UHGV virus genome: UHGV-1579991
Strand: one strand, 5' to 3'
DNA length: 64,000 nt
Source: a virus
The notes under the pieces: generated by a model
Databases searched by the model: none
The model's input: the letters and a program-made list of their open reading frames with translations, nothing else
What the model was told of the DNA's origin: nothing
In this document: positions 1 through 64,000 of the stretch, piece by piece
How the letters are laid out: every line of letters begins with the position of its first letter
How positions within the stretch are numbered: the first letter of the stretch is position 1
Made by a program: the position numbers and the translations under genes

Positions 1-180
1 ACAACTCCACTTGCGCACAATGTATCAATCACTGAACAATGTTCTTAGCATCAATGAGGTCGCCAAATTGTGCTGAGGTGGGCGACAACTCCACTTGCGC
101 ACAATGTATCAATCACTGAACAATGTTCTTAGCATCAATGAGGTCGCCAAATTGTGCTGAGGTGGGTGATGACTCCACTT
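1..180. repeat. tandem direct repeat, 84-bp unit, about 2.1 copies (1-84; 85-168 with one mismatch; partial copy 169-180)
   Basis: Read directly from the sequence. The window starts inside the array, so further copies may lie upstream. Confidence 0.85.
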
Positions 181-197
181 ACAAATAACACAAAAAT

Positions 198-223
198 GCT
201 CCACTGAGAAATCTCAGTGGAGC
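198..223 (-). terminator. rho-independent terminator-like hairpin (11-bp stem, 4-nt loop) downstream of the gene ending at 251
   Basis: gctccactgag/aaat/ctcagtggagc; on the minus strand it is followed by a T-rich run (complement of caaaaat). Confidence 0.6.
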
Positions 224-250
224 ATTGCTTATATGTGAAGCATCTGTCAG

Positions 251-773
251 TTAGCTGACTTTCTTTGCATTCTTAAGTATGATTGATACGATATCACTAT
301 TGTTAACTTTGACAGATGGGTTTGACATTGGCAATGTAAACTTATCACCAACACCCAATGGATACTGCCATGCCATAGAAGTTAACAGTATAGGATTGCC
401 ACCAGGGCTTGTGCTGTTGATGTTGGCATACGCATTGATGTTGTAAATATTGCCGGTGCCACGGCCATCTGCTGCATAACAGCCAAAGCCAATTTTTGCA
501 GCAAAGTTTGAGTAGTCATAAGCTTTTGGCATCATTAACGCACCAATGGCGTAAGTTTCACCACCGCGGCATTCCATCATTTTGATAGGAAAGCCTGACG
601 TTGGTATGTTAACTGTCACATTGTCAAGCGATATTGTACCTTGTATCGCCATTGTTTCAGTAGTGCCAAAGTTGTACAATGAAGCATCACCAATAACAAG
701 CTGCAGGTAGACTAATTTAGAGCCCCCCCGCTAGCCCTTGTTGACGCTCAAACCAAAATTGTGGAGTTTTCAT
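251..773 (-). CDS. MKT-leader family protein A; leader and body are in different frames as sequenced (poly-G switch)
   Basis: Leader ORF MKTPQFWFERQQGLAGGL* (ATG at 773, stop 717-719). Body frame is open 251-730 with no ATG (track start is TTG at 679). Frames differ by +1 at the C7 run 723-729; one fewer G fuses leader to body. Paralogous leader at 2337. Confidence 0.5.
723..729 (-). repeat. homopolymeric tract, C7 on plus strand (G7 on coding strand), at leader/body junction of gene A
   Basis: Read directly from the sequence. Confidence 0.9.
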
Positions 774-832
774 ATGTTATATGTTTGAATGTTGTAAGAT
801 ATGTACATATTACATACAAAACTCCTCAAATT

Positions 833-1220
833 ATGAACAATACAATGAACTGGGGGGGGGACACAACAAGCCCTCCGAAGTAAGGCTGTGCAAGTAACAT
901 TTCTTGACTACAATGATGGCTATGAGACTTCATTTGAAACTATTGAAGTTCGTACAAACATGCGCACAATAGCAAATCTTATGAATGAATCTATGCCATT
1001 TGCACTAAAAGATAACGAATATGTCAAACAGTTTATCTTTGACATTTTCAATGGCAATGACAGCAGCAGTGTCGAAGTTACAATAACGTACAATGGCGAA
1101 ACAATATACACGGAAGACATACCGCCACAAGAAAGCTCGACATCATTACGTGCATATCTATCACTAAGACAAACAATCATAGGTGAAACGAATATGATTA
1201 GAGTTATTGAACACCTCTAA
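833..1220 (+). CDS. MNNTMNW-leader family protein B; leader and body are in different frames as sequenced (poly-G switch)
   Basis: Leader ORF MNNTMNWGGDTTSPPK* (ATG 833, stop 881-883). Body frame is open 849-1220 (track start is GTG at 888). Frames differ by +1 at the G9 run 852-860; one fewer G gives MNNTMNWGG-TQQALRSKAVQVTF... Confidence 0.5.
852..860 (+). repeat. homopolymeric tract G9 at leader/body junction of gene B
   Basis: Read directly from the sequence. Confidence 0.9.
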
Positions 1221-1231
1221 ACATCAAAAAA

Positions 1232-1259
1232 AACTCCGCTGAAATTTCTCAGTGGAGTT
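1232..1259. terminator. bidirectional terminator-like hairpin between convergent genes B (+) and C (-)
   Basis: About 11-bp stem with one G-T pair, flanked by an A8 run upstream and a T6 run downstream. Confidence 0.6.
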
Positions 1260-1276
1260 TTTTGATGTTGTAAATA

Positions 1277-1616
1277 TCAATCAATGTAATTGAATGCGAC
1301 ATTGAAATTGGTGCTACTAAGTTTACGACTCATCTCTGCAGGTGATGGCGTTACGCCCATTAGCTGAAATTTGCATTTCATAGTTGAGTCTACTATTGCA
1401 GTAACTGTGGCGCTGCCAGTGTATTGTTCAGAACCAACGCCACTGCTAAATAGCTTAACTAATTTAGTTGCAAGCTTATTGTTGACATCATAGTACGTAA
1501 TGTTTGCTGAGCCCTGCTTTGTTGAATTACATGTCACATTGTACTTAGCAGTCTTGTACGCCGGTCCAGCTTGGAGGGCTTGTTGTGCCCCCCCCCCAGT
1601 TCATTGTGTTGTTCAT
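1277..1616 (-). CDS. MNNTMNW-leader family protein C; leader and body are in different frames as sequenced (poly-G switch)
   Basis: Leader ORF MNNTMNWGGGTTSPPSWTGVQDC* (ATG 1616, stop 1545-1547). Body frame is open 1277-1600 (track start is GTG at 1537). C10 run 1588-1597; one fewer G gives MNNTMNWGG-AQQALQAGPAYKTAKYNV... About 70 nt of 5' UTR plus leader is nearly identical to gene B. Confidence 0.5.
1588..1597 (-). repeat. homopolymeric tract, C10 on plus strand (G10 on coding strand), at leader/body junction of gene C
   Basis: Read directly from the sequence. Confidence 0.9.
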
Positions 1617-1640
1617 GATTTGAGGAGTTTTATGTGAAAC

Positions 1641-2337
1641 TTACGCATATTTAAGTGAGTTTTGAATTTCATAGACATGTATCATGCTTGACGTACCTGC
1701 AACAATTGCACTAAACGCATTCATCAAAGGCGCCACATAGTCTGACGCAACAAACTGCCATGGTTCACATGCTTGCAATGTGCCAGCTACACTGCCGCCA
1801 ATCGTGAACGCAGAATTCAATCTATTTGACGCCAATACTGCAGTAGCAGTTATTAAGTTATCACTAATCATAACTTCTGCATTGACTGATACTCGTCTTG
1901 TGAGATTTACAGAAGTTTCAATAGTGCCTGACAAAGAACCTGCACGTGAATTTGATATTGTCAATCTTGCAGAGTATAAGTCGGGGAAGTCTATATTCAA
2001 TGTCGTCCTGTTGCCATAAATGATAGTGAAACTATTTGATATTAGTGATGCATCAGCTTCGTTATTTGCATCAAGCAACGCAAAACTGTGCGGTCTTGTA
2101 GTATCACCAGCAAGTTCTTTGTATTTATTGCCACGTAGCACGAATGTCAAAGAGCCGTCTTCGAATGTAACGAAGTTTGCATTGTAGACATTACCAGTGT
2201 CTTCACAATATAGCCAAACTGGCAAGCCGCATACAGCATGGTCTGCGTTATCTGTAGCATACAATGTGATAATAGTGTCACGAAGAGCCCCCCGCGATTG
2301 ACTGCTGGCGTTCAAACCAGAGTTGAGTAGTTTTCAT
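1641..2337 (-). CDS. MKT-leader family protein D; leader and body are in different frames as sequenced (poly-G switch)
   Basis: Leader ORF MKTTQLWFERQQSIAGGSS* (ATG 2337, stop 2278-2280). Body frame is open 1641-2333 with no ATG (track start is TTG at 2315). C6 run 2288-2293; one fewer G gives ...QQSIAG-ALRDTIITLY... Confidence 0.5.
2288..2293 (-). repeat. homopolymeric tract, C6 on plus strand (G6 on coding strand), at leader/body junction of gene D
   Basis: Read directly from the sequence. Confidence 0.9.
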
Positions 2338-2406
2338 AAGCGAAAAGACTTTTGTATGTGAAATTTATTGACATATTATATATCATGCTGCACTACGCAC
2401 AAAAAG

Positions 2407-2435
2407 AAGAGCATCGGTTGAAAACCGATGCTCTT
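2407..2435 (-). terminator. rho-independent terminator-like hairpin downstream of the gene ending at 2460
   Basis: aagagcatcgg...ccgatgctctt, 11-13 bp stem; T-rich run follows on the minus strand. Confidence 0.6.
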
Positions 2436-2459
2436 TCAAGTTCTGCTGTGAACAGTTCA

Positions 2460-3074
2460 CTATGATACAGTCCACGGGCAGTTTGCAGTAACCGTAACCG
2501 TAACAGCAGGAGTACCGGCCTGAGGAATCGTGATTTCCTGCTTGTCGAGTACCAGCGTCGGGTCACCAGCAGCCTGAACGATTGCAATCTGAGCAGTCTG
2601 AGCACCGTTGGCAGTTACCAAAATCGATGTCGTACGCTCGTCAATCGTCAAGTTGGCGGGAATATCAAGCTCAATGCTGAACGCAAACTCAGCGCTAGCA
2701 CCAGGGTCACCTGTAATTGCGACGCCATTGCCGGTTTCTGCACCAGCAACTGCGTACTTTGCAGGCAGCTCAATAACGAACTCGCCACCATCAACGATGC
2801 TGAATGCCAGCTTCGATGAGTTAGATACACCAGTTACGGTAAGAGTACCACCAGCCTTGGGAGCTGACATCTCTGAGCCGTTGTCAAATGACACGAACTC
2901 AGCCTTTGCAGTCTGCTGTACATTGTACGTTGAAGGCGCTGCAATACCAGCACCCTGAACGGTTACAACACCAGTACGTGCAACACGACCAGTGTGGGCG
3001 TCAGCAGAGTTGGAAATTGAACCATTACCCGAACCAGACGTCGGGGACAGTTTCAACCATGCGGGTTTAGCCAT
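2460..3074 (-). CDS. protein with Ig/BACON-like N-terminal domain (paralog 1 of 3), 204 aa
   Basis: N-terminus MAKPAWLKLSPTSGSGNGS...AHTGR is shared with the next two genes; the pattern resembles BACON/Ig-like domains (motif-level only). Confidence 0.7.
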   Translation of the reverse strand: MAKPAWLKLSPTSGSGNGSISNSADAHTGRVARTGVVTVQGAGIAAPSTYNVQQTAKAEFVSFDNGSEMSAPKAGGTLTVTGVSNSSKLAFSIVDGGEFVIELPAKYAVAGAETGNGVAITGDPGASAEFAFSIELDIPANLTIDERTTSILVTANGAQTAQIAIVQAAGDPTLVLDKQEITIPQAGTPAVTVTVTANCPWTVS

Positions 3075-3131
3075 TGTTCAAAATTGTTTATTAAGTGAGT
3101 GTATATGTTACAAAAATTCGATGATTGCTCA

Positions 3132-3731
3132 TCAAAGAATTTTCCAAGAAGCGTTTGATGTCAAATTCATTGTGATTGTCGTGCCATCATCATCAACTGT
3201 TACAGATTCTGTACTCAGCACAAGAGTTGCTGCAGCAGCTGCTTGAGTAATGCTAACATTCAATGATTTGCCACCAGGAGTTGTCACAGTCAATACAAAT
3301 GATTTCTGTTCAATTGTCAAATTTTGCGGCACTGTAACTTCAATTGACCAAGCAAACTTTGCAATATATCCTGGGTCATTTGCAATTGCAGCATCATTTG
3401 TTGCAGCAGTGCCATTTGCAGTGTACGCAGTCGGAATGTTAAGATTCGGATTTGCAGTTGCAAATTTTAGCTTTGCTGCATTAGACTCACCAGAAACGAC
3501 AATTTTTGTGGTGGCTGCAGTCACATTGTATGATGCTGTGCCAGATACAAATTCTGCAAGAGCAGCTTGGTTGATTGTTGCTTGCTTTGTAACTGTTGGT
3601 GTGGTCTTCGTTTGCACAGTCGCAATTGTGCTACGAATGCCTCTGCCGGTATGAGCTCCTGCAGTAAATGCCAGGATGTCATTGCCCTCACCAGACATCG
3701 GTGAACACTGTGCCCATATAGCTTTTGCCAT
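3132..3731 (-). CDS. protein with Ig/BACON-like N-terminal domain (paralog 2 of 3), 199 aa
   Basis: N-terminus MAKAIWAQCSPMSGEGND...AHTGR; C-terminus is Thr/Ala-rich and variable. Confidence 0.7.
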   Translation of the reverse strand: MAKAIWAQCSPMSGEGNDILAFTAGAHTGRGIRSTIATVQTKTTPTVTKQATINQAALAEFVSGTASYNVTAATTKIVVSGESNAAKLKFATANPNLNIPTAYTANGTAATNDAAIANDPGYIAKFAWSIEVTVPQNLTIEQKSFVLTVTTPGGKSLNVSITQAAAAATLVLSTESVTVDDDGTTITMNLTSNASWKIL

Positions 3732-3802
3732 TGTTACTGTGCAATTTTTAATTGTTTGACATATTATTTATATGCATTGCTTAAGCAATGTTGAATTGAC
3801 AT

Positions 3803-6800
3803 TTATCGAACAAGGAATGACGTACCAACAACCATATTTGGGATTGCCAAGCCATTGCCAGACTGGCTTACTGCAACTGTGCCACTTGTGTAACCTGACA
3901 ATGCTGCAGTAATTGTTGCCGACCTGCTGTTATCTGAACCCCAGTTATTTGCAGCGGACAATGTCGAACCACTGATTGTGAATGCGCCATTGTTCGATGA
4001 GTACGTTGGAGTAACCGCAGCATCTGATGTTGCAGACTGACCTGTCGTGTATGTTGTGACGGTTCGACCTGTCGTAGACAATGTTGCAGTGCCACCAGCA
4101 GCTCCAAAGCTTGTAACAGTTGAGCTAACAATCAGTGTCTTCGTAGTAGAAGTCACACTGTTGGCTTCCTGTGTAGCAGTGATTGCTTTTGAGCCAGTTT
4201 GACCATTCAACGCAACCGTCATATTGACTGTTGCAGTTCTTGCAGAACCAGCTGTTGTGCCACGATTTGCAGCAGTCAATGAACCTGTTGTACTACTGTT
4301 AAGTGTAAAGCCAGTAGTTGCAGCCATACTGTATGAAATCGTACCACCAGACGTAATAGTGGTTTTTGAACCACTTGTGTACGTTGCTGTCTGCGAATAT
4401 GCTGGCGTGCCTGTTGGAGTCTTTGTTGCACCTGCTGCAGCAAATGTTGCATATGATGTTGCTGTAGTAACTGTGACTGCACTGTATGATACACTGTTAG
4501 CTGCTTGATAAACATCAAGAGCTTTTGTAGCAGTCTTAGACCCTTCACCAGTAGCAGTTGCAGTCAAAGTGCCAATCTTTGTACGAGCTTTGACTGTAGT
4601 GCCAAGCGATGATGCGCTGACTTTTGTGCTATACGTAATGCTAACTGAGCCTGCCCTTGTGCTGCCAGACGTATATGTAATTGTCTGTGATGCACTGATG
4701 CCAGACATTGATGCGACTTCACCACCGCCAGCAGGAATATCTGATACAGAACCACCAGAGATTGTTACTGCGCCATATGTCGTAATTGCATTTGCAGCTT
4801 GGTACACATCTACTGCTTTTGTTCCAGATTTGCCATTGACTGTTACAGTAACAGTAGATGTTGTAATCTTTGTGCGAACTTTAGCAGTAGTGCCAAGCGA
4901 ACTACCAGACACTGCGCCAGTAGACGTTGTTACACCAGTGCCAGACCATGATTTGCTACCACCAGATGTAACTGTCTGTGTTGAGCCACTTGACCAAGTA
5001 ACTGACTGACTGAATGACACTGTAGGCGTAACTGAACCACCACCTGCAGGAATATCGCCATAAGTCATCGAAACTGTTGGCGTGCCATATGTAGCAGCAT
5101 TAGCATTTTGAGATGCAGTAGCAGTCTTTGTTCCACTGATAGTCTTTGTGCCTGCTGCGTTGTATGATGCAGTTGGCGTCCATGTAGCCTTTACAGTCTT
5201 TGTAACTGTTGGCGATGTAGTTGCGCCACTTGCAGTAGTGCCCTTTGATGATGCTGTTATAGCACCAGTAGATGCATTGAGTGCAGTGAACAATCCTGAT
5301 GCGCCTGGCCAGCTATATGATGTTGTAGTTGACAATGAACCATACGTAGATGCTGGCGCAGTAGTTGAAGTACTGCCACTACTAAAGTGGTATGTTACTG
5401 TGTTTGCACCATTTGACGGTGTAGATGTTCCGCCGCCTGCAGCAATTGCAGGATATGACATCGAACCAACTGCAATATTGAGTGCAGTCACATAGTTGCC
5501 TGCCTGATAAATCGTGGCAGACTTGCTGGCAGATTTGCCGTTCATTGTGACTTTAACAGTCAGTGTACCTGCAGTAGTCTGGTTAGATATTGTAGTACCC
5601 TTTGATTGCACAGTGACTGTCGATGTATACTCAATTGTTCCGCCGCTTGTCAGTGTTTCTGTCGTCTTTTCACCAGTAGCATATGTCGTAGTTTTGACCT
5701 GCGAGTAAGTTACTGTGCCAGATTTTACAGAACCGCCGCTTGCTGCAATGATAGTTGCAGACGGTGTCAAGTTAACTGTGATATCGCTATATGTAACTGT
5801 GCCGGCAGATTGAGCTGCTTGATAAACATCTGCAGCTTTTGATGCAGACTTACCATTGAGTGCTACTGTGACAGTCAATGTGCCAATCTTTGTTCGTGGC
5901 TTAACTGTTGTGCCAAGTGATGATGCAGTGATACCTGCTGCTGGACTGTATGAAATTGTTGCACCAGTAGTGATGTTCTGTGTTGAAGTTGATGTGTATG
6001 TTGCAGTCTGCGAATATGACACATTGCCGCTCTTAATTGTACCACCAGTTACAGGAATATCTGCTACAGTGAAGCTTGAAATTGTAACTGCGCCATATGA
6101 CACAGTGTTTGCAGCTTGCTTGACTGTGCAAGAACCAGTTTTTGTAACACCGCCCTCAGTGTATGAGCCGGAAATTGTAATGCTGCGTTCTGCGCCTACG
6201 ACTGTTGTGCGATTTGCTGCAGTTACTGTAGTAGTCGACAATGTAAAGCCAGTTGCTGAACCGCTAAGTGTTGCAGATACTGCAGCAGATGACGTTGAGC
6301 CTGATGCATATGTGTATGACGCTGTTGAAGTGATTGTAGTTGAACCGCCACCAGCTGCCAATGTTGCAGCGCCAGGTGTCAATGTCAAGCCATTCAGCGT
6401 CTTTGAGTTTGCAGTTTGTGTTGCAGTAGCAGTTTTTGTAGCAGATTTGCCATTGATTGCTACCGTAACTGTGACAGCATTTGAAGCATCAGTAGAGCCT
6501 ACATATGATGTGCCCATTGACGTTACAGTCAATGCGCCACTTGTTGTATTCAATGTCCAGCGTGACTTAGCAGTCATTGCATAAGACAATGTAGCGCCAC
6601 TTGTCAATGTGCCACCTGAGCCAGCTACACCATTCCAAGTCCAAACTTGTGAATATGAAACAGTTGGATTTGATGTACCACCAGCCGGAGCAATATTTGC
6701 ATATGAGAATGTTCCAATGACAGGCGTTTCATAGACTTTAACGCCTGCAGCTTGGTTGAACGTAATATCTTTTGATGCAGACTTGCCATTTGCAGTGACT

Positions 6801-8131
6801 GTCAAGGTAACAACAAATCCATTACGTGCAGCAGTAGAATTGTTGTTTGTCACTGTGACATTCAAGCCAGATAAGCTATAGCCTGTTACAGCAGTTTTAA
6901 CCACAGCAGTCCATGTGCCACCTGATGCATTACTATCAGTCGAGCCACTGCTATATGTCATTGACTGCGTAAATGTTGCAGATGCATTGACTGCAACAGT
7001 TTGACCTGCTACTGCAAGAGCAACTGGTGTTGTCTTTGTAATGACTGGCGTACCATACGTAATGCTGTTAGCAGCTTGTGTAATCGATACAGTAGCAGTT
7101 GCATTGCCATATGACGCTGTGCCACTAAATGACCGAGCATCACCGACAGTCTTGCCACGATTTGCAGATGTTACAGAATTTGCAGATATCGTAAATCCTG
7201 TTGCTGTGCCTGTAATTGTTGGCTTGACATTTGTTTCAGTAGATGTAACAACACCGTTCCATGTCACAGTGTACGTACCAGTGATGGTTGATGTTCCACC
7301 TGCTGCAGTATGACTTGTTGAATATGTGTTCAAAGCAAGCTTGTACACAACTGAACCAGCTGCTTGCGAGCATTTAACAGTCTTCGACAAACTATGACCA
7401 CTTACAGTCAATGTGGGCGTAACTGCTGCAGTTGATGCGTTGTTTGGCGTGTTAACTGTAATTGTTGCAGGACCTGTGCCAGATGCTTTTGAGACTGACC
7501 AACCTGCAGGTACACCCGAAATTGTCCATGCAAAGTCAGGATTACAAGAAATTGCGAATGTCTTCGATTCACCTTTTGCAACAAATGACAAAGTTTCTGG
7601 TGATACTGCCAATGTTGCACTTGCACCAGCTTGATTTACAGTGAATGTTGCAGATTTGCCACCAGGCGTTGACAATGTGAAAGTGAATGCCTTTGCAGCG
7701 ATTGCAGTATGTGCAGCAATCTGCACTCGTACAATGACTTCAAATTCTGCATTGACACCAGGGTCATTGTCAAAGTTTGTGTTGAGCGCATAATATTTGC
7801 CTGCAACAGTCACGCCAAGCACTGTGCCACTTGCAGTGCCGCCAGTACTGCCAAGCACAAGTTTTTGTGCATTTGTGACACATTTCAATGTTGCAATAGT
7901 GCCACCATTTGACGCAATGTTTGTAGATGCAACTGTAGCTCGTATAGTTTCACCAGGAGACTCTTGCAATACTGCACAGTTTTCAGTTACTACTGGTGAA
8001 CCTGTAGTTGTTTGTGCAGTAAAGCTGCCAGACCTGTTGTTTCGACCAGTATGCACAAATGCTTTGACAGACAACTGCGAGTTGCCTGTGCCAACATCAG
8101 GTGTAACTGTCAACCAAGTAGGCTTTGCCAT
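3803..8131 (-). CDS. large Thr/Ser/Gly-rich multi-repeat Ig-like protein (paralog 3 of 3), 1442 aa; likely virion surface, fibre or adhesin
   Basis: N-terminus MAKPTWLTVTPDVGTGNS...HTGR, followed by more than 10 repeats each ending in a x-Q-A-A-N type motif (VYQAAN, ITQAAN, VKQAAN, ATQTAN, TFNQAAG). Confidence 0.8.
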   Translation of the reverse strand: MAKPTWLTVTPDVGTGNSQLSVKAFVHTGRNNRSGSFTAQTTTGSPVVTENCAVLQESPGETIRATVASTNIASNGGTIATLKCVTNAQKLVLGSTGGTASGTVLGVTVAGKYYALNTNFDNDPGVNAEFEVIVRVQIAAHTAIAAKAFTFTLSTPGGKSATFTVNQAGASATLAVSPETLSFVAKGESKTFAISCNPDFAWTISGVPAGWSVSKASGTGPATITVNTPNNASTAAVTPTLTVSGHSLSKTVKCSQAAGSVVYKLALNTYSTSHTAAGGTSTITGTYTVTWNGVVTSTETNVKPTITGTATGFTISANSVTSANRGKTVGDARSFSGTASYGNATATVSITQAANSITYGTPVITKTTPVALAVAGQTVAVNASATFTQSMTYSSGSTDSNASGGTWTAVVKTAVTGYSLSGLNVTVTNNNSTAARNGFVVTLTVTANGKSASKDITFNQAAGVKVYETPVIGTFSYANIAPAGGTSNPTVSYSQVWTWNGVAGSGGTLTSGATLSYAMTAKSRWTLNTTSGALTVTSMGTSYVGSTDASNAVTVTVAINGKSATKTATATQTANSKTLNGLTLTPGAATLAAGGGSTTITSTASYTYASGSTSSAAVSATLSGSATGFTLSTTTVTAANRTTVVGAERSITISGSYTEGGVTKTGSCTVKQAANTVSYGAVTISSFTVADIPVTGGTIKSGNVSYSQTATYTSTSTQNITTGATISYSPAAGITASSLGTTVKPRTKIGTLTVTVALNGKSASKAADVYQAAQSAGTVTYSDITVNLTPSATIIAASGGSVKSGTVTYSQVKTTTYATGEKTTETLTSGGTIEYTSTVTVQSKGTTISNQTTAGTLTVKVTMNGKSASKSATIYQAGNYVTALNIAVGSMSYPAIAAGGGTSTPSNGANTVTYHFSSGSTSTTAPASTYGSLSTTTSYSWPGASGLFTALNASTGAITASSKGTTASGATTSPTVTKTVKATWTPTASYNAAGTKTISGTKTATASQNANAATYGTPTVSMTYGDIPAGGGSVTPTVSFSQSVTWSSGSTQTVTSGGSKSWSGTGVTTSTGAVSGSSLGTTAKVRTKITTSTVTVTVNGKSGTKAVDVYQAANAITTYGAVTISGGSVSDIPAGGGEVASMSGISASQTITYTSGSTRAGSVSITYSTKVSASSLGTTVKARTKIGTLTATATGEGSKTATKALDVYQAANSVSYSAVTVTTATSYATFAAAGATKTPTGTPAYSQTATYTSGSKTTITSGGTISYSMAATTGFTLNSSTTGSLTAANRGTTAGSARTATVNMTVALNGQTGSKAITATQEANSVTSTTKTLIVSSTVTSFGAAGGTATLSTTGRTVTTYTTGQSATSDAAVTPTYSSNNGAFTISGSTLSAANNWGSDNSRSATITAALSGYTSGTVAVSQSGNGLAIPNMVVGTSFLVR

Positions 8132-8186
8132 TTTATGTCGTTTTATTATTTTCTGTGATATTTACACACACAATGTAACCTGCATT

Positions 8187-10115
8187 TTATCGAACATGCC
8201 AAAGAGTGTTCGACTTCACATTTACAGAGCTCTTAAAGTTATTATGACTGCACAACCAAACATGTGACTTATCAAGTTCTACATAAGCATCTGACTTTAA
8301 GAATGCTTCAGAAGATTTGCTTGTCTGTTGCTTTGTCATTGATGCATCACCTACAAGCATTGCAGTCGAACCTTTGTACACTTGTTGTGCATCATCTGCA
8401 ATCAACGTAGCTTCAAATGGCTGTTGCTGCATAAGCAATGCAAGCGTAGACCTACATGCATCTTTGTCTACTCGTATATGTGTGATTTTGCCAGCAAAAC
8501 CATACAGCTGAACAATGTCTGAGTCATTTGACCAGTCATGCAAAATTGATGTAGACTTAACAACTTCTGTCAAGATTTGCATGTCATTGACTGCGGTCGA
8601 TGTTGACAAACTCAGTACAAGTTCAACGTCACCATTGTTAAGATTGCGTTGTCTAATGACTACGCCGTTCCAGCTCTTGCAAATCTTATCATCTACGCTT
8701 GCTAAGCTTTCGCCAGTTTTGACATCAAGCACATGTAACAAGCCAGATGACACTATAAGCATCAATCTGCCAAGTCGCATCAGTTGCCATGATGCTGCTT
8801 GAGCTTTTGCATTGTCTTCAAGCATAAACAAGCAACATGCAGACCAATCTGACACATCAAGTGATTTGACATACTCAACTGCGATGTCATTGCCAACAGC
8901 ATTCATATCATAAAACGCACCAGACACTGGCACATATTTGAATGACAGCGGTGATTCATTTACACTGACCGCTTTATGAACAAATCTGCGATTTGTCTCA
9001 TACATACTCAAGTCAACATGAGTATCATTAACAAACATATTGAGAGCGATGTCTTCAACTTGTTCGGTCGCAATTTTGTCTGCATCAAAAGCATCGAATG
9101 TTTTTGTGAGCTCGTCCAAATTAAGCATCTCTTTTACATCATCAGCAACTTGCATCTTAGACTCGTCACGATATTCAGGTCGATGCTCATATGACTTCAA
9201 TGTCAGCTCATAATATGGTGTCGATAACATAATGCCATCTGGATGCTGCACAGATGCGACTTCAAGCATTCGATTTGCTATTGGCACATAGCAATAATCG
9301 AATTGCTGTGGTTGTTTGCCAATGCCAAACACTCGTTCATATTCTGCTTTTGGCACATGAGCCGTTATACCTTGTTCAAAGTCAATGTCAAATGTGTCAT
9401 ATGTGACTTTGTTCGTGCTAAATTCATTGTCAACAACCATCAGCTTCAGCCACTTAACTGCACCAGTATGAATCAAGTCATATGCACGTAATGATGCTAC
9501 ACGATGCTCATCTGACACTTCATGGCTGAACCAGATAACAACATGACCAAGCTGACGATTCACAGCATTTACAATGTTGTCTTGCAATGCTATAGCATCT
9601 TGCATGTGCGTGTATGGATTGTACAAATGATTGTCTGACTCAATGACAATTGACGCATGTTTTGCTGGTGCAAAAATCTCGTCAGCATATGTGACATTGT
9701 CAACAGACTCTTCATTGACTTTGATGTCTTCAAGCACATATGAGTCATGACGAACATTTGCTGCATCTGTCCATTGCTTGCGCCATGCAACATCAACAAT
9801 CATAATGAACTTAACATGTACAGGCTCATCTGCAGTTGCATATGCAAGCACGAATTCATTCAAATGTGTTGCAGCATCGTACACAGAACCAGGTTCAGAC
9901 CATGTCTTGCCAGCATCTACAGACCATTTGAACTGCACATTGAGCATTGCACGACATTGCTCAGCATTATCAACAAGCTCAATATTATTCAATGAGCCTT
10001 TGATATCTGCAGCAAATTCAAGATACAGTGTAGAATCTTGTCTTACGATGATGCAATCGTCATCAGCCTTTTGTGACACTGACTGCTTTGTTGATTCGTT
10101 TGATGACTTTGCCAT
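8187..10115 (-). CDS. hypothetical protein, 642 aa (structural block)
   Basis: Long ORF co-directional with its neighbours; no motif recognised. Confidence 0.7.
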   Translation of the reverse strand: MAKSSNESTKQSVSQKADDDCIIVRQDSTLYLEFAADIKGSLNNIELVDNAEQCRAMLNVQFKWSVDAGKTWSEPGSVYDAATHLNEFVLAYATADEPVHVKFIMIVDVAWRKQWTDAANVRHDSYVLEDIKVNEESVDNVTYADEIFAPAKHASIVIESDNHLYNPYTHMQDAIALQDNIVNAVNRQLGHVVIWFSHEVSDEHRVASLRAYDLIHTGAVKWLKLMVVDNEFSTNKVTYDTFDIDFEQGITAHVPKAEYERVFGIGKQPQQFDYCYVPIANRMLEVASVQHPDGIMLSTPYYELTLKSYEHRPEYRDESKMQVADDVKEMLNLDELTKTFDAFDADKIATEQVEDIALNMFVNDTHVDLSMYETNRRFVHKAVSVNESPLSFKYVPVSGAFYDMNAVGNDIAVEYVKSLDVSDWSACCLFMLEDNAKAQAASWQLMRLGRLMLIVSSGLLHVLDVKTGESLASVDDKICKSWNGVVIRQRNLNNGDVELVLSLSTSTAVNDMQILTEVVKSTSILHDWSNDSDIVQLYGFAGKITHIRVDKDACRSTLALLMQQQPFEATLIADDAQQVYKGSTAMLVGDASMTKQQTSKSSEAFLKSDAYVELDKSHVWLCSHNNFKSSVNVKSNTLWHVR

Positions 10116-11613
10116 TGCGAGGATTTATAATTGCAAGTTCAATATCATAGTCGCCGATATGACGAAAATGATGTCTAAAAAGATATTTGTCAGATGTAGC
10201 TTCAATGACTCCACCAGATATTGCATTGCGATATGTGCATGTCCATTTGATGTCATGCGGAGCATAAGCATATGACAGCTCATCTGGGAAGCAGCACACT
10301 TGACTCCCAACTGTCACAGTTGCGCCATTGTCAATCTTGCAGAACCTTGTGTCATTTGGTCTACGTTGCACTGCATAGTGATGCTGACATTCAAACATGT
10401 CTGATTTGATTGACAAAGTTTGCCAAGGTGATTCAACAAGATACCGAGGTTTTTGAGACTCTTCACTTACAAGTTTACAATGCAGCCCAAGATTTTTAAG
10501 CTCTTCAACAAGTTGAGTGTTTGCAATGTGTAGGGTGTAGTGTTTGTCATTTGTGTGTATTTCCACATCATACTCAGTAGTGTCAACGACATCTGCAATG
10601 ATTGTCGCAGGCCAGTTGCCAGTCAGCTCAAAATCATCAAATGCAAAATGCAAGTCGGTGTTAACATGCAATTGTGCTCTGCTCATAGGCTCTTTGCTGT
10701 ACGCATACAATGCCCATTGCATTGAATTGTCAAGCATCTGAATTTCTTGCACAGACCATGTAAACTTTGCAAATTGTGAATCTGCATGCAATTCACAGTA
10801 GTCATTGATTTGCTTAAGCAAGTCTTTAACATCTGCATATGCAATGTTGACTTCATCTGCGTCAACTTGAACGCCATCGACATCGACAAACTCAGACATC
10901 GACATTGCAAATGTGCCAGCATCTTCAATATCAATTTGCATGTTCAGATATGTTGAGCCGTACTGCAACAATCGCATGCAATCAGAATCAATAAGTTTGA
11001 TGTCATTCAAATGGTCAAGCCATAGAACATTTGATTGCACCTTGTCAAGATTGTAGAGCCATTTTATGATTGAGTCGTCTTTTTTGACATTTTCTGGGTC
11101 AAATACGTTAGGGTCTGGGTAGCTCATGAAATCTGGCACACCCAATGCTTTGCGTGTGCTATAGTACAATGTAGCATTGTTCATGCCTGCAATGTCAATT
11201 GACTCATCAGGCTCTTGAAGCTTTGCAGCAATTTGAGACAATGAATTGCCAGCATATGACTGCTCAAGTGAATGTAGTTTGTTGTCTGCAATAGCAATGA
11301 CGAAGTTTGCTTGCAATTCTACGATGTTCAGTGTGCGTTTGAACACTTGCACTTGACCATAGCAATCTTTGAGAGTCAACACAAGTTCATATGCACCTGC
11401 AGTTGTTATGCCAAGCTTAAGATGCTGTTGAACATCAAGATACGTTCTGTCAAACACAAGCTTGCCAGATTCATCATAGATTTCATATGTAGCTTCTCTG
11501 CAATTTTGTATAAGCGCAGATAAGTCTGCGTCTTTTGATGACCATGCTGCAATTGAAATGTCTATAATTGCTACATTGTCTCTATAAAAAAGCCCTATAG
11601 GTTGTGGATTCAT
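10063..11613 (-). CDS. hypothetical protein, 516 aa (structural block)
   Basis: Long ORF; its 3' end overlaps the next gene's start by about 50 nt. Confidence 0.7.
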   Translation of the reverse strand: MNPQPIGLFYRDNVAIIDISIAAWSSKDADLSALIQNCREATYEIYDESGKLVFDRTYLDVQQHLKLGITTAGAYELVLTLKDCYGQVQVFKRTLNIVELQANFVIAIADNKLHSLEQSYAGNSLSQIAAKLQEPDESIDIAGMNNATLYYSTRKALGVPDFMSYPDPNVFDPENVKKDDSIIKWLYNLDKVQSNVLWLDHLNDIKLIDSDCMRLLQYGSTYLNMQIDIEDAGTFAMSMSEFVDVDGVQVDADEVNIAYADVKDLLKQINDYCELHADSQFAKFTWSVQEIQMLDNSMQWALYAYSKEPMSRAQLHVNTDLHFAFDDFELTGNWPATIIADVVDTTEYDVEIHTNDKHYTLHIANTQLVEELKNLGLHCKLVSEESQKPRYLVESPWQTLSIKSDMFECQHHYAVQRRPNDTRFCKIDNGATVTVGSQVCCFPDELSYAYAPHDIKWTCTYRNAISGGVIEATSDKYLFRHHFRHIGDYDIELAIINPRNGKVIKRINKAVSVTKG

Positions 11614-11624
11614 TGTATTGCAGT

Positions 11625-12074
11625 CTATTGATGATTGTTGTTATCACACTTGTTGAGCAACTGGTCATAGTACGTTTGCTCTGTCTTACGTTGCTGCTCT
11701 ATCAAAATAATGATTTGTTCCATTTGAATTTCAAATGCAGTGTTTTTGCGAACAAGTGCTTTATGTTGCTCAGTAGTTAATGCTGCGTCAAGAATGTCCA
11801 ACATATCTGCATGATATGCAGCAATAATTTTGTTGTATTGCTGCATAGCAGTTTGCAAAGATTCAAATGACTGGTCAGATAGTGTTGACAAAATCTGGAC
11901 ATGCATTTTGTCAGTCAAGTCAATTTTTGCTTGCAACAAATCACGTTCTGCTGAATGCTTTCTGTCAATGTTGATGATAAACATCATCAAAATCATCAAT
12001 ACAAAAGCTATAACAGTCTTGTAGTTCTTGTCATCAATGAATCGCAGCAAAAATATGTCTAAAAACTTTTCCAT
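11625..12074 (-). CDS. hypothetical membrane-anchored coiled-coil protein, 149 aa
   Basis: Hydrophobic segment VIAFVLMILMMFIINI followed by a Q/E/K-rich helix-like region. Confidence 0.55.
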   Translation of the reverse strand: MEKFLDIFLLRFIDDKNYKTVIAFVLMILMMFIINIDRKHSAERDLLQAKIDLTDKMHVQILSTLSDQSFESLQTAMQQYNKIIAAYHADMLDILDAALTTEQHKALVRKNTAFEIQMEQIIILIEQQRKTEQTYYDQLLNKCDNNNHQ

Positions 12075-12077
12075 TGC

Positions 12078-13427
12078 TCATTCTGCGATTTCCCAGATTC
12101 GTGTTCGTTTGTTTGCTATGCTTCGTACTATAGCATTGTCACCTATGCGAACATCCCATGCTCGATTTGATGTCAATGTGATATTCTTTGTGCCACCAGG
12201 CTGTTCAAATGACAAGTTTGCTTTGTCAAGTTCAAGCAATGGGGCCAAGTCCATGCTTTGGTCAATAAGCCAATCAAAGTACTCAGCGTCAATTTGCGAC
12301 GTGTCAATGTCTGCTTCAGTGACTACAAAAATGTCATTAAGCTTGTTTGGTCTAACAGTGTCACCAATTGGCTCAAATGCAGTGCTTGGCAGAAGCATTG
12401 TATGTGGACGAATGTAAATGATGTCTTCATCTACAAATGCATTCATATCTTTGACGACAATTTGTGCTGCAGGAGTGTATGGCTTTGACGTTACAATTTC
12501 TGCATTGTCTAAGCCATACAAGTATCGAGCCGTGTATGATGCAAAAACATCAATGCTGACATCTGCAAAATGAATGTGCTCTGGCAAAAATACATCTTCA
12601 AGAATCATGACAAGATACTGCAGCTTCAGCAACAAATCTTGATTGTCTGCCATGTTCTTGACAAATTCAGGCATGCCACAGTTCAGATATTTGCCAGATG
12701 CTTCATTGTATTCATAAGTCAGTTGCAGCAAATTTGTGCGCTTATACATGCCTGCGTATGGTGAAATGTCATCTTGCAATGGCAGCAATGTTCTGTTGTT
12801 GCCATCAAGTGATTTGAGCACTTCATAGATGCGAACAGCTTCACTGTAGCCAAGCCAGTCTAATGCAGCATGCAACCCATTGTATGTGCCAAGCTTGCTG
12901 TCAATATCATCTCGTCGTATAAGCCACTCTCTTGCTTTGCTATTCTGCAATATGAAGTCAACGACATCTTGTCGAATGTCATTCAGCATCAATGCTTTGT
13001 TGTAGTACTCAAGATAGTCATGACCCATATTAGACATCATGACAAGCAAGCGTTCATCTGCGTCAACGACTGTAGCAGTCACATTGACATGCAATGCAAT
13101 GCCATCAACGACAACTTCAATTGCACAAACGTTATTGCCAACATCAACAGCATTGAATATGATGTTTGCAATCATGTCATCGTTGACAAGATGTCGAGTG
13201 GTCTTATCTACAAGCAGCAATTCATTGTTATCGTCAACCATAAAGAAACTCAATGCAGACGATAGCAATCTGACTGTGCATTCAACATTGTCTGAAAACA
13301 ATGATGCAATGTTATATGTGCCCTTTGACACATTGCCAAGCTCTATGTTAGCACCGTCATAGATGCGCTTGCCGAATCTGTCAAAAATGTTTATTGCAGC
13401 CATGTTACAGTTTCTTATCAATGTCAA
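12078..13427 (-). CDS. hypothetical protein, 449 aa
   Basis: Long ORF; no motif recognised. Confidence 0.7.
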   Translation of the reverse strand: MTLIRNCNMAAINIFDRFGKRIYDGANIELGNVSKGTYNIASLFSDNVECTVRLLSSALSFFMVDDNNELLLVDKTTRHLVNDDMIANIIFNAVDVGNNVCAIEVVVDGIALHVNVTATVVDADERLLVMMSNMGHDYLEYYNKALMLNDIRQDVVDFILQNSKAREWLIRRDDIDSKLGTYNGLHAALDWLGYSEAVRIYEVLKSLDGNNRTLLPLQDDISPYAGMYKRTNLLQLTYEYNEASGKYLNCGMPEFVKNMADNQDLLLKLQYLVMILEDVFLPEHIHFADVSIDVFASYTARYLYGLDNAEIVTSKPYTPAAQIVVKDMNAFVDEDIIYIRPHTMLLPSTAFEPIGDTVRPNKLNDIFVVTEADIDTSQIDAEYFDWLIDQSMDLAPLLELDKANLSFEQPGGTKNITLTSNRAWDVRIGDNAIVRSIANKRTRIWEIAE

Positions 13428-13666
13428 AGTTTCTTGTCAATATCAAAATATGACGTAAAGCGATTCACAAATTCAACAAACAAAATCGACAATGCATCAC
13501 ACATACCAATGAGAGTTGATACGCCAAAATACGCTGCAACTCTTGTGCTCTTATTGAACACTACTCTACTATATACACCACTCTGCCATGATGGCTTTGC
13601 GGTGACAAGCATTGATTGCTTGATTTTGTCTCTTGTTGTGAAATTCGATTGCATATTTGTGAATCA

Positions 13667-15277
13667 TCAACATTCTACATACGAGCCATCAGTGTTTTCA
13701 ACAAGCACTTTGATGCTCAAGCCCACATCTGTGCCTTGCTGACTTCTTATCAATGGCACAATGTTTTTTGATCGTGGTGCAATGTTGCCCATATTGTCAA
13801 TGTGCACGTCATTGCCAATGAACTGCACATCTACTGATTTGATGACATCAAGCTCTTCAAGTTTTGCGATTGCAGCAGAACGACTAACGAATGTCGATGC
13901 ATTTGACCATGAGTCTTCTACAAATGCTTTTGCAGCATCAAGTAATTGTTGCTTGACGTCTTCTATATTTTGCAGTACTGCAGTCTTTTTGACAAGAATG
14001 AGCATCTGATAAAATTCAAGTTGCACAGTGTCAAATTGCACATCAGTTAGCAGCACATAGTCACCAGTGTTTTCAATAGCATTGTTCAGATATTGTCTAT
14101 CTATAGAGTCAATCGTAAATTCTGCTATTGGCAATGACCAGTAGTCATACACTATTGAGCCCGCTTTGACATACTTGTCTGCAATGTTAGGCACCAACAC
14201 GACATGAATTGTCTGAGTCTCTGTATTTGACCAGACATCAAGTATCTTGTACTGACCAAAACGTGACATGAATGCTCTGATTGAATCTGCTGAGTGCAAC
14301 ACAAGTGCCCTGTTAATTGAGCCTGCATGTGAACGTATAGATTCGATGTCTTCACCATTGTAACCACCTACAATGTCTGTCAGCTGTTCAATGACTAATA
14401 CACCCTTTGGACTTACTGCAGTAGTGTTTGCATCATACATACCATTGACCCATTCAAATGTTGCATCATTGTCAATCAAAATGTTTCCTGCATAGCCCTC
14501 ACATGCAGTGTATTCTACATTGACGACTGCATTTTGTGCAGGAATTTGACCAGCAGTGCCATTGCCAAACACAATCTGTAGTTTGCCATCATATGACCAG
14601 CGTTCAATGTATCCCTTGCTGTATCGGTCCATTTCATCAAACCCTGCATAGCGAGTCCACAGTTCATTACCAACTGTGACAGTCAATGAATCTTCAGATA
14701 CAATCAAGTTGCGTTCTTCGATAGTGAATGTTGTCATTGACTCACCATCAGAAATATATTGCTGAGACTTGCGTTCACCTTGTCTGACTGCGAATTCATA
14801 TCGTACACCTGTCAACTCATTGTTGATGTTGAGTTGCGCAAAGTCTTGATGTATATCGATGTAGTACATCAATGAGTTCTCTTTGCATTTAATTGCTGCG
14901 TATCGTTTAATGAACACAGTTGGACCAAGCTCTTTGACTGCGTCATATGAAAAACTCAATGCAATTTTGCCTGATGCTGCAATGCCACCAACGCATTTGT
15001 AACATGCAAGCTGCGCAAGGCCTCGTACAGATGCAGTTTGTTCTGCAGTAAGCAAGTTGTTTTCTTTTGTGCCTACTACAATTTGCGTAAAGATGAGTGA
15101 CGCAAGTTCTCTGAAACTCTGAACAAGAATTCCAAAAATTGTGTACTTACCATATTGTTTCTTTGTAGAGTTCAGCAAATTCTGCAGCCAAGTATCTATA
15201 GACTGTGACACACCTGAATATGACATTTGCATTTTCTGCATCCATGTCATATTGTCACGAGTGTTATTTGTGCGCAT
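13667..15277 (-). CDS. hypothetical protein, about 537 aa; start trimmed
   Basis: Track ORF 13667-15400 reads through the terminator hairpin and tandem repeats; start moved to the first ATG after the repeats (15277). Start is uncertain. Confidence 0.65.
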   Translation of the reverse strand: MRTNNTRDNMTWMQKMQMSYSGVSQSIDTWLQNLLNSTKKQYGKYTIFGILVQSFRELASLIFTQIVVGTKENNLLTAEQTASVRGLAQLACYKCVGGIAASGKIALSFSYDAVKELGPTVFIKRYAAIKCKENSLMYYIDIHQDFAQLNINNELTGVRYEFAVRQGERKSQQYISDGESMTTFTIEERNLIVSEDSLTVTVGNELWTRYAGFDEMDRYSKGYIERWSYDGKLQIVFGNGTAGQIPAQNAVVNVEYTACEGYAGNILIDNDATFEWVNGMYDANTTAVSPKGVLVIEQLTDIVGGYNGEDIESIRSHAGSINRALVLHSADSIRAFMSRFGQYKILDVWSNTETQTIHVVLVPNIADKYVKAGSIVYDYWSLPIAEFTIDSIDRQYLNNAIENTGDYVLLTDVQFDTVQLEFYQMLILVKKTAVLQNIEDVKQQLLDAAKAFVEDSWSNASTFVSRSAAIAKLEELDVIKSVDVQFIGNDVHIDNMGNIAPRSKNIVPLIRSQQGTDVGLSIKVLVENTDGSYVEC

Positions 15278-15304
15278 ATCAGTTAATTTGTTTGTATATG
15301 TATT

Positions 15305-15377
15305 CGAATGTGCACACATGAGAATAGGTCTCTTCGAATGTGCACATATGAGAATAGTCTCTTCGAATATGCGCACA
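15305..15377. repeat. tandem direct repeat, about 30-bp unit x 2.5 (cgaatgtgcacacatgagaataggtctctt)
   Basis: Read directly from the sequence; lies between a terminator hairpin and the next gene start. Confidence 0.7.
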
Positions 15378-15381
15378 AAAA

Positions 15382-15407
15382 GAAGAGCTTGCATATGCAA
15401 GCTCTTC
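15382..15407 (-). terminator. perfect palindromic hairpin (gaagagcttgcat/atgcaagctcttc) downstream of the gene ending at 15450
   Basis: About 12-bp stem; T-run follows on the minus strand. Confidence 0.55.
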
Positions 15408-15449
15408 CATCACCAAAACCTATCTAATTATGGAAACACCTCTGAAAGG

Positions 15450-15860
15450 TCAAATTATGAATCGTTTTGTGATTGGCCTGAAGTCTTCTGGCAAATCATA
15501 ACGTTTTGTGATTGTTACATCGCAAACAAGCAAATCGTTCATTTGTGTAGCAGATTTTGTAATGAAACAGTTGACAGACCATTCAAACAAATGCTGCGTA
15601 ACGCTATAGTTTTTGAGTGCTGTGATGATATGCGACTGAATTGTTGCTGTCGAAATGCTTCTGTGATAAAGTGCAGCGTCAATCTTCTCGACATCAAACA
15701 TAATGTCAATTTCATTCAAAAAGACACGCAATGAATCTGTTGTTTGCAATTCGTCGTCTTCTTGAGTTTCTACAAAGTCAATGCCTTGCAGCTCTTGTGA
15801 CATTTGTGATGTATCGAAACGATTATCTGGCATGATATATTTATGCTGTTTGTTGAACAT
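15450..15860 (-). CDS. hypothetical protein, 136 aa
   Basis: ORF in the co-directional array. Confidence 0.55.
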   Translation of the reverse strand: MFNKQHKYIMPDNRFDTSQMSQELQGIDFVETQEDDELQTTDSLRVFLNEIDIMFDVEKIDAALYHRSISTATIQSHIITALKNYSVTQHLFEWSVNCFITKSATQMNDLLVCDVTITKRYDLPEDFRPITKRFII

Positions 15861-17151
15861 TGACAGTCACAAGCACCTGTTTACCAGGTTCTTGTGATTT
15901 CATTTGACGTGACACTTCAATGAATGCATCAAGCAATTGCGCAGGTGAAACAGTCATGCCTTGTTCCATAAGCTGCTTGCGCAACGCTGCAATTTGCTGA
16001 CTTGCATTTTGGTCATTGCCAATTGACAACATTAGTGAATCAAGTCGACGTCCAAGTTCTGCAACTTTAAGCTGAATTGACTGCAATTGTGATGCTGAAT
16101 CTGCAAGTTGACTGATGGCTTGCATGTACAAATCAAGCGATACGCCATCAATATTCGATACTTCAATGGGCGCAAGCCCAACATTGCATGAGCTTACTCG
16201 AGTGCAAATGCGAAATGCAATTGCGTTTGCAGAGCCGTCATCAGACATTGCTTTCTTAACAAAGCGTTGCATGCTATAACCTCTGCCACCTGATTCTTCA
16301 TATCGATTGACAAAGAACAATGAATGCAAGCATCGTGTTTTGACAGATGGATTTGACTGCAGCCAAACATCGCAATACAATGCAATGCAATTGAATTCAA
16401 TGTCTTCGTTGAATGTTTCATAATCTGAGAACTGCAGCTTCAATCTGTCAACTGCACGACTCAGACTGTATCGACTTGCAGGTTCTACAATATCTGCATT
16501 GTCATAGATAGCTTTTGTGAATGTTGTGTCGCCATCTTCAAGACCCTGAGCATTTTCTTGAAATGCTTCTGGCACATAGCCAACTTCAATGCCTGGATAT
16601 GTTGCAGCAGTCCACTTTGCATTGCATCGCTTTGCATTTGCAGGTATGTACAGATACTGTTCTGTGTATGACATGCCATTAAGCTCAACTACACCAAAAT
16701 CTATCGCATTGCCAATGTATGTGACAAGCGGCTGCCAATCTGAACGTTGCACGAATGCTGCGCCATCTGCAGTAGACTCAAGTTCAAGAGCAGAAGCTTT
16801 TTGAAACATCTTCCACAACGCAGATTCTGCAAATGTTTCATTAGCAGACTCAAGCAATGAAGTTGCAAGCAATGAGCAGTTGTCGAGGTAGTTTTGACAC
16901 AATGCTGGCACAAGAGCATTTGCATCTTCGACCATCGTAGTGTCATTGAACTCTGATGGATGCACAAAGAACTTTTGCCCATTATGCTCAGCATCATTGT
17001 ACCAGTCTGGAATGTTCAAACAAGCAAACACAGATGGTGATATGACAATGTCATGATTCAATGTTGCATTTGTCAACAATGTATTTGTGTCAGTGAACAC
17101 AAGTACAGTGCCTTGTGTTAACTTTAATGGGTCGAAAATGGAAACTCTCAT
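15841..17151 (-). CDS. hypothetical protein, 436 aa
   Basis: Long ORF; no motif recognised. Confidence 0.7.
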   Translation of the reverse strand: MRVSIFDPLKLTQGTVLVFTDTNTLLTNATLNHDIVISPSVFACLNIPDWYNDAEHNGQKFFVHPSEFNDTTMVEDANALVPALCQNYLDNCSLLATSLLESANETFAESALWKMFQKASALELESTADGAAFVQRSDWQPLVTYIGNAIDFGVVELNGMSYTEQYLYIPANAKRCNAKWTAATYPGIEVGYVPEAFQENAQGLEDGDTTFTKAIYDNADIVEPASRYSLSRAVDRLKLQFSDYETFNEDIEFNCIALYCDVWLQSNPSVKTRCLHSLFFVNRYEESGGRGYSMQRFVKKAMSDDGSANAIAFRICTRVSSCNVGLAPIEVSNIDGVSLDLYMQAISQLADSASQLQSIQLKVAELGRRLDSLMLSIGNDQNASQQIAALRKQLMEQGMTVSPAQLLDAFIEVSRQMKSQEPGKQVLVTVNVQQTA

Positions 17152-17153
17152 TG

Positions 17154-17588
17154 TTATGAAATTGTCAATCGATGTTCTGCATCAGTTTGCTCACTACTGA
17201 ATGTCACTGTTACTGAGTGCTCAGTGTCATTGAAACTTGCAATGCACTCATGCTCAATGCCAGCGATTCGCAAATGCACATCAGCAAAAGTCTTGTCAAT
17301 TGTTGATTTGATGACATACGCATATTGCGGTACATGTGATTCAAGTCGAGTAACAGTCACATATTGATTGTATACTTGCTCTTCACTATTTACAAGCTCA
17401 GTCAATGTTGGCTTTACTACACTGACATGTGCAAACTGCAATGCTTTAAGTACTGCTTTGCTTCTTGAATCTACTTGTTGCTGATTTGACACCAGCAGTT
17501 TGATTGCAGAGTATGGTGTCTCTACATTAGCATCAATAGTATTGAGTGCAATAGGCTTTACAGTAGCCAAAAATTCTGCAAGTGTCAT
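17154..17588 (-). CDS. hypothetical protein, 144 aa
   Basis: ORF tightly packed with its neighbours. Confidence 0.55.
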   Translation of the reverse strand: MTLAEFLATVKPIALNTIDANVETPYSAIKLLVSNQQQVDSRSKAVLKALQFAHVSVVKPTLTELVNSEEQVYNQYVTVTRLESHVPQYAYVIKSTIDKTFADVHLRIAGIEHECIASFNDTEHSVTVTFSSEQTDAEHRLTIS

Positions 17589-17589
17589 A

Positions 17590-18090
17590 TTATGAAAGCT
17601 GAGCCGTAGTGTACCAAGTTAAGTCAGATTCATTGTACGTCAATGCAATTGTAAGAGCTTGACCAAGTTGCTGTGACAATTGCTTACATGAATCAATGAA
17701 TGCTTGCATATCTGCATATGACTTTGTGTAGAACATGCACCATTCTGTTGTATTGACTGCGACATTATGAACATCTGCAAGATGACAGACTTCTACAGAT
17801 GATACATTAAAGTCTGAGCCATCTTCATCAACATGATGCACATTGTTTGCGCACCAATATTGATACAGACGAGCTTTGTCTGATGCAGTCATGTCAAACT
17901 GCATGCGTTGAGCAATTGATTCATCGATGTTATTAATGAATTGCTTTGCTGATTTTGACTCAAGCATCGCATGATGCAGTGTATGATTTGCATGCCAGTC
18001 TGGAGTGCCGATTGCTACGCTAAGCTGATTTTCAAACACAAACTGCTGTGCTTGAGCTTCTTCGTAGCATTGTGTCCATGTCTTTGTCAT
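17590..18090 (-). CDS. hypothetical protein, about 166 aa; start trimmed
   Basis: Track ORF ran into the sigma gene; start moved to ATG 18090 (MTKTWTQCYEEAQ...). Confidence 0.55.
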   Translation of the reverse strand: MTKTWTQCYEEAQAQQFVFENQLSVAIGTPDWHANHTLHHAMLESKSAKQFINNIDESIAQRMQFDMTASDKARLYQYWCANNVHHVDEDGSDFNVSSVEVCHLADVHNVAVNTTEWCMFYTKSYADMQAFIDSCKQLSQQLGQALTIALTYNESDLTWYTTAQLS

Positions 18091-18208
18091 GTTGTTTATC
18101 TTAAGTTTGTATATGTACAAATAATGTTGATGTTGTATTGAAGCATCGCAAAATAAGGCCAGACTACTCGGTTGAGCTTGCCTGACCTTTTCAAATGCAT
18201 TTTGCTTA

Positions 18209-19105
18209 TTACAGTGTTCCGCAAAGCAATTCACGTAAATCCATGCCAGCTTGTGTACTATACTGAGCAATAAGATTACGTTCTGAATCAGACATGCTCC
18301 AATAAATCTTATGCTGAGCTCTACGAATAATAGTATGAATGCCAGATGTGCTACAATTGAACTTCTTTGCAAGTTCTGCATGAGTTAGCAAATCAGCATC
18401 ACCAAGGCCATACACATGTGTGAGTACAAGCTTTTCATTTTGAGTGAGTTGTTCAAATGCTCTTTGCAGAATCTTTGTGTTGCGTTTGTGAGCATCCTCG
18501 ATTTCAAGAACTTCTTGGCCTGTTTTGAAGTCTGACCTCAAATCATTCTGAACTGGTGACCATGCATCACCATCTTTGTCAAGTGTAGTGTCATCCTTGC
18601 TGGTGAATTGTTTGCCTTCAAGAGCTCTTTCATATGCTCCACGAATGCCAGTAGATAATTGTTGACTTGTCAAATTGAGTTCATCAAGTACATATTTCTT
18701 AATCCAAGGATATGCATATGTGCTAAACTTTGCTTCACGAACTCCTGCAGGCAATACGCCTTCTACATAATTCTTGGCTGCTATTGACAATCCAAGATTG
18801 CCTGCTTGAATGACATCATCCAGCGGAACTGAGCGTTTGCCAGATGCGAACCATAAGCTTCGTGCAACTGATATGACCAGTCTTAAGCAAGATTTGATAA
18901 GAGCTTCACGATTTTCTTGAGTCTTCTTGAATCGAGTAACATCACAATATCGCTTTGCAGTAGCCAGCGATTTGACTTCTTCAGGAGTAAGCTCATTCTC
19001 CATCCTCATTTGCTTGAGCTCCTCCTTTGTGTATAGACGTTCTCTTGTTATTCTACCTACGTCCTTTACGTAGCCTTGATTGATTTGTGAATTTGAACCT
19101 GCCAT
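18209..19105 (-). CDS. sigma-70 family RNA polymerase sigma factor, 298 aa
   Basis: Region-2-like FSTYAYPWIKKYV and region-4-like HTH (LTHAELAKKFNCSTSGIHTIIRRAQHKI). Confidence 0.65.
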   Translation of the reverse strand: MAGSNSQINQGYVKDVGRITRERLYTKEELKQMRMENELTPEEVKSLATAKRYCDVTRFKKTQENREALIKSCLRLVISVARSLWFASGKRSVPLDDVIQAGNLGLSIAAKNYVEGVLPAGVREAKFSTYAYPWIKKYVLDELNLTSQQLSTGIRGAYERALEGKQFTSKDDTTLDKDGDAWSPVQNDLRSDFKTGQEVLEIEDAHKRNTKILQRAFEQLTQNEKLVLTHVYGLGDADLLTHAELAKKFNCSTSGIHTIIRRAQHKIYWSMSDSERNLIAQYSTQAGMDLRELLCGTL

Positions 19106-19133
19106 GGTTGTGTAACTTATTTAGTTTTAATTT

Positions 19134-19162
19134 GTTATATAAATTTAATCATTTTTTGTCAC
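19134..19162 (-). promoter_or_regulatory. sigma70-like promoter candidate (GTGACA-N17-TATAAC) upstream of the sigma factor gene
   Basis: Hexamers read on the minus strand with 17-nt spacing, about 30 nt upstream of ATG 19105. Confidence 0.4.
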
Positions 19163-19208
19163 ACGTGAAAATGTTTTGCACATTATTTTCATATAAAGTG
19201 TAAAAAAG

Positions 19209-20267
19209 TTATGAACATTTTGTTAACAATGCATGACCACAATCATAAACTGCAACATAGCCAGTGTTAAGCATCTCTTGCTCATCTTGGCCGGCGTCTA
19301 CAATATGTTCTTTGCTGTTAAGTTTGACCCAGTGCTTGCAGATTGTTGACTTATCATCTGACAATTTAGGGTTAATGCAGAAGTCTGTTGAGCTTATTGT
19401 GTTGTCGAGATGCTGTTTGATGATATTGACAACTTGTTCAGGCGTCATCCAATCAAACACTGTTATGCAAGTGTAGCCATGCTTGAGGGCAAGCTGAGTT
19501 TTGTTGAAGTGATAGTCGAATGGGAGCGCATAGTTATGCTTAGACTTGCCAATTGCATATGCATAGCCATACGTAGAGTTGTGACTGATTGTTGGGCAAA
19601 TTTCAATCAGCAAATGCTTATAATGCAGGTCATATGACTGGCGTTCAATATTGACGTCATCACAGTCAAATGCAAGCCCAAGTTCTTGTAGCAGCAAAGT
19701 TTGCCATCGTTTGTTTGTAGCTGATATGACATTTTTGTGAGCATTGCGACATTTTTGATGCATACAAAAGAATGGGACACCATATTTTTGCTGCATCAAT
19801 TTAGTGTCAATGCCTGCTGCATTGCCATAACGTTCAAGCTTCGTTGCTCTAATTTTGTCAGCATCACCCCAAATGTTGCCATATCGTTTGCGCTTTGTGT
19901 CTTGAGACTTCTTAATGTTGCCACTGCGGTTGCCATAAATAAGTTCCTTTGATTGACACGCATGTTCAGCAGCATCTGGCCCATATATGTGACCGTATTT
20001 TTGAAGCTTAATTTCATTGATACGTTCTACTGGGCCATTTGGATGACCATAGCGTTCTTGTTTGATGCGTTTTGTGTGCTCAATTGTTGACTTTAATGCA
20101 AGCTTTGACGTAACGCCAAATTTGCGCAAACAGCCTATTCTAATATTGAAACTACGTTTAATATGCGATGCTTCTATTTTTGTAACAGCCAATTGCAATG
20201 CAGCATCACGTTCAGTTTCAAGCATGCAAATTTGTTCATCAATTGTCATAGCATCAAACCATTTCAT
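19209..20267 (-). CDS. repeat-rich (RYG-x-G) putative free-standing homing endonuclease or DNA-binding protein, paralog 1
   Basis: Tandem roughly 18-aa (R/K)YG repeats and a conserved C-terminal domain (LIEICPTISHNSTYGYAYAIGKSK) shared with 35445-36719 and 48935-50126. Confidence 0.7.
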   Translation of the reverse strand: MKWFDAMTIDEQICMLETERDAALQLAVTKIEASHIKRSFNIRIGCLRKFGVTSKLALKSTIEHTKRIKQERYGHPNGPVERINEIKLQKYGHIYGPDAAEHACQSKELIYGNRSGNIKKSQDTKRKRYGNIWGDADKIRATKLERYGNAAGIDTKLMQQKYGVPFFCMHQKCRNAHKNVISATNKRWQTLLLQELGLAFDCDDVNIERQSYDLHYKHLLIEICPTISHNSTYGYAYAIGKSKHNYALPFDYHFNKTQLALKHGYTCITVFDWMTPEQVVNIIKQHLDNTISSTDFCINPKLSDDKSTICKHWVKLNSKEHIVDAGQDEQEMLNTGYVAVYDCGHALLTKCS

Positions 20268-21837
20268 TCAACTTGTCAACATTCTTTTTGGCATCTGCAC
20301 TTTGTACAAATGCATAGACGTTGTCATAGACTTTGCTAATTGCTGCATCTGTATAGTCATAGAAGTTGTGTCGAGTTCTTGAAGTTCTACCACCTTTGAT
20401 GCCGAGTGATGTTTTGTCAGAATCTGATGGTTTCCAATATGTTCGCCCAAACCCAGTAGATAAAATCATACTTTCCACACCAGACCTATCTCGAGGCATA
20501 GCATGCTTCAAATGGCAAGTTACAATGAAGTCAGTTGGAAAGTCATCATAGCCAAGCTCACTTGATGCGGGTTGTATGTCGGTCTTCGTCAAGATAAGAT
20601 TGCCAATGCTTGCTATTGGTCGAAGTGGGTTTCCTAATAGCAAGTGCCATTCGCCGATGGCGTCGCCCTTCAACAAACTATTCATAACTGGAATTGCTGG
20701 CCGACCAATAGTGTTCAAGAATTTTGCGACTGCAAAGCGCTGAAATGCAAGTTTAGCAATCTGTTGCAATTTTTGTTTTGCTGCTTCTTTTCCACCACCG
20801 CTTGCATTCATAATGTTTTGGGCAATACCTTTGAAGAAGTCTGTGATTGAGTTGAATGAACCATCAAGTGCATCTTGAATAACTGCAGATTCAAGTTCAA
20901 GCGCTTTGTTCCAGAATATTGAAGGCTGACCGCCGACCCAATATCGACCCCCACCCCAAAACTTTGCATCATTGTATGTGCATTGCATCACATTGCTCAA
21001 CAAGTCAAGCATTGCTGTTTTGGGATTGATTCCATCAATTGACTTCAATGAATAAAAGAATTTGACAGTCAATTCATGCTCAAAATTCAAGCCGACATCA
21101 CGAATATGTGTTTGCGTAATTGAATCAATCGGGCCATAAACTTTGTTATGGTCATGTGTAGGGTCTATTGACAGTCGTGCTTTGCCACGCATTTGGTCTT
21201 TTGCATACACTGGGTCCATCAATTTTGCTACTCGGCCCATCCAGCCACTGATGCCATAATTGCCTCCACTGTCACCACGCATTTCGCCTTGCTCCAATGC
21301 TGCAGACAATTCTTTCCAACGCATGCCAAAACTGAAGCTCAACAAATCTTCAAGTTTGTTGTTTTCGCCATCAAACCACGTAATCATATGGGCGATTTCT
21401 GGTGTTTGCTGAACTGTTGTGTTGAAGATGTCATCTTGGCATGGCTCAGCAAATCTGCGCAATGTTATGAGTCTGTTGTTCGGGATTTGACCAAGAAATC
21501 TACAATACGCAAAGTCTTGCCAATCATATGTTGATGCGCCAATGGGGTTGTTGATGATATTTGCTGCAGTAGGCGTCAAGTATTGCAGGCCTTGCAAGTC
21601 TTGGTCAAAGTACACAGTTTTGCCATCAGGCAATTGCGGTGCTGCAAATAGATTCCATGCATTGAACAATGATTGCACACCTTGTTTTGATGCGTCTTCT
21701 GCACCACGAGGCATATCCGCATTGAGCTTCTTTTCATAAAAACCATGCTCATAATCTGTTTCTTGTGCAAATGCGCCAGTCAGAGTGCTACTATCTGCAT
21801 TGAGCTTATTGTCTTTTGGCGGAGCTATTGTAGCCAT
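20254..21837 (-). CDS. hypothetical protein, 527 aa (possibly a virion structural protein)
   Basis: Long ORF; no motif recognised. Confidence 0.7.
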   Translation of the reverse strand: MATIAPPKDNKLNADSSTLTGAFAQETDYEHGFYEKKLNADMPRGAEDASKQGVQSLFNAWNLFAAPQLPDGKTVYFDQDLQGLQYLTPTAANIINNPIGASTYDWQDFAYCRFLGQIPNNRLITLRRFAEPCQDDIFNTTVQQTPEIAHMITWFDGENNKLEDLLSFSFGMRWKELSAALEQGEMRGDSGGNYGISGWMGRVAKLMDPVYAKDQMRGKARLSIDPTHDHNKVYGPIDSITQTHIRDVGLNFEHELTVKFFYSLKSIDGINPKTAMLDLLSNVMQCTYNDAKFWGGGRYWVGGQPSIFWNKALELESAVIQDALDGSFNSITDFFKGIAQNIMNASGGGKEAAKQKLQQIAKLAFQRFAVAKFLNTIGRPAIPVMNSLLKGDAIGEWHLLLGNPLRPIASIGNLILTKTDIQPASSELGYDDFPTDFIVTCHLKHAMPRDRSGVESMILSTGFGRTYWKPSDSDKTSLGIKGGRTSRTRHNFYDYTDAAISKVYDNVYAFVQSADAKKNVDKLNEMV

Positions 21838-21890
21838 ATCTTCAAATTGTATTTAGGATATGTACCAAACAAACAAAAAGCTTGACTTAT

Positions 21891-22379
21891 TCAGTCAAGC
21901 TTTTGTTCAGAAAGTTCAATAATTTGTGTTTCGTATAGTCGTCTTAGTTCATCAAATCTTACACAGTTTTTGTCATACAGTGTAGCAAGGCCTTGCAATG
22001 CTTGTTGTTTGCTTGTCCATATGATGTCAGCAGTCAAATCCCATAGCCACTTTTGTGCATAATAGAACTTCCAGTCATGCCAAAATGTCTGTGCAGTAAT
22101 TTGTTGTTCTTTGTCATCGATGTAGATGAAGTGATGTGTTGGATTGCCACTTTCAAGGTCTACAAATCTGAATGTCTTATTTGCTACATGTTCAGCAACC
22201 CATTCATTAGATGCAATGACTTCTTGCAATGCACATTGATAATAGTAACGCTTTGCAATGTCAAAGTGTCGAACTACTACACCACGAAACAACGTCCATA
22301 GCCATGGCTCTTCTTCTGAACTTCTAATCCAATAAACTTCTTGATTTACTGGTAGAAAATTGTAGTGAACGAGGTCCAT
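21891..22379 (-). CDS. hypothetical protein, 162 aa
   Basis: ORF in the array. Confidence 0.55.
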   Translation of the reverse strand: MDLVHYNFLPVNQEVYWIRSSEEEPWLWTLFRGVVVRHFDIAKRYYYQCALQEVIASNEWVAEHVANKTFRFVDLESGNPTHHFIYIDDKEQQITAQTFWHDWKFYYAQKWLWDLTADIIWTSKQQALQGLATLYDKNCVRFDELRRLYETQIIELSEQKLD

Positions 22380-22382
22380 TGC

Positions 22383-23000
22383 TTACAAATGCACATTAAC
22401 GCTTGTAACAAGGTCGCAATCAATCAATGCTTTGAGCGTGTCAATTTCATTGTATCCGAATGCGCGTGTAGCAGCAAGCACGTGATTGACATCGACTGCA
22501 GCAGTAATGTCAACTACAACAGTCTTGTCATCTTCAAGTGGCTGCAAACGCTTGATGAGTTGATGCAGCATATCATCTGCTGGTACACTTGGCTGTTGCA
22601 CAGATTCAGCAACATAAGTGGTTTTGACTGGCTGTTGAGCAGGATACGTGGGCACAGGTGACACGGGTTCAATGGGTCGTTCTGTTTGCGGTGCTACAAT
22701 TGGCTGAGTTGGCAAAATGGTCTCTGACACAGTGCTGCCATCTGCTGCAGTTGTAGATACACTTGGAATCACTATTGGTTGAGAAAACACGTCATCTTGA
22801 GGGCGATTCCAAGTTTCAATTTCAGACAATGCATAAAGACGATTTTGACTGTCCCATGCCTTGTCAGCTTCTTCGTCAATTGCAACAATTGTCCGAATTT
22901 CTGCCGTTGCTGGTCTATCGCCATTTTCAAGCTGTTCAATGACTCTGATAGGCGCTATTGATGTTCGTGCCATATTTGGATGGTTTTTTATATTGTACAA
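22383..23000 (-). CDS. hypothetical protein with Pro-rich linker, about 200 aa
   Basis: ORF; true start may be the internal MARTS methionine. Confidence 0.55.
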   Translation of the reverse strand: MYNIKNHPNMARTSIAPIRVIEQLENGDRPATAEIRTIVAIDEEADKAWDSQNRLYALSEIETWNRPQDDVFSQPIVIPSVSTTAADGSTVSETILPTQPIVAPQTERPIEPVSPVPTYPAQQPVKTTYVAESVQQPSVPADDMLHQLIKRLQPLEDDKTVVVDITAAVDVNHVLAATRAFGYNEIDTLKALIDCDLVTSVNVHL

Positions 23001-23098
23001 CGCAAAGCATGCTTTTGCATCTGTGCATGCTATTTTATGCTAAGTACCCTGTGTAAAATAGTGAAATGCTTATTTTACGCAGGGTGCATCAAGTTAAA

Positions 23099-26000
23099 CT
23101 ATCGTACGATAAAGGGCTTGCTGATATCTTCAATAATCATTGAGCCGATGCCATGCAGCTCTTGAGTAACCTCGACAGATACATCTTGTGCAGTGTTGTA
23201 TGAGCACTTGAATGCTGCAACTCGACTAAATGCGTCAATGTCTGAATAACTGAGTTCATCAACTTGTATTGAGATTTCACCAATTGCTGGCGTAGTCTTT
23301 GATGGTGTAATTGTGATGTCATGTAGCCAGCCCGGATTGCCAACTATGACTGCTGTCAATGATTCGCCATCAATTGGGTTGATGATTTCATAGTTGAAGC
23401 TTAAAGTCTTTGCAGTATCATCAGTTGTTGCTGATGCAGGCGTAATGTTTATTGTTGTTACGCCCTTAGCAGCTTGGATTACTTGTGCAGTGACATCTTG
23501 AGCATTGATGTGAGAGAACTTAACTGAGCAGCTACGTTGTTCTGTTGTTAAGTTGCGGTCACATTCAATAGTCAAGTAGCCCTTGCCAGTGTTGTCATCA
23601 TATTCAAAGTTTGTATCGATAAATGCACCATCATTGTCAAGAACTGCATATGACAATTGCTGACCTGCAATTGGATTGCCAACAGTGATTTCGAATTGTG
23701 CTTGAGTGTCAGTTGACTTCAATTGAGCTGTCATTGGCTCAACAATTATCGTTGATACACCTTGAGCTGCTTGTGTGATGCTGACCGTTACATTGTCAGC
23801 AGTCATGTATGACAGTCTCAAGTATAAGTTACGAGTAGCTGTTGCAGTGTTGATGTCAAGCGCAAATTGTATTGTGCCAGCTGACATGTTTACTGCAGGT
23901 TCGCCAACAAAGCCAGAGCCCTCTGCTGCAACTGTTAATGTTTCGCCTTCAATAGGATTGCTGATGTTAAAGTTAACTGTGAATGAACCACCATTAGCTG
24001 CTGCATTGATTGTCAGTGGTTCAGCATTGATAACTGTAGCTTCTTTAGCTGCCTGAGTAAGCAAGACTGCTACATTGTCAGCAGTTGGATATTGCAGTAC
24101 AATGTTTGCTGTACGAGCACTTGTTTGCAATGTCTTGTCATAATCAAATGTAATCTTGCCATCAGCAACTTGAACATTGTGAATCCAGCTTTCTGTTGCA
24201 TATGCAGTGACTGCAGCACCAGCATAGCCATTACGAATTTGATATGTAATTTCAGATGAACCGCCAGCAGCATTAAGTGACATAGAGCTTGTGACAATGA
24301 TTTCAGGCCTTGTTGATGCACCTGTACTGTATTGAACTACAGATGCAATTACACGAGGCTCAAATATGACAGCATTTGCAGAGCCGCCAAATGTCGGTGT
24401 TGCAATCACATAGATTGGCCAAACGCCACTTGATGCGACATTACGTAAGATTGCTTGATAATGCAGTTCATTGCATGCATCTTGCAATTCACTCCACGTT
24501 TTTGCAGTGTCAATTGATGTCAAGCATGCTGGCAATACTGCGCATGTTGATGGCTTATCAGCATCAATTTGTGTTGCAGCGCCACCTGATACTGGTCTGT
24601 AGCTCAAGTCGACTTTAACAGATGCATAGCCATTGCCATACACAATGAATGGCACAGTGATATCAAGTAAAATATCAACAGTCGCAGGCATGTTCAGATA
24701 TGCTGGCAGCGGTACAAGTGTTTGCATTGCTGTCGTGCCTGGCACATGGTCATCAAATGATTCGACATACACAGGTGGCGTCAAATCATCTTTGTGAGCA
24801 TATTCTGCATGAGTGTGGTCTGAATGTGACACTGTGCTTGCATAGCCAGACCCAGCAAAGTCTTTGTTGAATGCAGACTTCTTTGCTTCTTCAGTCAATC
24901 TGCCGGAGCCATCATATGCCAGCACAGTATTTGATGCGCCGACACCTGCTGCAAGATGATTTGAGCCATCAATGAAGACATGTTTGTATTGACATTCAAA
25001 CAAATGAGCATCAAAATTGTCAAATATCGAATTGAACAACTTTTTGACTGCAGATGCTGTAGGCAGATGCTTGTTTGCATTTGCGCCATCGATAATGATG
25101 CTTGACCAATTGTCTGAGCTCTTGAAGATGCTAAGAAGCATATCAACAACTTTGCCAGTAGCATCTGTGCCAAGAACACTTGCACCGGGCAGTTTCATCA
25201 ATTGCAAGTCGACTGTTGCAGCAAGTTTAAGCAACTGCTTTGTCAATGTCAGAATGTCTGTGACAACTCCAGCATCTGACAATGCTGCAATGCGATATGA
25301 CTGATTGATGAGTTGCGCAAACTTGTATGCACGAATGAATGATTCTCGCTTTGATTCTGCATCCAAGCCTTTTGCTAAGAACAACTCATCGTACTTCAGA
25401 TTTGCATATGACAATATGTCAAGCTCATTGACTGCAGATGTAAAATGGTTGCGAAGCCTAATGCCCTCATATGACTGCCACAATGTAGCCAAATCAGCAA
25501 ATGACTTGACATGCGAATCATCTGATGCAAAGCCAAACACAAGACCACTATTAAAGTCATTTTGCAGCAGCATATGTGGAAATGCATCAAGACCTGGCAA
25601 CTGGTTCTTTTTGTCAGCATCAAGACGATTCAATGTTCTTTGCGTGAGGTCATAATAGTAATATGGATTGCCCAATATCTGCACGACAGGCTTTGCTGCT
25701 TTGTTGTTTGCATTGCCAAGACCATCAATTTGTGTATCACTCGGTGCAAGCAGAATAACTGAGCTATCGACATTATTATATCGAGGCACGCTTTCAAGCC
25801 CTATTGATAAAGCTCCTGTATGTTTGTTTGAGTAGTTGTTGTCGATTTCTGCACCAGGCTGACCATCTGCTGCAATGTTGAACATCGCTGCATATGACTT
25901 GATTGTACCGCCGTACTTTGTTTTGATGAGCTCTTCAATGATTTGCGTAATGATGACATTCAAGTTATCATTGTCACTCGTCAACAACTGCAAGCCTGTG

Positions 26001-26506
26001 AATTGCCACCATTGTGCATCATCTGATGACGCGTCATACCAGTACACTTTGCCATCTGGTGCAATGACCCAGTCTGCGTATGACAAAGCGTCTGTATGCA
26101 AAATGTTGCAAAACGCAGGTTTGTTTGCATCTGAACAGAACTCATTGAATGCTGCAGCATCGACAACTTTTGCAGTACCTGCGTCATTTTGCGTAGCTGA
26201 CCAATCACTGCCAAATGTTGCATTGATATCAGCAAGTGATGCATACATAATGCGGTTGCCTCGATAGCCATCGAAGCCAGGCAAACCACGGTCACCAGTT
26301 TCACCAATACGCCCCTTAAATAGGGGTGAATTCACTATACGTGAAAAGTTATAGTTGAGCGCCTCGATAAGCGCTGGGTACGAATCAACTTGTAACTTTT
26401 TCAGTACAATTGGCTGTGCTTTATGTTCTGCAGACATATTGTTCAGATATTTTGCTTTGTATATGTATTCGAGACTTTGTTGAGAATCGTCTGTCACTAT
26501 GTGCAT
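23099..26506 (-). CDS. fibre-like protein, 1135 aa: short collagen-like Gly-X-Y stretch plus C-terminal Ig-like repeats
   Basis: GRIGETGDRGLPGFDGYRGN near the N-terminus; 4-5 C-terminal repeats ending in TQAAK/TQAAQ, the same inter-domain motif as the 1442-aa protein. Confidence 0.7.
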   Translation of the reverse strand: MHIVTDDSQQSLEYIYKAKYLNNMSAEHKAQPIVLKKLQVDSYPALIEALNYNFSRIVNSPLFKGRIGETGDRGLPGFDGYRGNRIMYASLADINATFGSDWSATQNDAGTAKVVDAAAFNEFCSDANKPAFCNILHTDALSYADWVIAPDGKVYWYDASSDDAQWWQFTGLQLLTSDNDNLNVIITQIIEELIKTKYGGTIKSYAAMFNIAADGQPGAEIDNNYSNKHTGALSIGLESVPRYNNVDSSVILLAPSDTQIDGLGNANNKAAKPVVQILGNPYYYYDLTQRTLNRLDADKKNQLPGLDAFPHMLLQNDFNSGLVFGFASDDSHVKSFADLATLWQSYEGIRLRNHFTSAVNELDILSYANLKYDELFLAKGLDAESKRESFIRAYKFAQLINQSYRIAALSDAGVVTDILTLTKQLLKLAATVDLQLMKLPGASVLGTDATGKVVDMLLSIFKSSDNWSSIIIDGANANKHLPTASAVKKLFNSIFDNFDAHLFECQYKHVFIDGSNHLAAGVGASNTVLAYDGSGRLTEEAKKSAFNKDFAGSGYASTVSHSDHTHAEYAHKDDLTPPVYVESFDDHVPGTTAMQTLVPLPAYLNMPATVDILLDITVPFIVYGNGYASVKVDLSYRPVSGGAATQIDADKPSTCAVLPACLTSIDTAKTWSELQDACNELHYQAILRNVASSGVWPIYVIATPTFGGSANAVIFEPRVIASVVQYSTGASTRPEIIVTSSMSLNAAGGSSEITYQIRNGYAGAAVTAYATESWIHNVQVADGKITFDYDKTLQTSARTANIVLQYPTADNVAVLLTQAAKEATVINAEPLTINAAANGGSFTVNFNISNPIEGETLTVAAEGSGFVGEPAVNMSAGTIQFALDINTATATRNLYLRLSYMTADNVTVSITQAAQGVSTIIVEPMTAQLKSTDTQAQFEITVGNPIAGQQLSYAVLDNDGAFIDTNFEYDDNTGKGYLTIECDRNLTTEQRSCSVKFSHINAQDVTAQVIQAAKGVTTINITPASATTDDTAKTLSFNYEIINPIDGESLTAVIVGNPGWLHDITITPSKTTPAIGEISIQVDELSYSDIDAFSRVAAFKCSYNTAQDVSVEVTQELHGIGSMIIEDISKPFIVR

Positions 26507-26536
26507 TTTGCATCACGAAGTGCATTTTGCATATCA

Positions 26537-29500
26537 TCATTGCCACTCTACAATGCACATTGCAGCGCCTTGTTGAGCTTCAAATTGCACTGTGACATAT
26601 GAATTTGAACTGTCTCTGTTCAATGCAATTGGCATGATGAGCTGACCTGTAAAGACATCATAGAATGTCAACGTTGGCTGTGGCAGTTTCGAAATCAAGT
26701 AATTTGCATATTGCATTGATTTTGCATTGTCACCAAGCAATTTTGCAAGTGCTGCTACAAGCGATAAACGTTGTTCTGCGCCAGCAACATCAGGCAATTG
26801 TAGTTCTGCTGTTTTTGTTGTAGCAACGGACATAATTGCTGCGAACATGCAAAGTTCAAACACTGTAGGGCCTGCGATATGCTCAAATGCGCCATCAAGC
26901 CAAACTCTCGACAATTGCGTTGACAATGGGCTAATGACTTGTTCTACTGTAAGAACTTCATTGTCAATCAATGACCACAAATGAACTGAACTTGACTGAG
27001 CAAATGCTACTTTGTGTTGCAAAGACTCATCATCATTTGCAAGCGCAGACCATTGCGTAACTTGAGTCAATTCAGGCAAACAATATGCACCATATCGAGT
27101 CAAATTGACAAGCAGCTTATTTGTTGGACTTGCATTTGCAGGGTCTGCATCAATGATTTGCTGCTGCATAAACTTTTGCATTACTGCAATTCCGTCAAGC
27201 GCATTGATTGCATCACGTTGATTGTAGAATGCTATTGGCGCGAATCTATGAATCATTGTCTGCATTGTTGGCATAACTTGCATTACAATGCTTGTCATCA
27301 TTGACTCAAGAATTCGTGGTCTAACAGAGCCCTCAATAAATGCATCGACGTCATTGTCAAATGTCACAGCAAGTTCTGTTTGTATCATATGTCGAGGCCA
27401 ACTGTATGTTTCACCAGACTCGTATTCAATTGATGGAATGATGTCTTTGACCCAGATGATTGCTTCTGTGTCATTCAGCAAGTTCACTTCAATCACATCA
27501 AACAGTTGTACAACTGCAGTCTTATATGCTACTGCACTTGTCCAGTTTGTTATGTCAAGTTTGACATTTGTGCCTACAATGAAGATGTCCTTAATTGAGA
27601 ACAAGTTTTGCAATGCAATAACTTTGATTGCAATATCAATTGAGCCATCATCATTTATGACGATTGGCTTGTCTACTGTAGCGCCTTTGTATGGAAAGCT
27701 CGCGACAGTTTTGCTAAGTGGATAACAGTTGAATGCAATATCTACTTGTGTAATTTTGCTGTCATCAAGAGCAACAATGTTTGAATTGTCATAGTAGATG
27801 CTTTTGTCAATTGCAGATGTCTGCAAAATGCCATCAAGATTGACAAGAGACTGGTCAATAACTTTGAATGGCAATGCAACTGTCAATGTTTTGAACTTGT
27901 TATTGATAATAAGCTGCGGTTTGCATTCAAATATGCTGTCACCATCTACTCTGACTACTGCAAAACGCCAGCCGACATATGATGATGACACACTGTATTC
28001 AACACCCTTAAACAACGCAAATGCTGTGATATGGTCTGGCTTGGCGTAGCAGTATGTGTAGCATGGCACTTCAAGAAGTGCTTTGTCAGTTATAGCAAAT
28101 TTATGTGTCAGCTTTGTATCAAACACGTCGATAGTAGTGTCAGCAAACTCTTTTATGTCAATTGCTTCTGTAGCATATGACTTACAAAGCAGTTTTGCGT
28201 GTTGATGTTGCAGCACATAGTCAGGGCAGCCAGACCCTTCAACAAACCAGCTGTAATTAAATGAATCTAATGCAATGCCTGTCAAGCGTTCATATGGCGC
28301 AAAACCAGTGCAGTTGAATGCTATTGAATTGTTTACTCTGTATTGCTTGTTCAACGCATCAGTAGCTTCAACTGCAGCAAAATGACATTGACGAATGTTT
28401 GGCTTATTGTCCTCATCATTGATTGCGAGGTCATCAAATCTGTCATAGACAGAATCAGAAAATATCAATGCAGAGTCTTTTGACTCAAGAGTTTTGATTG
28501 CATTTGGCTGTGAGTTGCCTTGCAATTGCTTAACATGTTGGGCTATTGCATCAGCATATTGTAGTCGTTTAGACTTTTCTGCTGCAGCAGTCATGCTGGT
28601 TGCCCATGCATCAATGTCAAACTCTGTGTTTGTTGTCAGTCTCAATTCTGACTCATAGAAGCCTGACCAGTCATACACATCATGCAATCTGCAAAGTCTG
28701 GCTTGTGCAGCTTGAATTTGCAGCATGTCAAATGCAATTTTGACTGCAATGTCTGGTAGCACATCATCTACAAGCACTACAAGCGAATCAGTAGTTGTCA
28801 ATGACTCATCAATTTCTGCAAGAGTCATCAATTGACGAATTCGTACTTTGATTGCATCGGTGTCATTAAGATGCAGCAACAATGCATTTGCAGTTTGCAA
28901 GTATTGTCGCATTGTAGCACTAATGACAAGTGAATTATTGACAGTAACTGCTGCATCAAATTGCACTGTTTGACTGCTGTATGTACTTTTCTTGTACATC
29001 GACCACGGCAGCAAAACTTCAATGTTGACGTCATTTGAGTTGCAATTTGTCTCAATTCGCAGTCTTGGATTGCTTTCTGCACTATACTTTGACGATGGCA
29101 ACACTGTTACAGCGTAGTCATATGTAGACTTTGCTGAAGCATTTTTGAATGCTTCAATGAATCTGTCAATGCTTTCTTGCCAGTTTAGACCAAACAAGAA
29201 TTGATTGTCATCGACTGTTTGGCCATCTTCCCATGCATACAGACGTTCGCCATCGATGCCAGCATCTTTCATCTGACAAACAACTTGCACATCGACCTTG
29301 CCATCTACAATGATTTCGAATTTTTCACCAGGCGTCATTTTGCCCGTCAATTCCAAATCAAGTGTTCGCTTTCGTGTAAATGTGTTTGGCTTAAGCCCAT
29401 CATTTGCAGAAAATGATGCTACAACAGTTTCTGCATACAGCTTAGATGAATCAAGCAATGTAGGCAATTTGACAGTGTAGCCATCAATGTATGTCAGCAA

Positions 29501-30340
29501 GCCAAGCGCATCACCAGATACATATGCATCAATGAATGGTAAATGTGACAATGACATCGTTGGCGTCCACTCTGTCATTTGAGCATCTGACACATACAAG
29601 CCGACATATCGATGCTCACCTGGAGTGACATCTTCAAATTCAAATGACAAGTTGACAATTTGCGAGCATATCAGACCATTGTCTCGCCAAGCTTCTGATA
29701 ATGCAGCGTCAAAGTCATATGGTGACAATTCTGTATCATCAATATTTGGCACACCAAGTGTAGCATCTTTATATTGCGCAGTGACTGCATCAAAGCCCCA
29801 CACACGACTTTGCTGATTGCTGCTATGTGACACAAAACATGCAGCTTCAGACATTGATGCTTGATGCTTTGTCAACTCAACAATGTCTTTCAATCGCCAT
29901 TGATGAACAAGTACAGCGTCTTTTATGATGCTTTGCCAATCTGTTGCAGTTAAGTTATCTGAACGCAATACAACAAAGTATTGTGGCATATCTGTCTTTG
30001 ACAGCAACAATGGTGCAAAATATCTGAACACATTGAGTCGCTTCGTATATCTGCAGCCACACACATATGTCATATCGAACTGTTTTGCAAGTTCGTCATT
30101 TTGCTGCATGCCAATGAGTGTGCTTTGTTGCACATTGCAAATCTTCGATATGCCCCACTTAAGACGAGACCACATTGCAGCAGCATTGTCTGCATATGAG
30201 CCTGCATTCGAGTCAAACTCAAGTGAACTTGAATTTGTAAGTGGCGCAAACTTGACTTTGCTATACATGTCTACAATGCATTGTACATCGCCAGACAGCA
30301 ATGTATTTGTGCGAAACAGTGCTTTTGATTCGTGTATCAT
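26537..30340 (-). CDS. large hypothetical virion or tail protein, 1267 aa
   Basis: Long ORF immediately downstream of the tape-measure-like gene. Confidence 0.75.
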   Translation of the reverse strand: MIHESKALFRTNTLLSGDVQCIVDMYSKVKFAPLTNSSSLEFDSNAGSYADNAAAMWSRLKWGISKICNVQQSTLIGMQQNDELAKQFDMTYVCGCRYTKRLNVFRYFAPLLLSKTDMPQYFVVLRSDNLTATDWQSIIKDAVLVHQWRLKDIVELTKHQASMSEAACFVSHSSNQQSRVWGFDAVTAQYKDATLGVPNIDDTELSPYDFDAALSEAWRDNGLICSQIVNLSFEFEDVTPGEHRYVGLYVSDAQMTEWTPTMSLSHLPFIDAYVSGDALGLLTYIDGYTVKLPTLLDSSKLYAETVVASFSANDGLKPNTFTRKRTLDLELTGKMTPGEKFEIIVDGKVDVQVVCQMKDAGIDGERLYAWEDGQTVDDNQFLFGLNWQESIDRFIEAFKNASAKSTYDYAVTVLPSSKYSAESNPRLRIETNCNSNDVNIEVLLPWSMYKKSTYSSQTVQFDAAVTVNNSLVISATMRQYLQTANALLLHLNDTDAIKVRIRQLMTLAEIDESLTTTDSLVVLVDDVLPDIAVKIAFDMLQIQAAQARLCRLHDVYDWSGFYESELRLTTNTEFDIDAWATSMTAAAEKSKRLQYADAIAQHVKQLQGNSQPNAIKTLESKDSALIFSDSVYDRFDDLAINDEDNKPNIRQCHFAAVEATDALNKQYRVNNSIAFNCTGFAPYERLTGIALDSFNYSWFVEGSGCPDYVLQHQHAKLLCKSYATEAIDIKEFADTTIDVFDTKLTHKFAITDKALLEVPCYTYCYAKPDHITAFALFKGVEYSVSSSYVGWRFAVVRVDGDSIFECKPQLIINNKFKTLTVALPFKVIDQSLVNLDGILQTSAIDKSIYYDNSNIVALDDSKITQVDIAFNCYPLSKTVASFPYKGATVDKPIVINDDGSIDIAIKVIALQNLFSIKDIFIVGTNVKLDITNWTSAVAYKTAVVQLFDVIEVNLLNDTEAIIWVKDIIPSIEYESGETYSWPRHMIQTELAVTFDNDVDAFIEGSVRPRILESMMTSIVMQVMPTMQTMIHRFAPIAFYNQRDAINALDGIAVMQKFMQQQIIDADPANASPTNKLLVNLTRYGAYCLPELTQVTQWSALANDDESLQHKVAFAQSSSVHLWSLIDNEVLTVEQVISPLSTQLSRVWLDGAFEHIAGPTVFELCMFAAIMSVATTKTAELQLPDVAGAEQRLSLVAALAKLLGDNAKSMQYANYLISKLPQPTLTFYDVFTGQLIMPIALNRDSSNSYVTVQFEAQQGAAMCIVEWQ

Positions 30341-30345
30341 GTCTC

Positions 30346-33300
30346 TTATTTGTGTACTTTTATGCCTGCGCCTTCAAGCAATTCGAAGATGTCAATCAAT
30401 ATCGACATTACAGGATTTGACGGGTCATCAGCAAACTCTGCATACTTGTCTGCGCCTTCTACAGGATTGCTTTCAGTGCCAAGCTTGAGCATAGGCTGCA
30501 TTACACCAGCAGTTGCAGGCAATGCATTCATTGAGCTGAAGTTGTCTTTGTCAGTGTCCTTGTTCAAGAATGACTCAAGAGTGTCGAACAGCTTCTTGAG
30601 TGATTGAACAAGCGGCCCTTCTATCGTTGCTGCGACTTGTTTCAAACCTGCAATCATTTCTTGAGACTGCAATGACTTATATTGCATGTCGAGCTTTGTT
30701 AGCTTTTCAAAGTTGAGTGAATTGATTGCAGTTTGAATGTTCTCGATGTTTGTTGCAGTAGATTGCAGTTCTTTATTGCGCTTATCCAGGTCACCATCGG
30801 CAAGAACATCAAAGAATGCATCAAGCGCTTTGCCAGTATCTTTGACTCTGCTTGTATCAATGCCTTGCATGTCATCAAACATCGATACAATAGCGCCTAC
30901 TGCTGCTTTTGCTGTTGGCGCAAAAGTCTTTTCAATATAATTGACATCAAGTTTTTGTTGCGAGAAGCCTGTTATGAGATTGACAAGTGGGTCAAGTATT
31001 GTGCCAATTCCATCAAAGCCAGCTTTTGCTTGTCGCATACGCTTCTTGAAATCTTCACGTTCAGCTGCGTTTATGCAAGCATTTACAAGAGAATCAATAA
31101 CTGATTCAAGGCCTACACCAACTTTTGGCAATGCTTCAGACAAATCAATTGTGCCGACAACTACGAGTTCACCATTTCGAGCTTCATATTTTGGGAACAC
31201 AAGAGTCGCCATGCCCTTGATGCCCTCAGACAATTGATATACGAGATTGCCAAGACCTGACAATGCATTGATTGCTTTCTTAGCACCCTTTGCTTTGTCT
31301 TCAACACCATCAAGAGCATCAACCATAACCTTGATGAATGTTGCAAGATTGTTGCCAATGCTTACAAGTTCAGCATCAGTTAAGTTGACTTCTGACATTG
31401 TCTTGATTGTCTTTGCAAAATTAAGCATTGACAATCCAACTGCGCCAAGTGCTGCAGCACCTGCAAGTGTAAATGGTAACGTGAATGGGTTGCCTGTTAC
31501 AGTAGCAACGCCTACAAGAGCTGCTACAGTGCCAGCAATTGAAGCAATGTCAAGGTCTTTGACTGTCTGCATCTTTTCAAGTGCAGCAGCAAAGACATAT
31601 GTCGCCGCACCTGTAGCAGCCATTGCACCAGCGCCAAGCAACGCTAATGGGCCAACCAAGCCAAGTGCAGTTGCTGCAGCAGTTACTGTAACTACAAATG
31701 CGCCAAGAGCAAGCATTGTAGTGCCATCAACAGATTGAGCTTTGACAAGAGCGTTTGCATACATTGTAGTGCCGACTGCAGATAATACAAGTGCAGCGCC
31801 ACCAAGCAATGCAGTCGCACCCATATTACCCAGAATTGCGATTGCACCCACATTTGCTGCAATAAACAAGCCCATCATGATAGCAGTTTCACTATCAACT
31901 GCATTTGCAATAAGCAATGCACCAGCAAGTAACGCAACACCAACAGAAGTTACAATGAGTGCACCTGCAGCAACCAATGGTGAGCCTTTACTTGATAGAG
32001 CCATCAATGCTGCAAGTGCACCAGTTACAACTGCAAGTGCTGCACCAGCTTTGCTCATGTCTTCCCAATCAAGCAATTTATATGGCAACATTGCAATGCC
32101 AAGAATGCCGACTGCTGCAGCCATGACAACAACACCAGTAGCAATTGACATAACTTGTTTGCTATCTTTTGCAACTCTTGTCATTACTGCGAAAATCGTA
32201 GCAAGTACGCCGATGCCAAGCGCAGCTTTACCCATGTCTTCCCACTCGACAATTCGCCAAGCAAATATGCTAAGTGCAAGTACGCCAACCGCTGCAGACA
32301 TTGCAAGCACGCCTAAGCCAAGCTTTTGCATATCGCCATCTTTGCCAGCAAGATGATTTGCGCCAGCCATTGCCAATGCAAGTGTAGTGATTGTTATTGC
32401 AGGCGCAAATGCATATGTGTAATCAGGGATGAGTTCGTGCCAAGCCCAAATTGACAATGCAAGCACCGCTATTGAACCTGCAATCATCATCATTTGAGCA
32501 CCAATGCCACCCTTGAGATTTGAGCCCTCTGTCTGCATTTTGCTGAACGCTTCGGCATTACCTTTGCCAGCAAGCGTCATACCAAGACCTGCGCCTGCAG
32601 ATGATATGCCATTTGCAAAGCCGATTGCAAGACCCAATGCAACAATGACACCAAAGATTAAGCCAACAGATTCCCAGCTTGCTTCCATCAATTCACCTGC
32701 AGCAACCACTGCAAGCACAAACAGAGCAATTGAACCTGACAGCATCAACATTTCTTTGCCCACTGCATTCTGCTGTCCTTTCTTGCCGCCGCCTGAACCA
32801 AACAGCGATTCACCAGACAACGCCTTGCCAAGTACCCAGATTGCTCCGCTAACTGCAAGCAAAGCAACTGAACCCATAACAACACCGCCCCACGACACAT
32901 TACTAAACAGCATCATTGACAATGCTACCATGCTAAGTGCGCCTGCAATCATCATGACATTCTTTGCACCAGCTGATGCATCTTTGTCAGTAATTTTGCC
33001 AATTGCCCAATATGCTGCAATGAATGTCAATGTGCCAAGCGTGAACATTCCAAGAGCTTCAAATGTCACAAGTTGACCAAATGACCATATTGTAAGACCC
33101 ACAAGAGCAATTGCTGCAGCAGCTTTCATGACAACCTCTGTCGTTCTATCAAGAGATGCCACAAGTGATTCAACTTGGCTGACCATGTCAGCCACTGCAG
33201 TCATTGACTCTTTATGAGATTTCAGAGTTTCAGCAGCATTCAAATACGAATCGACAAGCTTATTCAAGGCAGCCTCAAATCTTGGAGCAGCCTTTTCAAG

Positions 33301-34068
33301 CCTGTCGACAATCAAATCGATAGCTTCAAGACCGCTTTCAAGCTGCAACCGTTTGACAGGCGACATATTTGTCAAAGAGTCAATGATTGTCGCAAAAGCA
33401 GTAGCTATCGTGCCCATTTTTGGGTCAATGTTGGGCGCATTGCTTGCATTGGCCTTGATGTTTGCGATTGAGTCTTTTTCTTGACGTTCTGCAATGACGT
33501 CTGCAAATGTTGTCAGGTCATCAAGTTTTGATGACATCAATGCAAAGATGTTGCGTTGATTTTCCTCGATAACTTCAAGATAGACTCTTACAAGATCGCA
33601 ATGTTGTGTAAATTCAGTATGTTGTGATTCAACATGCTCTGCAATCACATCAAGCAAAACAGAAGCATCTGATATGTTTGTTGCAGCAGCTTTGTTTTCA
33701 ATATGCTCTGCAATGATTTCGAGCAATGCGTTTGTGTCAGACAATAATGCAGATACTGATGTTGCTGAAGATGATTCGTCTGTTTGCAGTTCAGATATGA
33801 TTTGAGCAAGACCTGCAAACATATTTGTTTCTGCACTCGAATCTTTTTCTTTCCATGATTGATACAAAACTGCACCAACAGTTGAGCACAATGACGCAAC
33901 AATAGTGTCATTGCCAACAATTGACATGAAAGTGTTTTCAAGCTTTGTCAGCTCATCATCACTGACATCAGTCGAAGATGCTAACGATGTGTCAGCATCT
34001 TCGAACTCTTGCCAGTTTGTTGGCTTGTCGCCTGTAGAATCATAGACGTTTGTTTTGTCTTCAGCCAT
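30346..34068 (-). CDS. tail tape-measure-like protein, 1240 aa
   Basis: Very long Ala/Gly-rich protein with many hydrophobic helices and coiled-coil-like N-terminal region, typical of tape measure proteins; inference from composition. Confidence 0.55.
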   Translation of the reverse strand: MAEDKTNVYDSTGDKPTNWQEFEDADTSLASSTDVSDDELTKLENTFMSIVGNDTIVASLCSTVGAVLYQSWKEKDSSAETNMFAGLAQIISELQTDESSSATSVSALLSDTNALLEIIAEHIENKAAATNISDASVLLDVIAEHVESQHTEFTQHCDLVRVYLEVIEENQRNIFALMSSKLDDLTTFADVIAERQEKDSIANIKANASNAPNIDPKMGTIATAFATIIDSLTNMSPVKRLQLESGLEAIDLIVDRLEKAAPRFEAALNKLVDSYLNAAETLKSHKESMTAVADMVSQVESLVASLDRTTEVVMKAAAAIALVGLTIWSFGQLVTFEALGMFTLGTLTFIAAYWAIGKITDKDASAGAKNVMMIAGALSMVALSMMLFSNVSWGGVVMGSVALLAVSGAIWVLGKALSGESLFGSGGGKKGQQNAVGKEMLMLSGSIALFVLAVVAAGELMEASWESVGLIFGVIVALGLAIGFANGISSAGAGLGMTLAGKGNAEAFSKMQTEGSNLKGGIGAQMMMIAGSIAVLALSIWAWHELIPDYTYAFAPAITITTLALAMAGANHLAGKDGDMQKLGLGVLAMSAAVGVLALSIFAWRIVEWEDMGKAALGIGVLATIFAVMTRVAKDSKQVMSIATGVVVMAAAVGILGIAMLPYKLLDWEDMSKAGAALAVVTGALAALMALSSKGSPLVAAGALIVTSVGVALLAGALLIANAVDSETAIMMGLFIAANVGAIAILGNMGATALLGGAALVLSAVGTTMYANALVKAQSVDGTTMLALGAFVVTVTAAATALGLVGPLALLGAGAMAATGAATYVFAAALEKMQTVKDLDIASIAGTVAALVGVATVTGNPFTLPFTLAGAAALGAVGLSMLNFAKTIKTMSEVNLTDAELVSIGNNLATFIKVMVDALDGVEDKAKGAKKAINALSGLGNLVYQLSEGIKGMATLVFPKYEARNGELVVVGTIDLSEALPKVGVGLESVIDSLVNACINAAEREDFKKRMRQAKAGFDGIGTILDPLVNLITGFSQQKLDVNYIEKTFAPTAKAAVGAIVSMFDDMQGIDTSRVKDTGKALDAFFDVLADGDLDKRNKELQSTATNIENIQTAINSLNFEKLTKLDMQYKSLQSQEMIAGLKQVAATIEGPLVQSLKKLFDTLESFLNKDTDKDNFSSMNALPATAGVMQPMLKLGTESNPVEGADKYAEFADDPSNPVMSILIDIFELLEGAGIKVHK

Positions 34069-34077
34069 AGTGTATCA

Positions 34078-34332
34078 TCAGAACTTTGGCAGTTCAAAAT
34101 TGTTGTTGAACTTTGGCATTGGCAGACTTGTTGGCATCATTGACTTTGCTTTGCGCATATATGCGTCTTGCTGAGCCTTGATACTTTTCTGAGTACTGCC
34201 TTGCGAATCGCCATCGCCTTTTCGAGCTTCTTCTTCAGTTTTGATAAGCTCAAGTACATCATCCAACAGCCATTGATATTCATAGTATGGCAATGCGTCC
34301 AATTCAGAAAACTGAAGAGGGCATTTTTGCAT
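34078..34332 (-). CDS. hypothetical small protein, about 84 aa; start trimmed
   Basis: Track ORF 34078-34476 overlaps the upstream gene; an internal ATG at 34332 lies just after that gene's stop. Confidence 0.5.
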   Translation of the reverse strand: MQKCPLQFSELDALPYYEYQWLLDDVLELIKTEEEARKGDGDSQGSTQKSIKAQQDAYMRKAKSMMPTSLPMPKFNNNFELPKF

Positions 34333-34348
34333 GATGTATATGCGATTC

Positions 34349-35371
34349 TTACAAAAGTTCCGATTCGAGATTTTGAACTGGTTGAAAAATCTGCTTGATT
34401 CCCTCTGGAAATCGAAACGGGGCTTCACCCTCCATGTGACACTTCGGGCAAGTGAACTTGATATTGTTAGATGCAAGAATCATGCACTTAGACAAAATCT
34501 TCAGTTTAAGCGGCAATTCTTTGAATGCATCCATTGCTTGGAACGACTGACAAATTTGCTCAGCTTTCTTGACATTAAGACCTCGCCAATCAGGTGTAAG
34601 CCACTGAGCTGCAAGAATATATGTCTTTGCATTCATCAATGTGTCTTTGTCAAGTGTTCGCATGTACTCTGCAAAAACTTTGCCAACGCCGATTGTCGAT
34701 GGCTTGAGTACAAGTTCGCCATACGAACGAGTTTGAACTCGATAGCAGCCGGTTTCAGAATCAATGTACTTGTCCATTGACTCATCGGGCTCATCCCAAG
34801 TCATGTTATCAGCAGTCAAGTCAAGCTTAAAATTATGCTTGCAAGTGCCTGATGAAATTTCCAGCGTAATTGGATTTGTCAGCTCAGAGTTCTCAGGGAA
34901 TGTGAGGTCGTGAATCAACATTATTAAGCGCCACTTGTCATGTTCGTATATATCATCAACTGACCAATGATTCATACCAGACTTGCTGACACATCGAACA
35001 CATACCTTGACAATGTCGTTCAAATATGTTGCTGCTTCAGCTGGATTTGCATTGTCATCAAGATTTGACCAGTGACGAATTTCACCTGCTCGGCAAGCTC
35101 GATAGATAATTTGCAAATCACTTGGGTACAGTCGGCCTTGCTTAGCAAGCTTCGTCATGTCAACATTGAACCAGCCAGTATCTGTAACTTCTGATTGACG
35201 CGCTCTTTCTGCAATGCGCTCTTGAGCTACTTCAGTTGCAGCGTCAATTGCGCTGTCATTGATTTTTGTAGCTGCTTCAGCTTCTTCTACTGCAGATGCA
35301 AGTGGATTGTTTCGACCTGCATTCTCACCACCATCTGCTGGAATGCTAAGACGTTTTCTTTCTTGTGGCAT
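34349..35371 (-). CDS. hypothetical protein, 340 aa, with C-terminal Cys motif (FTCPKCHMEG)
   Basis: ORF upstream of the tape-measure-like gene. Confidence 0.65.
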   Translation of the reverse strand: MPQERKRLSIPADGGENAGRNNPLASAVEEAEAATKINDSAIDAATEVAQERIAERARQSEVTDTGWFNVDMTKLAKQGRLYPSDLQIIYRACRAGEIRHWSNLDDNANPAEAATYLNDIVKVCVRCVSKSGMNHWSVDDIYEHDKWRLIMLIHDLTFPENSELTNPITLEISSGTCKHNFKLDLTADNMTWDEPDESMDKYIDSETGCYRVQTRSYGELVLKPSTIGVGKVFAEYMRTLDKDTLMNAKTYILAAQWLTPDWRGLNVKKAEQICQSFQAMDAFKELPLKLKILSKCMILASNNIKFTCPKCHMEGEAPFRFPEGIKQIFQPVQNLESELL

Positions 35372-35444
35372 ATTGTAATGTATTTGAATGGTTTTGTTTT
35401 GTTTTTGCTATCGCATTTCAAAGACAAATGATATAATCATTTGT

Positions 35445-36719
35445 TTATATATTTGACAGCTGTTTGCGTTGCAAAATTGCATGACCGCAGTCATATACTG
35501 CAACATAACCTGCATCAATCATCTCTTGCTCATTTTGTCCGCAGTCTTCAATATGTTCTTTTGTCTTTAAATGACACCAGTGTTTGCGAATTGTTGACTT
35601 GTCATCTGACAGTTGCGGATTAAGTGCGAAGTTAGTTGAGTCTACTGGTTCACCTGCAAGATGCTTTCGAATGACATCAATGACTTCATTGTCATCCATC
35701 CATTCGAATATTGTAATGCAAGTGTAGCCAAGCTTAAGAGCAAGCTGAGTTTTGTCGAAGTGATAGAATTTGCTAACATGCTTATTGTGTGTAGTACGGC
35801 CAATTAAATATGCAAAACCATATGTTGAATTGTGTGACCAAGTTGGATTGATTTCAATCAATAATTTGCAATGTTCATTACTGTAATTGAGGTCATATGA
35901 CCATCGCTCAAGATTGACATCATCAAGCCCACAATCAATCCCAAGTTCTTGCAGCAATTTGTCATGCCACCAATGGTTTGCTCGTGATTTTACATGACCT
36001 TGAGCATCACGACATTTAGCAGTCATACAAAAATATGGGACACCATAGCGTTGCATGTTAGTTGACGCAATTTTTTGCAAATCGCCTGCAGCAGACCCAT
36101 ATTTTTGTCGTTTTGTTGCAACTGCTACTGCAATATTGCCAAATTTGTTGCCATATCGTTTCTGTTTAGTTTCAAGTGCTTTGTCAATATTTATGATGCC
36201 TCTTGTACCATGTTCTTTTTCACGTTTAGCTAAAATTGTTTGCATGTCGCCAAGTTTGTTGCCATATCGTTGCAATTTAGTTTCATGCATTTTTGCAATA
36301 TTTGTCCAACTATCACCATAATGTTGTCTATGTGTTGCAGCGCAACGTGCTTTGTCACCAAACATGTGTCCAAACTTTGCTAAACGACGCTCAACAAATT
36401 TTTGCATGTCACCCATGCCATTACCATATCGTTTCTGCTTAGTTGCAACAGCCTTTTGCATATTGACACCTCGATAGCCATAACGCATTTCTATTGTTGT
36501 AGTAATTTTATCACTGATGACTTTTGATTGCTGAGCATACTCAAAACCATATTTACGCAAGCAGCCAATTCGCTTATTATATTTCAAACGAATTTTACCA
36601 TGTGATGTCTTCTTTGGGCCATACCATTCATATGGCGTTTCTGCAATCAATTTATCACGTTCAGCTTCAAGTTCTTTTATTCGAGCTTCAAGAGCTTCAC
36701 CTATTAATTGTGTTGCCAT
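35445..36719 (-). CDS. repeat-rich (RYG-x-G) putative homing endonuclease or DNA-binding protein, paralog 2, 424 aa
   Basis: Same repeat architecture and C-terminal domain (LIEINPTWSHNSTYGFAYLIGR) as the gene at 19209-20267. Confidence 0.7.
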   Translation of the reverse strand: MATQLIGEALEARIKELEAERDKLIAETPYEWYGPKKTSHGKIRLKYNKRIGCLRKYGFEYAQQSKVISDKITTTIEMRYGYRGVNMQKAVATKQKRYGNGMGDMQKFVERRLAKFGHMFGDKARCAATHRQHYGDSWTNIAKMHETKLQRYGNKLGDMQTILAKREKEHGTRGIINIDKALETKQKRYGNKFGNIAVAVATKRQKYGSAAGDLQKIASTNMQRYGVPYFCMTAKCRDAQGHVKSRANHWWHDKLLQELGIDCGLDDVNLERWSYDLNYSNEHCKLLIEINPTWSHNSTYGFAYLIGRTTHNKHVSKFYHFDKTQLALKLGYTCITIFEWMDDNEVIDVIRKHLAGEPVDSTNFALNPQLSDDKSTIRKHWCHLKTKEHIEDCGQNEQEMIDAGYVAVYDCGHAILQRKQLSNI

Positions 36720-36728
36720 TATAAAATA

Positions 36729-36757
36729 TTGAGATATTCAATATATGTACATATAAT
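36729..36757 (+). promoter_or_regulatory. sigma70-like promoter candidate TTGAGA-N17-TATAAT upstream of terL
   Basis: Hexamers with 17-nt spacer; -10 element ends about 21 nt before ATG 36779; a 7-bp inverted repeat (atattga-N5-tcaatat) overlaps the -35 element. Confidence 0.45.
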
Positions 36758-36778
36758 ACGAATATTCAAATTAAACAT

Positions 36779-38770
36779 ATGTCTGAAGTTAAGCATCAAG
36801 TATATGACCCTGTAGCACAATTCAAATCTGCAGAAGAAAAGGAAGCTGCAAGAGTCGTGTGGTGTTCAGAAAGTGTGCGTCGTGCATATGCAGCAGTTGA
36901 CCAAGGCCTGCCATTACGGTCGAATCCCTGGTTCTTTGGCAATATTGCATTGCGTAAGCCAGGACTATTGTATAGATACTCTGACGTAGAGCTACGTGAA
37001 TGGCTTAGATGTGCTTATGATATACTGTACTTTGCCAACACATACGCTACACTCATGACACCTGCAGGTGTGCGAATGCATATTACGTTGCGACCATATC
37101 AGAAAAAAATGCTTCGTGCGTATCAAAAGCAAAAGTACATTATAAGTTTGTGTGGACGACAAATAGGCAAAACTACGACTGCTGCAATTTTCCTCGCTTG
37201 GGCTGTCATTTTCAATCGTGAGCTCAACATAGCAGTACTTGGCGACCGCTTGGCTACATCAAGTGAAAACCTGAACAAAACAAAAGACATCATAAACAAT
37301 CTGCCATTCTTTATGAAGCCTGGTGTGTTTGTTTGGAATGGTGGAATGGTCGCATTTGACAATGGCTGCAAAATTATCACAGGTACTGCTCAAAAGTCAT
37401 CACTTGTCGGTAAAACAATTCACATCTTGTATCTTGATGAGCTCGCAATTCCGCCTGCTCAGCAATCAAAGACTCTTGTAGACTATGCATTGCCCACAAT
37501 TGCATCATTGCCAACTGGCAAAGTTATCGTAACATCTACGCCATCTGGTGATAATGTGTTCAAGACTTTGTGGCTTGGTGCAATTAACAAAACAAATGGA
37601 TTCTTTCCAATTCAAGTAAACTGGTGGGACATTCCAGGTCGTGATGAAAAGTGGAAAGCTGAACAAATTGCAATTCTTGGTGAAGATGCTTTCAATGAGC
37701 AATACAACTGCGTGTTCTTGTCAGGTGCAACGTCAATTTTCAATTCAAGAGCAATTGATGATATTGCAAGACGACAACAAAAGTATGAATTTGTTGCTGA
37801 TGAGCGTCTTGAATCGCTGCTCAGATTTTTCATTGCTGATTCAGATGTTGGCACTGAACCTGAGCCGCATTCATTTATGACTTGGCGTGCAGATATTGAC
37901 CCAGCGACACTCAAAAATGAAACATGTATCATCAACATCGACATCGCTGAAGGCTTATCTGGCGACTTTTCTGTCATACATGTGCATCGTATAGTTGACA
38001 TTGCAAAAGATGCTGAACTTGAACTTGATGCAAGCAATCTGTATGATATGTTTGACGATGACAAAAAATCATTGTTTGCAAAAGCAGTTGAAATGCAACG
38101 TCAAATGTCGGCAACACAAGCTCAAGATGATGACGATGATGACGATGACGACTGGTTTGGCGCAGACGATGATGTTGCTCAAGGAGTCGATGCATATCAA
38201 GATTATGCGAATGCTGCAGTAGAAGAGATTGGCTTGTGGCGCTCAAATGTGACGTCAATTAAAGTCATGGCTCTGTATTTGCAGTTCTTAATGACATATG
38301 TGTTTGACGCAAACAAAACAAAGATTATCTATGAACGCAACAAATATGGTGGAGAGTTTCGTTCATATTGTTTGTCTGAACGTGCACGCAATATTGCAAT
38401 TGATGAAGAGAGCTTCGTAAGCTTCCAACGAACTCTTGGTTCAGAACAACTTGCACCAGGCTGTTCAATTACGCCTGGCACCAAACCAGTGTACGTAAGA
38501 CAGCTCAAAGACCTTATTGAAACTGGCAAGATTCTTGAAAACAATGCAGATACGCAAAGAGAGCTTACATACTTTGGCGGTGTCAAAGGCAAGAATGGTC
38601 ATGTGTCATATCAGGCATCACCAGGCTTCCATGATGACATTGCAATGACTCTTGTATCTCTTGCAGCATTTATGGACACTCGATGCAACGATTGGCTTGA
38701 ACTGCTTGATGTGTTCTACAATGGCAGCAGTCAAACAAGTTCTGATGATGACGATGATGACTGGATTTGA
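36779..38770 (+). CDS. terL: terminase large subunit, 663 aa, with unusual poly-Asp insertions
   Basis: Walker A GRQIGKTT and Walker B ILYLDE in the N-terminal ATPase domain; acidic runs QAQDDDDDDDDDWFGADDD and C-terminal SSDDDDDDWI. Confidence 0.9.
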   Translation: MSEVKHQVYDPVAQFKSAEEKEAARVVWCSESVRRAYAAVDQGLPLRSNPWFFGNIALRKPGLLYRYSDVELREWLRCAYDILYFANTYATLMTPAGVRMHITLRPYQKKMLRAYQKQKYIISLCGRQIGKTTTAAIFLAWAVIFNRELNIAVLGDRLATSSENLNKTKDIINNLPFFMKPGVFVWNGGMVAFDNGCKIITGTAQKSSLVGKTIHILYLDELAIPPAQQSKTLVDYALPTIASLPTGKVIVTSTPSGDNVFKTLWLGAINKTNGFFPIQVNWWDIPGRDEKWKAEQIAILGEDAFNEQYNCVFLSGATSIFNSRAIDDIARRQQKYEFVADERLESLLRFFIADSDVGTEPEPHSFMTWRADIDPATLKNETCIINIDIAEGLSGDFSVIHVHRIVDIAKDAELELDASNLYDMFDDDKKSLFAKAVEMQRQMSATQAQDDDDDDDDDWFGADDDVAQGVDAYQDYANAAVEEIGLWRSNVTSIKVMALYLQFLMTYVFDANKTKIIYERNKYGGEFRSYCLSERARNIAIDEESFVSFQRTLGSEQLAPGCSITPGTKPVYVRQLKDLIETGKILENNADTQRELTYFGGVKGKNGHVSYQASPGFHDDIAMTLVSLAAFMDTRCNDWLELLDVFYNGSSQTSSDDDDDDWI

Positions 38771-38776
38771 TTTGTG

Positions 38777-38836
38777 GCACATCATCACAAAACAAGCCAG
38801 CAGAATTGTCTGCTGGCTTGTTTTGTGATGATGTGC
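38777..38836. terminator. 28-bp perfect inverted repeat with 4-nt loop between convergent terL and DHFR genes
   Basis: gcacatcatcacaaaacaagccagcaga/attg/tctgctggcttgttttgtgatgatgtgc; no strong U-tract on either side. Confidence 0.6.
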
Positions 38837-38838
38837 TG

Positions 38839-39342
38839 TCATCGTTTTCGATGGAAGACTTTGAATTTGTATCGTAACGTTCTGTCATTATCTGTGCATG
38901 TGTATAGTGCAGACTCAGATTTTTTAGTCCACATTCGCCAATTGACTGCAGGAAATCGAACGTCGCCCTCAACATAATTGTCAATCATCGTCAAGTACAT
39001 TCTGTCTGCATAAATCATTGCTTCTTCAAACAACTTAGAACCGCCGATGATAAACATGTTAGACGCAAATGCAGACTTGCAATATGCTATTGCATTGGCT
39101 AGCGTGCTAAATACGAAATAGTCGCTTGTTGGCTGCAATGTAGAGCTTATAACAATGTTAATTCTGTCAGGCAAGGGTTTGCAATTCATCGACTCAAAAG
39201 TCTTACGACCCATGATGACAATGTGATTCTTTGTGAGTTTCTTGAAGTGCTGCAAGTCATATGGAATATGCCAGGGCAAATCACCATTGCGACCTATGAC
39301 ATTGTTATTTGATACTGCTGCTATGATATTGATGTATTGCAT
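38839..39342 (-). CDS. folA: dihydrofolate reductase, 167 aa
   Basis: IAAVSNNNVIGRNGDLPWHIPYDL, VIMGRKTFES and IIGGSKLFEE motifs typical of DHFR. Confidence 0.85.
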   Translation of the reverse strand: MQYINIIAAVSNNNVIGRNGDLPWHIPYDLQHFKKLTKNHIVIMGRKTFESMNCKPLPDRINIVISSTLQPTSDYFVFSTLANAIAYCKSAFASNMFIIGGSKLFEEAMIYADRMYLTMIDNYVEGDVRFPAVNWRMWTKKSESALYTCTDNDRTLRYKFKVFHRKR

Positions 39343-39357
39343 TGTTGATGAAGTTGT

Positions 39358-39669
39358 TTATAATGAGTCAGACACTACAGATGCATATTGCAAGACCTGT
39401 TTGCGAATATCACTGCCAATCAGTCGTTCATATTGCAGACGCAGTTCTGTAACTGTCATATTATCTGGCAGCTCTTTGACTTTGATAAAGATGCCTGCAG
39501 TGTCACCTTTAGCAATATAGCCTGTTTTCTCGCACATGTTACGCAAACAGTCAATATATGAATGTCGCTCAGATTTGACTGCACATAGCATTTGCTGCCT
39601 GCTAAATGACTCACCTACTGCAATGCTTGCAATGAATGACTTAAATGCATGCCAACGTGTCATTGTCAT
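39358..39669 (-). CDS. hypothetical protein, 103 aa
   Basis: ORF in the array. Confidence 0.5.
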   Translation of the reverse strand: MTMTRWHAFKSFIASIAVGESFSRQQMLCAVKSERHSYIDCLRNMCEKTGYIAKGDTAGIFIKVKELPDNMTVTELRLQYERLIGSDIRKQVLQYASVVSDSL

Positions 39670-40124
39670 TACAGATTTGATTTGTATGTTTCACAGCGTT
39701 TCCAATCTGTTGCAGCTTTCAGACCCTTCAAGTATTCTACATACATTGGATGTTCCCATGCAGGGTCATCAGTTACAGCAACATAGCCTTTGCTATGCTT
39801 GTCTTTGTCAATAAGCATCTCTGCATATTTTGGCGCAAGCAGTCGTTTGTTTGCAGCCCAAGCAAAATGACATTTGATAAAGTGTCGCGTAATTCTTGTG
39901 TATGCCGCTTTGACAGACTTTAGCATATCAGGGTCTGCAATAACATCTGCCAAATTCTGTGGCGCTGCTGCAATGAAAACTGCTTCGCAGTCTTTATGCT
40001 TTGCAGCTATTTGCTGCAATAAGTCTTTATGTGAATTGAGATGCAGAATTGTCGAACAAATGACTACAATGTCTGTTGCAGGTTCAATTCGTTTTGCTTG
40101 TTCTTTAAGAGATGGTTGTTCCAT
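39669..40124 (-). CDS. hypothetical protein, 151 aa
   Basis: ORF in the array. Confidence 0.55.
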   Translation of the reverse strand: MEQPSLKEQAKRIEPATDIVVICSTILHLNSHKDLLQQIAAKHKDCEAVFIAAAPQNLADVIADPDMLKSVKAAYTRITRHFIKCHFAWAANKRLLAPKYAEMLIDKDKHSKGYVAVTDDPAWEHPMYVEYLKGLKAATDWKRCETYKSNL

Positions 40125-40130
40125 GTTGTG

Positions 40131-40385
40131 TCAGATTTTGATATGTCGTAGCAAAATTTTATGCAAATTCAACAATGATTGCGCTGCATATGCTGGATTT
40201 GGTTGAAGCTCTTTGCAGTTGTCGCATTTCAATGACTGCTCAGTTATTTGAGCATCTGTGTCAATGTTAATTGCAGTTTGACAAACTATGCATTGCCATT
40301 TAAGCGTATGCGTATGTAAGTTGTCTACGAACAATGTAGAGCCAAACTTATCTTGCCAGTCTTCTGCGCATTTTGGATGAAACAT
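40131..40385 (-). CDS. small Cys-rich zinc-ribbon-like protein, 84 aa
   Basis: C-x2-C ... C-x2-C spacing (CIVCQ ... CDNCK). Confidence 0.5.
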   Translation of the reverse strand: MFHPKCAEDWQDKFGSTLFVDNLHTHTLKWQCIVCQTAINIDTDAQITEQSLKCDNCKELQPNPAYAAQSLLNLHKILLRHIKI

Positions 40386-40389
40386 ATTG

Positions 40390-41397
40390 TTATGCGTTGT
40401 GAGCCCAGTTCAGCCAAACGTCATCTATTGACTGTGTAGTGTATTCACAATCATACAAGAAATTTACAAGAGCATCATAATTGCGTCTGCCCCACAATTT
40501 GTGCTTCAAACTGCCGATTTCTTCGTCTTTCTTGTAATTGTTGTAGATTCGTTCAAGCATTGCTGAAGAGCCTGCTTTTGTGTCATATTCTGCCTCAAAC
40601 AAACAGCCACAACTTGCTTTCTTTACAATTATGCGGTCATACATTGACACTACTGCTCTCAAAATGCTTTTTGACTGCAATCGTAACACATCAAGTTTAT
40701 TGCATTGAGACTCCCATTTTTTGTACAATGTGTTGAATGATGGATTGTCAAGCAGCTTGTCTGCAATTGCGTATGCAAACGACATTGCATGCCAATCATC
40801 TGTTCTGAAGTCCTCTGTGTTATGCTTATTGTAATATGCGCCAGTCGGTGCACAACCAATAAATGCTTCAAGTTGTCCAGCGTCATTTCGCAATATACGC
40901 AATGAATGCTTATTAAAGAATGACACCCATATGCGATTATGCGCAACTATCACAGAATACTTGTTTTCACATTTTGCTGCAGCATCGCTTATTGAACGAC
41001 AATCAATCTGCTTGCAAATTGATGTTATGAATGCTGCAAACTCTTCATGCTTCTTGAGCTTGTTTTGCGTGACGTCATATAGATGCAACAAACCATTGAC
41101 AACAGAGTCAAGCTTAGCTTCATCAGACTCAAAACTACCAAATGTTTCAAAGACTCGCATCTCTTTGTCAACAAGCATTTCTACGATTGCGTCAATATCT
41201 TTGCTAAGCAGTGTTTTGGGTTCTAACGTTGCATGCATAAATGTCAATTGAAGCAGCGCATTCGCAGTTTGTTCAGACAGCACGTCATTTGCGCGCGCAA
41301 TGTCGATTGCAGCTTTAAGTTCTGTTCGTTTGACTTCAAAATATCGTTGCAGCTGTAGTTTAAGTTGCTGAGAATAGACATTATTTGGTCTGAGCAT
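40390..41397 (-). CDS. hypothetical protein, 335 aa
   Basis: Long ORF; no motif recognised. Confidence 0.65.
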   Translation of the reverse strand: MLRPNNVYSQQLKLQLQRYFEVKRTELKAAIDIARANDVLSEQTANALLQLTFMHATLEPKTLLSKDIDAIVEMLVDKEMRVFETFGSFESDEAKLDSVVNGLLHLYDVTQNKLKKHEEFAAFITSICKQIDCRSISDAAAKCENKYSVIVAHNRIWVSFFNKHSLRILRNDAGQLEAFIGCAPTGAYYNKHNTEDFRTDDWHAMSFAYAIADKLLDNPSFNTLYKKWESQCNKLDVLRLQSKSILRAVVSMYDRIIVKKASCGCLFEAEYDTKAGSSAMLERIYNNYKKDEEIGSLKHKLWGRRNYDALVNFLYDCEYTTQSIDDVWLNWAHNA

Positions 41398-41500
41398 ATT
41401 TGGGATGGACTCTTACGTTTATTTAAGAATAAAGTACCACAAGTTGTCAAGTTTTGCTAACTTTGACGACTTGTGGTACGTCTGTTTTATGCATGCACTG

Positions 41501-41869
41501 TTATTTGATTGCGCGTTCAAACATTCTGCAGCACCAGTCTTTATATGCTGGATTGCCCTTAACATCTGCTCGGAATGCACAGTTGATAAGAGTCTTCTCT
41601 TCATCAACAAAGCATGCATAACGACAGTTTGCACAGCAACGAGCATCTTCTTGCTTAGTACAGAATGCTGCACATGTCATGTCATCTTCTGTGTTGCGAA
41701 TTGTTTTTGTTGGCGTGTATTCATAAGTGCACTGACAAATGCCATTATGTTCACGATGAAAGAAGCAATTTTTGCAAACATGCGCAACTTCTTCAACTGG
41801 TGCTGATGCTGCATATGTTTGTTCTTGCTCTACTGCAGACTGTGCAGCAGCTTTAGTCTTTTTTGCCAT
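41501..41869 (-). CDS. Cys-rich small protein, about 122 aa; start trimmed
   Basis: Track ORF started inside the tandem repeat (TTG); first ATG is at 41869 (MAKKTKAAAQ...); 14 Cys residues. Confidence 0.55.
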   Translation of the reverse strand: MAKKTKAAAQSAVEQEQTYAASAPVEEVAHVCKNCFFHREHNGICQCTYEYTPTKTIRNTEDDMTCAAFCTKQEDARCCANCRYACFVDEEKTLINCAFRADVKGNPAYKDWCCRMFERAIK

Positions 41870-41894
41870 TGTATCAAATGTTTGTATTTGTAAG

Positions 41895-41970
41895 TTGTTT
41901 TGATGCAAAATGCAAAACAATATAAAATTGTTTTGATGCAAAATGCAAAACAATATAAAATTGTTTTGAT
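41895..41970. repeat. tandem direct repeat, 33-bp unit x about 2.3 (ttgttttgatgcaaaatgcaaaacaatataaaa)
   Basis: Read directly from the sequence; intergenic, upstream of the Cys-rich gene; each unit carries two TGCAAAA half-sites. Confidence 0.8.
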
Positions 41971-41972
41971 AT

Positions 41973-43877
41973 CTACAAAGATTTGAACAATTCCTCGTAT
42001 GTTACAATTTTCTTGCCTTTTGCAAGTGCTGCTTTCATTTTGTTCGACAGCTTGTTGACATCATTTGTGACAACATAGTCACATGCATCAATGTTTGCAC
42101 CGACATCTTCAAGCTTACCATTTGCTGCATCAATAAATGCACCTTTTGTTGCCCAAGTAGGCTTAGGCGAGCCTGTCATGACAACCTTGATTGTGTTAGC
42201 ATGCGCAGATGCTTCTTTATGCATTTCATTGAACATCACGAAGCATTGTGGAAAGCGCTTGAGTAATCTTTGTATGACATTCAACTTTATGAGCCTGTCA
42301 ATTGGCTCCATGCTCAAGCCCTTAAAGTCATACTGGCAATTGCTAAAGTACGCAGACAACTGATATGCAGCTTTACCACCGAGACCAGGAATCTGCATGC
42401 ATTCAATGAAATGCGACAAGTGAATGCTACTGAAGCGTTCACGTAAGCCTGCAATGACTGTACGGTCATTTTTGCTGTTTGTGTCAAACTGCAGCAGCTC
42501 AAACAGTCGTTCATTGTCAACTTCTTGCACAATGCAGAACAAGTCTTCAATTGTGGGCGCATCAGAGAATGTCAACATGACATCAAGATTGTCTTGTGCA
42601 ATAAGCAATGCTTCACAAATTTTCGTAGCATAAACCCAGCCAAGCCCATCAATATTAAGCTTGCAAACGCCTTTGATAAACCTCGTGCATCTTGCAAATT
42701 CCTCAGGCATCATCAAGTGAATGCCATCGACATATGCATGTACAGGAATGTCAGCTTTGCTGCTATCACCAGGTTCAATACATTCTTGAATGTCTGGAAT
42801 AATGTCACCGCCCTTTTCAATACGAACAAGAGCGCCTGGCCAAATACCATTTGCATGCAAAAAGCCATAGTGAAATGCTGAAGCTGCTTTTACTGTAGTG
42901 CCATCAAGCTCAACAGGCTCAAGTTCAACTCTCGGAAAAAGCTCACCATTGATTCGCTGACGCCAATCAATTCGAGTCACTCGAGTTACAGCAGACATTG
43001 CGTCAAGCTTCAATGCAACCATGTTTGCATATTCTGCTGCATTTGCAAACTGCTGCTCAATCCACAAGTCATCTGCAAAAGGCTTGACTACAATGCCATC
43101 AATGCGATATTTGAATTCTGAACGCCCATTGGCAATTTTTGTGCAAGTTTCTGCAAACTCATTGTAATCAGTGACTTCAAAGACTTCTGCAATGAATTCT
43201 GCAGGCCAGCCAACTTTAGCAAGAGCATCTGCAGGATTGGTTTGCTCATATGTTTTGCCATCAAGTGTGTCAGTCAGCATGTATGCCATAGGGTCAATGT
43301 CTTCCATGCCACACATGTCTAATGACTTCACAAATGCTGCAGCAGTATTGCGCTCATTTTTGTATTTGACAGAGCCATCAGCATTGAAATGATATTTTTG
43401 TGCAAAAATGTCTTTTGCAATGACAGCCTCAAAGCGAATTTGATATGGCTGTTCTGCTGCAGCAAGCTGCATCGGCACTTTGCCTGCTACAACAAATTTG
43501 CGCGTGACATCATAGCCCGTATAGCCATCACCACGAGTAACAACTTTTAGCAATCTGCCATCAGTGTCGTAATGTGCTTCACAGCCCATGCCATCATACT
43601 TGTGCATAAGCAGCATTTCATGACCAACAATGTTGCACACAGTATCATGCAACGCAGTTGTAAACTGTGACTTTGTATGAATTGCAGCAAGACTCAATGC
43701 AGGTGTAAGATGCTTAACTTCTTGTTTATTTGACTCTTCAAAGCGAATCTTATGTTTAATGTCGCTATTTGCAAGAAGCTGCTGTTCAAGAGCATCAAAT
43801 GCCTCATCAGACATTATCGGATTGCCTGCATAATACGCAGCTATTGCGTCATGGTACATATTGAGTGTATCAGTCAT
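41973..43877 (-). CDS. ligA: NAD-dependent DNA ligase-like protein, 634 aa
   Basis: N-terminal Ia-like segment (AYYAGNPIMSDEAFDALEQQL) and adenylation motif KYDG with downstream TRGDG; motif-level call. Confidence 0.65.
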   Translation of the reverse strand: MTDTLNMYHDAIAAYYAGNPIMSDEAFDALEQQLLANSDIKHKIRFEESNKQEVKHLTPALSLAAIHTKSQFTTALHDTVCNIVGHEMLLMHKYDGMGCEAHYDTDGRLLKVVTRGDGYTGYDVTRKFVVAGKVPMQLAAAEQPYQIRFEAVIAKDIFAQKYHFNADGSVKYKNERNTAAAFVKSLDMCGMEDIDPMAYMLTDTLDGKTYEQTNPADALAKVGWPAEFIAEVFEVTDYNEFAETCTKIANGRSEFKYRIDGIVVKPFADDLWIEQQFANAAEYANMVALKLDAMSAVTRVTRIDWRQRINGELFPRVELEPVELDGTTVKAASAFHYGFLHANGIWPGALVRIEKGGDIIPDIQECIEPGDSSKADIPVHAYVDGIHLMMPEEFARCTRFIKGVCKLNIDGLGWVYATKICEALLIAQDNLDVMLTFSDAPTIEDLFCIVQEVDNERLFELLQFDTNSKNDRTVIAGLRERFSSIHLSHFIECMQIPGLGGKAAYQLSAYFSNCQYDFKGLSMEPIDRLIKLNVIQRLLKRFPQCFVMFNEMHKEASAHANTIKVVMTGSPKPTWATKGAFIDAANGKLEDVGANIDACDYVVTNDVNKLSNKMKAALAKGKKIVTYEELFKSL

Positions 43878-44109
43878 CGTCTTCTTCTGTTAAATCATTT
43901 TCTTCTACCAATGTGTCAGTTGTGTCAATATCTGGAAATTCGTAGTTGTTAGGTCGTTTTACGCTAATGTCATGCAAATGCTTCATAAGTTCATCACGAG
44001 TCATAAAGAACGTGTTATTATTGTCATTTGCATACATTAAAGACTTTGCTGTAGATTCATATGTAGTTGCCGTGCACATATACAACGGCAAGCCATTCAG
44101 TGTTGGCAT
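43870..44109 (-). CDS. hypothetical small acidic protein, 79 aa
   Basis: ORF; C-terminal EENDLTEEDDD. Confidence 0.45.
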   Translation of the reverse strand: MPTLNGLPLYMCTATTYESTAKSLMYANDNNNTFFMTRDELMKHLHDISVKRPNNYEFPDIDTTDTLVEENDLTEEDDD

Positions 44110-44110
44110 T

Positions 44111-44554
44111 TCATTGCAATTGTTTTTGATACGCTATCAATTCATTAAGCAGTTCATCTGCATGACATTGAACAAGTAGTTGCCACGTTTTTGAATCAAT
44201 GTCTTCAGTTTGCATGTACAAGTCTACTACTCGTTTGTCAAACTTGTTTATTGCATCTATAGTAGCATTACTTACAGGCTTGTCAACTTTCTTACCGCTG
44301 ATAAAAGACCATTTTGGCTGTCTTGCATTACTAAGTTCTCTATGATAAGCATTCATAACTTGTGTCATGTCCATACCGAGTTTGTTGAATGCTTGAGCAA
44401 TCTGCGGAAAGGCTATGGCAACATTGCGATTTGTCATGAATGCATTGTCTGCTTTTTGTTTTGCAGTCAACTTATCATAATCGCTATCACGAACATACAG
44501 CAACTCCTTAAATTTGAAGAAGTCTACTTTTTGTGTGATGAATTGTTCTGCCAT
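44111..44554 (-). CDS. hypothetical protein, 147 aa
   Basis: ORF in the array. Confidence 0.55.
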   Translation of the reverse strand: MAEQFITQKVDFFKFKELLYVRDSDYDKLTAKQKADNAFMTNRNVAIAFPQIAQAFNKLGMDMTQVMNAYHRELSNARQPKWSFISGKKVDKPVSNATIDAINKFDKRVVDLYMQTEDIDSKTWQLLVQCHADELLNELIAYQKQLQ

Positions 44555-44608
44555 TGAAGTTTATTGTTATATAGTGATATAATACAACAAAAATCTCAAA
44601 TTTGCACA

Positions 44609-45118
44609 CTACGATGGCTTTTTGTCATCAAATTTGAAAATGACTGGCATTGCAGAATCAGGCTTTATGTCGCCTTTGTTAACTGCGTCATTTAAGCATT
44701 CTACAATCTTTTTGCCAAGGTCTTTTACTTCTGCAGGAATTTTCTCGTATGGCACATTTGATGACAGTTGAAGCTCATTTTGCTGATGCTCGTTTTGTTG
44801 AAGCTCTGCTGTTTCAGATAGCTGCTTGTCAATTCGAGTAAACATCAATTCATCACGTGCATCAATAAATTCTTGAATTGCTTGCAGCTGCTCAATGCTG
44901 CATATGACAACACATTGCAATAAGTTTGATGCATCATAGAATGACATGCCAATAATTCGTGTAGTGTCACAATCGAATGCGCAATTGATGTCTTTCAATG
45001 TGTCCATAAATGACATTGATAAGTCTTCAATGCCTGATACATCTGCAATGCTGAACACAAATTGTGTGCTGCCAACGCATTCATGCTCATCTGAAAATAT
45101 GAGCTTATCTACTGTCAT
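44609..45118 (-). CDS. hypothetical protein, 169 aa
   Basis: ORF in the array. Confidence 0.55.
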   Translation of the reverse strand: MTVDKLIFSDEHECVGSTQFVFSIADVSGIEDLSMSFMDTLKDINCAFDCDTTRIIGMSFYDASNLLQCVVICSIEQLQAIQEFIDARDELMFTRIDKQLSETAELQQNEHQQNELQLSSNVPYEKIPAEVKDLGKKIVECLNDAVNKGDIKPDSAMPVIFKFDDKKPS

Positions 45119-45330
45119 TTCGTAGTTGCTTTTGTGATGATGCCCTTTGCAAGCATCTTTTTGTATGTGTCATAGCCGATAATGTCAATTGTTGTGTCGT
45201 TTACTCGCCGAACAATCAACTCTGCTTTATCTGCAGCAGACATGATGTTATCTGCAGCTTCTTTGTTTGCAGTGATAGCAGACCATTTACCATTACCGAG
45301 CTTAGTTATGTTTGCTTTGATTGATGTCAT
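45115..45330 (-). CDS. hypothetical small protein, 71 aa
   Basis: ORF with 4-nt overlap to the downstream gene. Confidence 0.45.
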   Translation of the reverse strand: MTSIKANITKLGNGKWSAITANKEAADNIMSAADKAELIVRRVNDTTIDIIGYDTYKKMLAKGIITKATTK

Positions 45331-45335
45331 TGTTG

Positions 45336-46679
45336 TCAGAATTGAAACATGTTATTGATAAATGCGTCGCCAAACTGCGCATCTGCAGCTTTTGACGTTG
45401 TGTCATACGTTGCTGCATTGATGCCAAGTGCAGTTATTGTTGATTGCGCATCTACAAGTTCATACACTTTGCAGCTCGGCTTTGTAATGTCTGTAAACGA
45501 CATTGTGTACATGAAGTTTTCAAAGATATGTCTTGGTACTTCACGTGCATTCAAACATGCAAGTTGTCTATTTTCTGCAAATCGCGCCTTGAGCCATTCA
45601 AAGTCATCTGCAGGTACTGAGTCAACATTCATGAATGTCTTATATGCTGCAGTCAAAAACATTGCAATGACTTCGTCATCATACAAATCTTCACCAAGCA
45701 TATATCGCATGCCAGGTTCCAACTGTTTTGCATTGTTAGTTTCAATACCAAGAGACTTCAATGCATCGTAGATTTGGCCTACAGATAAATGCGACCAATT
45801 GTTGCCACGTTTCTTGAGCTTGCCAAACAATTCTGGGATGTTGTCACCAGCATCACCAAGCACAATCTTGTAAAACAAGAAACTTGGCACATGTTCATGA
45901 ATCTCAGCATCAACATACTCAAGCAATGCTGCATATGGGTTGTCAAGAATACGTGTTTTAACTTGAGCACCAGCAAAGCTGTCGAAGATGCTGCCGCCGA
46001 CATTCTGCGACTTTTCACCAGCAAGTTCTTTGATGTGTTCAAGCACAAACTTGTCGCCCATCAGTACTCGAGACTTCTGCCACCCATTTGCTTTGCAGCC
46101 ATTTTTGATGATTGCATATGCTGAACATGCGCCAGTGTTTGTGTTGACACATACACATTGAGTCAAGTCTTTATCAGTGCCTTGATACAGCACATTGCGG
46201 CCTTTTGATGTTGCATATCTACTAAGCATGAAGATGACATCATCAGCCTCTGCTTCAGAAAGCTTGATGTGACGAATGCCATGTACTTCTTGCATCAACT
46301 TAAGCCATTCAAAATATACACCATAAACTTTGAGCCAGTTGATTGTCTGGTCATACGTTCGAGTGCCTTTGTAACCAGCATCTTCACCTTGTTCAAAGCC
46401 TTCTCTTGTCAAATATTGATGCTTTGAGCGCCACAAATTCGACTTTTTGTCATCGACAGCAATAATGACATCATCAACGACATCTTCAAGTCTACGAAGC
46501 TCATTACAAAGGTCGAGCGTTAACTTGGATATCAAAGACAGTCTTGATGCATTCTCATTCTTTTCGAATGACAAGTCTGTACCTGATTTTGCTAATACTG
46601 GCACTCTGCTCTTAACCCACCAGCTCCCGTCAATTACGTAAATGAACTTGTGATTATGAGTATTGTCAAGCTTTGTCAT
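45336..46679 (-). CDS. 5'-3' exonuclease / flap endonuclease (FEN, RNase H-like), 447 aa
   Basis: FIYVIDGSWW, SEAEADDVIFML and GDAGDNIP motifs matching the 5'-3' exonuclease family. Confidence 0.8.
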   Translation of the reverse strand: MTKLDNTHNHKFIYVIDGSWWVKSRVPVLAKSGTDLSFEKNENASRLSLISKLTLDLCNELRRLEDVVDDVIIAVDDKKSNLWRSKHQYLTREGFEQGEDAGYKGTRTYDQTINWLKVYGVYFEWLKLMQEVHGIRHIKLSEAEADDVIFMLSRYATSKGRNVLYQGTDKDLTQCVCVNTNTGACSAYAIIKNGCKANGWQKSRVLMGDKFVLEHIKELAGEKSQNVGGSIFDSFAGAQVKTRILDNPYAALLEYVDAEIHEHVPSFLFYKIVLGDAGDNIPELFGKLKKRGNNWSHLSVGQIYDALKSLGIETNNAKQLEPGMRYMLGEDLYDDEVIAMFLTAAYKTFMNVDSVPADDFEWLKARFAENRQLACLNAREVPRHIFENFMYTMSFTDITKPSCKVYELVDAQSTITALGINAATYDTTSKAADAQFGDAFINNMFQF

Positions 46680-46927
46680 TGTCTGAATGCTTTTGCAATT
46701 GCTGATGTTGAGAGCATTGGCACACTACCATTTTTGAAGCGAGGCTTTTTGTTTGACAACGACCACTTTTGCTTATGCCACTTTGAACAGCTTGTGCCAC
46801 GATTTGTTACATCTGCGCCGGACCTTGAGCACTTGAGTCGGAAATCTTGTGCAGATGTGCCATGCTTCTTTATTGAATGTTGACAATTATAACAGCATTT
46901 ATCGTGTCGTTCTACTGGATATCTCAT
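46676..46927 (-). CDS. small Cys/His-rich protein, about 83 aa; start trimmed
   Basis: Internal ATG of track ORF 46676-47035, placed just after the upstream gene's stop; HDKCCYNCQH motif. Confidence 0.4.
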   Translation of the reverse strand: MRYPVERHDKCCYNCQHSIKKHGTSAQDFRLKCSRSGADVTNRGTSCSKWHKQKWSLSNKKPRFKNGSVPMLSTSAIAKAFRQ

Positions 46928-46928
46928 G

Positions 46929-47396
46929 TCATTCAATGATAAGTGTATGACCAACTTCTTTCGCAAATGATACAATGCAGCCAAACAATTGCGGGTCGCA
47001 CCAAGGTTTGATGAACTGCTGCCACCAGTGAACATCAGATGACACCATCATTTCTTTGACAAGGTCTTCCTTTTCCCTGTCAAGATATGCAATATCACCC
47101 AACGCAAACATTGACTTCAAGATATTATCATCACTCATGTCAAACTTGCCAAGCCCTTGTTCGTCAACTTTTCGTGCAACTTTGATTGCATCGGGCAGCT
47201 TACATGCGCCATTTGCGCACAAACATGCTGCAAGAATTACAAATGCAGGCTTCTTATCCTGTGCAAGTCTGTATGCCCAATTGCGTGTAGCAGGAAAGTT
47301 TGGCACTCTGATGTCTACACCTTGAGGCAGATTGGATTCTTTAACTGCTTTAAGCTTGGCATCACTGCCAACCATGCCCATCTTTATTTGTGTCAT
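46929..47396 (-). CDS. hypothetical protein, 155 aa
   Basis: ORF in the array. Confidence 0.55.
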   Translation of the reverse strand: MTQIKMGMVGSDAKLKAVKESNLPQGVDIRVPNFPATRNWAYRLAQDKKPAFVILAACLCANGACKLPDAIKVARKVDEQGLGKFDMSDDNILKSMFALGDIAYLDREKEDLVKEMMVSSDVHWWQQFIKPWCDPQLFGCIVSFAKEVGHTLIIE

Positions 47397-47523
47397 ATAT
47401 CAATCTTGGTCAAGAAATTGTTCTTCGTCATTTGGTTGTTTCTTTGTCGACTCATCGACATTGTCTGCATCAAGCCACTTGTCATCTTGCTCGACTGTTC
47501 CAGTATCTGGTGTGTTCATATTG

Positions 47524-47919
47524 TTATCGGTTCTTTGAAAATGAAACTTGCGTTGATTGCTGTGGTCGAACATCAACAAACACTGAATCTACTGCGTCAA
47601 ACTTAAGCGTAGCAAGTGAATCAATTGTTTGCCTTGCTTTTTGCAAATTGCGTGCTTTGATGCCTGATACTGTTGCAGATTTTTCAAGCAGATATGCATC
47701 ACGAGGCGTCCAGTAGCGAGCCTGCCAACGCATATGCATAGAGTCGACAACCAAATTTTCTGCTGCAGCATCAATAATTGCTGCAGTTGATTGCTGAGTT
47801 GCATCAAGTCGTTGCTGCAATACTGCTAATTGCTTTGTGTGCTGCTGTTGATGTTTGAATACTATGCTGATTGCTCCAAATAAGAGAAACCATGCAATAA
47901 AACGCAAAAATGACTTCAT
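47524..47919 (-). CDS. hypothetical membrane-anchored protein, 131 aa
   Basis: N-terminal hydrophobic segment FIAWFLLFGAISIVF. Confidence 0.5.
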   Translation of the reverse strand: MKSFLRFIAWFLLFGAISIVFKHQQQHTKQLAVLQQRLDATQQSTAAIIDAAAENLVVDSMHMRWQARYWTPRDAYLLEKSATVSGIKARNLQKARQTIDSLATLKFDAVDSVFVDVRPQQSTQVSFSKNR

Positions 47920-48890
47920 GATTGCTGCACGAATTTTGAGAGCTCGAATGACAATGCGAGCATTGTTATGAATTGGTCAATTGACTGTTTAGACTCTACA
48001 CTGTATTTGTGAGCTGCAATGACAATGTCTCCAAGTCGTGCAACAAAACCAGGCGTATTCTTTGAGAGCTTTGCATAGCACCAATTTGCAAAGTCAGTTG
48101 AGAGAGCATTGATGACTTCAGTTTCACGACCTTTGTATTGTGACAATGTTTTGTAAAATTCACGCGGGTCTTTGCATGCGACAATGAAGTCATACAGTTC
48201 TTCAAACTTTGCTGACATGCCCTTTGTGACATGCTCAAGCGTTATATGACGCTCACCTTGATTGAAGACAAAGTAGCAAATGTTCAGAATTTTGCGGAAG
48301 TCTGGATAGTTATCTTGAATTAGCTTGATGAGCGCTTCTTTTTCAATGGTGCATTCATTTTCCTTCAAGATATTGTAGACGCGAACCATGCACTTCTTCA
48401 TCAACTGTTCTGCAATATCATCAGAAAAGTCGAATGACAGCATTTTGAGACGAGATTGAGCAATTGATGCATCAATACGGTCTGGATAATTGCAAGTTGC
48501 AATGAAAAACGCAATGCCTGCAAACTCTTCAATGGTGCCTCGCAAAGCCATCTGGCTTTGTGTCGATAGATAATCCATTTCATCAAGCAGCACAACCTTT
48601 ACGCCACTTGACGACAATGACATATGCTGACAGAATTCTGAAATTGTGTTGCGAACTGTGTCAATGCCAGAATTCTTTGAGCAGTTGATTTGCAGAATTG
48701 AACGTCTATCAGTCCACTTCAATGCCAATGCTCTTGCTGCGGTTGTTTTTCCACTTCCTGGTGCTCCTGCGAACAAATAATTTTGCGGCTGACCATTAAA
48801 TGCCGCAGCATAATCATCAGGCACAATTAACTCTTCGACTTTTGTTGGCCTGTAGCGTTCTAACCAAGTTCTATCTTTAAGGGATGCCAT
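47916..48890 (-). CDS. clamp loader subunit (RFC / gp44-like AAA+ ATPase), about 324 aa; start trimmed
   Basis: WLERYRPTKVEEL ... LFAGAPGSGKTT (Walker A) ... LLDEMDYL (Walker B); start moved to ATG 48890 (MASLKD). Confidence 0.75.
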   Translation of the reverse strand: MASLKDRTWLERYRPTKVEELIVPDDYAAAFNGQPQNYLFAGAPGSGKTTAARALALKWTDRRSILQINCSKNSGIDTVRNTISEFCQHMSLSSSGVKVVLLDEMDYLSTQSQMALRGTIEEFAGIAFFIATCNYPDRIDASIAQSRLKMLSFDFSDDIAEQLMKKCMVRVYNILKENECTIEKEALIKLIQDNYPDFRKILNICYFVFNQGERHITLEHVTKGMSAKFEELYDFIVACKDPREFYKTLSQYKGRETEVINALSTDFANWCYAKLSKNTPGFVARLGDIVIAAHKYSVESKQSIDQFITMLALSFELSKFVQQS

Positions 48891-48934
48891 TTGTTGTTTG
48901 TTGATATATGTAAAAATATTGTACAACAATACTG

Positions 48935-50126
48935 TCATTTTTGCACAGCATGGCCGCAATCGTACACAGGCACATAACCAGCGTCAAGCATTTGTTGTTC
49001 ATCTACTTCTGCAGTATGCGCAGCATACAGTCGCTTCTTGTAATTCCACCAATGTTTTCTAATAGTCAATTTGTCATTGCATATGACAGGATTTTTTGAC
49101 AAGTCTGTGCTATCTACACGTTCATTGCATAAATGCTGTCGTATGATTTCTACAACGTCATCAGGGTTATCCCAATCCCATATTGTAATGCATATGTAGC
49201 CTGCTGTAAGTGCTGCTTGAGTTTTTCTAAAATGTCTATCATTAGGAATTGGCAAATTGCGTTTAGATTTGCCAATTGCATATGCAAAGCCAAATGCAGC
49301 ATTATGTGAAAACGATGGGTTGATTTCTATTAGTAGATGCTTATAATGCAAATCATAAGAAAATCTGCCAATATTGACATCATCAAATGTGCAATCAATG
49401 TTAAGTCGTTGCAGCAAAAAATCATGCCACCAACGATTAACCGTTGTAATGGTGCGCCCATTAGCATGCCGACAACGCTCAGTCATAACAAACCAAGGTA
49501 CACCATAGCGTTCAAGATTTGTTTGCATGCGTTTTGCAGTGCCACCATATTCATCACCGTATCGTAATCTGCGTGTATGAACTGCTTTTAATGGGTTGCC
49601 AGCAGAATTGCCATATCGTAGCATCTTTGTTTGCTGCGCTTTAGCAGTAATTACACCATGGTCAGGATAGTGTTCGCGTATTGTTTGCTGCACTTTAGTA
49701 GCATTCCATGTGCGATAGCCGTACTTGTGTAATTTTGTTTGCTGGGCTTTTTGCATGTTGTTATAATATGGGTCGCCATAGCGTTCTTCTTTAATTTTGC
49801 ACATTAACTGTTGGTCGCCAAATGCATTGCCATATTTTGCAAGTTTTGTTGCCTTAAATTTAGTCATGTCGCCAAGCCCATTGCCATATCTTTCTCGTTT
49901 TGTTGCGACACCTTTGTTTGTAAATTCTTTTTAATTGCGCAGTGTTTTCAACACCATATTTACGCAAATTGCTTATACGACTGTTATATGTACGTTTGCA
50001 AATTGTGTATTGTGAGTAGCGTTTATGCTGAGGTCGTTCTTTAGACGCAGTTTGCAATATCACATCTCTTTCCTCTTCAAGTTCTTTTATGCGAGCTTCA
50101 AGAGCTTCTCCAGTTAATGGTTCCAT
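48935..50126 (-). pseudogene. repeat-rich (RYG-x-G) homing-endonuclease-like gene, paralog 3, split by a frameshift
   Basis: Two overlapping ORFs (49860-50126 and 48935-49867); homology to paralog 2 continues across a T5 run at about 49928-49932 only if one base is removed. Confidence 0.6.
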
Positions 50127-50155
50127 ATGTCATTTGTGTAAATGTCAACAAAAAT

Positions 50156-50192
50156 AGCGCAGCAGTGTAATCTCACGACTAACTGCTGCGCT
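50156..50192 (-). terminator. terminator-like hairpin (10-bp stem agcgcagcag/ctgctgcgct, 17-nt loop) downstream of the helicase gene
   Basis: T-run follows on the minus strand (atttttgttg). Confidence 0.5.
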
Positions 50193-50362
50193 TGAACATT
50201 GTGCTATGAAAGAATGACCATCCCAAACACCCAAACAAGCACAAATGTTCCGACACAAGAAAACGGAAGAACCCGAAAGAAGCGAGGAGCACGCTTTGTT
50301 TGTGACTGGATTATGTTATCAATGTATGTACTTATAGGGTGTTTGTTCGTGGGTTCTTGTCA

Positions 50363-53300
50363 TCAAAAGCCTCGATTCATCAGTTCATCAGCAAGTCGTT
50401 CAAGTTCAGTAGCAGCTTTTTGTCGCTTGGCTTCTCTTTCTGCTTCAACATCTGCTTTGCTTACTGGCGATTCCAAGTCTTTTGCAGGTGCATCTTCAAT
50501 AACAGTCAAATTGTTGTCATCAAACTTGTTGTCAATGTCAACTCGTTTGAATGATATGATGCCTGATGACACCTGAGCTTCTACTTGTTGTTTGTCAAAT
50601 ACAAGACTACTAATCGTTGATTGCAGTTTTGTAGATGCCAGCAATCGTTCTGTGTTATCTGCAAAAATGTCATCAGTAAACAATACATGCAGCATTTGAG
50701 CAATCGAATCACGACTTCTGCTGTAGCCACTGTCAAATGCAGGCAACTGCTTAATTGCATAGATGTCGCCATCATGTACAGTAATTGCATTGAACATGCG
50801 TCTTGCAATTGATGCCACCGAATCAAGTACATCTGGTGATTGCGGCGTGTAGCCTCGTGAATCAAAGTATATGAGTGCAGAGTTCTTAACAATTTGATCG
50901 ACTACTTCTGATGCAATTGAGACTGCATCTTTGCTGTTATTGAAGACATCATTTAGCATATATGACACAATCTTGATGTTCGACTCATGCATTGTGCCAC
51001 TTGAGCCAGCATCAAATATTGACACTGCGTCTTTGATTGATTTGAGTCTTGCAAGTCGATACATGTCTTTGTTATCAATGACATACATATCGATAGTCTT
51101 CATAATTGTGTCGAACAAGTAATGATGCGATAGTGTTCGCAATGCATGTCGCCAATCATCAAATACTCGTCTGTCTTCTACAAGATATGCAAGCTTGCCA
51201 TTTTTCTTGACAAGTTCAAATCTGTCTGATTCTTGAATTTGCTCTGCCGGCAAATTCATGATGACTTCGAATGTAGCCTGATTGACAAATGATGCAAACA
51301 TTTTGCCAATCTTGCTGTTCTTTTCTTGACGGTACTCTGCTCGAGCTTCTTTTGCAGCATTGAGAACTTGAGCAATCATCATGTCATCTGCAACAACATC
51401 TTGCACGACTTTGCATTCATAGCCATACGATGACAATGTGTTCTGAATGATGACAAGCTGAGTAGCCCATTGTCGCCATTTCTGCTCAAACATATTGAGC
51501 TTATACGCAGTCAAGTGAATCTTGATTTCACCTGTGTACGGGTCACGATAAAAGTACGGTGCATTGAATGCCCATTCAAAGAAATCAAAGAGACTTCTTG
51601 AGTCATTGCGCTTTGTCTGCATTTGCAAAATGTCCCAGAATGTCAACTTTTCAACATTTGTTAATGTCAAGTCAAGCTCATCATATGCAGTGATGTTTCG
51701 TGGGTCACCATTCGCTTTTGTCATACTGAAATACACATATGACTGAATGGATATTTTGCGAAGTCGTGAGTTGAACTGCTCAATTTCTTGACCAGTGAAT
51801 GCCTCGTCATAAATGACATCGAATTCGTAGCTGTCATTGATATCAATGCCAACTGACAAGTAATTTGTGCAGAATAGCAGTTCAATATCACCGATTGTGC
51901 CAGATTCATTGATTGATTGAACAAAGTCATGCATTGCATTGTCACGCTTGTAGTACTTGACTTTTGGATTTCTGCCAAGCATCATTCGAACTGCACCAAC
52001 AATTGCATGAGTAAATGCATCGCCTTTGTTTGTTGGGAACAGAATTCGTTTGCCTGCTTTAATTGCTGTTGAGATATGTGATGCAAGTTTTGTAATCTTG
52101 TCGCCGTCATGTTTGCAGCAGACAAATCTGACACCTTTGTTGTAATTAAGTGGCTTATCGCAGAATACGACAGTATCAAAATGACAGAACATGTGTTCAG
52201 CTACAGGTGTGCCTGTCATCAAAATGACTTTTGTCTGTAACTTTGTTAAGTTGTCAATCACATTTGCAGGTACAACATCACGATATGCAGACATTGTCAA
52301 CAAGTGCGACTCGTCGACGACGACGTAGTCATATAAAATTGACACTTCCTCTGGGTCAGCTAATGTAAATTTATCGAATGTCAAAGCTACATTGACATGC
52401 TTAGACAATTCAAGACCACGCTGACCAAATGAGCAATACATGCCAAGGTCTGACATCTCAATCTTTGATTGCAAGATTGATGTGTATGGTTCAATCAGCA
52501 TGACTCGTTTTCCATCACGAGTAAGCTGTTTGATGAATTCTGTCTTGCCTGAACCTGGTCGTGCAATCAAATAGTTGATGCCAGTTACAAATGCTTCTTC
52601 AAGTTCATGCTTGTATGTCGACAAATACTCATTTTCTGCAAGTTTGAAGACATGCGTATGTCGAAGTTCAAAGTCTTTTTGCTGTGCAACTTTCGACATA
52701 ATGTATTGACTGATTGCGTCTTCTGTATTGTGTTCAGCAATCAGTTCATTGACAGTTACAGACGACTTGTTAGCAAACTTGAATTTGAAGCCATGTTTTT
52801 CACGAAGTTCTTTGACAGATGACCATACACATGGACAAGTGCCTGCTGCATTACGTTCAACTGCAGACCTGAATGAGTTTGCCCAGCTGTTATGCTCTGC
52901 ATTGAACTTTGGATTGCCCGAACACATTTGCAAGAACATTTGCAACACATGTTGATATTGTGCAGAAGTCGTTGATTGCAAATCATATAAAAATGCTAAA
53001 GTATATGCAAGTCTGTATCTACCAGTGTTATCGTAGTTTTGTGGAGTGATTGTGAGCATTGTGCCCTCTTCAATCATTGTGATGTCGTCACGTTGAGTAA
53101 AGACTTGCTCGCCGTCAGTCATTGCAGTCATATGAGACTTCGGTGCATAATCAAAACGACCACGAAGTCTATCAAACATTGTCTTCAGTTTGTCGATGCA
53201 GAATTTTGCATCAACTGAAGCATAAATGCTAACATCAAACTCTGGTTGCTCAATGAATTGCGCGTTTTGATTGATGATGACATCTTTATCTCGTGCAACA

Positions 53301-53962
53301 AATAGTGGCTGACTAATTTTGCAAACAGACGCATCAACTACTCGAGATTCAGACATTTGACCTGACTTTTCAAGTCGTCTTGACAATGTATTGTTGACAG
53401 GATGCACTTCTCGAGCCATGTCATGATTGCCCTCTGATTCAAGCTGGTCACTCAGCAACACAAGGCATTTCCAAATGACATACAGTTTTGCCTCATATGC
53501 ATCAAGATATACTTTCTTTGCTGCAGAAGCATTTTCAGATGACACAAATACAGCATCTTCAGTTTGAATTGACAGAGGCTTTGAGATTGTATAGACGTGC
53601 AAGCCTGAACCAGAAGTCGACTTAAGCACAGCAACACACCACGGATATTTGCAAAGCATTGCAGCCAAACGTGGTTTAATGACTTCTACAAGTTCTTTTG
53701 AGTGAAAGTCCAAATCGACTGGCTGTAAGCCTGACCAAGTCAAGTAGTCATGAACTTGTTGTTTTGGTCGAGCAAACATTGTCGATTGCGACACAAAGGG
53801 ACGATGCGCTTTATCTACTGTGTCAAGTGACTCATCATTTGCAACTTTCATGATGAGGTCATACAATGAAATTTGTTGCTTATTGACAGTGTCTTCTGTT
53901 TTACGAACACTGTCGCCCATCATGAACTTTATGCCACTGAGCAAATCTTTGACGTTTGACAT
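50363..53962 (-). CDS. P-loop NTPase helicase (DExH-type), possibly primase-helicase, about 1199 aa; start trimmed
   Basis: Walker A ARPGSGKTEF and Walker B VVVDESHLL; start moved to ATG 53962 because the track N-terminus overlaps the upstream gene. Confidence 0.6.
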   Translation of the reverse strand: MSNVKDLLSGIKFMMGDSVRKTEDTVNKQQISLYDLIMKVANDESLDTVDKAHRPFVSQSTMFARPKQQVHDYLTWSGLQPVDLDFHSKELVEVIKPRLAAMLCKYPWCVAVLKSTSGSGLHVYTISKPLSIQTEDAVFVSSENASAAKKVYLDAYEAKLYVIWKCLVLLSDQLESEGNHDMAREVHPVNNTLSRRLEKSGQMSESRVVDASVCKISQPLFVARDKDVIINQNAQFIEQPEFDVSIYASVDAKFCIDKLKTMFDRLRGRFDYAPKSHMTAMTDGEQVFTQRDDITMIEEGTMLTITPQNYDNTGRYRLAYTLAFLYDLQSTTSAQYQHVLQMFLQMCSGNPKFNAEHNSWANSFRSAVERNAAGTCPCVWSSVKELREKHGFKFKFANKSSVTVNELIAEHNTEDAISQYIMSKVAQQKDFELRHTHVFKLAENEYLSTYKHELEEAFVTGINYLIARPGSGKTEFIKQLTRDGKRVMLIEPYTSILQSKIEMSDLGMYCSFGQRGLELSKHVNVALTFDKFTLADPEEVSILYDYVVVDESHLLTMSAYRDVVPANVIDNLTKLQTKVILMTGTPVAEHMFCHFDTVVFCDKPLNYNKGVRFVCCKHDGDKITKLASHISTAIKAGKRILFPTNKGDAFTHAIVGAVRMMLGRNPKVKYYKRDNAMHDFVQSINESGTIGDIELLFCTNYLSVGIDINDSYEFDVIYDEAFTGQEIEQFNSRLRKISIQSYVYFSMTKANGDPRNITAYDELDLTLTNVEKLTFWDILQMQTKRNDSRSLFDFFEWAFNAPYFYRDPYTGEIKIHLTAYKLNMFEQKWRQWATQLVIIQNTLSSYGYECKVVQDVVADDMMIAQVLNAAKEARAEYRQEKNSKIGKMFASFVNQATFEVIMNLPAEQIQESDRFELVKKNGKLAYLVEDRRVFDDWRHALRTLSHHYLFDTIMKTIDMYVIDNKDMYRLARLKSIKDAVSIFDAGSSGTMHESNIKIVSYMLNDVFNNSKDAVSIASEVVDQIVKNSALIYFDSRGYTPQSPDVLDSVASIARRMFNAITVHDGDIYAIKQLPAFDSGYSRSRDSIAQMLHVLFTDDIFADNTERLLASTKLQSTISSLVFDKQQVEAQVSSGIISFKRVDIDNKFDDNNLTVIEDAPAKDLESPVSKADVEAEREAKRQKAATELERLADELMNRGF

Positions 53963-54029
53963 ATTTTGTTGATGCTTTTGTTTGGTCAAAATTATATTGA
54001 ATATGATACAACACTTGTGACATTTTTGC

Positions 54030-54671
54030 TTAGAATGCGACACCGACATGTGCGCCAATCATAGCAGCTTTTGAGTCAACTTGCTTCATGCAGCCAGCAT
54101 CAATACCGACACGCCATTGTAAACTACCTTTGCCAAATTGACGAGTGTATGACAGCCAATACATGTCAATTGATTGCTTGTCAAATGTGCCAAATGCATA
54201 ATGAAAGTCTACATTATTTCGTGGCGCATCATGGTCAATGACTTTAATTGTCGTAGTTTGCACTTCACGAATGACTGTGTCTGCTTTGAACATCAAAACG
54301 TCCCAATCACGTTGCTTAATTGCGTTTTGTGTGACATAGTCTTTTATTGCTATTTGCAGTTTGTCTGACTTCAATGTGTCTGCGTACTCATATTGTGCAA
54401 AGTAGTCATTAACATAATGCATAAGCTTTGTTGTGTCAATGTCAACTACAAGAGTCGTGTCACAATACACTGGCACTGGTATTGTCTTGCCAGGTATATG
54501 AACTGTGTCGTGTTTAATGAATGTGTCAACTTTGACAATTGGCTCTGCATTTATAGCATCTTGATATGTTTGCCAGTCTTTTGGGCTGACAAAATGCCAA
54601 TCTTTGAAAATCATGACAGCAGTCAATACAATGACTGCTGTCATGACTATGATTTTGAGTGTCTTCAACAT
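54030..54671 (-). CDS. membrane-anchored protein, 213 aa
   Basis: N-terminal transmembrane segment IIVMTAVIVLTAVMIF. Confidence 0.55.
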   Translation of the reverse strand: MLKTLKIIVMTAVIVLTAVMIFKDWHFVSPKDWQTYQDAINAEPIVKVDTFIKHDTVHIPGKTIPVPVYCDTTLVVDIDTTKLMHYVNDYFAQYEYADTLKSDKLQIAIKDYVTQNAIKQRDWDVLMFKADTVIREVQTTTIKVIDHDAPRNNVDFHYAFGTFDKQSIDMYWLSYTRQFGKGSLQWRVGIDAGCMKQVDSKAAMIGAHVGVAF

Positions 54672-54677
54672 GGTTGC

Positions 54678-56273
54678 TTATGCTTTTGCAGTTACAGATG
54701 ATAAGACAATTCGCTGTAGGAAATTGCCCGTAGTGTCCATGATGTCCCAAGTAGTACTTGAGCCCTCATTGTTTGACAATGTAAATCTGATGTAATTCGA
54801 TGTTCTTGTCAATTCATCGCGAATGATATTGTTGCCTGAACGTGCAATGTAACTACCAAATTTCTGCAATGCAATTTGAGCATTGTCTGTGTCAAGCAAT
54901 GCAATTGATATGTCTACAGAAGAGCCTTTTGGACAGTTAATTGTCTTGACAACGAACAATGATTGAGCATCATCATTTATCACAAGCTTGCTGATAAGCG
55001 TAGGCACTGGTCTGTCAATCTGCAAGACTCTATCTACGCCTGCTTTAGCATTGCCAATGACAGTCTTTTGATTGATAACTTTATGCACAATGTCATATGA
55101 TTCAAATTTGACTTGAGGCTTACGATGCCAGCAAAGCATTGCAATGTCGTCTTCAGACAGAATCAATTGCATTGAACGACTTATACGCACTTGTCCAAGA
55201 GTCGACACGTAATCAAGTACAGCAGTAACATACACAAGAGCCATTTTTGGCTTGTTATCTGGATTGTCATTATCTACAATGATGGGTGACCATTCAACTG
55301 CTTGTGTCGCATTGTCAACATTTGCAAATTGCATATGTCGTATGCTTGAGTCTATGAGAGAGCCTTCTGCATTGTATGCTTGCAAGATGACGTCATATGT
55401 TACATTCGCATCATCAATCAACTCAAGTCTTGAAATCCAATCTGACAATTGCATTGTGCGATGCTTCATCTGCATTTCAATACATGCAGGCGCGTATTCG
55501 GATTCTTGTCTAAGTACTACATCTGCATACAAAGTCTCATCTTCATTGCCGGTCAACAGCAATGCTTGTTTGATTTCTCGAAGAGCAAACTGAGTAAACG
55601 TTCTGACTGCACCAGATACAAGTGACTGCTCAAATGAATAGACTTTGTCATCATATACAAGGCCAATTTCTACATTGATATTTGATTGCAGTGCTCGTCT
55701 TGTAGATGTACCAAACACGAACTCACGAACTTTAGACATTTCGTCACTGTTCATTGAACACAAAAAGTCAATATCAACAATTTTGAATTCAATTTCAGTA
55801 GTGAATTGCTCATTGTCAATGACAACAATTTTGTTCTTGACAGGTGCAAACAATGAACGTGCTTTGATGTCAAGCAATGACATCAAACTGTATTTGACAT
55901 CATCAATGTCAATTGACAGTCTAAGCCAAACGCCAATGACATTTGATGCATAACGAAATCCGCTGACTGCGTATAATCTGCATGTTAGATATTGCAGTTT
56001 GTCAAGCGATGTCGTTTTATATGCTGAATCTGCAAAATTTGCAACAATTGTGTCTGTGTATGAGTCTGGTGTCAGATATGTCGGCACCTGATATGTAGTG
56101 TTTTGTGCAACTGAACTATATTCACGAACATTGTGTGTTTCTGCACCATCGGCATTCAATAAATGCACAACACCACCACTTGCAATCTTATGCAAGGGCA
56201 CATCTGTCATATCATAGACACTTGAATCACCAATCTCAAGGGCAAAATCTTCAGTCAGTCTCAGTCGTTGCAT
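54678..56273 (-). CDS. hypothetical protein, 531 aa
   Basis: Long ORF; no motif recognised. Confidence 0.7.
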   Translation of the reverse strand: MQRLRLTEDFALEIGDSSVYDMTDVPLHKIASGGVVHLLNADGAETHNVREYSSVAQNTTYQVPTYLTPDSYTDTIVANFADSAYKTTSLDKLQYLTCRLYAVSGFRYASNVIGVWLRLSIDIDDVKYSLMSLLDIKARSLFAPVKNKIVVIDNEQFTTEIEFKIVDIDFLCSMNSDEMSKVREFVFGTSTRRALQSNINVEIGLVYDDKVYSFEQSLVSGAVRTFTQFALREIKQALLLTGNEDETLYADVVLRQESEYAPACIEMQMKHRTMQLSDWISRLELIDDANVTYDVILQAYNAEGSLIDSSIRHMQFANVDNATQAVEWSPIIVDNDNPDNKPKMALVYVTAVLDYVSTLGQVRISRSMQLILSEDDIAMLCWHRKPQVKFESYDIVHKVINQKTVIGNAKAGVDRVLQIDRPVPTLISKLVINDDAQSLFVVKTINCPKGSSVDISIALLDTDNAQIALQKFGSYIARSGNNIIRDELTRTSNYIRFTLSNNEGSSTTWDIMDTTGNFLQRIVLSSVTAKA

Positions 56274-56310
56274 ATTGTCGAAATCTTGTTTGTGTTATAT
56301 GTACACAAAA

Positions 56311-56336
56311 CTGCACCAGCAAAATTGCTGGTGCAG
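56311..56336 (-). terminator. rho-independent terminator-like hairpin (ctgcaccagc/aaaatt/gctggtgcag)
   Basis: 10-bp stem; T-run follows on the minus strand; sits between stop 56340 and next start 56273. Confidence 0.55.
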
Positions 56337-56339
56337 TCG

Positions 56340-56597
56340 TTAATTGTTGAGATACTGCTGAAGCTCGGCTTCTGTTGCAAGTCTACATTGCTTAATATTG
56401 AACACTGTCATAATATGACAACTCTTGCATTTATGCCAAATTTCAGCAACAGCAGTTTGTGTGTTCTTTGGCAATGAGTGTCTGTACTTGACAATGTCTG
56501 TAGTACCGCAGCATTTACATGTGCCAAGCACTACATACAATTTTGAGTTAGTCGCGCTCAATTGTGACATGTCTAACTTCTGCTTCTTCATAGCCAT
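56340..56597 (-). CDS. small zinc-ribbon-like protein, 85 aa
   Basis: CKCCG ... CKSCH motifs. Confidence 0.5.
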   Translation of the reverse strand: MAMKKQKLDMSQLSATNSKLYVVLGTCKCCGTTDIVKYRHSLPKNTQTAVAEIWHKCKSCHIMTVFNIKQCRLATEAELQQYLNN

Positions 56598-57969
56598 GCT
56601 CTCTTAGCTTTTCAATGAGCGCTTCAACATCTGCTCGATAAGTATCGCGATTGTCGGAACGTTCAACTATTTTGTACTCTTTCTTAAGTTCTACAATCTT
56701 TGCTTTAAGCTTTTTCTGTTCATCTTGAGTCAATCTGCTGACTGCAATTTCAAGAACTTTGTGATTGATTGAATGCTCATCAAGAATAGACTTGACTTGC
56801 TTAGTCGTCATTTTGTGCAGCACAATGACTTCGTCAAGCACAAGTTGAATGAACTTCATGATGTCTTCATACCACTGAATTGTAGTACGAATGTCTTCAA
56901 GTCGTTTTTGCTTGCGAATTTCATAGAATTGCAAACGCCACTCGACAAATCGCATAATGAGTGAACCGACTGTTTTGTATCGACGAATCTTGTCATCGAA
57001 GTCAATGACAGTCAAGTTGTCACGTTCAATTCTGCAGAACATTGCAAGAGTCCAGTATAATGAATCTTTTGCAAGCAACTCAGCAAGTTTTGCTTTCGTA
57101 AACTTTATCTCATACAGAATCTTGTCTTTGTGAGAGTAATTTGTCCATGCTTCAATAATGTCACGGTCAAGCAGCATATTGAGATGGTTTTCATAGCCAT
57201 CGAATGTGTTGTTGTATGGGATTGCAGTTACATTGACTGTAGTGTCATCAACAACTTCCATTCGACCATGATGCTCATATACACCATTGACAAGTCGCCA
57301 TTCTCCTTGCAAGCCTTTGACATATGGCGTAATTTTACGTTCAGAAATATCTTCGCCATCAAGAGCATCAATAACAGCATTGCAAACTTCAATTGGATTA
57401 CGATTGATAATTGTGCTTGAGTAGCCAACCGCAATGCCCATAATTGAATTTAGCAAAATTGTGGGCACAATTGGCAGATAAAATTGCGGCTCAACTTCAA
57501 TGCCCTCTTGCCAACGATTTGTAAGCAACTCATTGTCTTTCATAAGCAACTCAAATGCATCTGACAATCGAACAAAGATGTATCGAGGCGCACCTGCATA
57601 TGGGCTATAGAACGTACCAAACTGGCCTTCACCAATAAAATATGGAATGTTCTGCTTAAAGTCCTGAGACATGATTGTGATATTGCCCTCAAGACTTGTC
57701 TGGCCGTGTTCGTAACCACCCTCTGCTTTTACATAGCCTGCAAATGCACCTACAGTTTGCTTAACGCCACCTTTAAGACGCTTGAGTGCAACATACATGA
57801 TTTTTCGTGCAGTAGGCTTAAAGCCATCACGAACATCAGGTATCGCACGTTCAAATGCTGTGTGTAATGCGTACTCTTTATATCGAGTATTCAAAAATTC
57901 CGCAATGGAAATTTGAATATCTTGTTCTGTCAATGGTTCTGTGTAAACTTCTTGTTTTCGTCGTGCCAT
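56548..57969 (-). CDS. type IIA topoisomerase A-subunit-like protein (GyrA / ParC / T4 gp52-like), about 473 aa; start trimmed
   Basis: AFERAIPDVRDGFKPTARKIMY and FGTFYSPYAGAPRYIFVRL (active-site Tyr context) match GyrA N-terminal motifs; track start is TTG, first ATG at 57969. Confidence 0.75.
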   Translation of the reverse strand: MARRKQEVYTEPLTEQDIQISIAEFLNTRYKEYALHTAFERAIPDVRDGFKPTARKIMYVALKRLKGGVKQTVGAFAGYVKAEGGYEHGQTSLEGNITIMSQDFKQNIPYFIGEGQFGTFYSPYAGAPRYIFVRLSDAFELLMKDNELLTNRWQEGIEVEPQFYLPIVPTILLNSIMGIAVGYSSTIINRNPIEVCNAVIDALDGEDISERKITPYVKGLQGEWRLVNGVYEHHGRMEVVDDTTVNVTAIPYNNTFDGYENHLNMLLDRDIIEAWTNYSHKDKILYEIKFTKAKLAELLAKDSLYWTLAMFCRIERDNLTVIDFDDKIRRYKTVGSLIMRFVEWRLQFYEIRKQKRLEDIRTTIQWYEDIMKFIQLVLDEVIVLHKMTTKQVKSILDEHSINHKVLEIAVSRLTQDEQKKLKAKIVELKKEYKIVERSDNRDTYRADVEALIEKLREHGYEEAEVRHVTIERD

Positions 57970-58016
57970 TGTAGCTAATTTGATTTTATTTCCTATATTA
58001 TTGTACAACGATGTTG

Positions 58017-58190
58017 TTAGATTTGCATCATTTGAATATCTTCAAATCTGCAAAGCTGCGCAGTAGACTGAATACGGAATACTAAGAATACACCGCAATC
58101 AGTGACACGTTTAACAAGTGCATCTTCATTTGTAGGCGTATACAGTACAACATCCCAAGGTTCGAGTTGTTTTGCTTCTTCTGCTGTCAT
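58017..58190 (-). CDS. possible small ORF, 57 aa, below the track cut-off
   Basis: ATG at 58190 to TAA at 58017-58019 fills the gap between neighbouring genes: MTAEEAKQLEPWDVVLYTPTNEDALVKRVTDCGVFLVFRIQSTAQLCRFEDIQMMQI. Confidence 0.3.
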   Translation of the reverse strand: MTAEEAKQLEPWDVVLYTPTNEDALVKRVTDCGVFLVFRIQSTAQLCRFEDIQMMQI

Positions 58191-58205
58191 ATTTGTAGTA
58201 ATGTT

Positions 58206-59174
58206 TTAGTCGAGCCAATGCAGCATATTCTCGTCATCAAAACGAGATTCAAGCTCTGCTGTCGTAATGAATGCAAGTTTGTTCAGCATATACTGCTGCA
58301 ATTCACGTTTGCGAATTGATTCAAATCTGACAAATGTTTCAGGCACTTCAAGCTCACCATCAGCATCATATGTTGCAACAGAAGTGTCAACATTGATGTT
58401 GTGAATCTTTTCGCATGACACTCTGTACTTTGTCAAGTCAAAGCCTGGTTTGCCATCATTACGAGGCAACAAACTCCACATAGCAAAGTTTTCTACAGCT
58501 TCAGCAACAAATGCAAGAGCTTCATGCATGTCAACACTGTAGTCTTCTATAAGATTTGCGTATAGTGTAGCTACAATGTTTTGATGTGTCGCAAGGTCAA
58601 GCTTATTGCTAATTGCATGCTCAAAAATGTCTTTGAAGTTCTCATACATAGTAAAGTTCTTCAAGACAAGTCGCTGTAATGCTGTGCGGTCTTCAAGAGC
58701 TGCATATGCAGTGTCATCATGCATTGCAGAAGCCGCTGCTTGCTGAGCATTCAGTACAACTGATACGTCATGAATGACAAATTTTGAGTCAATCAGCACT
58801 GACACTGCAATAAACGGTGCAACAGACTTTGAGTCTTTTTGAGCAAAGTCAATCTCAATGTGAAATGAATTGCCTTGTCGCGATTGCACCGAATGATAAA
58901 TTTCATAGTCATTGACGTACAGCTTAAAGTGCTGCTTAATTGCGTCATTGACTGCATTGATGCCCGCATCATAAATGTTGCCAATCACTTCAAGTGCACG
59001 AGTGTTAAGTGTATGTGCAAGAAATGCTACATTTTGATAGTTGACGAGTTTGTGAGACAAATCAGTCGTGTTGTTAAGTTGTCTCATCAAATCATGCAGT
59101 GCATCATATGACAGTTTGATGTCATCTAACGTGTTGCACTCATGTATTGCGTTAATTTGCTGTGTCAGAGTCAT
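58206..59174 (-). CDS. hypothetical protein, 322 aa
   Basis: ORF in the array. Confidence 0.65.
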   Translation of the reverse strand: MTLTQQINAIHECNTLDDIKLSYDALHDLMRQLNNTTDLSHKLVNYQNVAFLAHTLNTRALEVIGNIYDAGINAVNDAIKQHFKLYVNDYEIYHSVQSRQGNSFHIEIDFAQKDSKSVAPFIAVSVLIDSKFVIHDVSVVLNAQQAAASAMHDDTAYAALEDRTALQRLVLKNFTMYENFKDIFEHAISNKLDLATHQNIVATLYANLIEDYSVDMHEALAFVAEAVENFAMWSLLPRNDGKPGFDLTKYRVSCEKIHNINVDTSVATYDADGELEVPETFVRFESIRKRELQQYMLNKLAFITTAELESRFDDENMLHWLD

Positions 59175-59418
59175 TTTGTGTATGTTCTTGATTTGCTTGT
59201 TCTGCTAAGTTGTTTATGAATGCTTTGAGCAATTCAATGATTGTTGTTAGTAACTGAATTTGAAACAATACAATGCTAAACATGACAATTGCTACAATGC
59301 AAATTGAAATGAAGAGCATATTGATGTCAAATTTGTTTGCTATCAATGTTTGCAGCCAAGTTATGACTGCAAACATTGAAATCAGTATGAATACTTTGTG
59401 CTGTGATAACGATTTCAT
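59152..59418 (-). CDS. small membrane protein with two predicted TM helices, 88 aa (holin-like topology, speculative)
   Basis: Hydrophobic segments VFILISMFAVITWL and FISICIVAIVMFSIVLF. Confidence 0.45.
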   Translation of the reverse strand: MKSLSQHKVFILISMFAVITWLQTLIANKFDINMLFISICIVAIVMFSIVLFQIQLLTTIIELLKAFINNLAEQANQEHTQNDSDTAN

Positions 59419-60134
59419 TTGAAATGTGCGGATGTCGGATTAGTGTCGGTCATTCTAATGTGCCAGTCATAAATGAACCATCTTGCGAGGTCATCATTTT
59501 TGATGTTATGAGTTTTGACATACTGTTCAGGGCCTAATGCCTCGCCGGTTTCAGGATTGACTGCGAAGTGGGATTCATCTACATTAGTAGACTTGTTTTT
59601 GATGTTTGAGATTCGGAGCTTTGTATGCAGTTCAGTGCCATCAGATTGCAGTGTTTTGACATAGAATGCAGTTTTTGTCGTTGCTTCATTGTCAAGCCAT
59701 ACACCGAACTTAACTCCGTGCGATTTCCAGTATGCATTGTCAGCATCCCTGATTGCTTTGAAGTTCGGGTCATCAAGCCAAGGCTTGAAGACATATACAG
59801 CATGTTGTTCCTTTCGAGTGATTTCGCCTTTGCCTTCACAAACTGTATGATACAGCCGCATTGCAGTTTCTTCATCGAAATAATAAGTCAGATTGCCTGG
59901 CTTATCGAATGTGCCAAACTGCTGACCATCGATTACGAGAATGAATGTGTAACGTGAATCCTTGAAGAACTCTACTCGTACAGGCTGTTTGTGCTGTCTG
60001 CTGTTAAGCAGTCTGTCAATTGTAATGACTGCCCAGTTGGTGCCTGTCTTTGTTTTGTTGCCGTGAAACAGTTCAGGATATGAAACTGTGTAAGGCAATG
60101 CTTTGTACTTCCAATGTTCATTAAAACTTTTCAT
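59415..60134 (-). CDS. hypothetical protein, 239 aa
   Basis: ORF in the array. Confidence 0.6.
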   Translation of the reverse strand: MKSFNEHWKYKALPYTVSYPELFHGNKTKTGTNWAVITIDRLLNSRQHKQPVRVEFFKDSRYTFILVIDGQQFGTFDKPGNLTYYFDEETAMRLYHTVCEGKGEITRKEQHAVYVFKPWLDDPNFKAIRDADNAYWKSHGVKFGVWLDNEATTKTAFYVKTLQSDGTELHTKLRISNIKNKSTNVDESHFAVNPETGEALGPEQYVKTHNIKNDDLARWFIYDWHIRMTDTNPTSAHFK

Positions 60135-60235
60135 ATGTAGAGATTTTTGTAGTTTGTATCAATTGCATTCTATATCAATTGCATCTTGTATCAAATACAT
60201 TATATTGATATATGATAATTGTACTACAAAAATCC

Positions 60236-60339
60236 CAAATTTGCACACTTTGATAATCAAAAGTGCAAACAAAATTCAAAGTTATATTGTACATCATAAA
60301 GTGCAAATTTGCACTTTATGATGCTGCAAAATGTTTGCA
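60236..60339. promoter_or_regulatory. cluster of TTTGCAC/GTGCAAA half-sites including a 20-bp perfect palindrome aaagtgcaaatttgcacttt (about 60298-60317)
   Basis: Read directly from the sequence; AT-rich intergenic region that also carries two atcaattgcat direct repeats (about 60158-60184). Confidence 0.4.
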
Positions 60340-60349
60340 TAAAAAAATA

Positions 60350-60373
60350 AGCAGCTTAGATTGCTAAGCTGCT
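60350..60373 (-). terminator. terminator-like hairpin (agcagcttag/attg/ctaagctgct) downstream of the membrane protein gene
   Basis: 10-bp stem; followed on the minus strand by a T7 run. Confidence 0.5.
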
Positions 60374-60397
60374 GTCATTGTATGTATGCAGTCACTG

Positions 60398-60883
60398 TCA
60401 TTTGTAGTGTTCAGTTATGTATGCAGAGCATAGCAAAACAACTGATACACAAATGACAATGTATGTTGGCGTAATCAGTGTCACATTGAATAACAATGCA
60501 GTCAATGCGCATACTGTTACTGATATGAGTGTTGAAATGAATGCAGCATATGCACTAAACTTGCTTTTTAACAAACGTTCGATGATATATGTTGTCGCAA
60601 CAGACAGTAAGACTACACATGCAAATAACAACAGCCAAGTTGAGTTTGACGTTGTCGGCTCTTCAATAAACTGCAATGTTGCTGATGGCACTTCAATATT
60701 GTTTGATGCTTGTAATGTGCCACTTGCAGCATCTGCGTACATCACAGTTAAGTAGTGTCGTTGAATTTCTGCTGCGTCTACTTTATAGATTCTATGCCAT
60801 GCAACATCTGATATGATGTATGTTGCAGCCATAAATGCAGCAATGCATAGCATATAAGAGCCAAACTTTGCAATCGGTTTCAT
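60398..60883 (-). CDS. multi-pass membrane protein, about 161 aa; start trimmed
   Basis: Several hydrophobic helices; first ATG with a sensible N-terminus is at 60883 (MKPIAKFG). Confidence 0.55.
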   Translation of the reverse strand: MKPIAKFGSYMLCIAAFMAATYIISDVAWHRIYKVDAAEIQRHYLTVMYADAASGTLQASNNIEVPSATLQFIEEPTTSNSTWLLLFACVVLLSVATTYIIERLLKSKFSAYAAFISTLISVTVCALTALLFNVTLITPTYIVICVSVVLLCSAYITEHYK

Positions 60884-61258
60884 GCAAATATATTTTTGTT
60901 TGTATATGTACATAAAAGAGCAAGTTCTCCACATTGAGAACTTGCTCAGCTGACCTGTTACCAGGTGAAAGCGTGGTGCAGCACCTTGTGCTGCAATGGC
61001 TATGCTGCCATCGCCATAACGGGCTGAGCATTGCCCAGCATCATTACACGACCAGCTGCATTAAGCGTACGCTTTGCTTTGTTGAAAAATTTGCCAGTTA
61101 TCTGGTATCTGCACATCTATTCAAGCGACCTACTATGCAATCAAATGCCTGTCGAGCCCAATGTTTGAGCAGTTGTTTGTCAGATGCTCAGCTGACTGCA
61201 GTCTTTCTGAGTGTATCAAGTTCAGCGATTCTGCATCTTTGCTAAATGGCAATGGTTC

Positions 61259-61300
61259 AGGTGGACTCGCCGAGAATCGAACTCGGGTCTTACATAGCGC
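61259..61300 (-). other. tRNA 3'-half-like element (T-arm plus acceptor 3' strand) with no 5' partner
   Basis: CCGAG/TTCGATT/CTCGG T-arm followed by CGAGTCC-A-CC; no complementary 5' acceptor strand was found upstream. Confidence 0.2.
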
Positions 61301-61342
61301 ATCCTTGACTTGGTCCTGTAAACAGGGTTGTCAACATGCATT

Positions 61343-61413
61343 GCAATACGACAGGACTCGAACCTGCGACCTCGGATTGGACGTCCGCGCTCTTACCGCT
61401 GAGCTACGTATTC
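61343..61413 (-). tRNA. tRNA-like gene with canonical D- and T-arms but non-canonical anticodon arm (possible pseudo-tRNA)
   Basis: GCTC/AGCGGTAA/GAGC D-arm and GCAGG/TTCGAGT/CCTGT T-arm; acceptor stem 6 of 7 pairs; the region GTCCAAT could not be folded into a standard anticodon stem-loop by hand. Confidence 0.35.
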
Positions 61414-61506
61414 TTATCAATTGACTGCACTGCAATGCAATCAATCGTGCCAATGATATTTGACACGCATAATTGCAGTTATGCGTAACAATTCAAATGT
61501 CATTTG

Positions 61507-61579
61507 AGCCAACTGCAGGAATCGAACCTGTAACCTGCTGAGTACAAATCAGCTGCTCTACCAATTGAGCTAAGTTGGC
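61507..61579 (-). tRNA. tRNA-Thr (anticodon TGT)
   Basis: Hand-folded cloverleaf: 7-bp acceptor stem GCCAACT/AGTTGGC, D-arm GCTC..GAGC, anticodon stem GCTGA/TCAGC with loop TTTGTAC, T-loop TTCGATT; CCA not encoded. Confidence 0.8.
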
Positions 61580-61584
61580 ATAAA

Positions 61585-61658
61585 GTCGTTGGGCCATTGC
61601 AACCCAAACCTATCATCTTTGCCTAACCAAAGATGCAAGCGCTCTCTTACACCACGAC
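61585..61658 (-). other. tRNA-like element with irregular arms (possible degenerate tRNA)
   Basis: Acceptor-like pairing GTCGTGG/CCAACGAC (6 of 7) and a long hairpin CATCTTTG/GTTAGG/CAAAGATG; T-loop atypical. Confidence 0.2.
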
Positions 61659-61661
61659 TTG

Positions 61662-61733
61662 TAGCCGAACTTGGAGTCGAACCAAGCTTTCGAGAATGAA
61701 AATCTCGCGTCCTAACCGATAGACGAAACGGCC
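61662..61733 (-). tRNA. tRNA-Glu (anticodon TTC), with two mismatches in the acceptor stem
   Basis: D-stem GTCT/GGAC, anticodon stem CGAGA/TCTCG with loop TTTTCAT, T-arm CTTGG/TTCGACT/CCAAG; acceptor 5 of 7 pairs. Confidence 0.55.
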
Positions 61734-61916
61734 AAGAGCAGTTCAAGTCTGCAGCATTGAACTGCGGAAACAATGCCTGTACGGGCAACCAATTGTGCAG
61801 ATACAGCGACATTGCAAAATCACACCGAACCAAGTTTGTGGCTCTTCTGTCTCATAAAAACAAGTAATCATTACACTTGGCACCAATGATTTTGATGTAA
61901 AAATCGGTGTGTTACG

Positions 61917-62001
61917 CGGAGAGTAAGGGATTCGAACCCCTGGTACGTTGCCGTACAGTGGTTTTCAAGACCACCGCCATCGACCGCTCGGCCAACTCTC
62001 C
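61917..62001 (-). tRNA. tRNA-Ser (anticodon TGA), type II with long variable arm
   Basis: Acceptor GGAGAGT/ACTCTCC, D-arm GCCGAGCGGTCGATGGC, anticodon stem GTGGT/ACCAC with loop CTTGAAA, long variable arm, T-loop TTCGAAT. Confidence 0.8.
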
Positions 62002-62194
62002 ATAAAACATTGCATAAGCATTCTTATCTCTTGATGAGGCCAAGTAGCTAATTTGGCAAGTTTGTTATATCTATCGTGACTGTTGCAGTTTGTTGTCACT
62101 CAATACACAAAACTTTCGAACATTCATTGACAACACTGCAATATCGCTTTTTAAGCTCAGCCATCAATGTATTTATGCAATGTATAACAATTCG

Positions 62195-62276
62195 TAGCCA
62201 AACCGGGACTTGAACCCAGACTCCTAATGGAACAACATTTTGAGTGTTGCGTGTCTACCAATTCCACCATTTGGCC
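62195..62276 (-). tRNA. tRNA-Leu (anticodon CAA), type II
   Basis: Acceptor GGCCAAA/TTTGGCT, anticodon stem CAACA/TGTTG with loop CTCAAAA, 13-nt variable arm, T-loop TTCAAGT. Confidence 0.75.
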
Positions 62277-62373
62277 ATTTGCAAATGCAAGCTGTTTCAC
62301 AACTGTTTGCATTTGCATTTGCATTGTTTAACACACTAAAATATGATTCATCTAATCAAAAACCAGAGAATTG

Positions 62374-62446
62374 TCGAGAATGTGCGATTTGAACGCCAAT
62401 TATACGTCCCAAACGTATCGTGTTACCGGATTACACTACATTCTCG
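62374..62446 (-). tRNA. tRNA-Pro (anticodon TGG), with irregular D-arm and T-stem
   Basis: Acceptor CGAGAAT/ATTCTCG perfect; anticodon stem ATACG/CGTAT with loop TTTGGGA; T-loop TTCAAAT. Confidence 0.6.
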
Positions 62447-62453
62447 TTAATTG

Positions 62454-62524
62454 TTGAACTGTCTGGACTCGAACCAGAAATATATCATCCAAAGTGATAT
62501 GTGTTACCATTACACCACAGCTCA
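62454..62524 (-). tRNA. tRNA-Gln (anticodon TTG)
   Basis: Acceptor TGAGCTG/CAGTTCA (one G-T pair), D-stem GTGT/ACAC, anticodon stem TATCA/TGATA with loop CTTTGGA, T-arm TCTGG/TTCGAGT/CCAGA. Confidence 0.8.
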
Positions 62525-62629
62525 GTATATAATGTATGCTTGTGTTATTATGTATATTTGTTAGTAATTATATGAATAATATACTACATTTATTTATGAT
62601 TTGCACCATATACTGCAACTTTGTATCAC

Positions 62630-62992
62630 TTAATTGCACAATGTGACTCTGTCTTTAAGTTTATGCATGTGTAGCACGTTTGCAATATCTACTGGCAACT
62701 TATATGACCCATCAGATATTGCAAATGCTGCAAGTTGCATAATCAAATCTGCATTGTCTGTAAGAACTTCTGCAAATTTACTGGCATCACAACATGCGTA
62801 ATACTTGCGAATTGTTGCTGCTTGCTTTTGTATGATGACACGCACATATACAGTTTGAGCAATGACTGCGCGTCGTAAATCAACTTTGACAATACACATA
62901 GTGTCATCGTCGTCTTTCACGACATGTCGCCATACGCCGTCATTGCAAATGCCATGCTGTGCTATAAGTGTTTTAGTGATATCAGACATCAT
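62630..62992 (-). CDS. hypothetical protein, 120 aa
   Basis: ORF downstream of the tRNA cluster. Confidence 0.55.
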   Translation of the reverse strand: MMSDITKTLIAQHGICNDGVWRHVVKDDDDTMCIVKVDLRRAVIAQTVYVRVIIQKQAATIRKYYACCDASKFAEVLTDNADLIMQLAAFAISDGSYKLPVDIANVLHMHKLKDRVTLCN

Positions 62993-63037
62993 CTCTACTC
63001 AAATATAATTTTTTGATAATAAAATTCCATACAAATA

Positions 63038-63535
63038 TCATTCGATGTTACCAGATAATATCCGAATGGCATCCAATGCATTTTCTCGTATCAAGCCAAA
63101 CTTACCTATAACTTGAACAAAATGTTTGTCATTTTCAAATGTTGAGTCATCAAGAATGACATATTGTTTGATGTTATGTTTCTCAACAAGCGCAGGCACT
63201 GCAGCAAATCTGTCATGAAAGCCCTCAGCATAAATTGATGGCAACAAATAGCCTGGCATATTGCGCTTAAGCCACATTATCTTGCAGTCATCAAGAATAG
63301 CCCAACTGCTTATTAAGCATATTGCACCAACATCTGACATTTGACAAATGTATCTCAACCAGCCAACACAACGTTCATCGAACAATTGGCCAAACTCATC
63401 TTTTGACTGCACATCCATGTTTGCACGATGCTTTGACATGTGCAACATATTGAGATTATCTTGGCTATTCAGAACACCATCAATGTCCAAGAATATCACT
63501 TTGTCAGGCCAAATCACTTTGTTTGTTGTGTTCAT
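63038..63535 (-). CDS. HAD-superfamily hydrolase-like protein, 165 aa (phosphatase or nucleotidase type)
   Basis: Motif I FLDIDGVLN (DxDG) and C-terminal VILDDS. Confidence 0.55.
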   Translation of the reverse strand: MNTTNKVIWPDKVIFLDIDGVLNSQDNLNMLHMSKHRANMDVQSKDEFGQLFDERCVGWLRYICQMSDVGAICLISSWAILDDCKIMWLKRNMPGYLLPSIYAEGFHDRFAAVPALVEKHNIKQYVILDDSTFENDKHFVQVIGKFGLIRENALDAIRILSGNIE

Positions 63536-64000
63536 GACGATGTTTTGTTATGTCTTCTACTGTTAGCTTGAGTTCAGGCCAAGTGTCAAACACTTTCTGC
63601 AGCTGCTCATCTGACTTGTTAAGAAGCTTCTTGTATATTGTGTGTATTGATTGATAATGAGCATCAAGAGCTTTGCCGATGTGCACAAACGGTATTTGCA
63701 AATGCACAATGCAATGCAGTATGAATGCTTGTTTACGAAGTCTTTGAACACCGCCATCCAAACGCCAAATTTGTAGTACACCTGCATTCAGTGCATCTTC
63801 ATACAATGACTGTACAACTTGTATGTTATGTTCTGCTGTAGCACGTTTGTTATCGCGCTTTGCTGCTGCAAGCGACCTACGTGAATCTGGCATTGCTCTT
63901 GTGTGCTTAGTAGTCTGTACTGTGACATCATTGATATGACTATGAATGTTCTCAACATCAATGAATTCAGTACGATGTTCTTTTGCTGCAGTTTTTCGTC
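63504..64000 (-). CDS. hypothetical protein, 5'-partial at the window edge
   Basis: Frame of track ORF 63504-63893 stays open upstream to the end of the window, so the gene probably starts beyond position 64000. Confidence 0.5.
   Translation of the reverse strand, partial: RKTAAKEHRTEFIDVENIHSHINDVTVQTTKHTRAMPDSRRSLAAAKRDNKRATAEHNIQVVQSLYEDALNAGVLQIWRLDGGVQRLRKQAFILHCIVHLQIPFVHIGKALDAHYQSIHTIYKKLLNKSDEQLQKVFDTWPELKLTVEDITKHRHEHNKQSDLA

What the first reader, a model, noticed from the sequence alone, without database searches (positions are those of the whole stretch)
700..2345. Four paralogous genes with conserved leaders joined to variable bodies through poly-G tracts, every one out of frame by the same +1
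Two leader types occur twice each: MKTPQFWFERQQGLAGG (ATG 773) and MKTTQLWFERQQSIAGG (ATG 2337); MNNTMNWGG (ATG 833, plus strand) and MNNTMNWGG (ATG 1616). Each leader ends in Gly codons supplied by a coding-strand G run (G7 at 723-729, G9 at 852-860, G10 at 1588-1597, G6 at 2288-2293) and stops a few codons later. The downstream body ORFs have no ATG (track starts are TTG or GTG) and lie in the +1 frame. In all four cases one fewer G (or two more) fuses leader to body, and for the MNNTMNW pair the homology continues across the tract in the fused frame ((T/A)QQAL). I found no other G or C homopolymer of 6 or more anywhere else in the 64 kb, whereas an A7 run inside terL is in frame. Candidate mechanisms are slipped-strand phase variation, transcriptional slippage at the G run, or +1 ribosomal frameshifting; the conserved leaders could be targeting peptides for variable cargo or receptor-binding modules. 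A systematic homopolymer insertion error cannot be excluded, and a fifth +1 disruption at a T5 run in a homing-endonuclease paralog (about 49930) leans that way.
Basis: partly seen in the sequence, partly recalled or inferred. Interest (0 to 1): 0.9.

Follow-up and report, generated by a model that had tools for sequence, protein, structure and literature searches.

The report
Poly-G on/off switches in phage genes
A large human-gut phage of Bacteroidota carries small genes in which a shared start segment joins different protein bodies through a run of G's whose length varies between otherwise identical genomes, so these look like stochastic on/off switch genes, so far described in phages only for Campylobacter phages.

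Summary
The only four G/C runs of 6 or more in 64 kb lie in 723-2293, each 19 or 44 nt after the ATG of a conserved leader. In all four, removing one G fuses leader to body.

Best explanation: hypermutable poly-G contingency loci, i.e. DNA-level phase variation.
- A 2183-bp block from another sample matches the window with 0 mismatches and one gap, which is G8 versus G7 in gene g1.
- Across 17 other assemblies, 50 units show all three frame states: 8 in frame, 22 with one extra base, 20 with two.
- In-frame ATG fusions exist in relatives.
- The bodies are under purifying selection, including the codons just after the tract, so they are not pseudogenes.
- GGG is a rare Gly codon in this genome, so the tracts are maintained.

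The "same +1" regularity is not general. That argues against programmed +1 frameshifting. Short-read (MEGAHIT, SPAdes) assemblies that reproduce the same lengths argue against a homopolymer error.

New points: leaders and bodies are swapped exactly at the tract, and inverted promoter-leader-tract repeats flank the gene array, which is found in both orientations.

The function of the bodies is unknown. They are predicted beta-rich and sit next to tail and BACON genes. Read-level heterogeneity was not testable.

Verdict: new variant of a known kind.

The parts
251..773 (-). Unit g1. Leader MKTPQFWFERQQGLA (773-730), G7 tract (729-723), 156-codon body (722-254) and stop (253-251). OFF as written; G6 or G9 would give a 173/174-aa protein.
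   Evidence: Tract alleles in relatives are G7, G8, GGGAG7 and T+G7. Body dN/dS is 0.09-0.48. In the first 26 codons after the tract, 6 variable codons are synonymous-only and 1 changes the amino acid.
833..1220 (+). Unit g2. Leader MNNTMNW (833-851, with W overlapping the tract), G9 tract (852-860), body TQQALRSK... (861-1217) and stop (1218-1220). OFF; G8 or G11 would give 128/129 aa.
   Evidence: The same G9 is found in three other assemblies of this strain.
1277..1616 (-). Unit g3. Leader MNNTMNW (1616-1598), G10 tract (1597-1588), body (A)QQALQAGP... (1587-1280). OFF; G9 or G12 would give 112/113 aa.
1641..2337 (-). Unit g4. Leader MKTTQLWFERQQSIA (2337-2294), G6 tract (2293-2288), body ALRDTIITLY... 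(2288-1644). OFF; G5 or G8 would give 231/232 aa.
   Evidence: The body is P0001, the only match among 5.8 billion proteins. Residues 33-140 weakly resemble a repeated beta-sandwich unit of a 2325-aa protein.
2269..2385 (-). Repeated promoter-like region + leader + poly-G + about 19 nt. This is the constant module of the MKTTQL units and one arm of the inverted repeats that flank the gene array in relatives.
   Evidence: 97-100% identical copies occur at several loci in relatives. In L008 the arms are 8717-8827 and 11742-11850. The window diverges from L016 at 2269 and from L007 at 2385.
799..876 (+). Left arm of the 78-nt inverted repeat shared by g2 and g3: upstream region, leader, tract and CACAACAAGCCCTCC. 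The right arm is 1573-1650.
1573..1650 (-). Right arm of the g2/g3 inverted repeat.
195..226 (.). Terminator-like hairpin with 14 pairs, downstream of g1. A related hairpin lies at 1234-1269 between g2 and g3, and another at 2407-2435 ends the upstream BACON gene. Together with the unit-specific upstream regions, these suggest separate transcription units.
1..168 (-). Two copies of an 84-bp tandem repeat. Each encodes, on the minus strand, a stopped N-terminal fragment (..SPTSAQFGDLIDAKNIVQ*) of a third small-gene family of the same array (MAVQTR..KPTSAQFGDLIDS..).

Best explanation
The four genes belong to a phage-borne family of simple-sequence contingency loci. Each unit appears to be a separate transcription unit: it has its own conserved upstream region, and terminator-like hairpins lie between units. 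Each starts with a short conserved leader, either MKT(T/P)Q(L/F)WFERQQ..A or M....NW. A coding-strand poly-G tract supplies the Gly codons that join the leader to one of many unrelated, predicted beta-rich bodies.

Slipped-strand mispairing during replication would change the tract by +/-1 G. That would switch each gene between one in-frame (ON) state and two truncated (OFF) states. In bulk consensus sequence most units read OFF. The genes are still kept functional by selection. This fits a population in which only a minority of genomes has any given member ON (bet-hedging).

The tract and the shared leader also act as recombination joints. Leaders and bodies are exchanged exactly at the tract. 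The whole gene array, bracketed by inverted promoter-leader-tract repeats, is found in both orientations.

Shown here: the anatomy, tract-length polymorphism in an isogenic background, all three frame states, in-frame alleles, purifying selection, leader swaps, and both junction types.

Inferred: replication slippage as the cause, heterogeneity within populations, reversibility, and the function of the proteins. The proteins are probably virion-associated accessory or host-recognition proteins, given the adjacent baseplate, neck and BACON genes.
For: 1. Tracts are exceptional and clustered. There are four G/C runs of 6 or more, all within 1.6 kb, and none elsewhere in 64 kb.

2. They are maintained against codon bias. 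GGG is 26 of 820 Gly codons in 22 long ORFs, and none of 55 Gly-Gly pairs is GGG-GGG.

3. Isogenic polymorphism. L019 (ENA ERZ28658723) equals window 112-2293 with 0 mismatches and 1 gap, which is g1 G8 against G7. The Logan assembly of ERR1136811 also gives G8 (the two records share contigs, so probably the same sample). ERZ27260843 gives G7 like the window.

4. Variation across relatives:
- gA: G6 and G7
- g1: G7, G8, GGGAG7 and T+G7
- MQIPRNW unit: G9 and G10
- MTFKLNW tract: G7, G8, G9 and G10
- 50 observations in total: 8 ON, 22 with one extra base, 20 with two.

5. In-frame ATG fusions exist: MNITMNW-G7-g1 body (L006), MQIPRNW-G9 (L009), and MKTTQLWFERQQSIAGV-ALRDTG..., which the collection's gene calls list as a 233-aa ORF (L028).

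6. Bodies are under purifying selection although OFF. dN/dS is 0.09-0.52 at dS 0.07-0.26, with no indels in five strains each. The codons between the tract and the first internal ATG show 6:1 and 4:1 synonymous-only to replacement changes. Translation must therefore enter through the tract.

7. The leader is constrained as a peptide. There are four synonymous differences in E-R-Q-Q between g1 and g4.

8. A precedent exists. Campylobacter Fletchervirus phages use poly-G tracts in receptor-binding protein genes (Sorensen et al. 2021, as cited and summarised in PMC11959909 and PMC12823448).
Against: No reads were available. Heterogeneity within a population, and switching itself, were therefore not observed.

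ON alleles are under-represented among units with the MKT leader (1 of 29 observations; naively (2/3)^10 = 0.017 if the alleles were independent). The single ON allele has an interrupted, presumably stabilised tract. This needs the added assumption that ON is costly or mutually exclusive among members.

The longest tracts (G9, G10) are identical in all assemblies of the window's strain, whereas naive expectation is that they vary most.

OFF alleles of the NW-leader units always carry one extra G (12 of 14 observations, no two-extra state). A length bias, biological or technical, is therefore not excluded.

The function of the bodies is unknown.
Confidence: 0.7

Rival explanations
1. Expression by recoding rather than DNA change. 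RNA polymerase slips on the G run, or the ribosome shifts on GGG GGG G. A fraction of product would then be full length although the DNA is OFF.
For: Nearly all consensus alleles are OFF, yet the bodies are under purifying selection. Every OFF allele is by definition one slip away from ON. G9/G10 tracts are constant within the strain. NW-leader OFF alleles always carry one extra G.
Against: The same gene occurs in both OFF frames and, in relatives, ON (gA with G6 and G7; g1 with G7 and G8; MQIPRNW with G9 and G10). No single direction of shift can serve all of these. No stimulatory structure was found: fold z-scores are -0.3 to -1.8, and there is no Rfam match at gathering score. From general knowledge, bacterial transcriptional slippage is documented mainly on long A/T runs.
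Confidence: 0.13
2. Sequencing or assembly artefact. Homopolymer length is miscalled and the real genes are plain in-frame fusions.
For: All four window tracts carry one extra base. A further one-extra-base disruption sits at an A5/T5 run in a homing-endonuclease paralog. Contigs often end in or near the tracts.
Against: The related contigs come from MEGAHIT (k119) and SPAdes (NODE) short-read assemblies, where consensus errors at G6-G8 are rare (general knowledge; platform inferred from the contig names). G9, G10 and G6 are reproduced in independent assemblies and samples. Two assemblies that share contigs and probably come from one sample agree on G8. Frame states 0, 1 and 2 all occur. The tract position is conserved, against codon bias, in 17 other assemblies.
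Confidence: 0.05
3. Decaying pseudogenes, or leader uORFs with the bodies translated from internal TTG/GTG/ATG starts. The tract would then have no switching role.
For: Gene callers start the bodies at TTG, GTG or an internal ATG. Interrupted tracts are locked OFF (GGGTGGG, GGGAG7, T+G7). One g1 body is truncated (L023, 117 aa). A 29-aa remnant follows the MTFKLNW tract.
Against: dN/dS is well below 1, and full-length bodies without indels are kept in five diverged strains each. The codons between the tract and the internal starts change almost only synonymously. A stop lies just upstream of the tract in the body frame. In-frame ATG fusions exist.
Confidence: 0.07

Closest known systems
Hypermutable poly-G tracts in Campylobacter Fletchervirus phages (Sorensen et al. 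2021, Cell Rep 35:109214; original not held, known here through PMC11959909 and PMC12823448)
   Same: A lytic myovirus carries poly-G tracts inside genes, so that length changes create phenotypic subpopulations. The tracts are linked to host-recognition genes.
   Different: The host phylum differs (Bacteroidota; terL is closest to Chryseobacterium and Tenacibaculum phages), and the host is not known for poly-G switching. Here the tract sits at a fixed place 19 or 44 nt into a conserved promoter-leader module. That module is shared by many unrelated bodies, with at least 7 units per genome in one relative. The tract doubles as a recombination joint, and the array is bracketed by inverted repeats. 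A receptor-binding function is not shown.
Bacterial contingency loci with repeats in the leader-coding region (Neisseria pilC poly-G in the signal-peptide region, opa CTCTT repeats; from general knowledge)
   Same: A short repeat lies early in the ORF, the N-terminal leader is conserved, the family has several paralogs, OFF products are very short, and family members recombine.
   Different: This locus is in a virus. The leader is not a secretion signal, and the bodies are unrelated to each other rather than variants of one protein.
T4 internal proteins with a capsid targeting sequence (CTS MKTYQEFIAE; PMC8442874, PMC9026906, PMC3012670)
   Same: A conserved N-terminal peptide of 10-19 aa is joined to highly diverse bodies in a T4-related phage. 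The leader here begins MKTxQ and has aromatic residues at positions 7-8, like the CTS.
   Different: Only 4 of 10 identities. No (L/I)xE cleavage motif is evident. The bodies are predicted beta-rich and not highly basic (pI 4.5-9.3). The locus sits by tail and BACON genes. T4 IP genes have no poly-G switch.
Invertible tail-fibre segments and shufflons (Mu G segment with Gin, P1 C segment with Cin, R64 shufflon; van de Putte 1980 as cited in PMC12823448)
   Same: Inverted repeats bracket a segment of alternative genes, and both orientations are found. A constant 5' part is joined to alternative 3' parts.
   Different: No invertase gene is seen nearby. Both arms carry a full promoter and leader, so inversion alone does not silence anything. 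The arms are about 110 nt, long enough for general recombination.

Membership tests
Simple-sequence (homopolymer) contingency / phase-variable loci | A homopolymeric tract inside the 5' coding region, whose length sets the reading frame | tested here: met
   All four tracts lie 19 or 44 nt after the ATG, and -1/+2 G restores ORFs of 112-232 aa.
Simple-sequence (homopolymer) contingency / phase-variable loci | Tract-length polymorphism between otherwise identical or near-identical genomes | tested here: met
   2183 bp with 0 mismatches, the only difference being G7 against G8. G6/G7, G9/G10 and G7-G10 at orthologous sites.
Simple-sequence (homopolymer) contingency / phase-variable loci | Tracts over-represented against the genome background and codon usage | tested here: met
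   12 hits against 0.61 expected. GGG is 3% of Gly codons and 0 of 55 Gly-Gly pairs are GGG-GGG.
Simple-sequence (homopolymer) contingency / phase-variable loci | The gene stays functional: selection on the coding body, and ON alleles exist | tested here: met
   (dN/dS 0.09-0.52; synonymous-only changes right after the tract). (three in-frame alleles).
Simple-sequence (homopolymer) contingency / phase-variable loci | High-frequency, reversible switching within a clonal population | not testable with these tools
   Needs raw reads, single-molecule sequencing or plaque-lineage experiments.
Programmed ribosomal frameshift / transcriptional slippage site | A fixed frame offset conserved among orthologs | tested here: not met
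   the same genes occur in frame states 0, 1 and 2.
Programmed ribosomal frameshift / transcriptional slippage site | A conserved stimulatory RNA structure or a known recoding motif | tested here: inconclusive
   z-scores -0.3 to -1.8, with only a small G-run:CCCUCC hairpin in the NW-leader units; no Rfam family at gathering score.
T4-type capsid-targeting-sequence (internal/ejected) proteins | A short conserved N-terminal propeptide shared by unrelated bodies | tested here: met
T4-type capsid-targeting-sequence (internal/ejected) proteins | Sequence match to the CTS and a prohead-protease (L/I)xE cleavage site | tested here: inconclusive
   MKTTQLWFER against MKTYQEFIAE (CTS quoted in PMC8442874) gives 4/10 identities and no clear IxE. 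No other ORF in the window carries the leader.
T4-type capsid-targeting-sequence (internal/ejected) proteins | Packaging into the head and cleavage of the leader | not testable with these tools
   Needs virion proteomics.
Invertible segment / shufflon | Inverted repeats bracketing the variable segment | tested here: met
   L008 arms 8717-8827 and 11742-11850, 97%. In the window's strain the arms are identical.
Invertible segment / shufflon | Both orientations observed | tested here: met
   The g4 block abuts the BACON gene in the window but the 159-aa-gene side in L007. gA abuts BACON in six contigs but the 159-aa side in L022. Caveat: these are assembly-level junctions through a repeat of about 117 nt, so chimeric joins are not excluded.
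Invertible segment / shufflon | A dedicated site-specific invertase next to the segment | tested here: not met
   No recombinase family appears among the called neighbours or in the flanking window ORFs. Many neighbours have no hit at all.

The most novel reading that the evidence does not exclude
This gut Bacteroidota phage carries a combinatorial variation system. Poly-G tracts act as stochastic ON/OFF switches. They also act as universal recombination joints between a few promoter-leader modules and a large pool of cargo bodies, inside an invertible array. Each virion lineage would then display, or inject, a different small subset of accessory proteins. The all-OFF consensus would reflect mutually exclusive expression across the population.
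Probability: 0.35. Interest if true: 0.8.

Novelty: new variant of a known kind. Interest (0 to 1): 0.66.

Why it matters
Phase variation by hypermutable repeats is a hallmark of bacterial pathogens. In phages, a 2025 review (PMC11959909) calls the Campylobacter phage case "exceptional".

This locus would extend the principle to a large human-gut phage of Bacteroidota, whose hosts themselves phase-vary their surfaces. It adds three features:
- a modular promoter-leader-tract cassette shared by many unrelated genes
- exchange of leaders and bodies exactly at the tract
- an array flanked by inverted repeats and found in both orientations.

It also warns annotators. The collection's gene calls start these genes at TTG/GTG/internal ATG, assemblies break at this locus, and the consensus hides the expressed minority.

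The idea is directly testable with existing public reads.

Tried and rejected
- **Family searches.** Pfam and PHROGs scans of the four fused proteins and of six relatives' proteins gave no significant family. A PDB sequence search of the g1 body gave nothing.
- **Structure prediction.** AlphaFold2 gave mean pLDDT 36.1 for the g4 body and 42.7 for the g1 body. These are too poor for a fold search, so none was run.
- **Remote homology.** HMMER against 1.8 billion representatives found only three remote hits, one of them a repeated unit in a 2325-aa protein. This gives a fold hint only.
- **Cultured phages.** Megablast against INPHARED phages found no match.
- **NW-leader pattern.** The DNA pattern gave no hit in IMG/VR.
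- **Bacterial genomes.** The leader pattern gave no hit in 100,044 bacterial genomes, so there is no host clue.
- **Shared upstream motif.** AATTTCACATAYAAAA is not enriched elsewhere in the window, so it is not a general phage promoter.
- **RNA.** Folding and Rfam searches found no recoding element.
- **Homing-endonuclease frameshift.** No IMG/VR contig carries the site, so it could not be compared.
- **Double-glycine (bacteriocin-type) leader idea.** The leaders end in Gly-Gly and have hydrophobic residues at -4 and -12. A papain/C39-like peptidase lies about 3.5 kb from the array in relatives. The cargos are 100-240 aa, the NW leader is only 7-9 aa, no transporter is present, and the one ON allele with the MKT leader reads G-V. 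This is kept as a low-probability lead.
- **Window identity.** The idea that the window is simply contig ERZ27260843 k119_20060 was rejected. The flanks differ on both sides of the shared 2336 bp.
Full report
**1. The observation**

The region was read directly. Homopolymers were counted over the whole window. The only G or C runs of six or more are C7 at 723-729, G9 at 852-860, C10 at 1588-1597 and C6 at 2288-2293. The next longest is one C5 at 20948. The hexamer GGGGGG gives 12 hits on both strands, against 0.61 +/- 0.90 in 100 dinucleotide-preserving shuffles.

Each tract is on the coding strand of a short ATG-led ORF:
- MKTPQFWFERQQGLAGGL* from 773(-)
- MNNTMNWGGDTTSPPK* from 833(+)
- MNNTMNWGGGTTSPPSWTGVQDC* from 1616(-)
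- MKTTQLWFERQQSIAGGSS* from 2337(-)

Editing the tract in silico shows that one G fewer, or two more, gives ORFs of 173, 128, 112 and 231 aa. All other lengths give 16-63 aa.

**2. The tracts are maintained**

In 22 long ORFs of the window, GGG is 26 of 820 glycine codons. None of 55 Gly-Gly pairs is GGG-GGG. The tracts are therefore held against codon preference.

The g2 and g3 units share a 78-nt inverted repeat that covers the upstream region, the leader, the tract and 15 nt beyond it. The g1 and g4 leaders are only 76% identical as DNA. Their four differences in codons E-R-Q-Q are all synonymous. The leader is therefore conserved as a peptide.

**3. Context**

No Pfam or PHROG family matches the four proteins. 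Upstream on the same strand lie:
- two small proteins with BACON-like N-termini, one of which reaches Pfam's BACON threshold (2460-3074, 3132-3731)
- a 1442-aa repeat protein
- a protein with weak, sub-threshold neck/head-closure similarity
- a baseplate wedge protein.

The window also holds a protein with a tape-measure-like segment, terL and replication genes. The closest cultured relatives of terL are Chryseobacterium phages MA9V-1/2 and Tenacibaculum phage PTm1, followed by a long list of phages of Escherichia, Synechococcus and other hosts. This is a phage of about 175-180 kb, probably of Bacteroidota. Sample names such as ZEEV15 suggest human gut, but this was not verified.

**4. Relatives**

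Relatives were collected in four ways:
- a degenerate DNA pattern for the MKT leader, scanned in IMG/VR and in metagenomes
- exact-protein look-ups
- a scan for relatives of the adjacent BACON protein in IMG/VR
- a search with a neighbouring gene family.

These gave 29 loci from 17 other assemblies. The decisive comparisons follow.

(a) L019 is ENA ERZ28658723 scaffold_16335. It equals window 112-2293 with 0 mismatches and a single gap. That gap is the g1 tract, G8 instead of G7. The Logan assembly of ERR1136811 also gives G8; the two records share contigs, so they probably come from the same sample. ENA ERZ27260843 k119_20060 (L007) matches window 50-2385 at 100%, including G7, G9, G10 and G6.

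(b) Orthologous tracts differ between strains:
- gA: G6 in 3 assemblies and G7 in 5 (one with its leader cut by a contig end)
- g1: G7, G8, GGGAG7 and T+G7
- MQIPRNW unit: G9 and G10
- MTFKLNW tract: G7, G8, G9 and G10
- gB: G7 and G5TGG
- the two LRAP-type bodies: G7 (L005) and GGGTGGG (L001).

(c) Over 50 assembly-level observations, 8 units are in frame, 22 carry one extra base and 20 carry two. In-frame ATG fusions are:
- MNITMNW-G7-g1 body (L006)
- MQIPRNW-G9 (L009)
- MKTTQLWFERQQSIAGV-ALRDTG..., which the collection's gene calls list as a 233-aa ORF (L028).

The window's uniform one-extra-G state is therefore not a rule. In the same strain g1 is found in the other OFF frame.

**5. The OFF genes are not dead**

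Nei-Gojobori estimates on the body frames give dN/dS of 0.09-0.48 for g1, 0.11-0.35 for gA and 0.21-0.52 for gB. dS is 0.07-0.26. Lengths are identical in five diverged strains each.

The stretch between the tract and the first internal ATG has 6 synonymous-only variable codons against 1 replacement in g1. In gA the figures are 4 against 1. In g1, four of the synonymous-only codons lie before the TTG that gene callers could use as a start.

In the window's g1-g3, the body frame has a stop just upstream of the tract. In g4 a TTG inside the leader opens the body frame, and gene callers use it. In G7 alleles of the MKTTQL units the body frame has a stop and no start before the tract. Where the stop is present, translation of these codons has to arrive from the leader frame. 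That requires either a change in tract length or slippage during expression.

**6. Mechanism**

DNA-level slipped-strand variation explains all of the following:
- polymorphism confined to the tract in an isogenic background
- the presence of all three frame states
- conservation of an otherwise disfavoured homopolymer
- the early position of the tract, which keeps OFF products at 16-23 aa in the window
- purifying selection despite an OFF consensus.

Directional programmed frameshifting is disfavoured, because the same gene occurs in both OFF frames and ON. No significant downstream structure or Rfam element was found. Non-directional transcriptional slippage cannot be excluded.

It would even help to explain one uncomfortable fact. 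Units with the MKT leader are almost never ON in consensus (1 of 29 observations, and that allele has an interrupted tract). OFF units with the NW leader always carry one extra G (12 of 14).

An alternative reading of that bias is as follows. Several family members share one leader, and so perhaps one docking site. If about one member is ON per genome, every member would still read OFF in the majority consensus. This is inference and needs single-molecule data.

A homopolymer-calling artefact is unlikely. The contigs are MEGAHIT and SPAdes short-read assemblies, judging by their names. The lengths are reproduced between samples and assemblers. In-frame alleles also occur.

**7. Recombination at the tract**

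The g1 body is found behind three different leaders: MKTPQFW... (window), MKTTQLW... (L029) and MNITMNW (L006). In each case the junction lies exactly at the G run. For the L006 case the G run is the only sequence the two parents share.

The window is 99.98% identical to L016 over 4307 nt, up to 19 nt past the g4 tract. It then continues into a different body: g4 in the window, gA in L016.

In the one contig that spans the whole array (L008), inverted repeats of about 110 nt bracket the array. They consist of the promoter-like region, the leader, the tract and about 13 nt more, and are 97% identical. One end abuts the BACON gene. The other abuts a divergently transcribed set of small genes, of 103 and 159 aa.

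Joining L016 and L007, which overlap at their ends, gives the following array for the window's strain:
- BACON gene
- gA
- MQIPRNW unit
- MTFKLNW tract
- three genes of the third family
- 84-bp repeats
- g1, g2, g3, g4
- 159-aa gene.

The window instead has g4-g3-g2-g1 next to the BACON gene. L022, a SPAdes contig, has gA next to the 159-aa side. Both complementary junctions of an inversion of the whole array are therefore seen in independent assemblies.

The repeat is about 117 nt, close to the assembler's k of 119, so chimeric joins are not fully excluded. Several contigs end inside the array or in a tract. That is what repeats or population heterogeneity would produce.

**8. Function**

This part is inferred. 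The bodies are predicted to be mostly beta strands, but the AlphaFold models are unreliable (pLDDT 36 and 43). Residues 33-140 of g4 weakly match a repeated unit of about 130 aa in a 2325-aa protein.

The position after baseplate, neck-like and BACON genes suggests virion-surface or host-recognition accessory proteins. So does co-residence with a third small family that has a conserved N-terminus, MAVQTR..KPTSAQFGDLIDS. That family has 47 homologs, mostly on short contigs.

A competing idea is a T4-like capsid-targeting peptide. The T4 CTS is MKTYQEFIAE (PMC8442874), and diverse internal proteins share only the CTS (PMC3012670, PMC9026906). The resemblance to MKTTQLWFER is 4 of 10 residues. 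It is a lead, not a test.

**9. Comparison and novelty**

The closest described system is the poly-G tracts of Campylobacter Fletchervirus phages. [quoted passage not shown] Full-text searches found no description of poly-G switches in Bacteroidota or gut phages.

I rate this a new variant of a known kind. The switch principle is the same. The differences are the host phylum, a modular leader cassette shared by many unrelated genes, tract-centred module exchange, and an array flanked by inverted repeats.

Noticed in passing
window 1-168 (and L007 12136-12266, L016 5769-7615): An 84-bp tandem repeat has at least 2 copies in the window and about 1.5 in L007. It encodes stopped N-terminal fragments of a third array family (MAVQTR(S/N)VLKTYFETGDKPT(S/A)AQFG(D/N)LIDS ... 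LVNRA(F/L)Y). That family has a conserved N- and C-terminus and a variable middle. There are 47 homologs of 36-55% identity, mostly on short contigs. Paralogs sit in both orientations, so more inversions are possible.
   Followed up: partly
window 49860-50129 (minus strand): A homing-endonuclease paralog is split into two frames near an A5 run (..CAATTAAAAAGAATTTAC..). One base fewer would join them. Intact or partial paralogs lie at 19209-20267, 35445-36719 and 47916-49867. No IMG/VR contig carries the site, so it could not be compared.
   Followed up: partly
L006 10518-11515 (minus strand), IMG/VR contig 3300045988_152288: Inside the array of a relative lies a 333-aa lipoprotein-like gene (MIKKMICIAVCAWMCASC...). 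It has a G8 tract (in frame) right after the lipobox cysteine, followed by repeated W..I.YGNGKFV..G..G.I..S.DG..WT units that look propeller-like. Poly-G switching may therefore extend to non-virion accessory genes.
   Followed up: no
L008 9917-9942, L009 10276-10304, L016 5631-5659, L028 2732-2758, L029 6864-6891: An MTFKLNW leader plus a poly-G of 7, 8, 9 or 10 is followed by only a 29-codon frame. It lies about 110 nt upstream of a third-family gene. It is either a decayed unit or a tract acting on the promoter or 5' UTR of that gene.
   Followed up: partly
L007 6007-6621, L008 15537-16151, L028 8035-8649: A 204-aa papain-like peptidase (Pfam Peptidase_C1, weak Peptidase_C39_2) lies about 3.5 kb from the far end of the array. 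Both leader types end in Gly-Gly, as supplied by the tract, and the MKT leader has hydrophobic residues at -4 and -12. This is reminiscent of double-glycine leaders and has not been tested.
   Followed up: no
window 60201-60255 and L007 9880-9935, L022 1066-1127: A 56-nt element (..TATATTGATATATGATAATTGTACTACAAAAATC.CAAATTTGCAC..) occurs at the far flank of the array and again at 60.2 kb in the window, at 90-93% identity. It may be a shared divergent promoter or regulatory region.
   Followed up: no
window 852-876 and 1573-1597: In the NW-leader units the G run can pair with the conserved CCCUCC 9 nt downstream, giving a hairpin of 6-7 pairs in both g2 and g3. The whole-segment fold z-scores are not significant.
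   Followed up: partly
L009, L017, L019, L007, L016 contig ends: Assemblies of this phage repeatedly end inside the array, in the 84-bp repeat or in a poly-G tract. One scaffold ends exactly at ..GAAGAGCCCCCC. This is a practical sign of repeats or heterogeneity.
   Followed up: partly
window 18209-19105: This ORF matches a phage RNA polymerase sigma-factor family (phrog_351, E 5e-25). It overlaps the next ORF (17590-18381) by about 170 nt.
   Followed up: no

What the first reader, a model, noticed from the sequence alone, without database searches (positions are those of the whole stretch)
805..1640. Leaders of genes B and C form a roughly 70-bp inverted repeat flanking an 0.7-kb segment
About 70 nt spanning 5' UTR, leader, G-tract and the next 20 nt are nearly identical between gene B (plus strand, about 810-880) and gene C (minus strand, about 1570-1640), so the two copies are inverted with respect to each other and bracket both variable bodies and a shared bidirectional terminator. 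This geometry could allow inversion by homologous recombination and swapping of bodies between promoters. It may equally be plain duplication-divergence of a leader module.
Basis: inference. Interest (0 to 1): 0.35.

Follow-up and report, generated by a model that had tools for sequence, protein, structure and literature searches.

The report
Phase-variable phage gene cassettes with inverted leaders
The inverted repeat is real: it is the shared start region, including a slippage-prone run of Gs, of two facing genes from a small family of on/off-switchable genes in a large gut phage, and a related phage carries the segment between the two copies flipped.

Summary
Observation confirmed. Arms 799-876 and 1573-1650 match at 67/78 positions (56/60 in the core), about 4e-18 expected by chance. 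They bracket two convergent bodies and a bidirectional terminator.

Each arm is a complete 5' module: 5'UTR, ATG, leader MNNTMNW, a polyG tract (G9 or G10), and 15 more bases. The only four G/C runs of 6 or more in 64 kb sit at this position in four adjacent genes, A to D.

In about 12 related assemblies, tract length is the main and sometimes the only difference. Gene A has G7 or G8, D' has G6 or G7, and Q has G9, G10 or G11. All three frame states occur, and the bodies show dN/dS of 0.1-0.5. This fits slipped-strand phase variation.

The inversion idea has comparative support. In contig L008 the B-C segment is flipped relative to A and D, with breakpoints inside the arms. L008's arms are 58/58 identical, which points to gene conversion. 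Leaders also swap exactly at the tract, and the whole cassette array appears in both orientations.

No recombinase was found. Both arms carry their own start, so inversion is probably a by-product of recombination and not a switch. It is a new variant of a known kind.

The parts
799..876 (+). Left inverted-repeat arm. It is gene B's 5' expression module: 5'UTR, ATG at 833, leader MNNTMNW, G9 tract, and 16 nt after the tract.
   Evidence: (I1)
1573..1650 (-). Right inverted-repeat arm. It is gene C's 5' expression module: 5'UTR, ATG at 1616-1614, leader MNNTMNW, G10 tract, and 15 nt after the tract.
   Evidence: (I1)
852..860 (+). PolyG tract of gene B. It reads G9 then A, equivalent in length to the G10 of L008. 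The body is out of frame by one extra base.
833..883 (+). Gene B leader ORF as assembled (MNNTMNWGGDTTSPPK, then stop).
861..1220 (+). Gene B body ORF, 119 codons in the +1 frame relative to the leader. It is an orphan protein. dN/dS is 0.46 against the L008 copy.
1228..1263 (.). Bidirectional intrinsic terminator shared by the convergent genes B and C.
   Evidence: (I15)
1277..1587 (-). Gene C body ORF, 102 codons plus stop, in the +1 frame relative to the leader. It is an orphan protein.
1588..1597 (-). PolyG tract of gene C (C10 on the plus strand).
1545..1616 (-). Gene C leader ORF as assembled (MNNTMNWGGGTTSPPSWTGVQDC, then stop).
251..773 (-). Gene A, a cassette of the same family with a type-1 leader (MKTPQFWFERQQGLAGG). 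Its polyG is C7 at 723-729 and the body is in the +1 frame. The tract is G8 in another sample. In a relative the same body carries a type-2 leader and is in frame.
1641..2337 (-). Gene D, a cassette with a type-1 leader (MKTTQLWFERQQSIAGG). Its polyG is C6 at 2288-2293 and the body is in the +1 frame. That frame is also in phase with a conserved TTG at 2315.
2269..2385 (-). D-type promoter/leader/polyG module, about 117 nt. In relatives a second, inverted copy bounds the far side of the cassette array. This module is the breakpoint of the whole-array orientation difference between the window and L009/L012.
1..190 (-). 84-nt tandem repeats at the edge of the cassette array. Each unit carries the conserved N-terminal motif (ELSPTSAQFGDLID) of the neighbouring E-type gene family. 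They are the left boundary of the block shared at 100% identity with L009.
   Evidence: (D1)

Best explanation
The inverted repeat consists of two copies of one 5' expression module. Each copy holds a 5'UTR, a start codon, the 7-residue leader MNNTMNW, a polyG tract and 5 shared codons. The copies head two unrelated, convergently transcribed small genes, B and C.

B and C belong to a family of at least eight cassette genes in a roughly 175-180 kb tailed phage from human gut metagenomes. The family lies next to BACON-domain and tail-fibre-like genes. Every cassette is built as module, polyG tract, variable body.

1. Expression control (inferred). Slipped-strand mispairing in the polyG tract during replication changes its length. 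This moves the body in or out of frame with the leader ATG, so each cassette is switched on or off independently and stochastically, as in a contingency locus. In the window all four cassettes are one G too long and therefore off, with the possible exception of D.

2. The inverted repeat itself. Because the module is nearly identical in the two genes, it is a substrate for general homologous recombination.
- Between inverted copies, recombination flips the segment in between. This is seen for B-C between lineages.
- It also homogenises the arms by gene conversion.
- Between direct copies, or between polyG tracts alone, it deletes the intervening DNA and fuses a different leader to a body. This is seen for gene A.

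Both arms are complete start modules, so flipping B-C leaves both bodies with an equivalent 5' end. It exchanges only the upstream promoter context, and the tract too if the crossover is 3' of it. The inversion is therefore most likely a tolerated by-product of recombination and not a switch. Paralogues that share a module may survive mainly in inverted orientation because direct repeats would delete each other.
For: Shown by tools:
- The inverted repeat and its module content.
- The only four G/C homopolymers of 6 or more in 64 kb all lie 19-44 nt after the ATG of the four adjacent cassettes.
- The leader ORF and body ORF are offset by +1 in all four cassettes.

Tract length varies between otherwise near-identical assemblies:
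- Gene A is G7 in the window and L009 but G8 in L010 and L011. This is the sole difference over 2183 nt and 1464 nt.
- D' is G6 or G7.
- Q is G9, G10 or G11.
- F is G7, G8 or G10.
- D'' is G5 (in frame), G7 or G11AG.

All three frame states occur, including in-frame ones: 152288 gene A, 152288 gene Q and L025 gene D''.

The bodies are under purifying selection in the body frame, with dN/dS 0.09-0.5 for A, B, D', D'' and Q.

Recombination:
- In L008 the B-C segment is flipped relative to A and D, with the breakpoint inside the arms.
- L008's arms are 58/58 identical, against 67/78 in the window.
- In 152288 a type-2 leader is joined to the A body exactly at the tract.
- The D-type module is found with both flank types for the D body and for the D' body.
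- A second convergent pair, E2/E3 in L012, has a 189-nt perfect inverted repeat.
- No recombinase was found among the window ORFs scanned or in the flank genes of relatives.

Precedent: polyG phase variation of phage receptor-binding proteins (Sorensen et al. 2021, Cell Rep 35:109214; the reference is listed in PMC12823448 and PMC10877375).
Against: - No reads were available, so neither tract-length heterogeneity nor both B-C orientations within one population are shown. All evidence is between assemblies.
- B and C themselves show no net tract-length change between the two lineages that carry them (G9A against G10, and G10 against G10).
- All four window cassettes are off by the same offset.
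- Type-1-leader genes are in frame with their ATG in only 1 of about 19 gene-assembly observations. That is fewer than the one third expected from neutral slippage. It hints at selection for off states or at an unrecognised expression route, such as the TTG start or ribosomal or transcriptional slippage.
- D'' keeps the same out-of-frame state despite a 6-nt tract change.
- The function and virion location of the proteins are unknown. Pfam, PHROGs and PDB gave no hits, and AlphaFold gave pLDDT 47 and 54.
- The whole-array orientation difference rests on a 117-nt identical repeat that short-read assemblers could mis-join.
- Only 64 kb of about 180 kb was scanned for recombinases.
Confidence: 0.68

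Rival explanations
1. Programmed, recombinase-driven DNA inversion switch, like the Mu G or P1 C segment or a shufflon. On this view the arms are recombination sites, and flipping 877-1572 changes which body is expressed.
For: - Inverted repeats bracket two convergent alternative bodies, which is the geometry of the Mu G segment.
- Both orientations exist among related genomes.
- The same geometry recurs for E2/E3 and for the whole array.
- Contigs often break in this region.
- Some programmed inversions lack a nearby recombinase (PMC9881135, introduction).
Against: - Each arm has its own 5'UTR, ATG and leader, so both bodies have a start in both orientations. There is no single fixed expression site outside the segment.
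- No serine or tyrosine recombinase was found among the scanned ORFs of the 64 kb window or in the roughly 9 kb flank of relatives.
- The arms differ between cassette pairs (B/C, D/D', E2/E3) and share no common core site.
- The orientation difference is seen only between lineages 5-11% diverged, not within a sample.
Confidence: 0.1
2. The G runs are programmed recoding sites. The out-of-frame state is the normal genotype, and full-length protein is made by ribosomal frameshifting or by RNA-polymerase slippage on the G run, not by changes in DNA tract length.
For: - All four window cassettes need the same +1 shift.
- Gene A is G7 and off by 1 in four assemblies from three lineages, yet has dN/dS of about 0.1.
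- D'' keeps the same offset after a 6-nt change.
- Type-1 genes are almost never in frame.
- G GGG GGG in D'/D'' is in the phase of a -1 slippery heptamer (read directly from the sequence).
Against: - The required shift is not constant. It is +1 for gene A at G7, -1 for gene A at G8 and for D'/D'' at G7, and 0 for several genes.
- The same gene occurs in different offsets in near-identical genomes. This is what DNA-level slippage predicts and what a single tuned recoding signal does not.
- No stimulatory structure was identified.
Confidence: 0.15
3. The cassettes are decaying duplicates (pseudogenes) or carry homopolymer assembly errors, and the inverted repeat is a relic of an old inverted duplication with no present role.
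For: - Most copies are out of frame.
- L008's gene C has an extra 2-nt insertion that breaks the body.
- F has only 29 codons after the tract.
- B and C have no homologues outside this lineage.
Against: - dN/dS is 0.1-0.5 in the body frames.
- The frame breaks are confined to the polyG tract.
- The modules are conserved or homogenised (58/58 in L008, 189/189 for E2/E3) while the bodies diverge.
- Identical tract calls come from independent assemblers for the same sample (L010 and L011).
- G6-G8 runs are within Illumina accuracy.
Confidence: 0.05

Closest known systems
Hypermutable polyG tracts in receptor-binding-protein genes of Campylobacter Fletchervirus phages (Sorensen et al. 2021, Cell Rep 35:109214)
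   Same: Both are phage-encoded G runs of about 7-11 inside the 5' part of several genes near the tail or host-recognition module. Length changes put the ORF in or out of frame, and several independent tracts occur per genome.
   Different: - There is no sequence homology.
- The host here is probably Bacteroidota (inferred from BACON domains and a lipoprotein signal), not Campylobacter.
- Here the tract sits at the junction between a shared promoter/leader module and unrelated bodies, and it also marks recombination joints.
- The proteins' role as receptor binders is not shown here.
- Details of that paper are from my memory of its abstract. Only the reference itself was seen.
Invertible tail-fibre segments of phages Mu (G segment/Gin) and P1 (C segment/Cin), and plasmid shufflons (Rci)
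   Same: Inverted repeats bracket convergent alternative coding segments in a host-range region, and both orientations are found.
   Different: - Those systems have a dedicated recombinase next to the segment and short specific crossover sites.
- They have one constant 5' gene part with its promoter outside the segment, so only one variant is expressed at a time.
- Here each arm is itself a full start module and no recombinase was found, so inversion should not change which body is expressed.
Bacterial contingency multigene families with a conserved 5' leader carrying a slippage-prone repeat, for example Neisseria opa (CTCTT repeats in the signal-peptide region) or Campylobacter/Haemophilus polyG genes
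   Same: - A conserved 5' module is joined to variable bodies.
- A repeat in the leader coding region sets the reading frame.
- Each copy switches independently.
- Recombination and gene conversion occur between copies.
   Different: The family here is encoded by a virulent-looking large phage and not by a bacterium. It uses a homopolymer instead of a pentamer, the leaders are 7-17 residues long with no recognisable signal peptide, and the copies are clustered in one array of about 4-7 kb. This comparison is from general knowledge and was not tested here.

Membership tests
Phase-variable (contingency) gene by homopolymer slipped-strand mispairing | A homopolymeric tract, typically 7 or more G/C, lies inside the 5' coding region. 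| tested here: met
   G9 lies at 852-860, 19 nt after the ATG of B. C10 lies at 1588-1597, 19 nt after the ATG of C. These are two of only four G/C runs of 6 or more in 64 kb.
Phase-variable (contingency) gene by homopolymer slipped-strand mispairing | A change of tract length by a non-multiple of 3 joins or separates the start codon and the long ORF. | tested here: met
   The leader ORFs stop 7-16 codons after the tract. The bodies are open in the +1 frame from the tract onward, so one G fewer fuses them.
Phase-variable (contingency) gene by homopolymer slipped-strand mispairing | Tract length is polymorphic among closely related genomes while the flanks are conserved. | tested here: met
   - Met for the family: gene A is G7 or G8 as the sole difference in 2.2 kb.
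- D' is G6 or G7, Q is G9, G10 or G11, F is G7, G8 or G10, and D'' is G5, G7 or G11.
- For B and C themselves only G9A against G10, and G10 against G10, were seen, in two lineages. This is inconclusive for these two genes.
Phase-variable (contingency) gene by homopolymer slipped-strand mispairing | Reversible, high-frequency on/off switching occurs within a clonal population. | not testable with these tools
   This needs reads or cultures. Only consensus assemblies were available.
Programmed site-specific inversion system (Mu G/Gin, P1 C/Cin, shufflon/Rci type) | Inverted repeats flank the invertible segment. | tested here: met
   Arms 799-876 and 1573-1650 match at 67/78. The L008 arms are 58/58.
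Programmed site-specific inversion system (Mu G/Gin, P1 C/Cin, shufflon/Rci type) | A dedicated serine or tyrosine invertase is encoded in or next to the segment. | tested here: not met
   - No recombinase or integrase family was hit among 43 window ORFs scanned with Pfam or PHROGs.
- None appears among the precomputed Pfam hits of the flank genes in L009, L017, L020 and L025.
- Limit: only about 75 kb of a roughly 180 kb genome was seen.
Programmed site-specific inversion system (Mu G/Gin, P1 C/Cin, shufflon/Rci type) | A single fixed promoter and constant 5' gene part lies outside the segment, so inversion changes which variable part is expressed. | tested here: not met
   Both arms contain their own 5'UTR, ATG and leader. 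After inversion each body still follows a near-identical start module.
Programmed site-specific inversion system (Mu G/Gin, P1 C/Cin, shufflon/Rci type) | Both orientations coexist in one population. | not testable with these tools
   The two orientations were seen only in different lineages. One is in the window, L009, L010 and L011; the other is in L008.

The most novel reading that the evidence does not exclude
In this gut phage the polyG tracts would have two roles. They act as on/off slippage switches, and they also act as the joints at which promoter/leader modules and bodies are exchanged.
- The A body occurs with two unrelated leaders, fused exactly at the tract.
- The QQAL-type bodies also occur with two different leaders.
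- Nested inverted copies of the modules (B/C, E2/E3, D/D') would make the whole 4-7 kb host-interaction array a shuffling system that needs no dedicated recombinase.

Together these would give combinatorial, heritable and reversible diversity of virion-associated proteins in a phage of a host group (Bacteroidota) that is itself known for phase-variable surfaces.
Probability: 0.25. Interest if true: 0.7.

Novelty: new variant of a known kind. Interest (0 to 1): 0.5.

Why it matters
Phase variation encoded by phages themselves has been shown experimentally in essentially one system, the Campylobacter Fletchervirus phages. Here an uncultured phage of about 180 kb from human gut metagenomes carries a compact array of at least eight cassettes. 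Tract length is the main, and sometimes the only, difference between samples.

If the proteins are virion or host-recognition components, the array would let one phage genotype present many surface variants. That would bear on how gut phages persist alongside hosts with phase-variable capsules.

The locus also explains why assemblies of this phage break at this position. It gives a concrete, cheap test: counting tract lengths and junction-spanning reads in public runs.

For the inverted repeat itself the lesson is more modest. It is a footprint of a shared 5' module and of recombination between its copies. It is not evidence of a dedicated switch.

Tried and rejected
- GenBank phage BLAST of the locus and of 24 kb of the window found no match.
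- An IMG/VR scan with the exact type-2 leader found 0 hits. A scan with the post-tract QQAL motif found only the known L004. A scan of bacterial genomes for the type-1 leader found 0 hits, so there is no prophage or host clue.
- Pfam and PHROGs on frame-corrected A-D gave nothing above threshold. The same libraries on E-type proteins also gave nothing.
- Homologue searches for B and C returned only near-identical copies.
- An exhaustive HMMER search for D returned three weak relatives. One has a repeated beta-rich domain in a giant protein, which is not informative.
- AlphaFold on the B and C bodies gave pLDDT 47 and 54, too poor for fold search.
- PDB sequence searches for A, D and E1 found nothing significant.
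- A candidate shared promoter motif, TAATATGTCAAWMAATT, occurs upstream of D and of the second BACON gene, but it is not enriched in the window: 5 hits against 2.5 expected.
- The sigma-70 consensus scan was uninformative and missed the 1228-1263 terminator. Folding confirmed that terminator.
- Stop-codon recoding (TAG read as Gln) was considered as a way to open gene A in its G7 state. It was rejected because the window's long ORFs are intact under the standard code.
- A single programmed +1 frameshift was considered because all four window genes share one offset. It was rejected because relatives show all offsets.

Full report
**1. Observation**

The inverted repeat is real.
- The repeat finder reports arms 799-876 and 1573-1650: 78 nt, 86% complementary, 696 nt apart (I1).
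- A direct count gives 67/78 identities, and 56/60 in the core 817-876. About 4e-18 such pairs are expected by chance in 64 kb.
- Each arm holds about 33 nt of 5'UTR and an ATG (833 for B; 1616-1614 on the minus strand for C).
- It then holds the codons MNNTMNW and a G run (G9 at 852-860 for B; C10 at 1588-1597 for C).
- The last 15-16 nt are CACAACAAGCCCTCC.
- Between the arms lie two unrelated convergent ORFs and a hairpin at 1228-1263 with U-runs on both strands. It folds at -26.8 and -23.2 kcal/mol, z = -8.8 and -7.8, so it is a bidirectional terminator.

**2.

In both genes the ORF that starts at the ATG stops shortly after the G run (TAA 881-883 for B; TAA 1547-1545 for C). The long body ORF is open from the G run onward in the +1 frame.

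The same holds for the two neighbouring genes.
- Gene A (251-773, minus strand) has leader MKTPQFWFERQQGLAGG and C7 at 723-729.
- Gene D (1641-2337, minus strand) has leader MKTTQLWFERQQSIAGG and C6 at 2288-2293.

These four runs are the only G/C homopolymers of 6 or more in the whole 64 kb. The locus is therefore a cluster of four cassettes, each built as promoter/5'UTR/leader module, polyG, variable body. There are two module types: A and D share one, B and C share the other. The reported inverted repeat is the type-2 module present twice in opposite orientation.

**3. Genomic context**

The window belongs to a large tailed phage. The cassettes sit directly beside three BACON-domain proteins (2460-8131).
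- The window also encodes a baseplate wedge protein, a tape measure protein and a terminase.
- Replication genes include an NAD ligase, a clamp loader and topoisomerase II.
- A sigma-70-like factor is present as well.

Nothing similar is in GenBank phages. Relatives are contigs of 175-181 kb from IMG/VR and ENA, with sample names from a human gut cohort. A Bacteroidota host is inferred from the BACON domains and from a Bacteroidetes-style lipoprotein signal in a relative. It is not shown.

**4. Relatives and tract polymorphism**

About a dozen assemblies carry cassettes of this family (L001-L025).

| Gene | Tract lengths seen |
|---|---|
| A | G7 (window, L009, L008, 149023); G8 (L010, L011, L025) |
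| D' | G6 or G7 |
| Q (leader MQIPRNW) | G9 (in frame), G10, G11 |
| F (leader MTFKLNW) | G7, G8, G10 |
| D'' | G5 (in frame with its ATG, L025), G7, G11AG |

- For gene A, L010 and L011 differ from the window over 2183 nt and 1464 nt only by this one base.
- All three frame states occur.
- The bodies evolve under purifying selection in the body frame, with dN/dS 0.09-0.5 for A, B, D', D'' and Q. They are therefore expressed genes and not debris.
- This is the signature of slipped-strand phase variation.
- Its phage precedent is the polyG tracts in Campylobacter Fletchervirus receptor-binding proteins (Sorensen et al. 2021, Cell Rep 35:109214; the reference was seen in PMC12823448 and PMC10877375, but the paper itself is not held).

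**5. Recombination at the modules**

- ENA contig L008 is 89-95% identical to the window and was assembled at k=141. It has the order D''(+) B(+) C(-) A(+).
- The window read in the same direction is D(+) C(+) B(-) A(+).
- In alignment A1 the outer part of the window's B arm, which is the A-proximal intergenic sequence, continues into L008's C arm. The bodies keep their identity. The exchange point lies between ATGAACAAT and CCCTCC, inside the arm.
- The arms share at most 58 nt of exact identity, which is too short to mislead a k=141 assembly.

(b) The arms are homogenised within a genome. They are 58/58 in L008 and 67/78 in the window. This indicates gene conversion.

(c) Leaders and bodies are exchanged exactly at the tract.
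- In IMG/VR contig 152288 the A body follows a type-2-like leader (MNITMNW) with G7, in frame. Its upstream sequence matches that of L008's B arm.
- This arrangement would result from a deletion between the direct polyG tracts of an L008-like order.
- The post-tract motif CACAACAAGCCCTCC occurs behind two different leaders, MNNTMNW and MQIPRNW.

(d) The whole array occurs in two orientations relative to its flanks.
- The D-type module is about 117 nt.
- BACON1 flank with the D body: the window.
- X-gene flank with the D body: L009, which is 100% identical to window 50-2385.
- BACON1 flank with the D' body: L012, L016, 149023 and 152288.
- X-gene flank with the D' body: L015.
- Caveat: a 117-nt identical inverted repeat can be mis-joined by short-read assemblers. 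This item needs reads before it can be trusted.

(e) The geometry recurs. In L012 two convergent E-type genes are bracketed by a 189-nt perfect inverted repeat.

**6. Mechanism**

- Shown: the module structure, the frame relations, the between-assembly tract polymorphism, the purifying selection, and the B-C orientation difference with breakpoints in the arms.
- Inferred: tract slippage switches each cassette on or off stochastically.
- Inferred: general homologous recombination (host or phage) between module copies causes inversion, conversion and deletion.

Both arms are complete start modules, so inverting 877-1572 leaves each body behind an equivalent 5' end. Only the promoter-distal context changes, plus the tract if the crossover is in the 15 nt 3' of it. 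I therefore read the inversion as a tolerated by-product. I read the inverted orientation as the arrangement that survives, because direct copies delete each other, as the 152288 deletion illustrates.

No invertase was found among the window ORFs scanned or in about 9 kb of flank in relatives. Only about 75 kb of roughly 180 kb was seen.

**7. Unresolved points**

- All four window cassettes are off by the same offset.
- Type-1-leader genes are in frame with their ATG in only 1 of about 19 gene-assembly observations. These are not independent.
- D'' keeps its offset after a 6-nt change.
- In the offset-1 state a conserved TTG (within TGGTTTGA) is in frame with the body. The frame is open for D at G6 but blocked by a TAG in gene A (read directly from the sequence).
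- These points leave room for selection for off states, for an alternative start, or for ribosomal or transcriptional slippage. A single programmed frameshift is unlikely, because the required shift differs between genes and between assemblies of the same gene.
- The function of the proteins is unknown. B and C are orphans and structure prediction failed.
- The neighbouring E-type family has distant members with a phage tail collar domain, PF07484. This suggests, but does not prove, a host-recognition region.

**8. Comparison and verdict**

The locus works like a contingency multigene family, with phage polyG phase variation as the nearest precedent. It does not meet two defining features of Mu G or shufflon-type programmed inversion: an adjacent recombinase, and a single external expression site.

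The inverted repeat is an ordinary consequence of a duplicated 5' module. The locus it belongs to is a new variant of a known kind: polyG-switched, module-shuffled cassettes in a large gut phage. Interest is 0.5.

Noticed in passing
window 1-190 (also L009 411-545): An 84-nt tandem repeat has two 99%-identical copies plus a partial third at the window start. L009 has about 1.5 copies. On the minus strand each unit encodes the conserved N-terminal motif ELSPTSAQFGDLID of the E-type gene that follows in L009. Several contigs (L010, L011) start inside it.
   Followed up: partly
L012 12269-14202 (also L021 8001-9775 and L025 2868-3784): A second cassette family, the E-type, has the pattern MAVQTRxVLKTYFETGDKPTxAQFGxLIDS ... 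LVNRAFYK. It has four genes arranged + + - -. The inner convergent pair is bracketed by a 189-nt perfect inverted repeat. The family has 66 clusters in the protein database, mostly on very short contigs, and distant members carry the phage tail collar domain PF07484.
   Followed up: partly
window 2269-2385, with L009, L012 and L015: The whole cassette block (window 50-2385) lies next to BACON1 in the window but next to unrelated 'X' genes in L009, which is 100% identical over 2336 nt. The reciprocal junction (X flank with the D' body) is in L015. This is either an inversion of the whole cassette array (at least about 6 kb; its full extent was not measured) between inverted 117-nt D-type modules, or assembler path choice at that repeat.
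   Followed up: partly
L002 (IMG/VR 152288, contig positions 68918-70014): A further D-type leader/polyG (G7) cassette with a different body (GALRAPDYIDVRF...) lies about 69 kb from the main array. It corresponds to a position just beyond the right end of this window.
   Followed up: no
L003 11442-11449 (minus strand): A G8 run lies in frame just after the lipoprotein signal (MIKKMICIAVCAWMCASCEKNDGGG...) of a gene of about 330 codons beside the cassette array in a relative. It may be another phase-variable gene.
   Followed up: no
window 18209-19105 (minus strand): This ORF has Sigma70_r2 and Sigma70_r4 domains, so it is a phage-encoded sigma factor. It may recognise the conserved upstream parts of the cassette modules.
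   Followed up: no
window 19230-19783, 35477-36059 and 48948-49433: Three ORFs (19209-20267, 35445-36719 and 48935-49867) share a C-terminal segment of about 190 residues at 65-88% DNA identity to one another's relatives. A further copy lies among the X genes of relatives (L001 2658-3240, L009 8125-8543).
   Followed up: no
window 41894-41977, against L004 704-875 and L005 1429-1511: An intergenic stretch upstream of the ligase gene resembles (75-85%) a short tandemly repeated sequence that lies upstream of the Q and F cassettes in relatives. It may be a shared promoter or regulatory repeat.
   Followed up: no
window 2362-2378 and 3750-3766 (minus strand): The 17-mer TAATATGTCAAWMAATT occurs at the same distance upstream of gene D and of the second BACON gene. 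It is not enriched window-wide (5 hits against 2.5 expected).
   Followed up: yes

What the first reader, a model, noticed from the sequence alone, without database searches (positions are those of the whole stretch)
2460..8131. Three consecutive genes share an Ig/BACON-like N-terminal domain but have unrelated C-terminal regions
The proteins (204, 199 and 1442 aa) all begin MAK(P/A)xW...SG.GN...HTGR, then diverge. The 1442-aa protein is a Thr/Ser/Gly-rich array of more than 10 Ig-like repeats with a recurring x-Q-A-A-N boundary motif, and the same TQAA motif reappears in the 1135-aa fibre-like protein at 23099-26506. Together with the adjacent poly-G cassette this makes 0.25-8.1 kb look like a modular surface or host-interaction region with a shared anchor domain and exchangeable distal domains.
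Basis: partly seen in the sequence, partly recalled or inferred. Interest (0 to 1): 0.6.

Follow-up and report, generated by a model that had tools for sequence, protein, structure and literature searches.

The report
Split BACON-domain phage fibre proteins
Three neighbouring genes of a large human-gut phage encode surface proteins built on a BACON (Ig-like) domain that is cut in two, with the halves at opposite ends of each protein; this suggests the proteins snap onto each other and onto the phage neck by completing each other's half-domains.

Summary
The similarity covers the whole ~205 aa of both small proteins and the first 205 aa of the large one. It is not limited to 60 N-terminal residues, and the C-termini are not unrelated.

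The shared module has three parts: the last ~55 aa of a BACON beta-sandwich (the "plug"), an Ig-like middle domain, and the first ~35 aa of a BACON (the "socket"). Joining the C-end to the N-start in silico restores a full-length Pfam viral BACON match.

The gene just upstream encodes a 642-aa protein related to annotated phage neck proteins, and it ends in an orphan socket. In about 100 related loci from several phage lineages the order is the same: a gene ending in a socket, then the 200-aa gene, then a gene starting with a plug. Natural fusion proteins carry an intact BACON across exactly these junctions.

My best reading (confidence 0.6) is that the half-domains complement each other in trans. 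This would dock modular fibres onto the virion.

BACON-bearing phage fibres are already known. I found no description of the split architecture.

The 11 further repeats of the 1442-aa protein are real, but I could not show that they are BACON domains. Virion location is untested.

The parts
2460..3074 (-). Gene for the 204-aa protein: the bare module. It consists of a plug (aa 1-56, DNA 2907-3074), a middle Ig-like domain (aa 57-168, 2571-2906) and a socket (aa 169-204, 2463-2570).
   Evidence: Pfam BACON PF13004 matches aa 4-54 at E 2.4e-10 and 40.6 bits, above the gathering score of 25. The circularly rejoined sequence matches BACON_2 PF19190 positions 8-92 of 94 at 34.3 bits, versus positions 42-92 at 20 bits for the native order. 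AF2 gives pLDDT 94.7 and pTM 0.79. There are 624 homologous clusters, nearly all 201-205 aa.
3132..3731 (-). Gene for the 199-aa paralogue with the same three-part module: plug aa 1-57, middle domain aa 58-165, socket aa 166-199.
   Evidence: BLASTP against the 204-aa protein gives 37% identity over the full length, E 7e-37. My half-domain HMMs hit the N-end (E 6e-22), the middle (1e-34) and the C-end (5e-14). There is no Pfam hit on its own.
3803..8131 (-). Gene for the 1442-aa fibre-like protein. It consists of a plug (aa 1-57, 7961-8131), a middle domain (aa 58-168, 7628-7960), one complete BACON-like domain (aa 169-258, 7358-7627), 11 repeats of ~100 aa (aa 259-1425, 3857-7357) and a C-terminal tail GNGLAIPNMVVGTSFLVR (3806-3856).
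   Evidence: BLASTP of aa 1-205 against both small proteins. Repeat boundaries and pairwise repeat similarity. A 98%-identical protein, P0121, lies on 176-kb human-gut contigs.
8187..10115 (-). Gene for the 642-aa neck-like (T4 gp14-type) protein. Its last ~34 aa (8190-8291, ...AYVELDKSHVWLCSHNNFKSSVNVKSNTLWHVR-stop) form an orphan socket directly upstream of the 1442-aa gene.
   Evidence: A socket HMM built only from other phages' upstream genes hits this C-terminus at E 7.5e-10 among 1879 ORFs. The core (aa 163-385) matches annotated neck proteins of Tenacibaculum phage PTm1 (E 2e-14) and Chryseobacterium phage MA9V-2 (1e-13). Pfam T4_neck-protein matches 6 of 10 family members, best E 8.7e-6. 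PHROG 'head closure Hc2' matches at 4.5e-5. In the AF2 model residues 563-642 have pLDDT below 50, so the socket is not packed in cis, but the model is poor.
12150..12242 (-). A second socket-like motif (LELDKANLSFEQPGGTKNITLTSNRAWDVR) near the C-end of the 449-aa baseplate-adjacent protein (gene 12078-13427), followed by 22 more residues.
   Evidence: The C-half HMM hits at E 8.7e-6 among the window ORFs. The sequence is shown.
2407..2435 (-). Intrinsic-terminator-like hairpin (13-bp stem followed by a T-run) just after the 204-aa gene. It marks the end of the transcription unit.
   Evidence: the sequence is shown.
3075..3131 (-). AT-rich intergenic spacer between the 199-aa and 204-aa genes. 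The spacers 3732-3802 and 8132-8186 are alike. They show that the genes are translated separately.
   Evidence: Each spacer holds several stop codons and an A-rich leader before ATGGC. The spacers are 57, 71 and 55 nt, so two of the three junctions change reading frame.

Best explanation
The three genes encode paralogous virion-surface proteins of a ~176-kb myovirus of gut Bacteroidales with a T4-type terminase. All three share a ~205-aa module in which a BACON beta-sandwich is circularly permuted, or split. The protein starts with the last four strands of a BACON (the plug, from the conserved W through G.GN...R to ...Q). It continues with an Ig-like middle domain. It ends, three residues after a conserved SNxxW, with the first strands of a BACON (the socket).

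I propose that plug and socket from different polypeptides complement each other in trans to form one complete BACON domain, so that the proteins are chained head-to-tail without covalent bonds. In this phage the 642-aa neck-like protein, and possibly the 449-aa protein, offers orphan sockets. The 1442-aa protein plugs in and projects a string of about 12 Ig-like beads. It would act as a whisker or fibre that probably binds glycans. The 199-aa and 204-aa proteins carry both a plug and a socket, so they could serve as adaptors, extenders or caps.

Shown: the paralogy, the permuted half-domains at exact termini, the conserved gene order and the natural fusions. Inferred: physical trans-complementation, attachment at the neck and glycan binding.
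For: 1. Half-domains sit at the termini. The in-silico rejoined C-end plus N-start restores a full-length Pfam BACON_2 match: positions 2-92 of 94 at 42 bits for the family consensus, 34 bits for the 204-aa protein and 33 bits for the 1442-aa protein, all above the gathering score of 25. W-to-W spacing across the junction (WTVS|MAKPAW) equals that in the intact BACON of the 1442-aa protein (WTISGVPAGW).

2. Orphan halves exist. The 642-aa protein has only a socket. Most plug-bearing large homologues have no socket after the middle domain. Among 120 large homologues, 29 start with a plug, 17 end in a socket and 8 have both.

3. Gene order is conserved. In 80 IMG/VR loci, 159 of 160 socket hits lie within 8 aa of a stop codon, and 159 of 160 plug hits have a Met within 12 aa upstream. 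157 of 159 terminal sockets are followed within 120 nt by a plug start on the same strand. The same X-socket, module, Y-plug triad occurs in crAss-like phage cr111_1, in 82-kb and 92-kb phages and in Bacteroidales MAG contigs, at family identity down to about 40%.

4. Natural fusions support the pairing (the Rosetta-stone argument). P0256, P0294 and P0285 are tandem modules with a complete BACON_2 (positions 2-92/93, 30-40 bits) spanning the socket-plug junction. P0323 is an X-module fusion. P0130 has a fibre anchor followed by an intact BACON where the 63-aa L006 protein stops half-way. A chimera of two adjacent gene products (L010 182-aa C-end plus P0163 N-start) gives BACON_2 positions 4-93 at 34 bits.

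5. The fold and context fit. The AF2 model of the 204-aa protein is confident and Ig-like. The genes lie beside baseplate and neck genes.
Against: There is no structural or biochemical proof of trans pairing. I could not run a multimer prediction or inspect coordinates or PAE.

The confident AF2 monomer (pLDDT 94.7, pTM 0.79) fits self-closure of the small proteins equally well. BFVD monomer models of relatives have the same compact shape (TM 0.85).

Some family members are solitary, without neighbouring X or Y genes (csAssE-Sib).

Socket-like motifs also occur internally (P0247-249) and at an N-terminus (L011 510-aa protein). The motif may therefore be an autonomous element.

The number of sockets and plugs per genome is not balanced.

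The X-type sockets match Pfam BACON_2 only over their last 10-20 residues.

The IMG/VR loci are highly redundant, so the counts overstate the number of independent observations.

The neck assignment rests on sub-threshold Pfam/PHROG hits plus depositors' annotations. The AF2 model of the 642-aa protein is poor (pLDDT 57).

Virion presence is untested.
Confidence: 0.6

Rival explanations
1. Intramolecular circular permutation only. Each ~200-aa protein closes on itself, with its own N- and C-terminal halves forming one BACON next to the middle domain. It then acts as an independent decoration or adhesin protein. Orphan halves in other proteins pack on neighbouring domains or stay disordered. 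The conserved gene order merely reflects a common fibre operon.
For: The AF2 monomer is confident and compact (pLDDT 94.7, pTM 0.79). Independent BFVD monomer models of relatives superpose over their full length (TM 0.85 and 0.78). Solitary family genes exist in some phages.
Against: This does not explain why genes ending in an orphan socket and genes starting with an orphan plug flank the module in nearly all loci. It does not explain why large fibres carry a plug with no cis socket. It does not explain why natural fusions place socket and plug of successive modules together in one intact BACON. Monomer predictors routinely close domain-swapped assemblies.
Confidence: 0.25
2. A complete ~60-aa Ig/BACON anchor domain is shared by three proteins that otherwise carry unrelated, exchangeable distal domains (a cassette exchange region).
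For: The shared N-terminus is real. Pfam's short BACON model (61 positions) is almost fully covered by aa 4-54. Large homologues combine this N-terminus with very different lengths and C-termini.
Against: The two small proteins are homologous end to end, and homologous to aa 1-205 of the large one. The N-terminal segment covers only positions 42-92 of the 94-position structural BACON_2 model, so it is not a whole sandwich.
Confidence: 0.08
3. Artefact. One long fibre gene is broken by stop-codon recoding, a frameshift, an intron or an assembly error, so the split domains are really continuous.
For: Stop-codon recoding is common in gut phages (my own knowledge). The breaks always fall inside a domain. 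The 199-aa and 204-aa genes are in the same frame.
Against: The spacers are 55, 71 and 57 nt. They contain several stops in all frames, and two of the three junctions change frame. Upstream gaps in other loci are 22-37 nt and also out of frame. Every downstream gene starts with a conserved ATG-GCx-AAA after an A-rich leader. More than 600 clusters end at exactly the same residue. The spacers are too short for introns.
Confidence: 0.02
4. Non-structural 'moron' proteins, for example secreted or host-surface glycan-binding proteins expressed from the phage that are not part of the virion.
For: Relatives were annotated as 'lipocalin-like / secreted protein / cellulase'. They sometimes lie outside structural modules (cr111_1 near lysis genes, csAssE-Sib among replication genes).
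Against: The N-terminus MAKPxW carries no signal peptide or lipobox. In this phage and in L010/L011 the genes lie inside the baseplate/neck block and are co-oriented with it. The partner socket is on a neck-like structural protein.
Confidence: 0.05

Closest known systems
BACON-domain proteins of crAss-like and other gut phages (de Jonge et al. 2019, PMC6949934; Pfam PF13004 and PF19190)
   Same: They share the domain signature (W, N, R, Q), the gut Bacteroidales phage setting and horizontal spread among unrelated phage lineages. Large multi-domain ORFs lie next to tail genes and small single-domain ORFs next to head or structural genes. A role in binding host or mucin glycans is hypothesised for both.
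   Different: In those proteins the domains are described as contiguous units in tandem. Here the BACON is permuted or split so that its halves sit at protein termini and across gene borders. Most of the 1442-aa protein consists of a different ~100-aa repeat that I could not show to be BACON. The phage is a 176-kb T4-type myovirus, not a crass-like phage.
Donor-strand complementation/exchange in chaperone-usher pili and strand exchange in Bacteroidia type V pili (my own knowledge)
   Different: In those pili a single strand is donated. Here roughly half of the sandwich (about 3 plus 4 strands) would be contributed by each partner. No chaperone, usher or protease is evident. The partners are heterologous phage structural proteins. 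None of this has been shown experimentally.
T4 neck/whisker system (gp13, gp14, fibritin wac) and Ig-like decoration fibres such as T4 Hoc (PMC10385173)
   Same: Fibres are attached at the neck of a T4-type phage, with baseplate, fibre and neck genes adjacent. As in Hoc, a string of Ig-like domains projects from the particle.
   Different: There is no sequence similarity to fibritin (a trimeric coiled coil) or to Hoc's capsid-binding domain. Attachment would be through a split beta-sandwich. The neck proteins of the nearest cultured relatives (PTm1) lack the socket.

Membership tests
BACON domain (Pfam PF13004 BACON / PF19190 viral BACON_2) | Match to the family HMM above the gathering score | tested here: met
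   The 204-aa protein matches PF13004 at 40.6 bits (gathering score 25), aa 4-54. The 1442-aa protein scores only 15.4 bits and the 199-aa protein has no hit natively. After rejoining the C-end to the N-start, BACON_2 scores 34.3 bits (204-aa) and 32.7 bits (1442-aa plug plus aa 169-205), with no hit for the 199-aa protein.
BACON domain (Pfam PF13004 BACON / PF19190 viral BACON_2) | The four conserved residues named by de Jonge et al. (N-terminal W, central N and R, C-terminal Q) | tested here: met
   W6 is nearly invariant. N17, R30/R33 and Q54 are invariant in 56 sequences that include all three window proteins.
BACON domain (Pfam PF13004 BACON / PF19190 viral BACON_2) | One contiguous ~90-aa beta-sandwich | tested here: not met
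Tail-associated BACON tandem-repeat proteins of gut phages (de Jonge 2019) | Several BACON domains in tandem within one ORF | tested here: inconclusive
   The 1442-aa protein has one half and one complete BACON-like domain. Its 11 further repeats relate to that domain only weakly (BLASTP E 5e-4 in a 12-sequence set). They do not relate to it at profile level (hhalign probability 0.9%), and they have no Pfam hit.
Tail-associated BACON tandem-repeat proteins of gut phages (de Jonge 2019) | Location next to tail or tail-fibre genes | tested here: met
   A baseplate wedge gene (phrog_219, E 3e-22) lies at 13667-15400, a tape-measure-like gene at 30346-34068 and the neck-like gene at 8187-10115, all on the same strand.
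T4 gp14-type neck protein (assignment of the upstream 642-aa protein) | Match to PF11649 or to characterised neck proteins | tested here: inconclusive
   PF11649 scores 15.9 bits, E 0.0082, below the gathering score of 25. It matches 6 of 10 homologues, best E 8.7e-6. tblastn to annotated 'neck protein' of phages PTm1, PTm5 and MA9V-2 gives E 1e-13 to 2e-14. There is no PDB relative by sequence, and the AF2 model is too poor for a fold search.
Donor-strand-complemented Ig-like polymers (pilus-type assembly) | An incomplete Ig fold in one chain physically completed by another chain | not testable with these tools
   There is only indirect support: orphan halves, conserved adjacency and natural fusions. 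No multimer prediction or coordinates were available.
Hoc-like capsid decoration proteins | A capsid-binding domain plus Ig-like domains, and presence on the capsid | not tested
   Pfam, PHROGs and PDB gave no Hoc-like match. No virion data exist.

The most novel reading that the evidence does not exclude
Gut Bacteroidales phages of several unrelated lineages (crAss-like podoviruses, 30-90-kb phages and this 176-kb T4-type myovirus) build their fibres from separate polypeptides joined by a natural split Ig-like domain. A ~35-aa socket at the end of (or inside) one structural protein and a ~55-aa plug at the start of the next fold together into one BACON sandwich. The 200-aa module would act as a universal adaptor. 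This would be a portable plug-and-socket system that lets phages swap or stack receptor-binding parts without recombining inside genes.
Probability: 0.55. Interest if true: 0.85.

Novelty: new variant of a known kind. Interest (0 to 1): 0.7.

Why it matters
If trans-complementation is real, it is a new way for phage fibres to be assembled and exchanged. It would explain why BACON-coding segments move horizontally between unrelated gut phages. It would give rules for predicting which fibre parts fit which virion, which bears on host range. It would also offer a natural, genetically encodable split-Ig docking pair for phage engineering and protein assembly.

The family is large. A profile search of 1.84 billion cluster representatives found 2370 with E <= 1e-10. 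It occurs in very abundant gut phages, yet none of these proteins has an assigned function or a solved structure.

If only cis closure is true, the finding reduces to a circularly permuted BACON in an ordinary decoration protein.

Tried and rejected
- **Megablast of 12 kb against INPHARED:** no match.
- **PHROGs on the three proteins:** nothing useful.
- **PDB sequence searches** with the family profile and with the 642-aa protein and its profile: nothing.
- **Homology between the 1135-aa and 1442-aa proteins:** rejected (E 3.1).
- **The 11 repeats as BACON domains:** not supported by hhalign or Pfam.
- **Read-through, recoding, frameshift or intron** as the cause of the split: rejected from spacer sequences and reading frames.
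- **AF2 of the 642-aa protein:** gave a poor model (pLDDT 57). I ran no fold search on it and use only the low confidence of its C-terminus.
- **Y-type plug HMM in the window:** no further plug-bearing gene found. A terminator, not a plug gene, follows the 204-aa gene.
- **Pfam on X-socket plus plug chimeras:** gave only partial extension into the socket for the commonest X type.
- **Neck protein of the cultured relative PTm1:** has no socket.
- **Literature searches** for split, permuted or domain-swapped BACON, or for strand complementation in phage fibres: nothing relevant found. The library is incomplete.
Full report
**Observation.** The window carries three consecutive minus-strand ORFs at 2460-3074 (204 aa), 3132-3731 (199 aa) and 3803-8131 (1442 aa).
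- All three begin MAK(P/A)xW...G.GN...HTGR.
- The similarity does not stop after 60 residues. The two small proteins align end to end (37% identity, E 7e-37). Both align to residues 1-205 of the large protein (E 4e-12 and 3e-18).
- The claim of unrelated C-terminal regions is therefore wrong for the two small proteins. The large protein is the same ~205-aa module plus ~1240 further residues.
- The spacers between the genes (57, 71 and 55 nt) are AT-rich. They hold several stops and are followed by A-rich leaders and ATG-GCx-AAA. A strong terminator-like hairpin follows the last gene. These are separately translated genes at the end of one transcription unit.

**Genomic setting.**
- The window belongs to a large tailed phage. 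It carries a T4-type large terminase, closest to the 213-kb Chryseobacterium phage MA9V-1 at 40.6% identity.
- It also carries a tape-measure-like protein, a gp6-type baseplate wedge protein, an NAD-dependent DNA ligase and a topoisomerase II.
- No cultured or deposited phage is close at the DNA level.
- Nearly identical genomes of 175-177 kb occur in human gut metagenomes, with the same three genes in the same order.
- Relatives of the 200-aa protein in genome bins come almost only from Bacteroidales.

**Anatomy of the shared module.**
- Pfam's short BACON model matches residues 4-54 of the 204-aa protein above threshold (40.6 bits). The 94-position viral BACON_2 model is matched only over its positions 42-92.
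- An alignment of 56 family members shows that every member ends at the same place...SNxxW(T/S)(V/I)x-stop.
- When the last ~36 residues are placed in front of the first ~56 in silico, BACON_2 is matched nearly end to end. The match covers positions 2-92 at 42 bits for the consensus, 8-92 at 34 bits for the 204-aa protein, and 2-79 at 33 bits for the 1442-aa plug plus residues 169-205.
- The W-to-W distance across this artificial junction (WTVS|MAKPAW) is the same as in the intact BACON-like domain of the 1442-aa protein (WTISGVPAGW).
- The module is therefore the second part of a BACON sandwich ('plug'), an Ig-like middle domain with a conserved GDPGA motif, and the first part of a BACON sandwich ('socket').
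- Foldseek finds full-length structural twins among uncharacterised proteins of uncultured gut phages. No relative has a solved structure.

**The large protein.**
- After the module's socket, the chain continues with its own second half, which gives a complete BACON-like domain (aa 169-258).
- Eleven repeats of 96-132 aa follow. It is the last-strand signature shared with BACON.
- A profile of the repeats does not match a profile of the BACON (hhalign probability 0.9%), and Pfam sees nothing. Calling them Ig-like is plausible, but I did not test it structurally.
- The protein ends in a short tail, GNGLAIPNMVVGTSFLVR. This resembles the tails of homologues (...GIGxMV(I/V)GSTFxVF) and of the 1135-aa protein at 23099-26506 (...GIGSMIIEDISKPFIVR).
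- Otherwise the 1135-aa protein is not similar (E 3.1).

**Orphan halves and gene order.**
- The gene immediately upstream (8187-10115) encodes a 642-aa protein that ends ...YVELDKSHVWLCSHNNFKSSVNVKSNTLWHVR-stop.
- An HMM built only from the C-termini of genes that precede the 200-aa gene in other phages hits this C-terminus at E 7.5e-10 among 1879 ORFs.
- The 449-aa protein at 12078-13427 has a similar motif near its end.
- I surveyed 80 IMG/VR loci holding the 200-aa gene. 159 of 160 socket hits lie within 8 residues of a stop codon, and 159 of 160 plug hits have a methionine within 12 residues upstream. 157 of 159 terminal sockets are followed within 120 nt by a plug start on the same strand. 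77 ORFs have only a socket, 78 only a plug and 82 both.
- These loci are redundant, but the same triad recurs in clearly different backgrounds. The triad is a gene ending in a socket, then the 200-aa module, then a gene starting with a plug. It occurs in:
  - a 92-kb crAss-like contig and an 82-kb myovirus-like contig;
  - the deposited Steigviridae genome cr111_1;
  - a 101-kb phage in which a 182-aa protein ending in a socket precedes a 1170-aa fibre that starts with a plug and ends in a socket;
  - a 153-kb relative of the window phage;
  - ten of eleven divergent Bacteroidales contigs, at family identity down to ~40%.
- Among 120 large homologues of the 1442-aa protein, 29 start with a plug, 17 end in a socket and 8 have both. 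Most plug-bearing ones have no socket after the middle domain.

**Natural fusions.** A profile search of 1.84 billion cluster representatives found 2370 relatives at E <= 1e-10. Four kinds of fusion are informative.
- Tandem modules in one chain (P0256, P0294, P0285). In these a complete BACON_2 (positions 2-92/93, 30-40 bits) spans the socket of module 1 and the plug of module 2.
- An X-type protein fused to the module (P0323).
- The P0130 type of fibre. It carries the N-terminal fibre anchor followed by an intact BACON. In phage L006 a 63-aa protein with the same anchor stops half-way through that domain (E 8e-5).
- A chimera of two adjacent gene products (L010 182-aa C-end plus P0163 N-start). 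It scores as one BACON_2 over positions 4-93 (34 bits).

By the Rosetta-stone argument, these fusions indicate that socket and plug of separate proteins belong together.

**Mechanism proposed.**
- The best-supported reading is that a BACON sandwich is reconstituted from two polypeptides. A socket on one structural protein receives the plug of the next.
- In this phage the socket donor next to the fibre gene is the 642-aa protein. Its core matches proteins annotated as neck proteins in phages PTm1/PTm5 and MA9V-2 (E 1e-13 to 2e-14). It also matches, below threshold, the T4 gp14 family.
- The 1442-aa protein would then be a neck- or baseplate-attached whisker of about 12 Ig-like beads.
- The 199-aa and 204-aa proteins carry both elements, so they could extend, branch or cap such chains.
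- The neck protein of the cultured relative PTm1 lacks the socket. The socket therefore appears to be an acquisition of the gut lineage.
- Some homologues of the 642-aa protein carry two extra internal copies of the socket motif. This fits a portable docking peptide.
- Glycan binding by the Ig-like array is inferred only from what is proposed for BACON and Ig-like phage domains (PMC6949934, PMC9853417). Those papers also note that the BACON of BoGH5A bound no tested substrate.

**What remains uncertain.**
- I could not run a multimer prediction or see coordinates. Trans pairing is therefore inferred, not shown.
- The confident monomer model fits self-closure of the small proteins equally well. 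Some family members are solitary.
- The AF2 model of the 642-aa protein is poor (pLDDT 57). Its socket region is unconfident (below 50), which is weak support at best.
- Read-through, recoding, frameshift and introns are excluded by the spacer sequences and frames.
- No virion proteomics exist for any member.

**Comparison with what is known.**
- BACON domains in gut phages are described. They occur as tandem arrays next to tail genes and as single-domain ORFs next to head genes, and they spread horizontally (de Jonge et al. 2019). The locus is a member of that kind.
- I found no description of the permuted or split arrangement, of the conserved socket/module/plug gene order, or of the fusions.
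- The nearest mechanistic analogy is donor-strand complementation in pili. There, however, a single strand is donated, and a chaperone or protease is involved.

**Verdict.** This is a new variant of a known kind, with a testable and potentially general assembly principle.

Noticed in passing
window 852-860 (+), 1588-1597 (-), 2288-2293 (-): There are homopolymeric G tracts (G9, G10, G6) at the 5' ends of small ORFs just downstream of the BACON gene cluster; 5 overlapping G8 matches were found against 0.01 expected. The G6 tract lies 44 nt after an ATG (2337-2335) that is out of frame with the 224-aa ORF 1641-2315. The tract is G6 in the window and L013 but G7 in four near-identical genomes (L001-L003, L012). 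The other long tracts shift position between genomes. This looks like slipped-strand phase variation, or homopolymer sequencing error.
   Followed up: partly
window 3806-3856 and 23102-23161 (both -): The 1442-aa and 1135-aa proteins, otherwise dissimilar, end in a similar ~17-aa tail (G(I/L)xxxM(V/I)(V/I)....F.VR). The tail is also present as ...GIGxMV(I/V)GSTFxVF in many large homologues (P0134, P0141 and others). It may be a second, C-terminal docking peptide.
   Followed up: partly
P0247-P0249 (homologues of the 642-aa protein); L011 3405-4937: Socket-like motifs also occur as two extra internal copies in some neck-protein homologues, and at the very N-terminus of a 510-aa baseplate-adjacent protein (MLKLDKDHIDLTPENNFTDIINIISDEDWYI...). 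The motif is therefore portable and not restricted to C-termini.
   Followed up: partly
window 35445-36719 (-): A 424-aa ORF with a weak homing-endonuclease PHROG hit (phrog_3339, E 1e-5) lies directly beside the oppositely oriented large terminase gene (36779-38770).
   Followed up: no
window 10063-10115: The 516-aa gene (10063-11613) overlaps the start of the 642-aa neck-like gene (8187-10115) by 53 nt. The true start of the 642-aa gene may lie further downstream.
   Followed up: no
L004 9687-9986; L017-type loci: The small X proteins (75-150 aa) that precede the module in the 30-90-kb phages have N-terminal parts made of short beta-type repeats (for example ATVKGQNTCISATIVIQPLITATVSIVKEPIKAHITLLNPVINAHISPV). 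Longer X proteins carry AY(S/N)xAY repeats before the socket. These may be fibre stalks.
   Followed up: no
L101 (Vibrio olivae contig) and L096 (Acutalibacteraceae MAG): Two relatives of the 200-aa module lie on contigs assigned to non-Bacteroidota genomes. This may reflect binning contamination or a wider host range.
   Followed up: no
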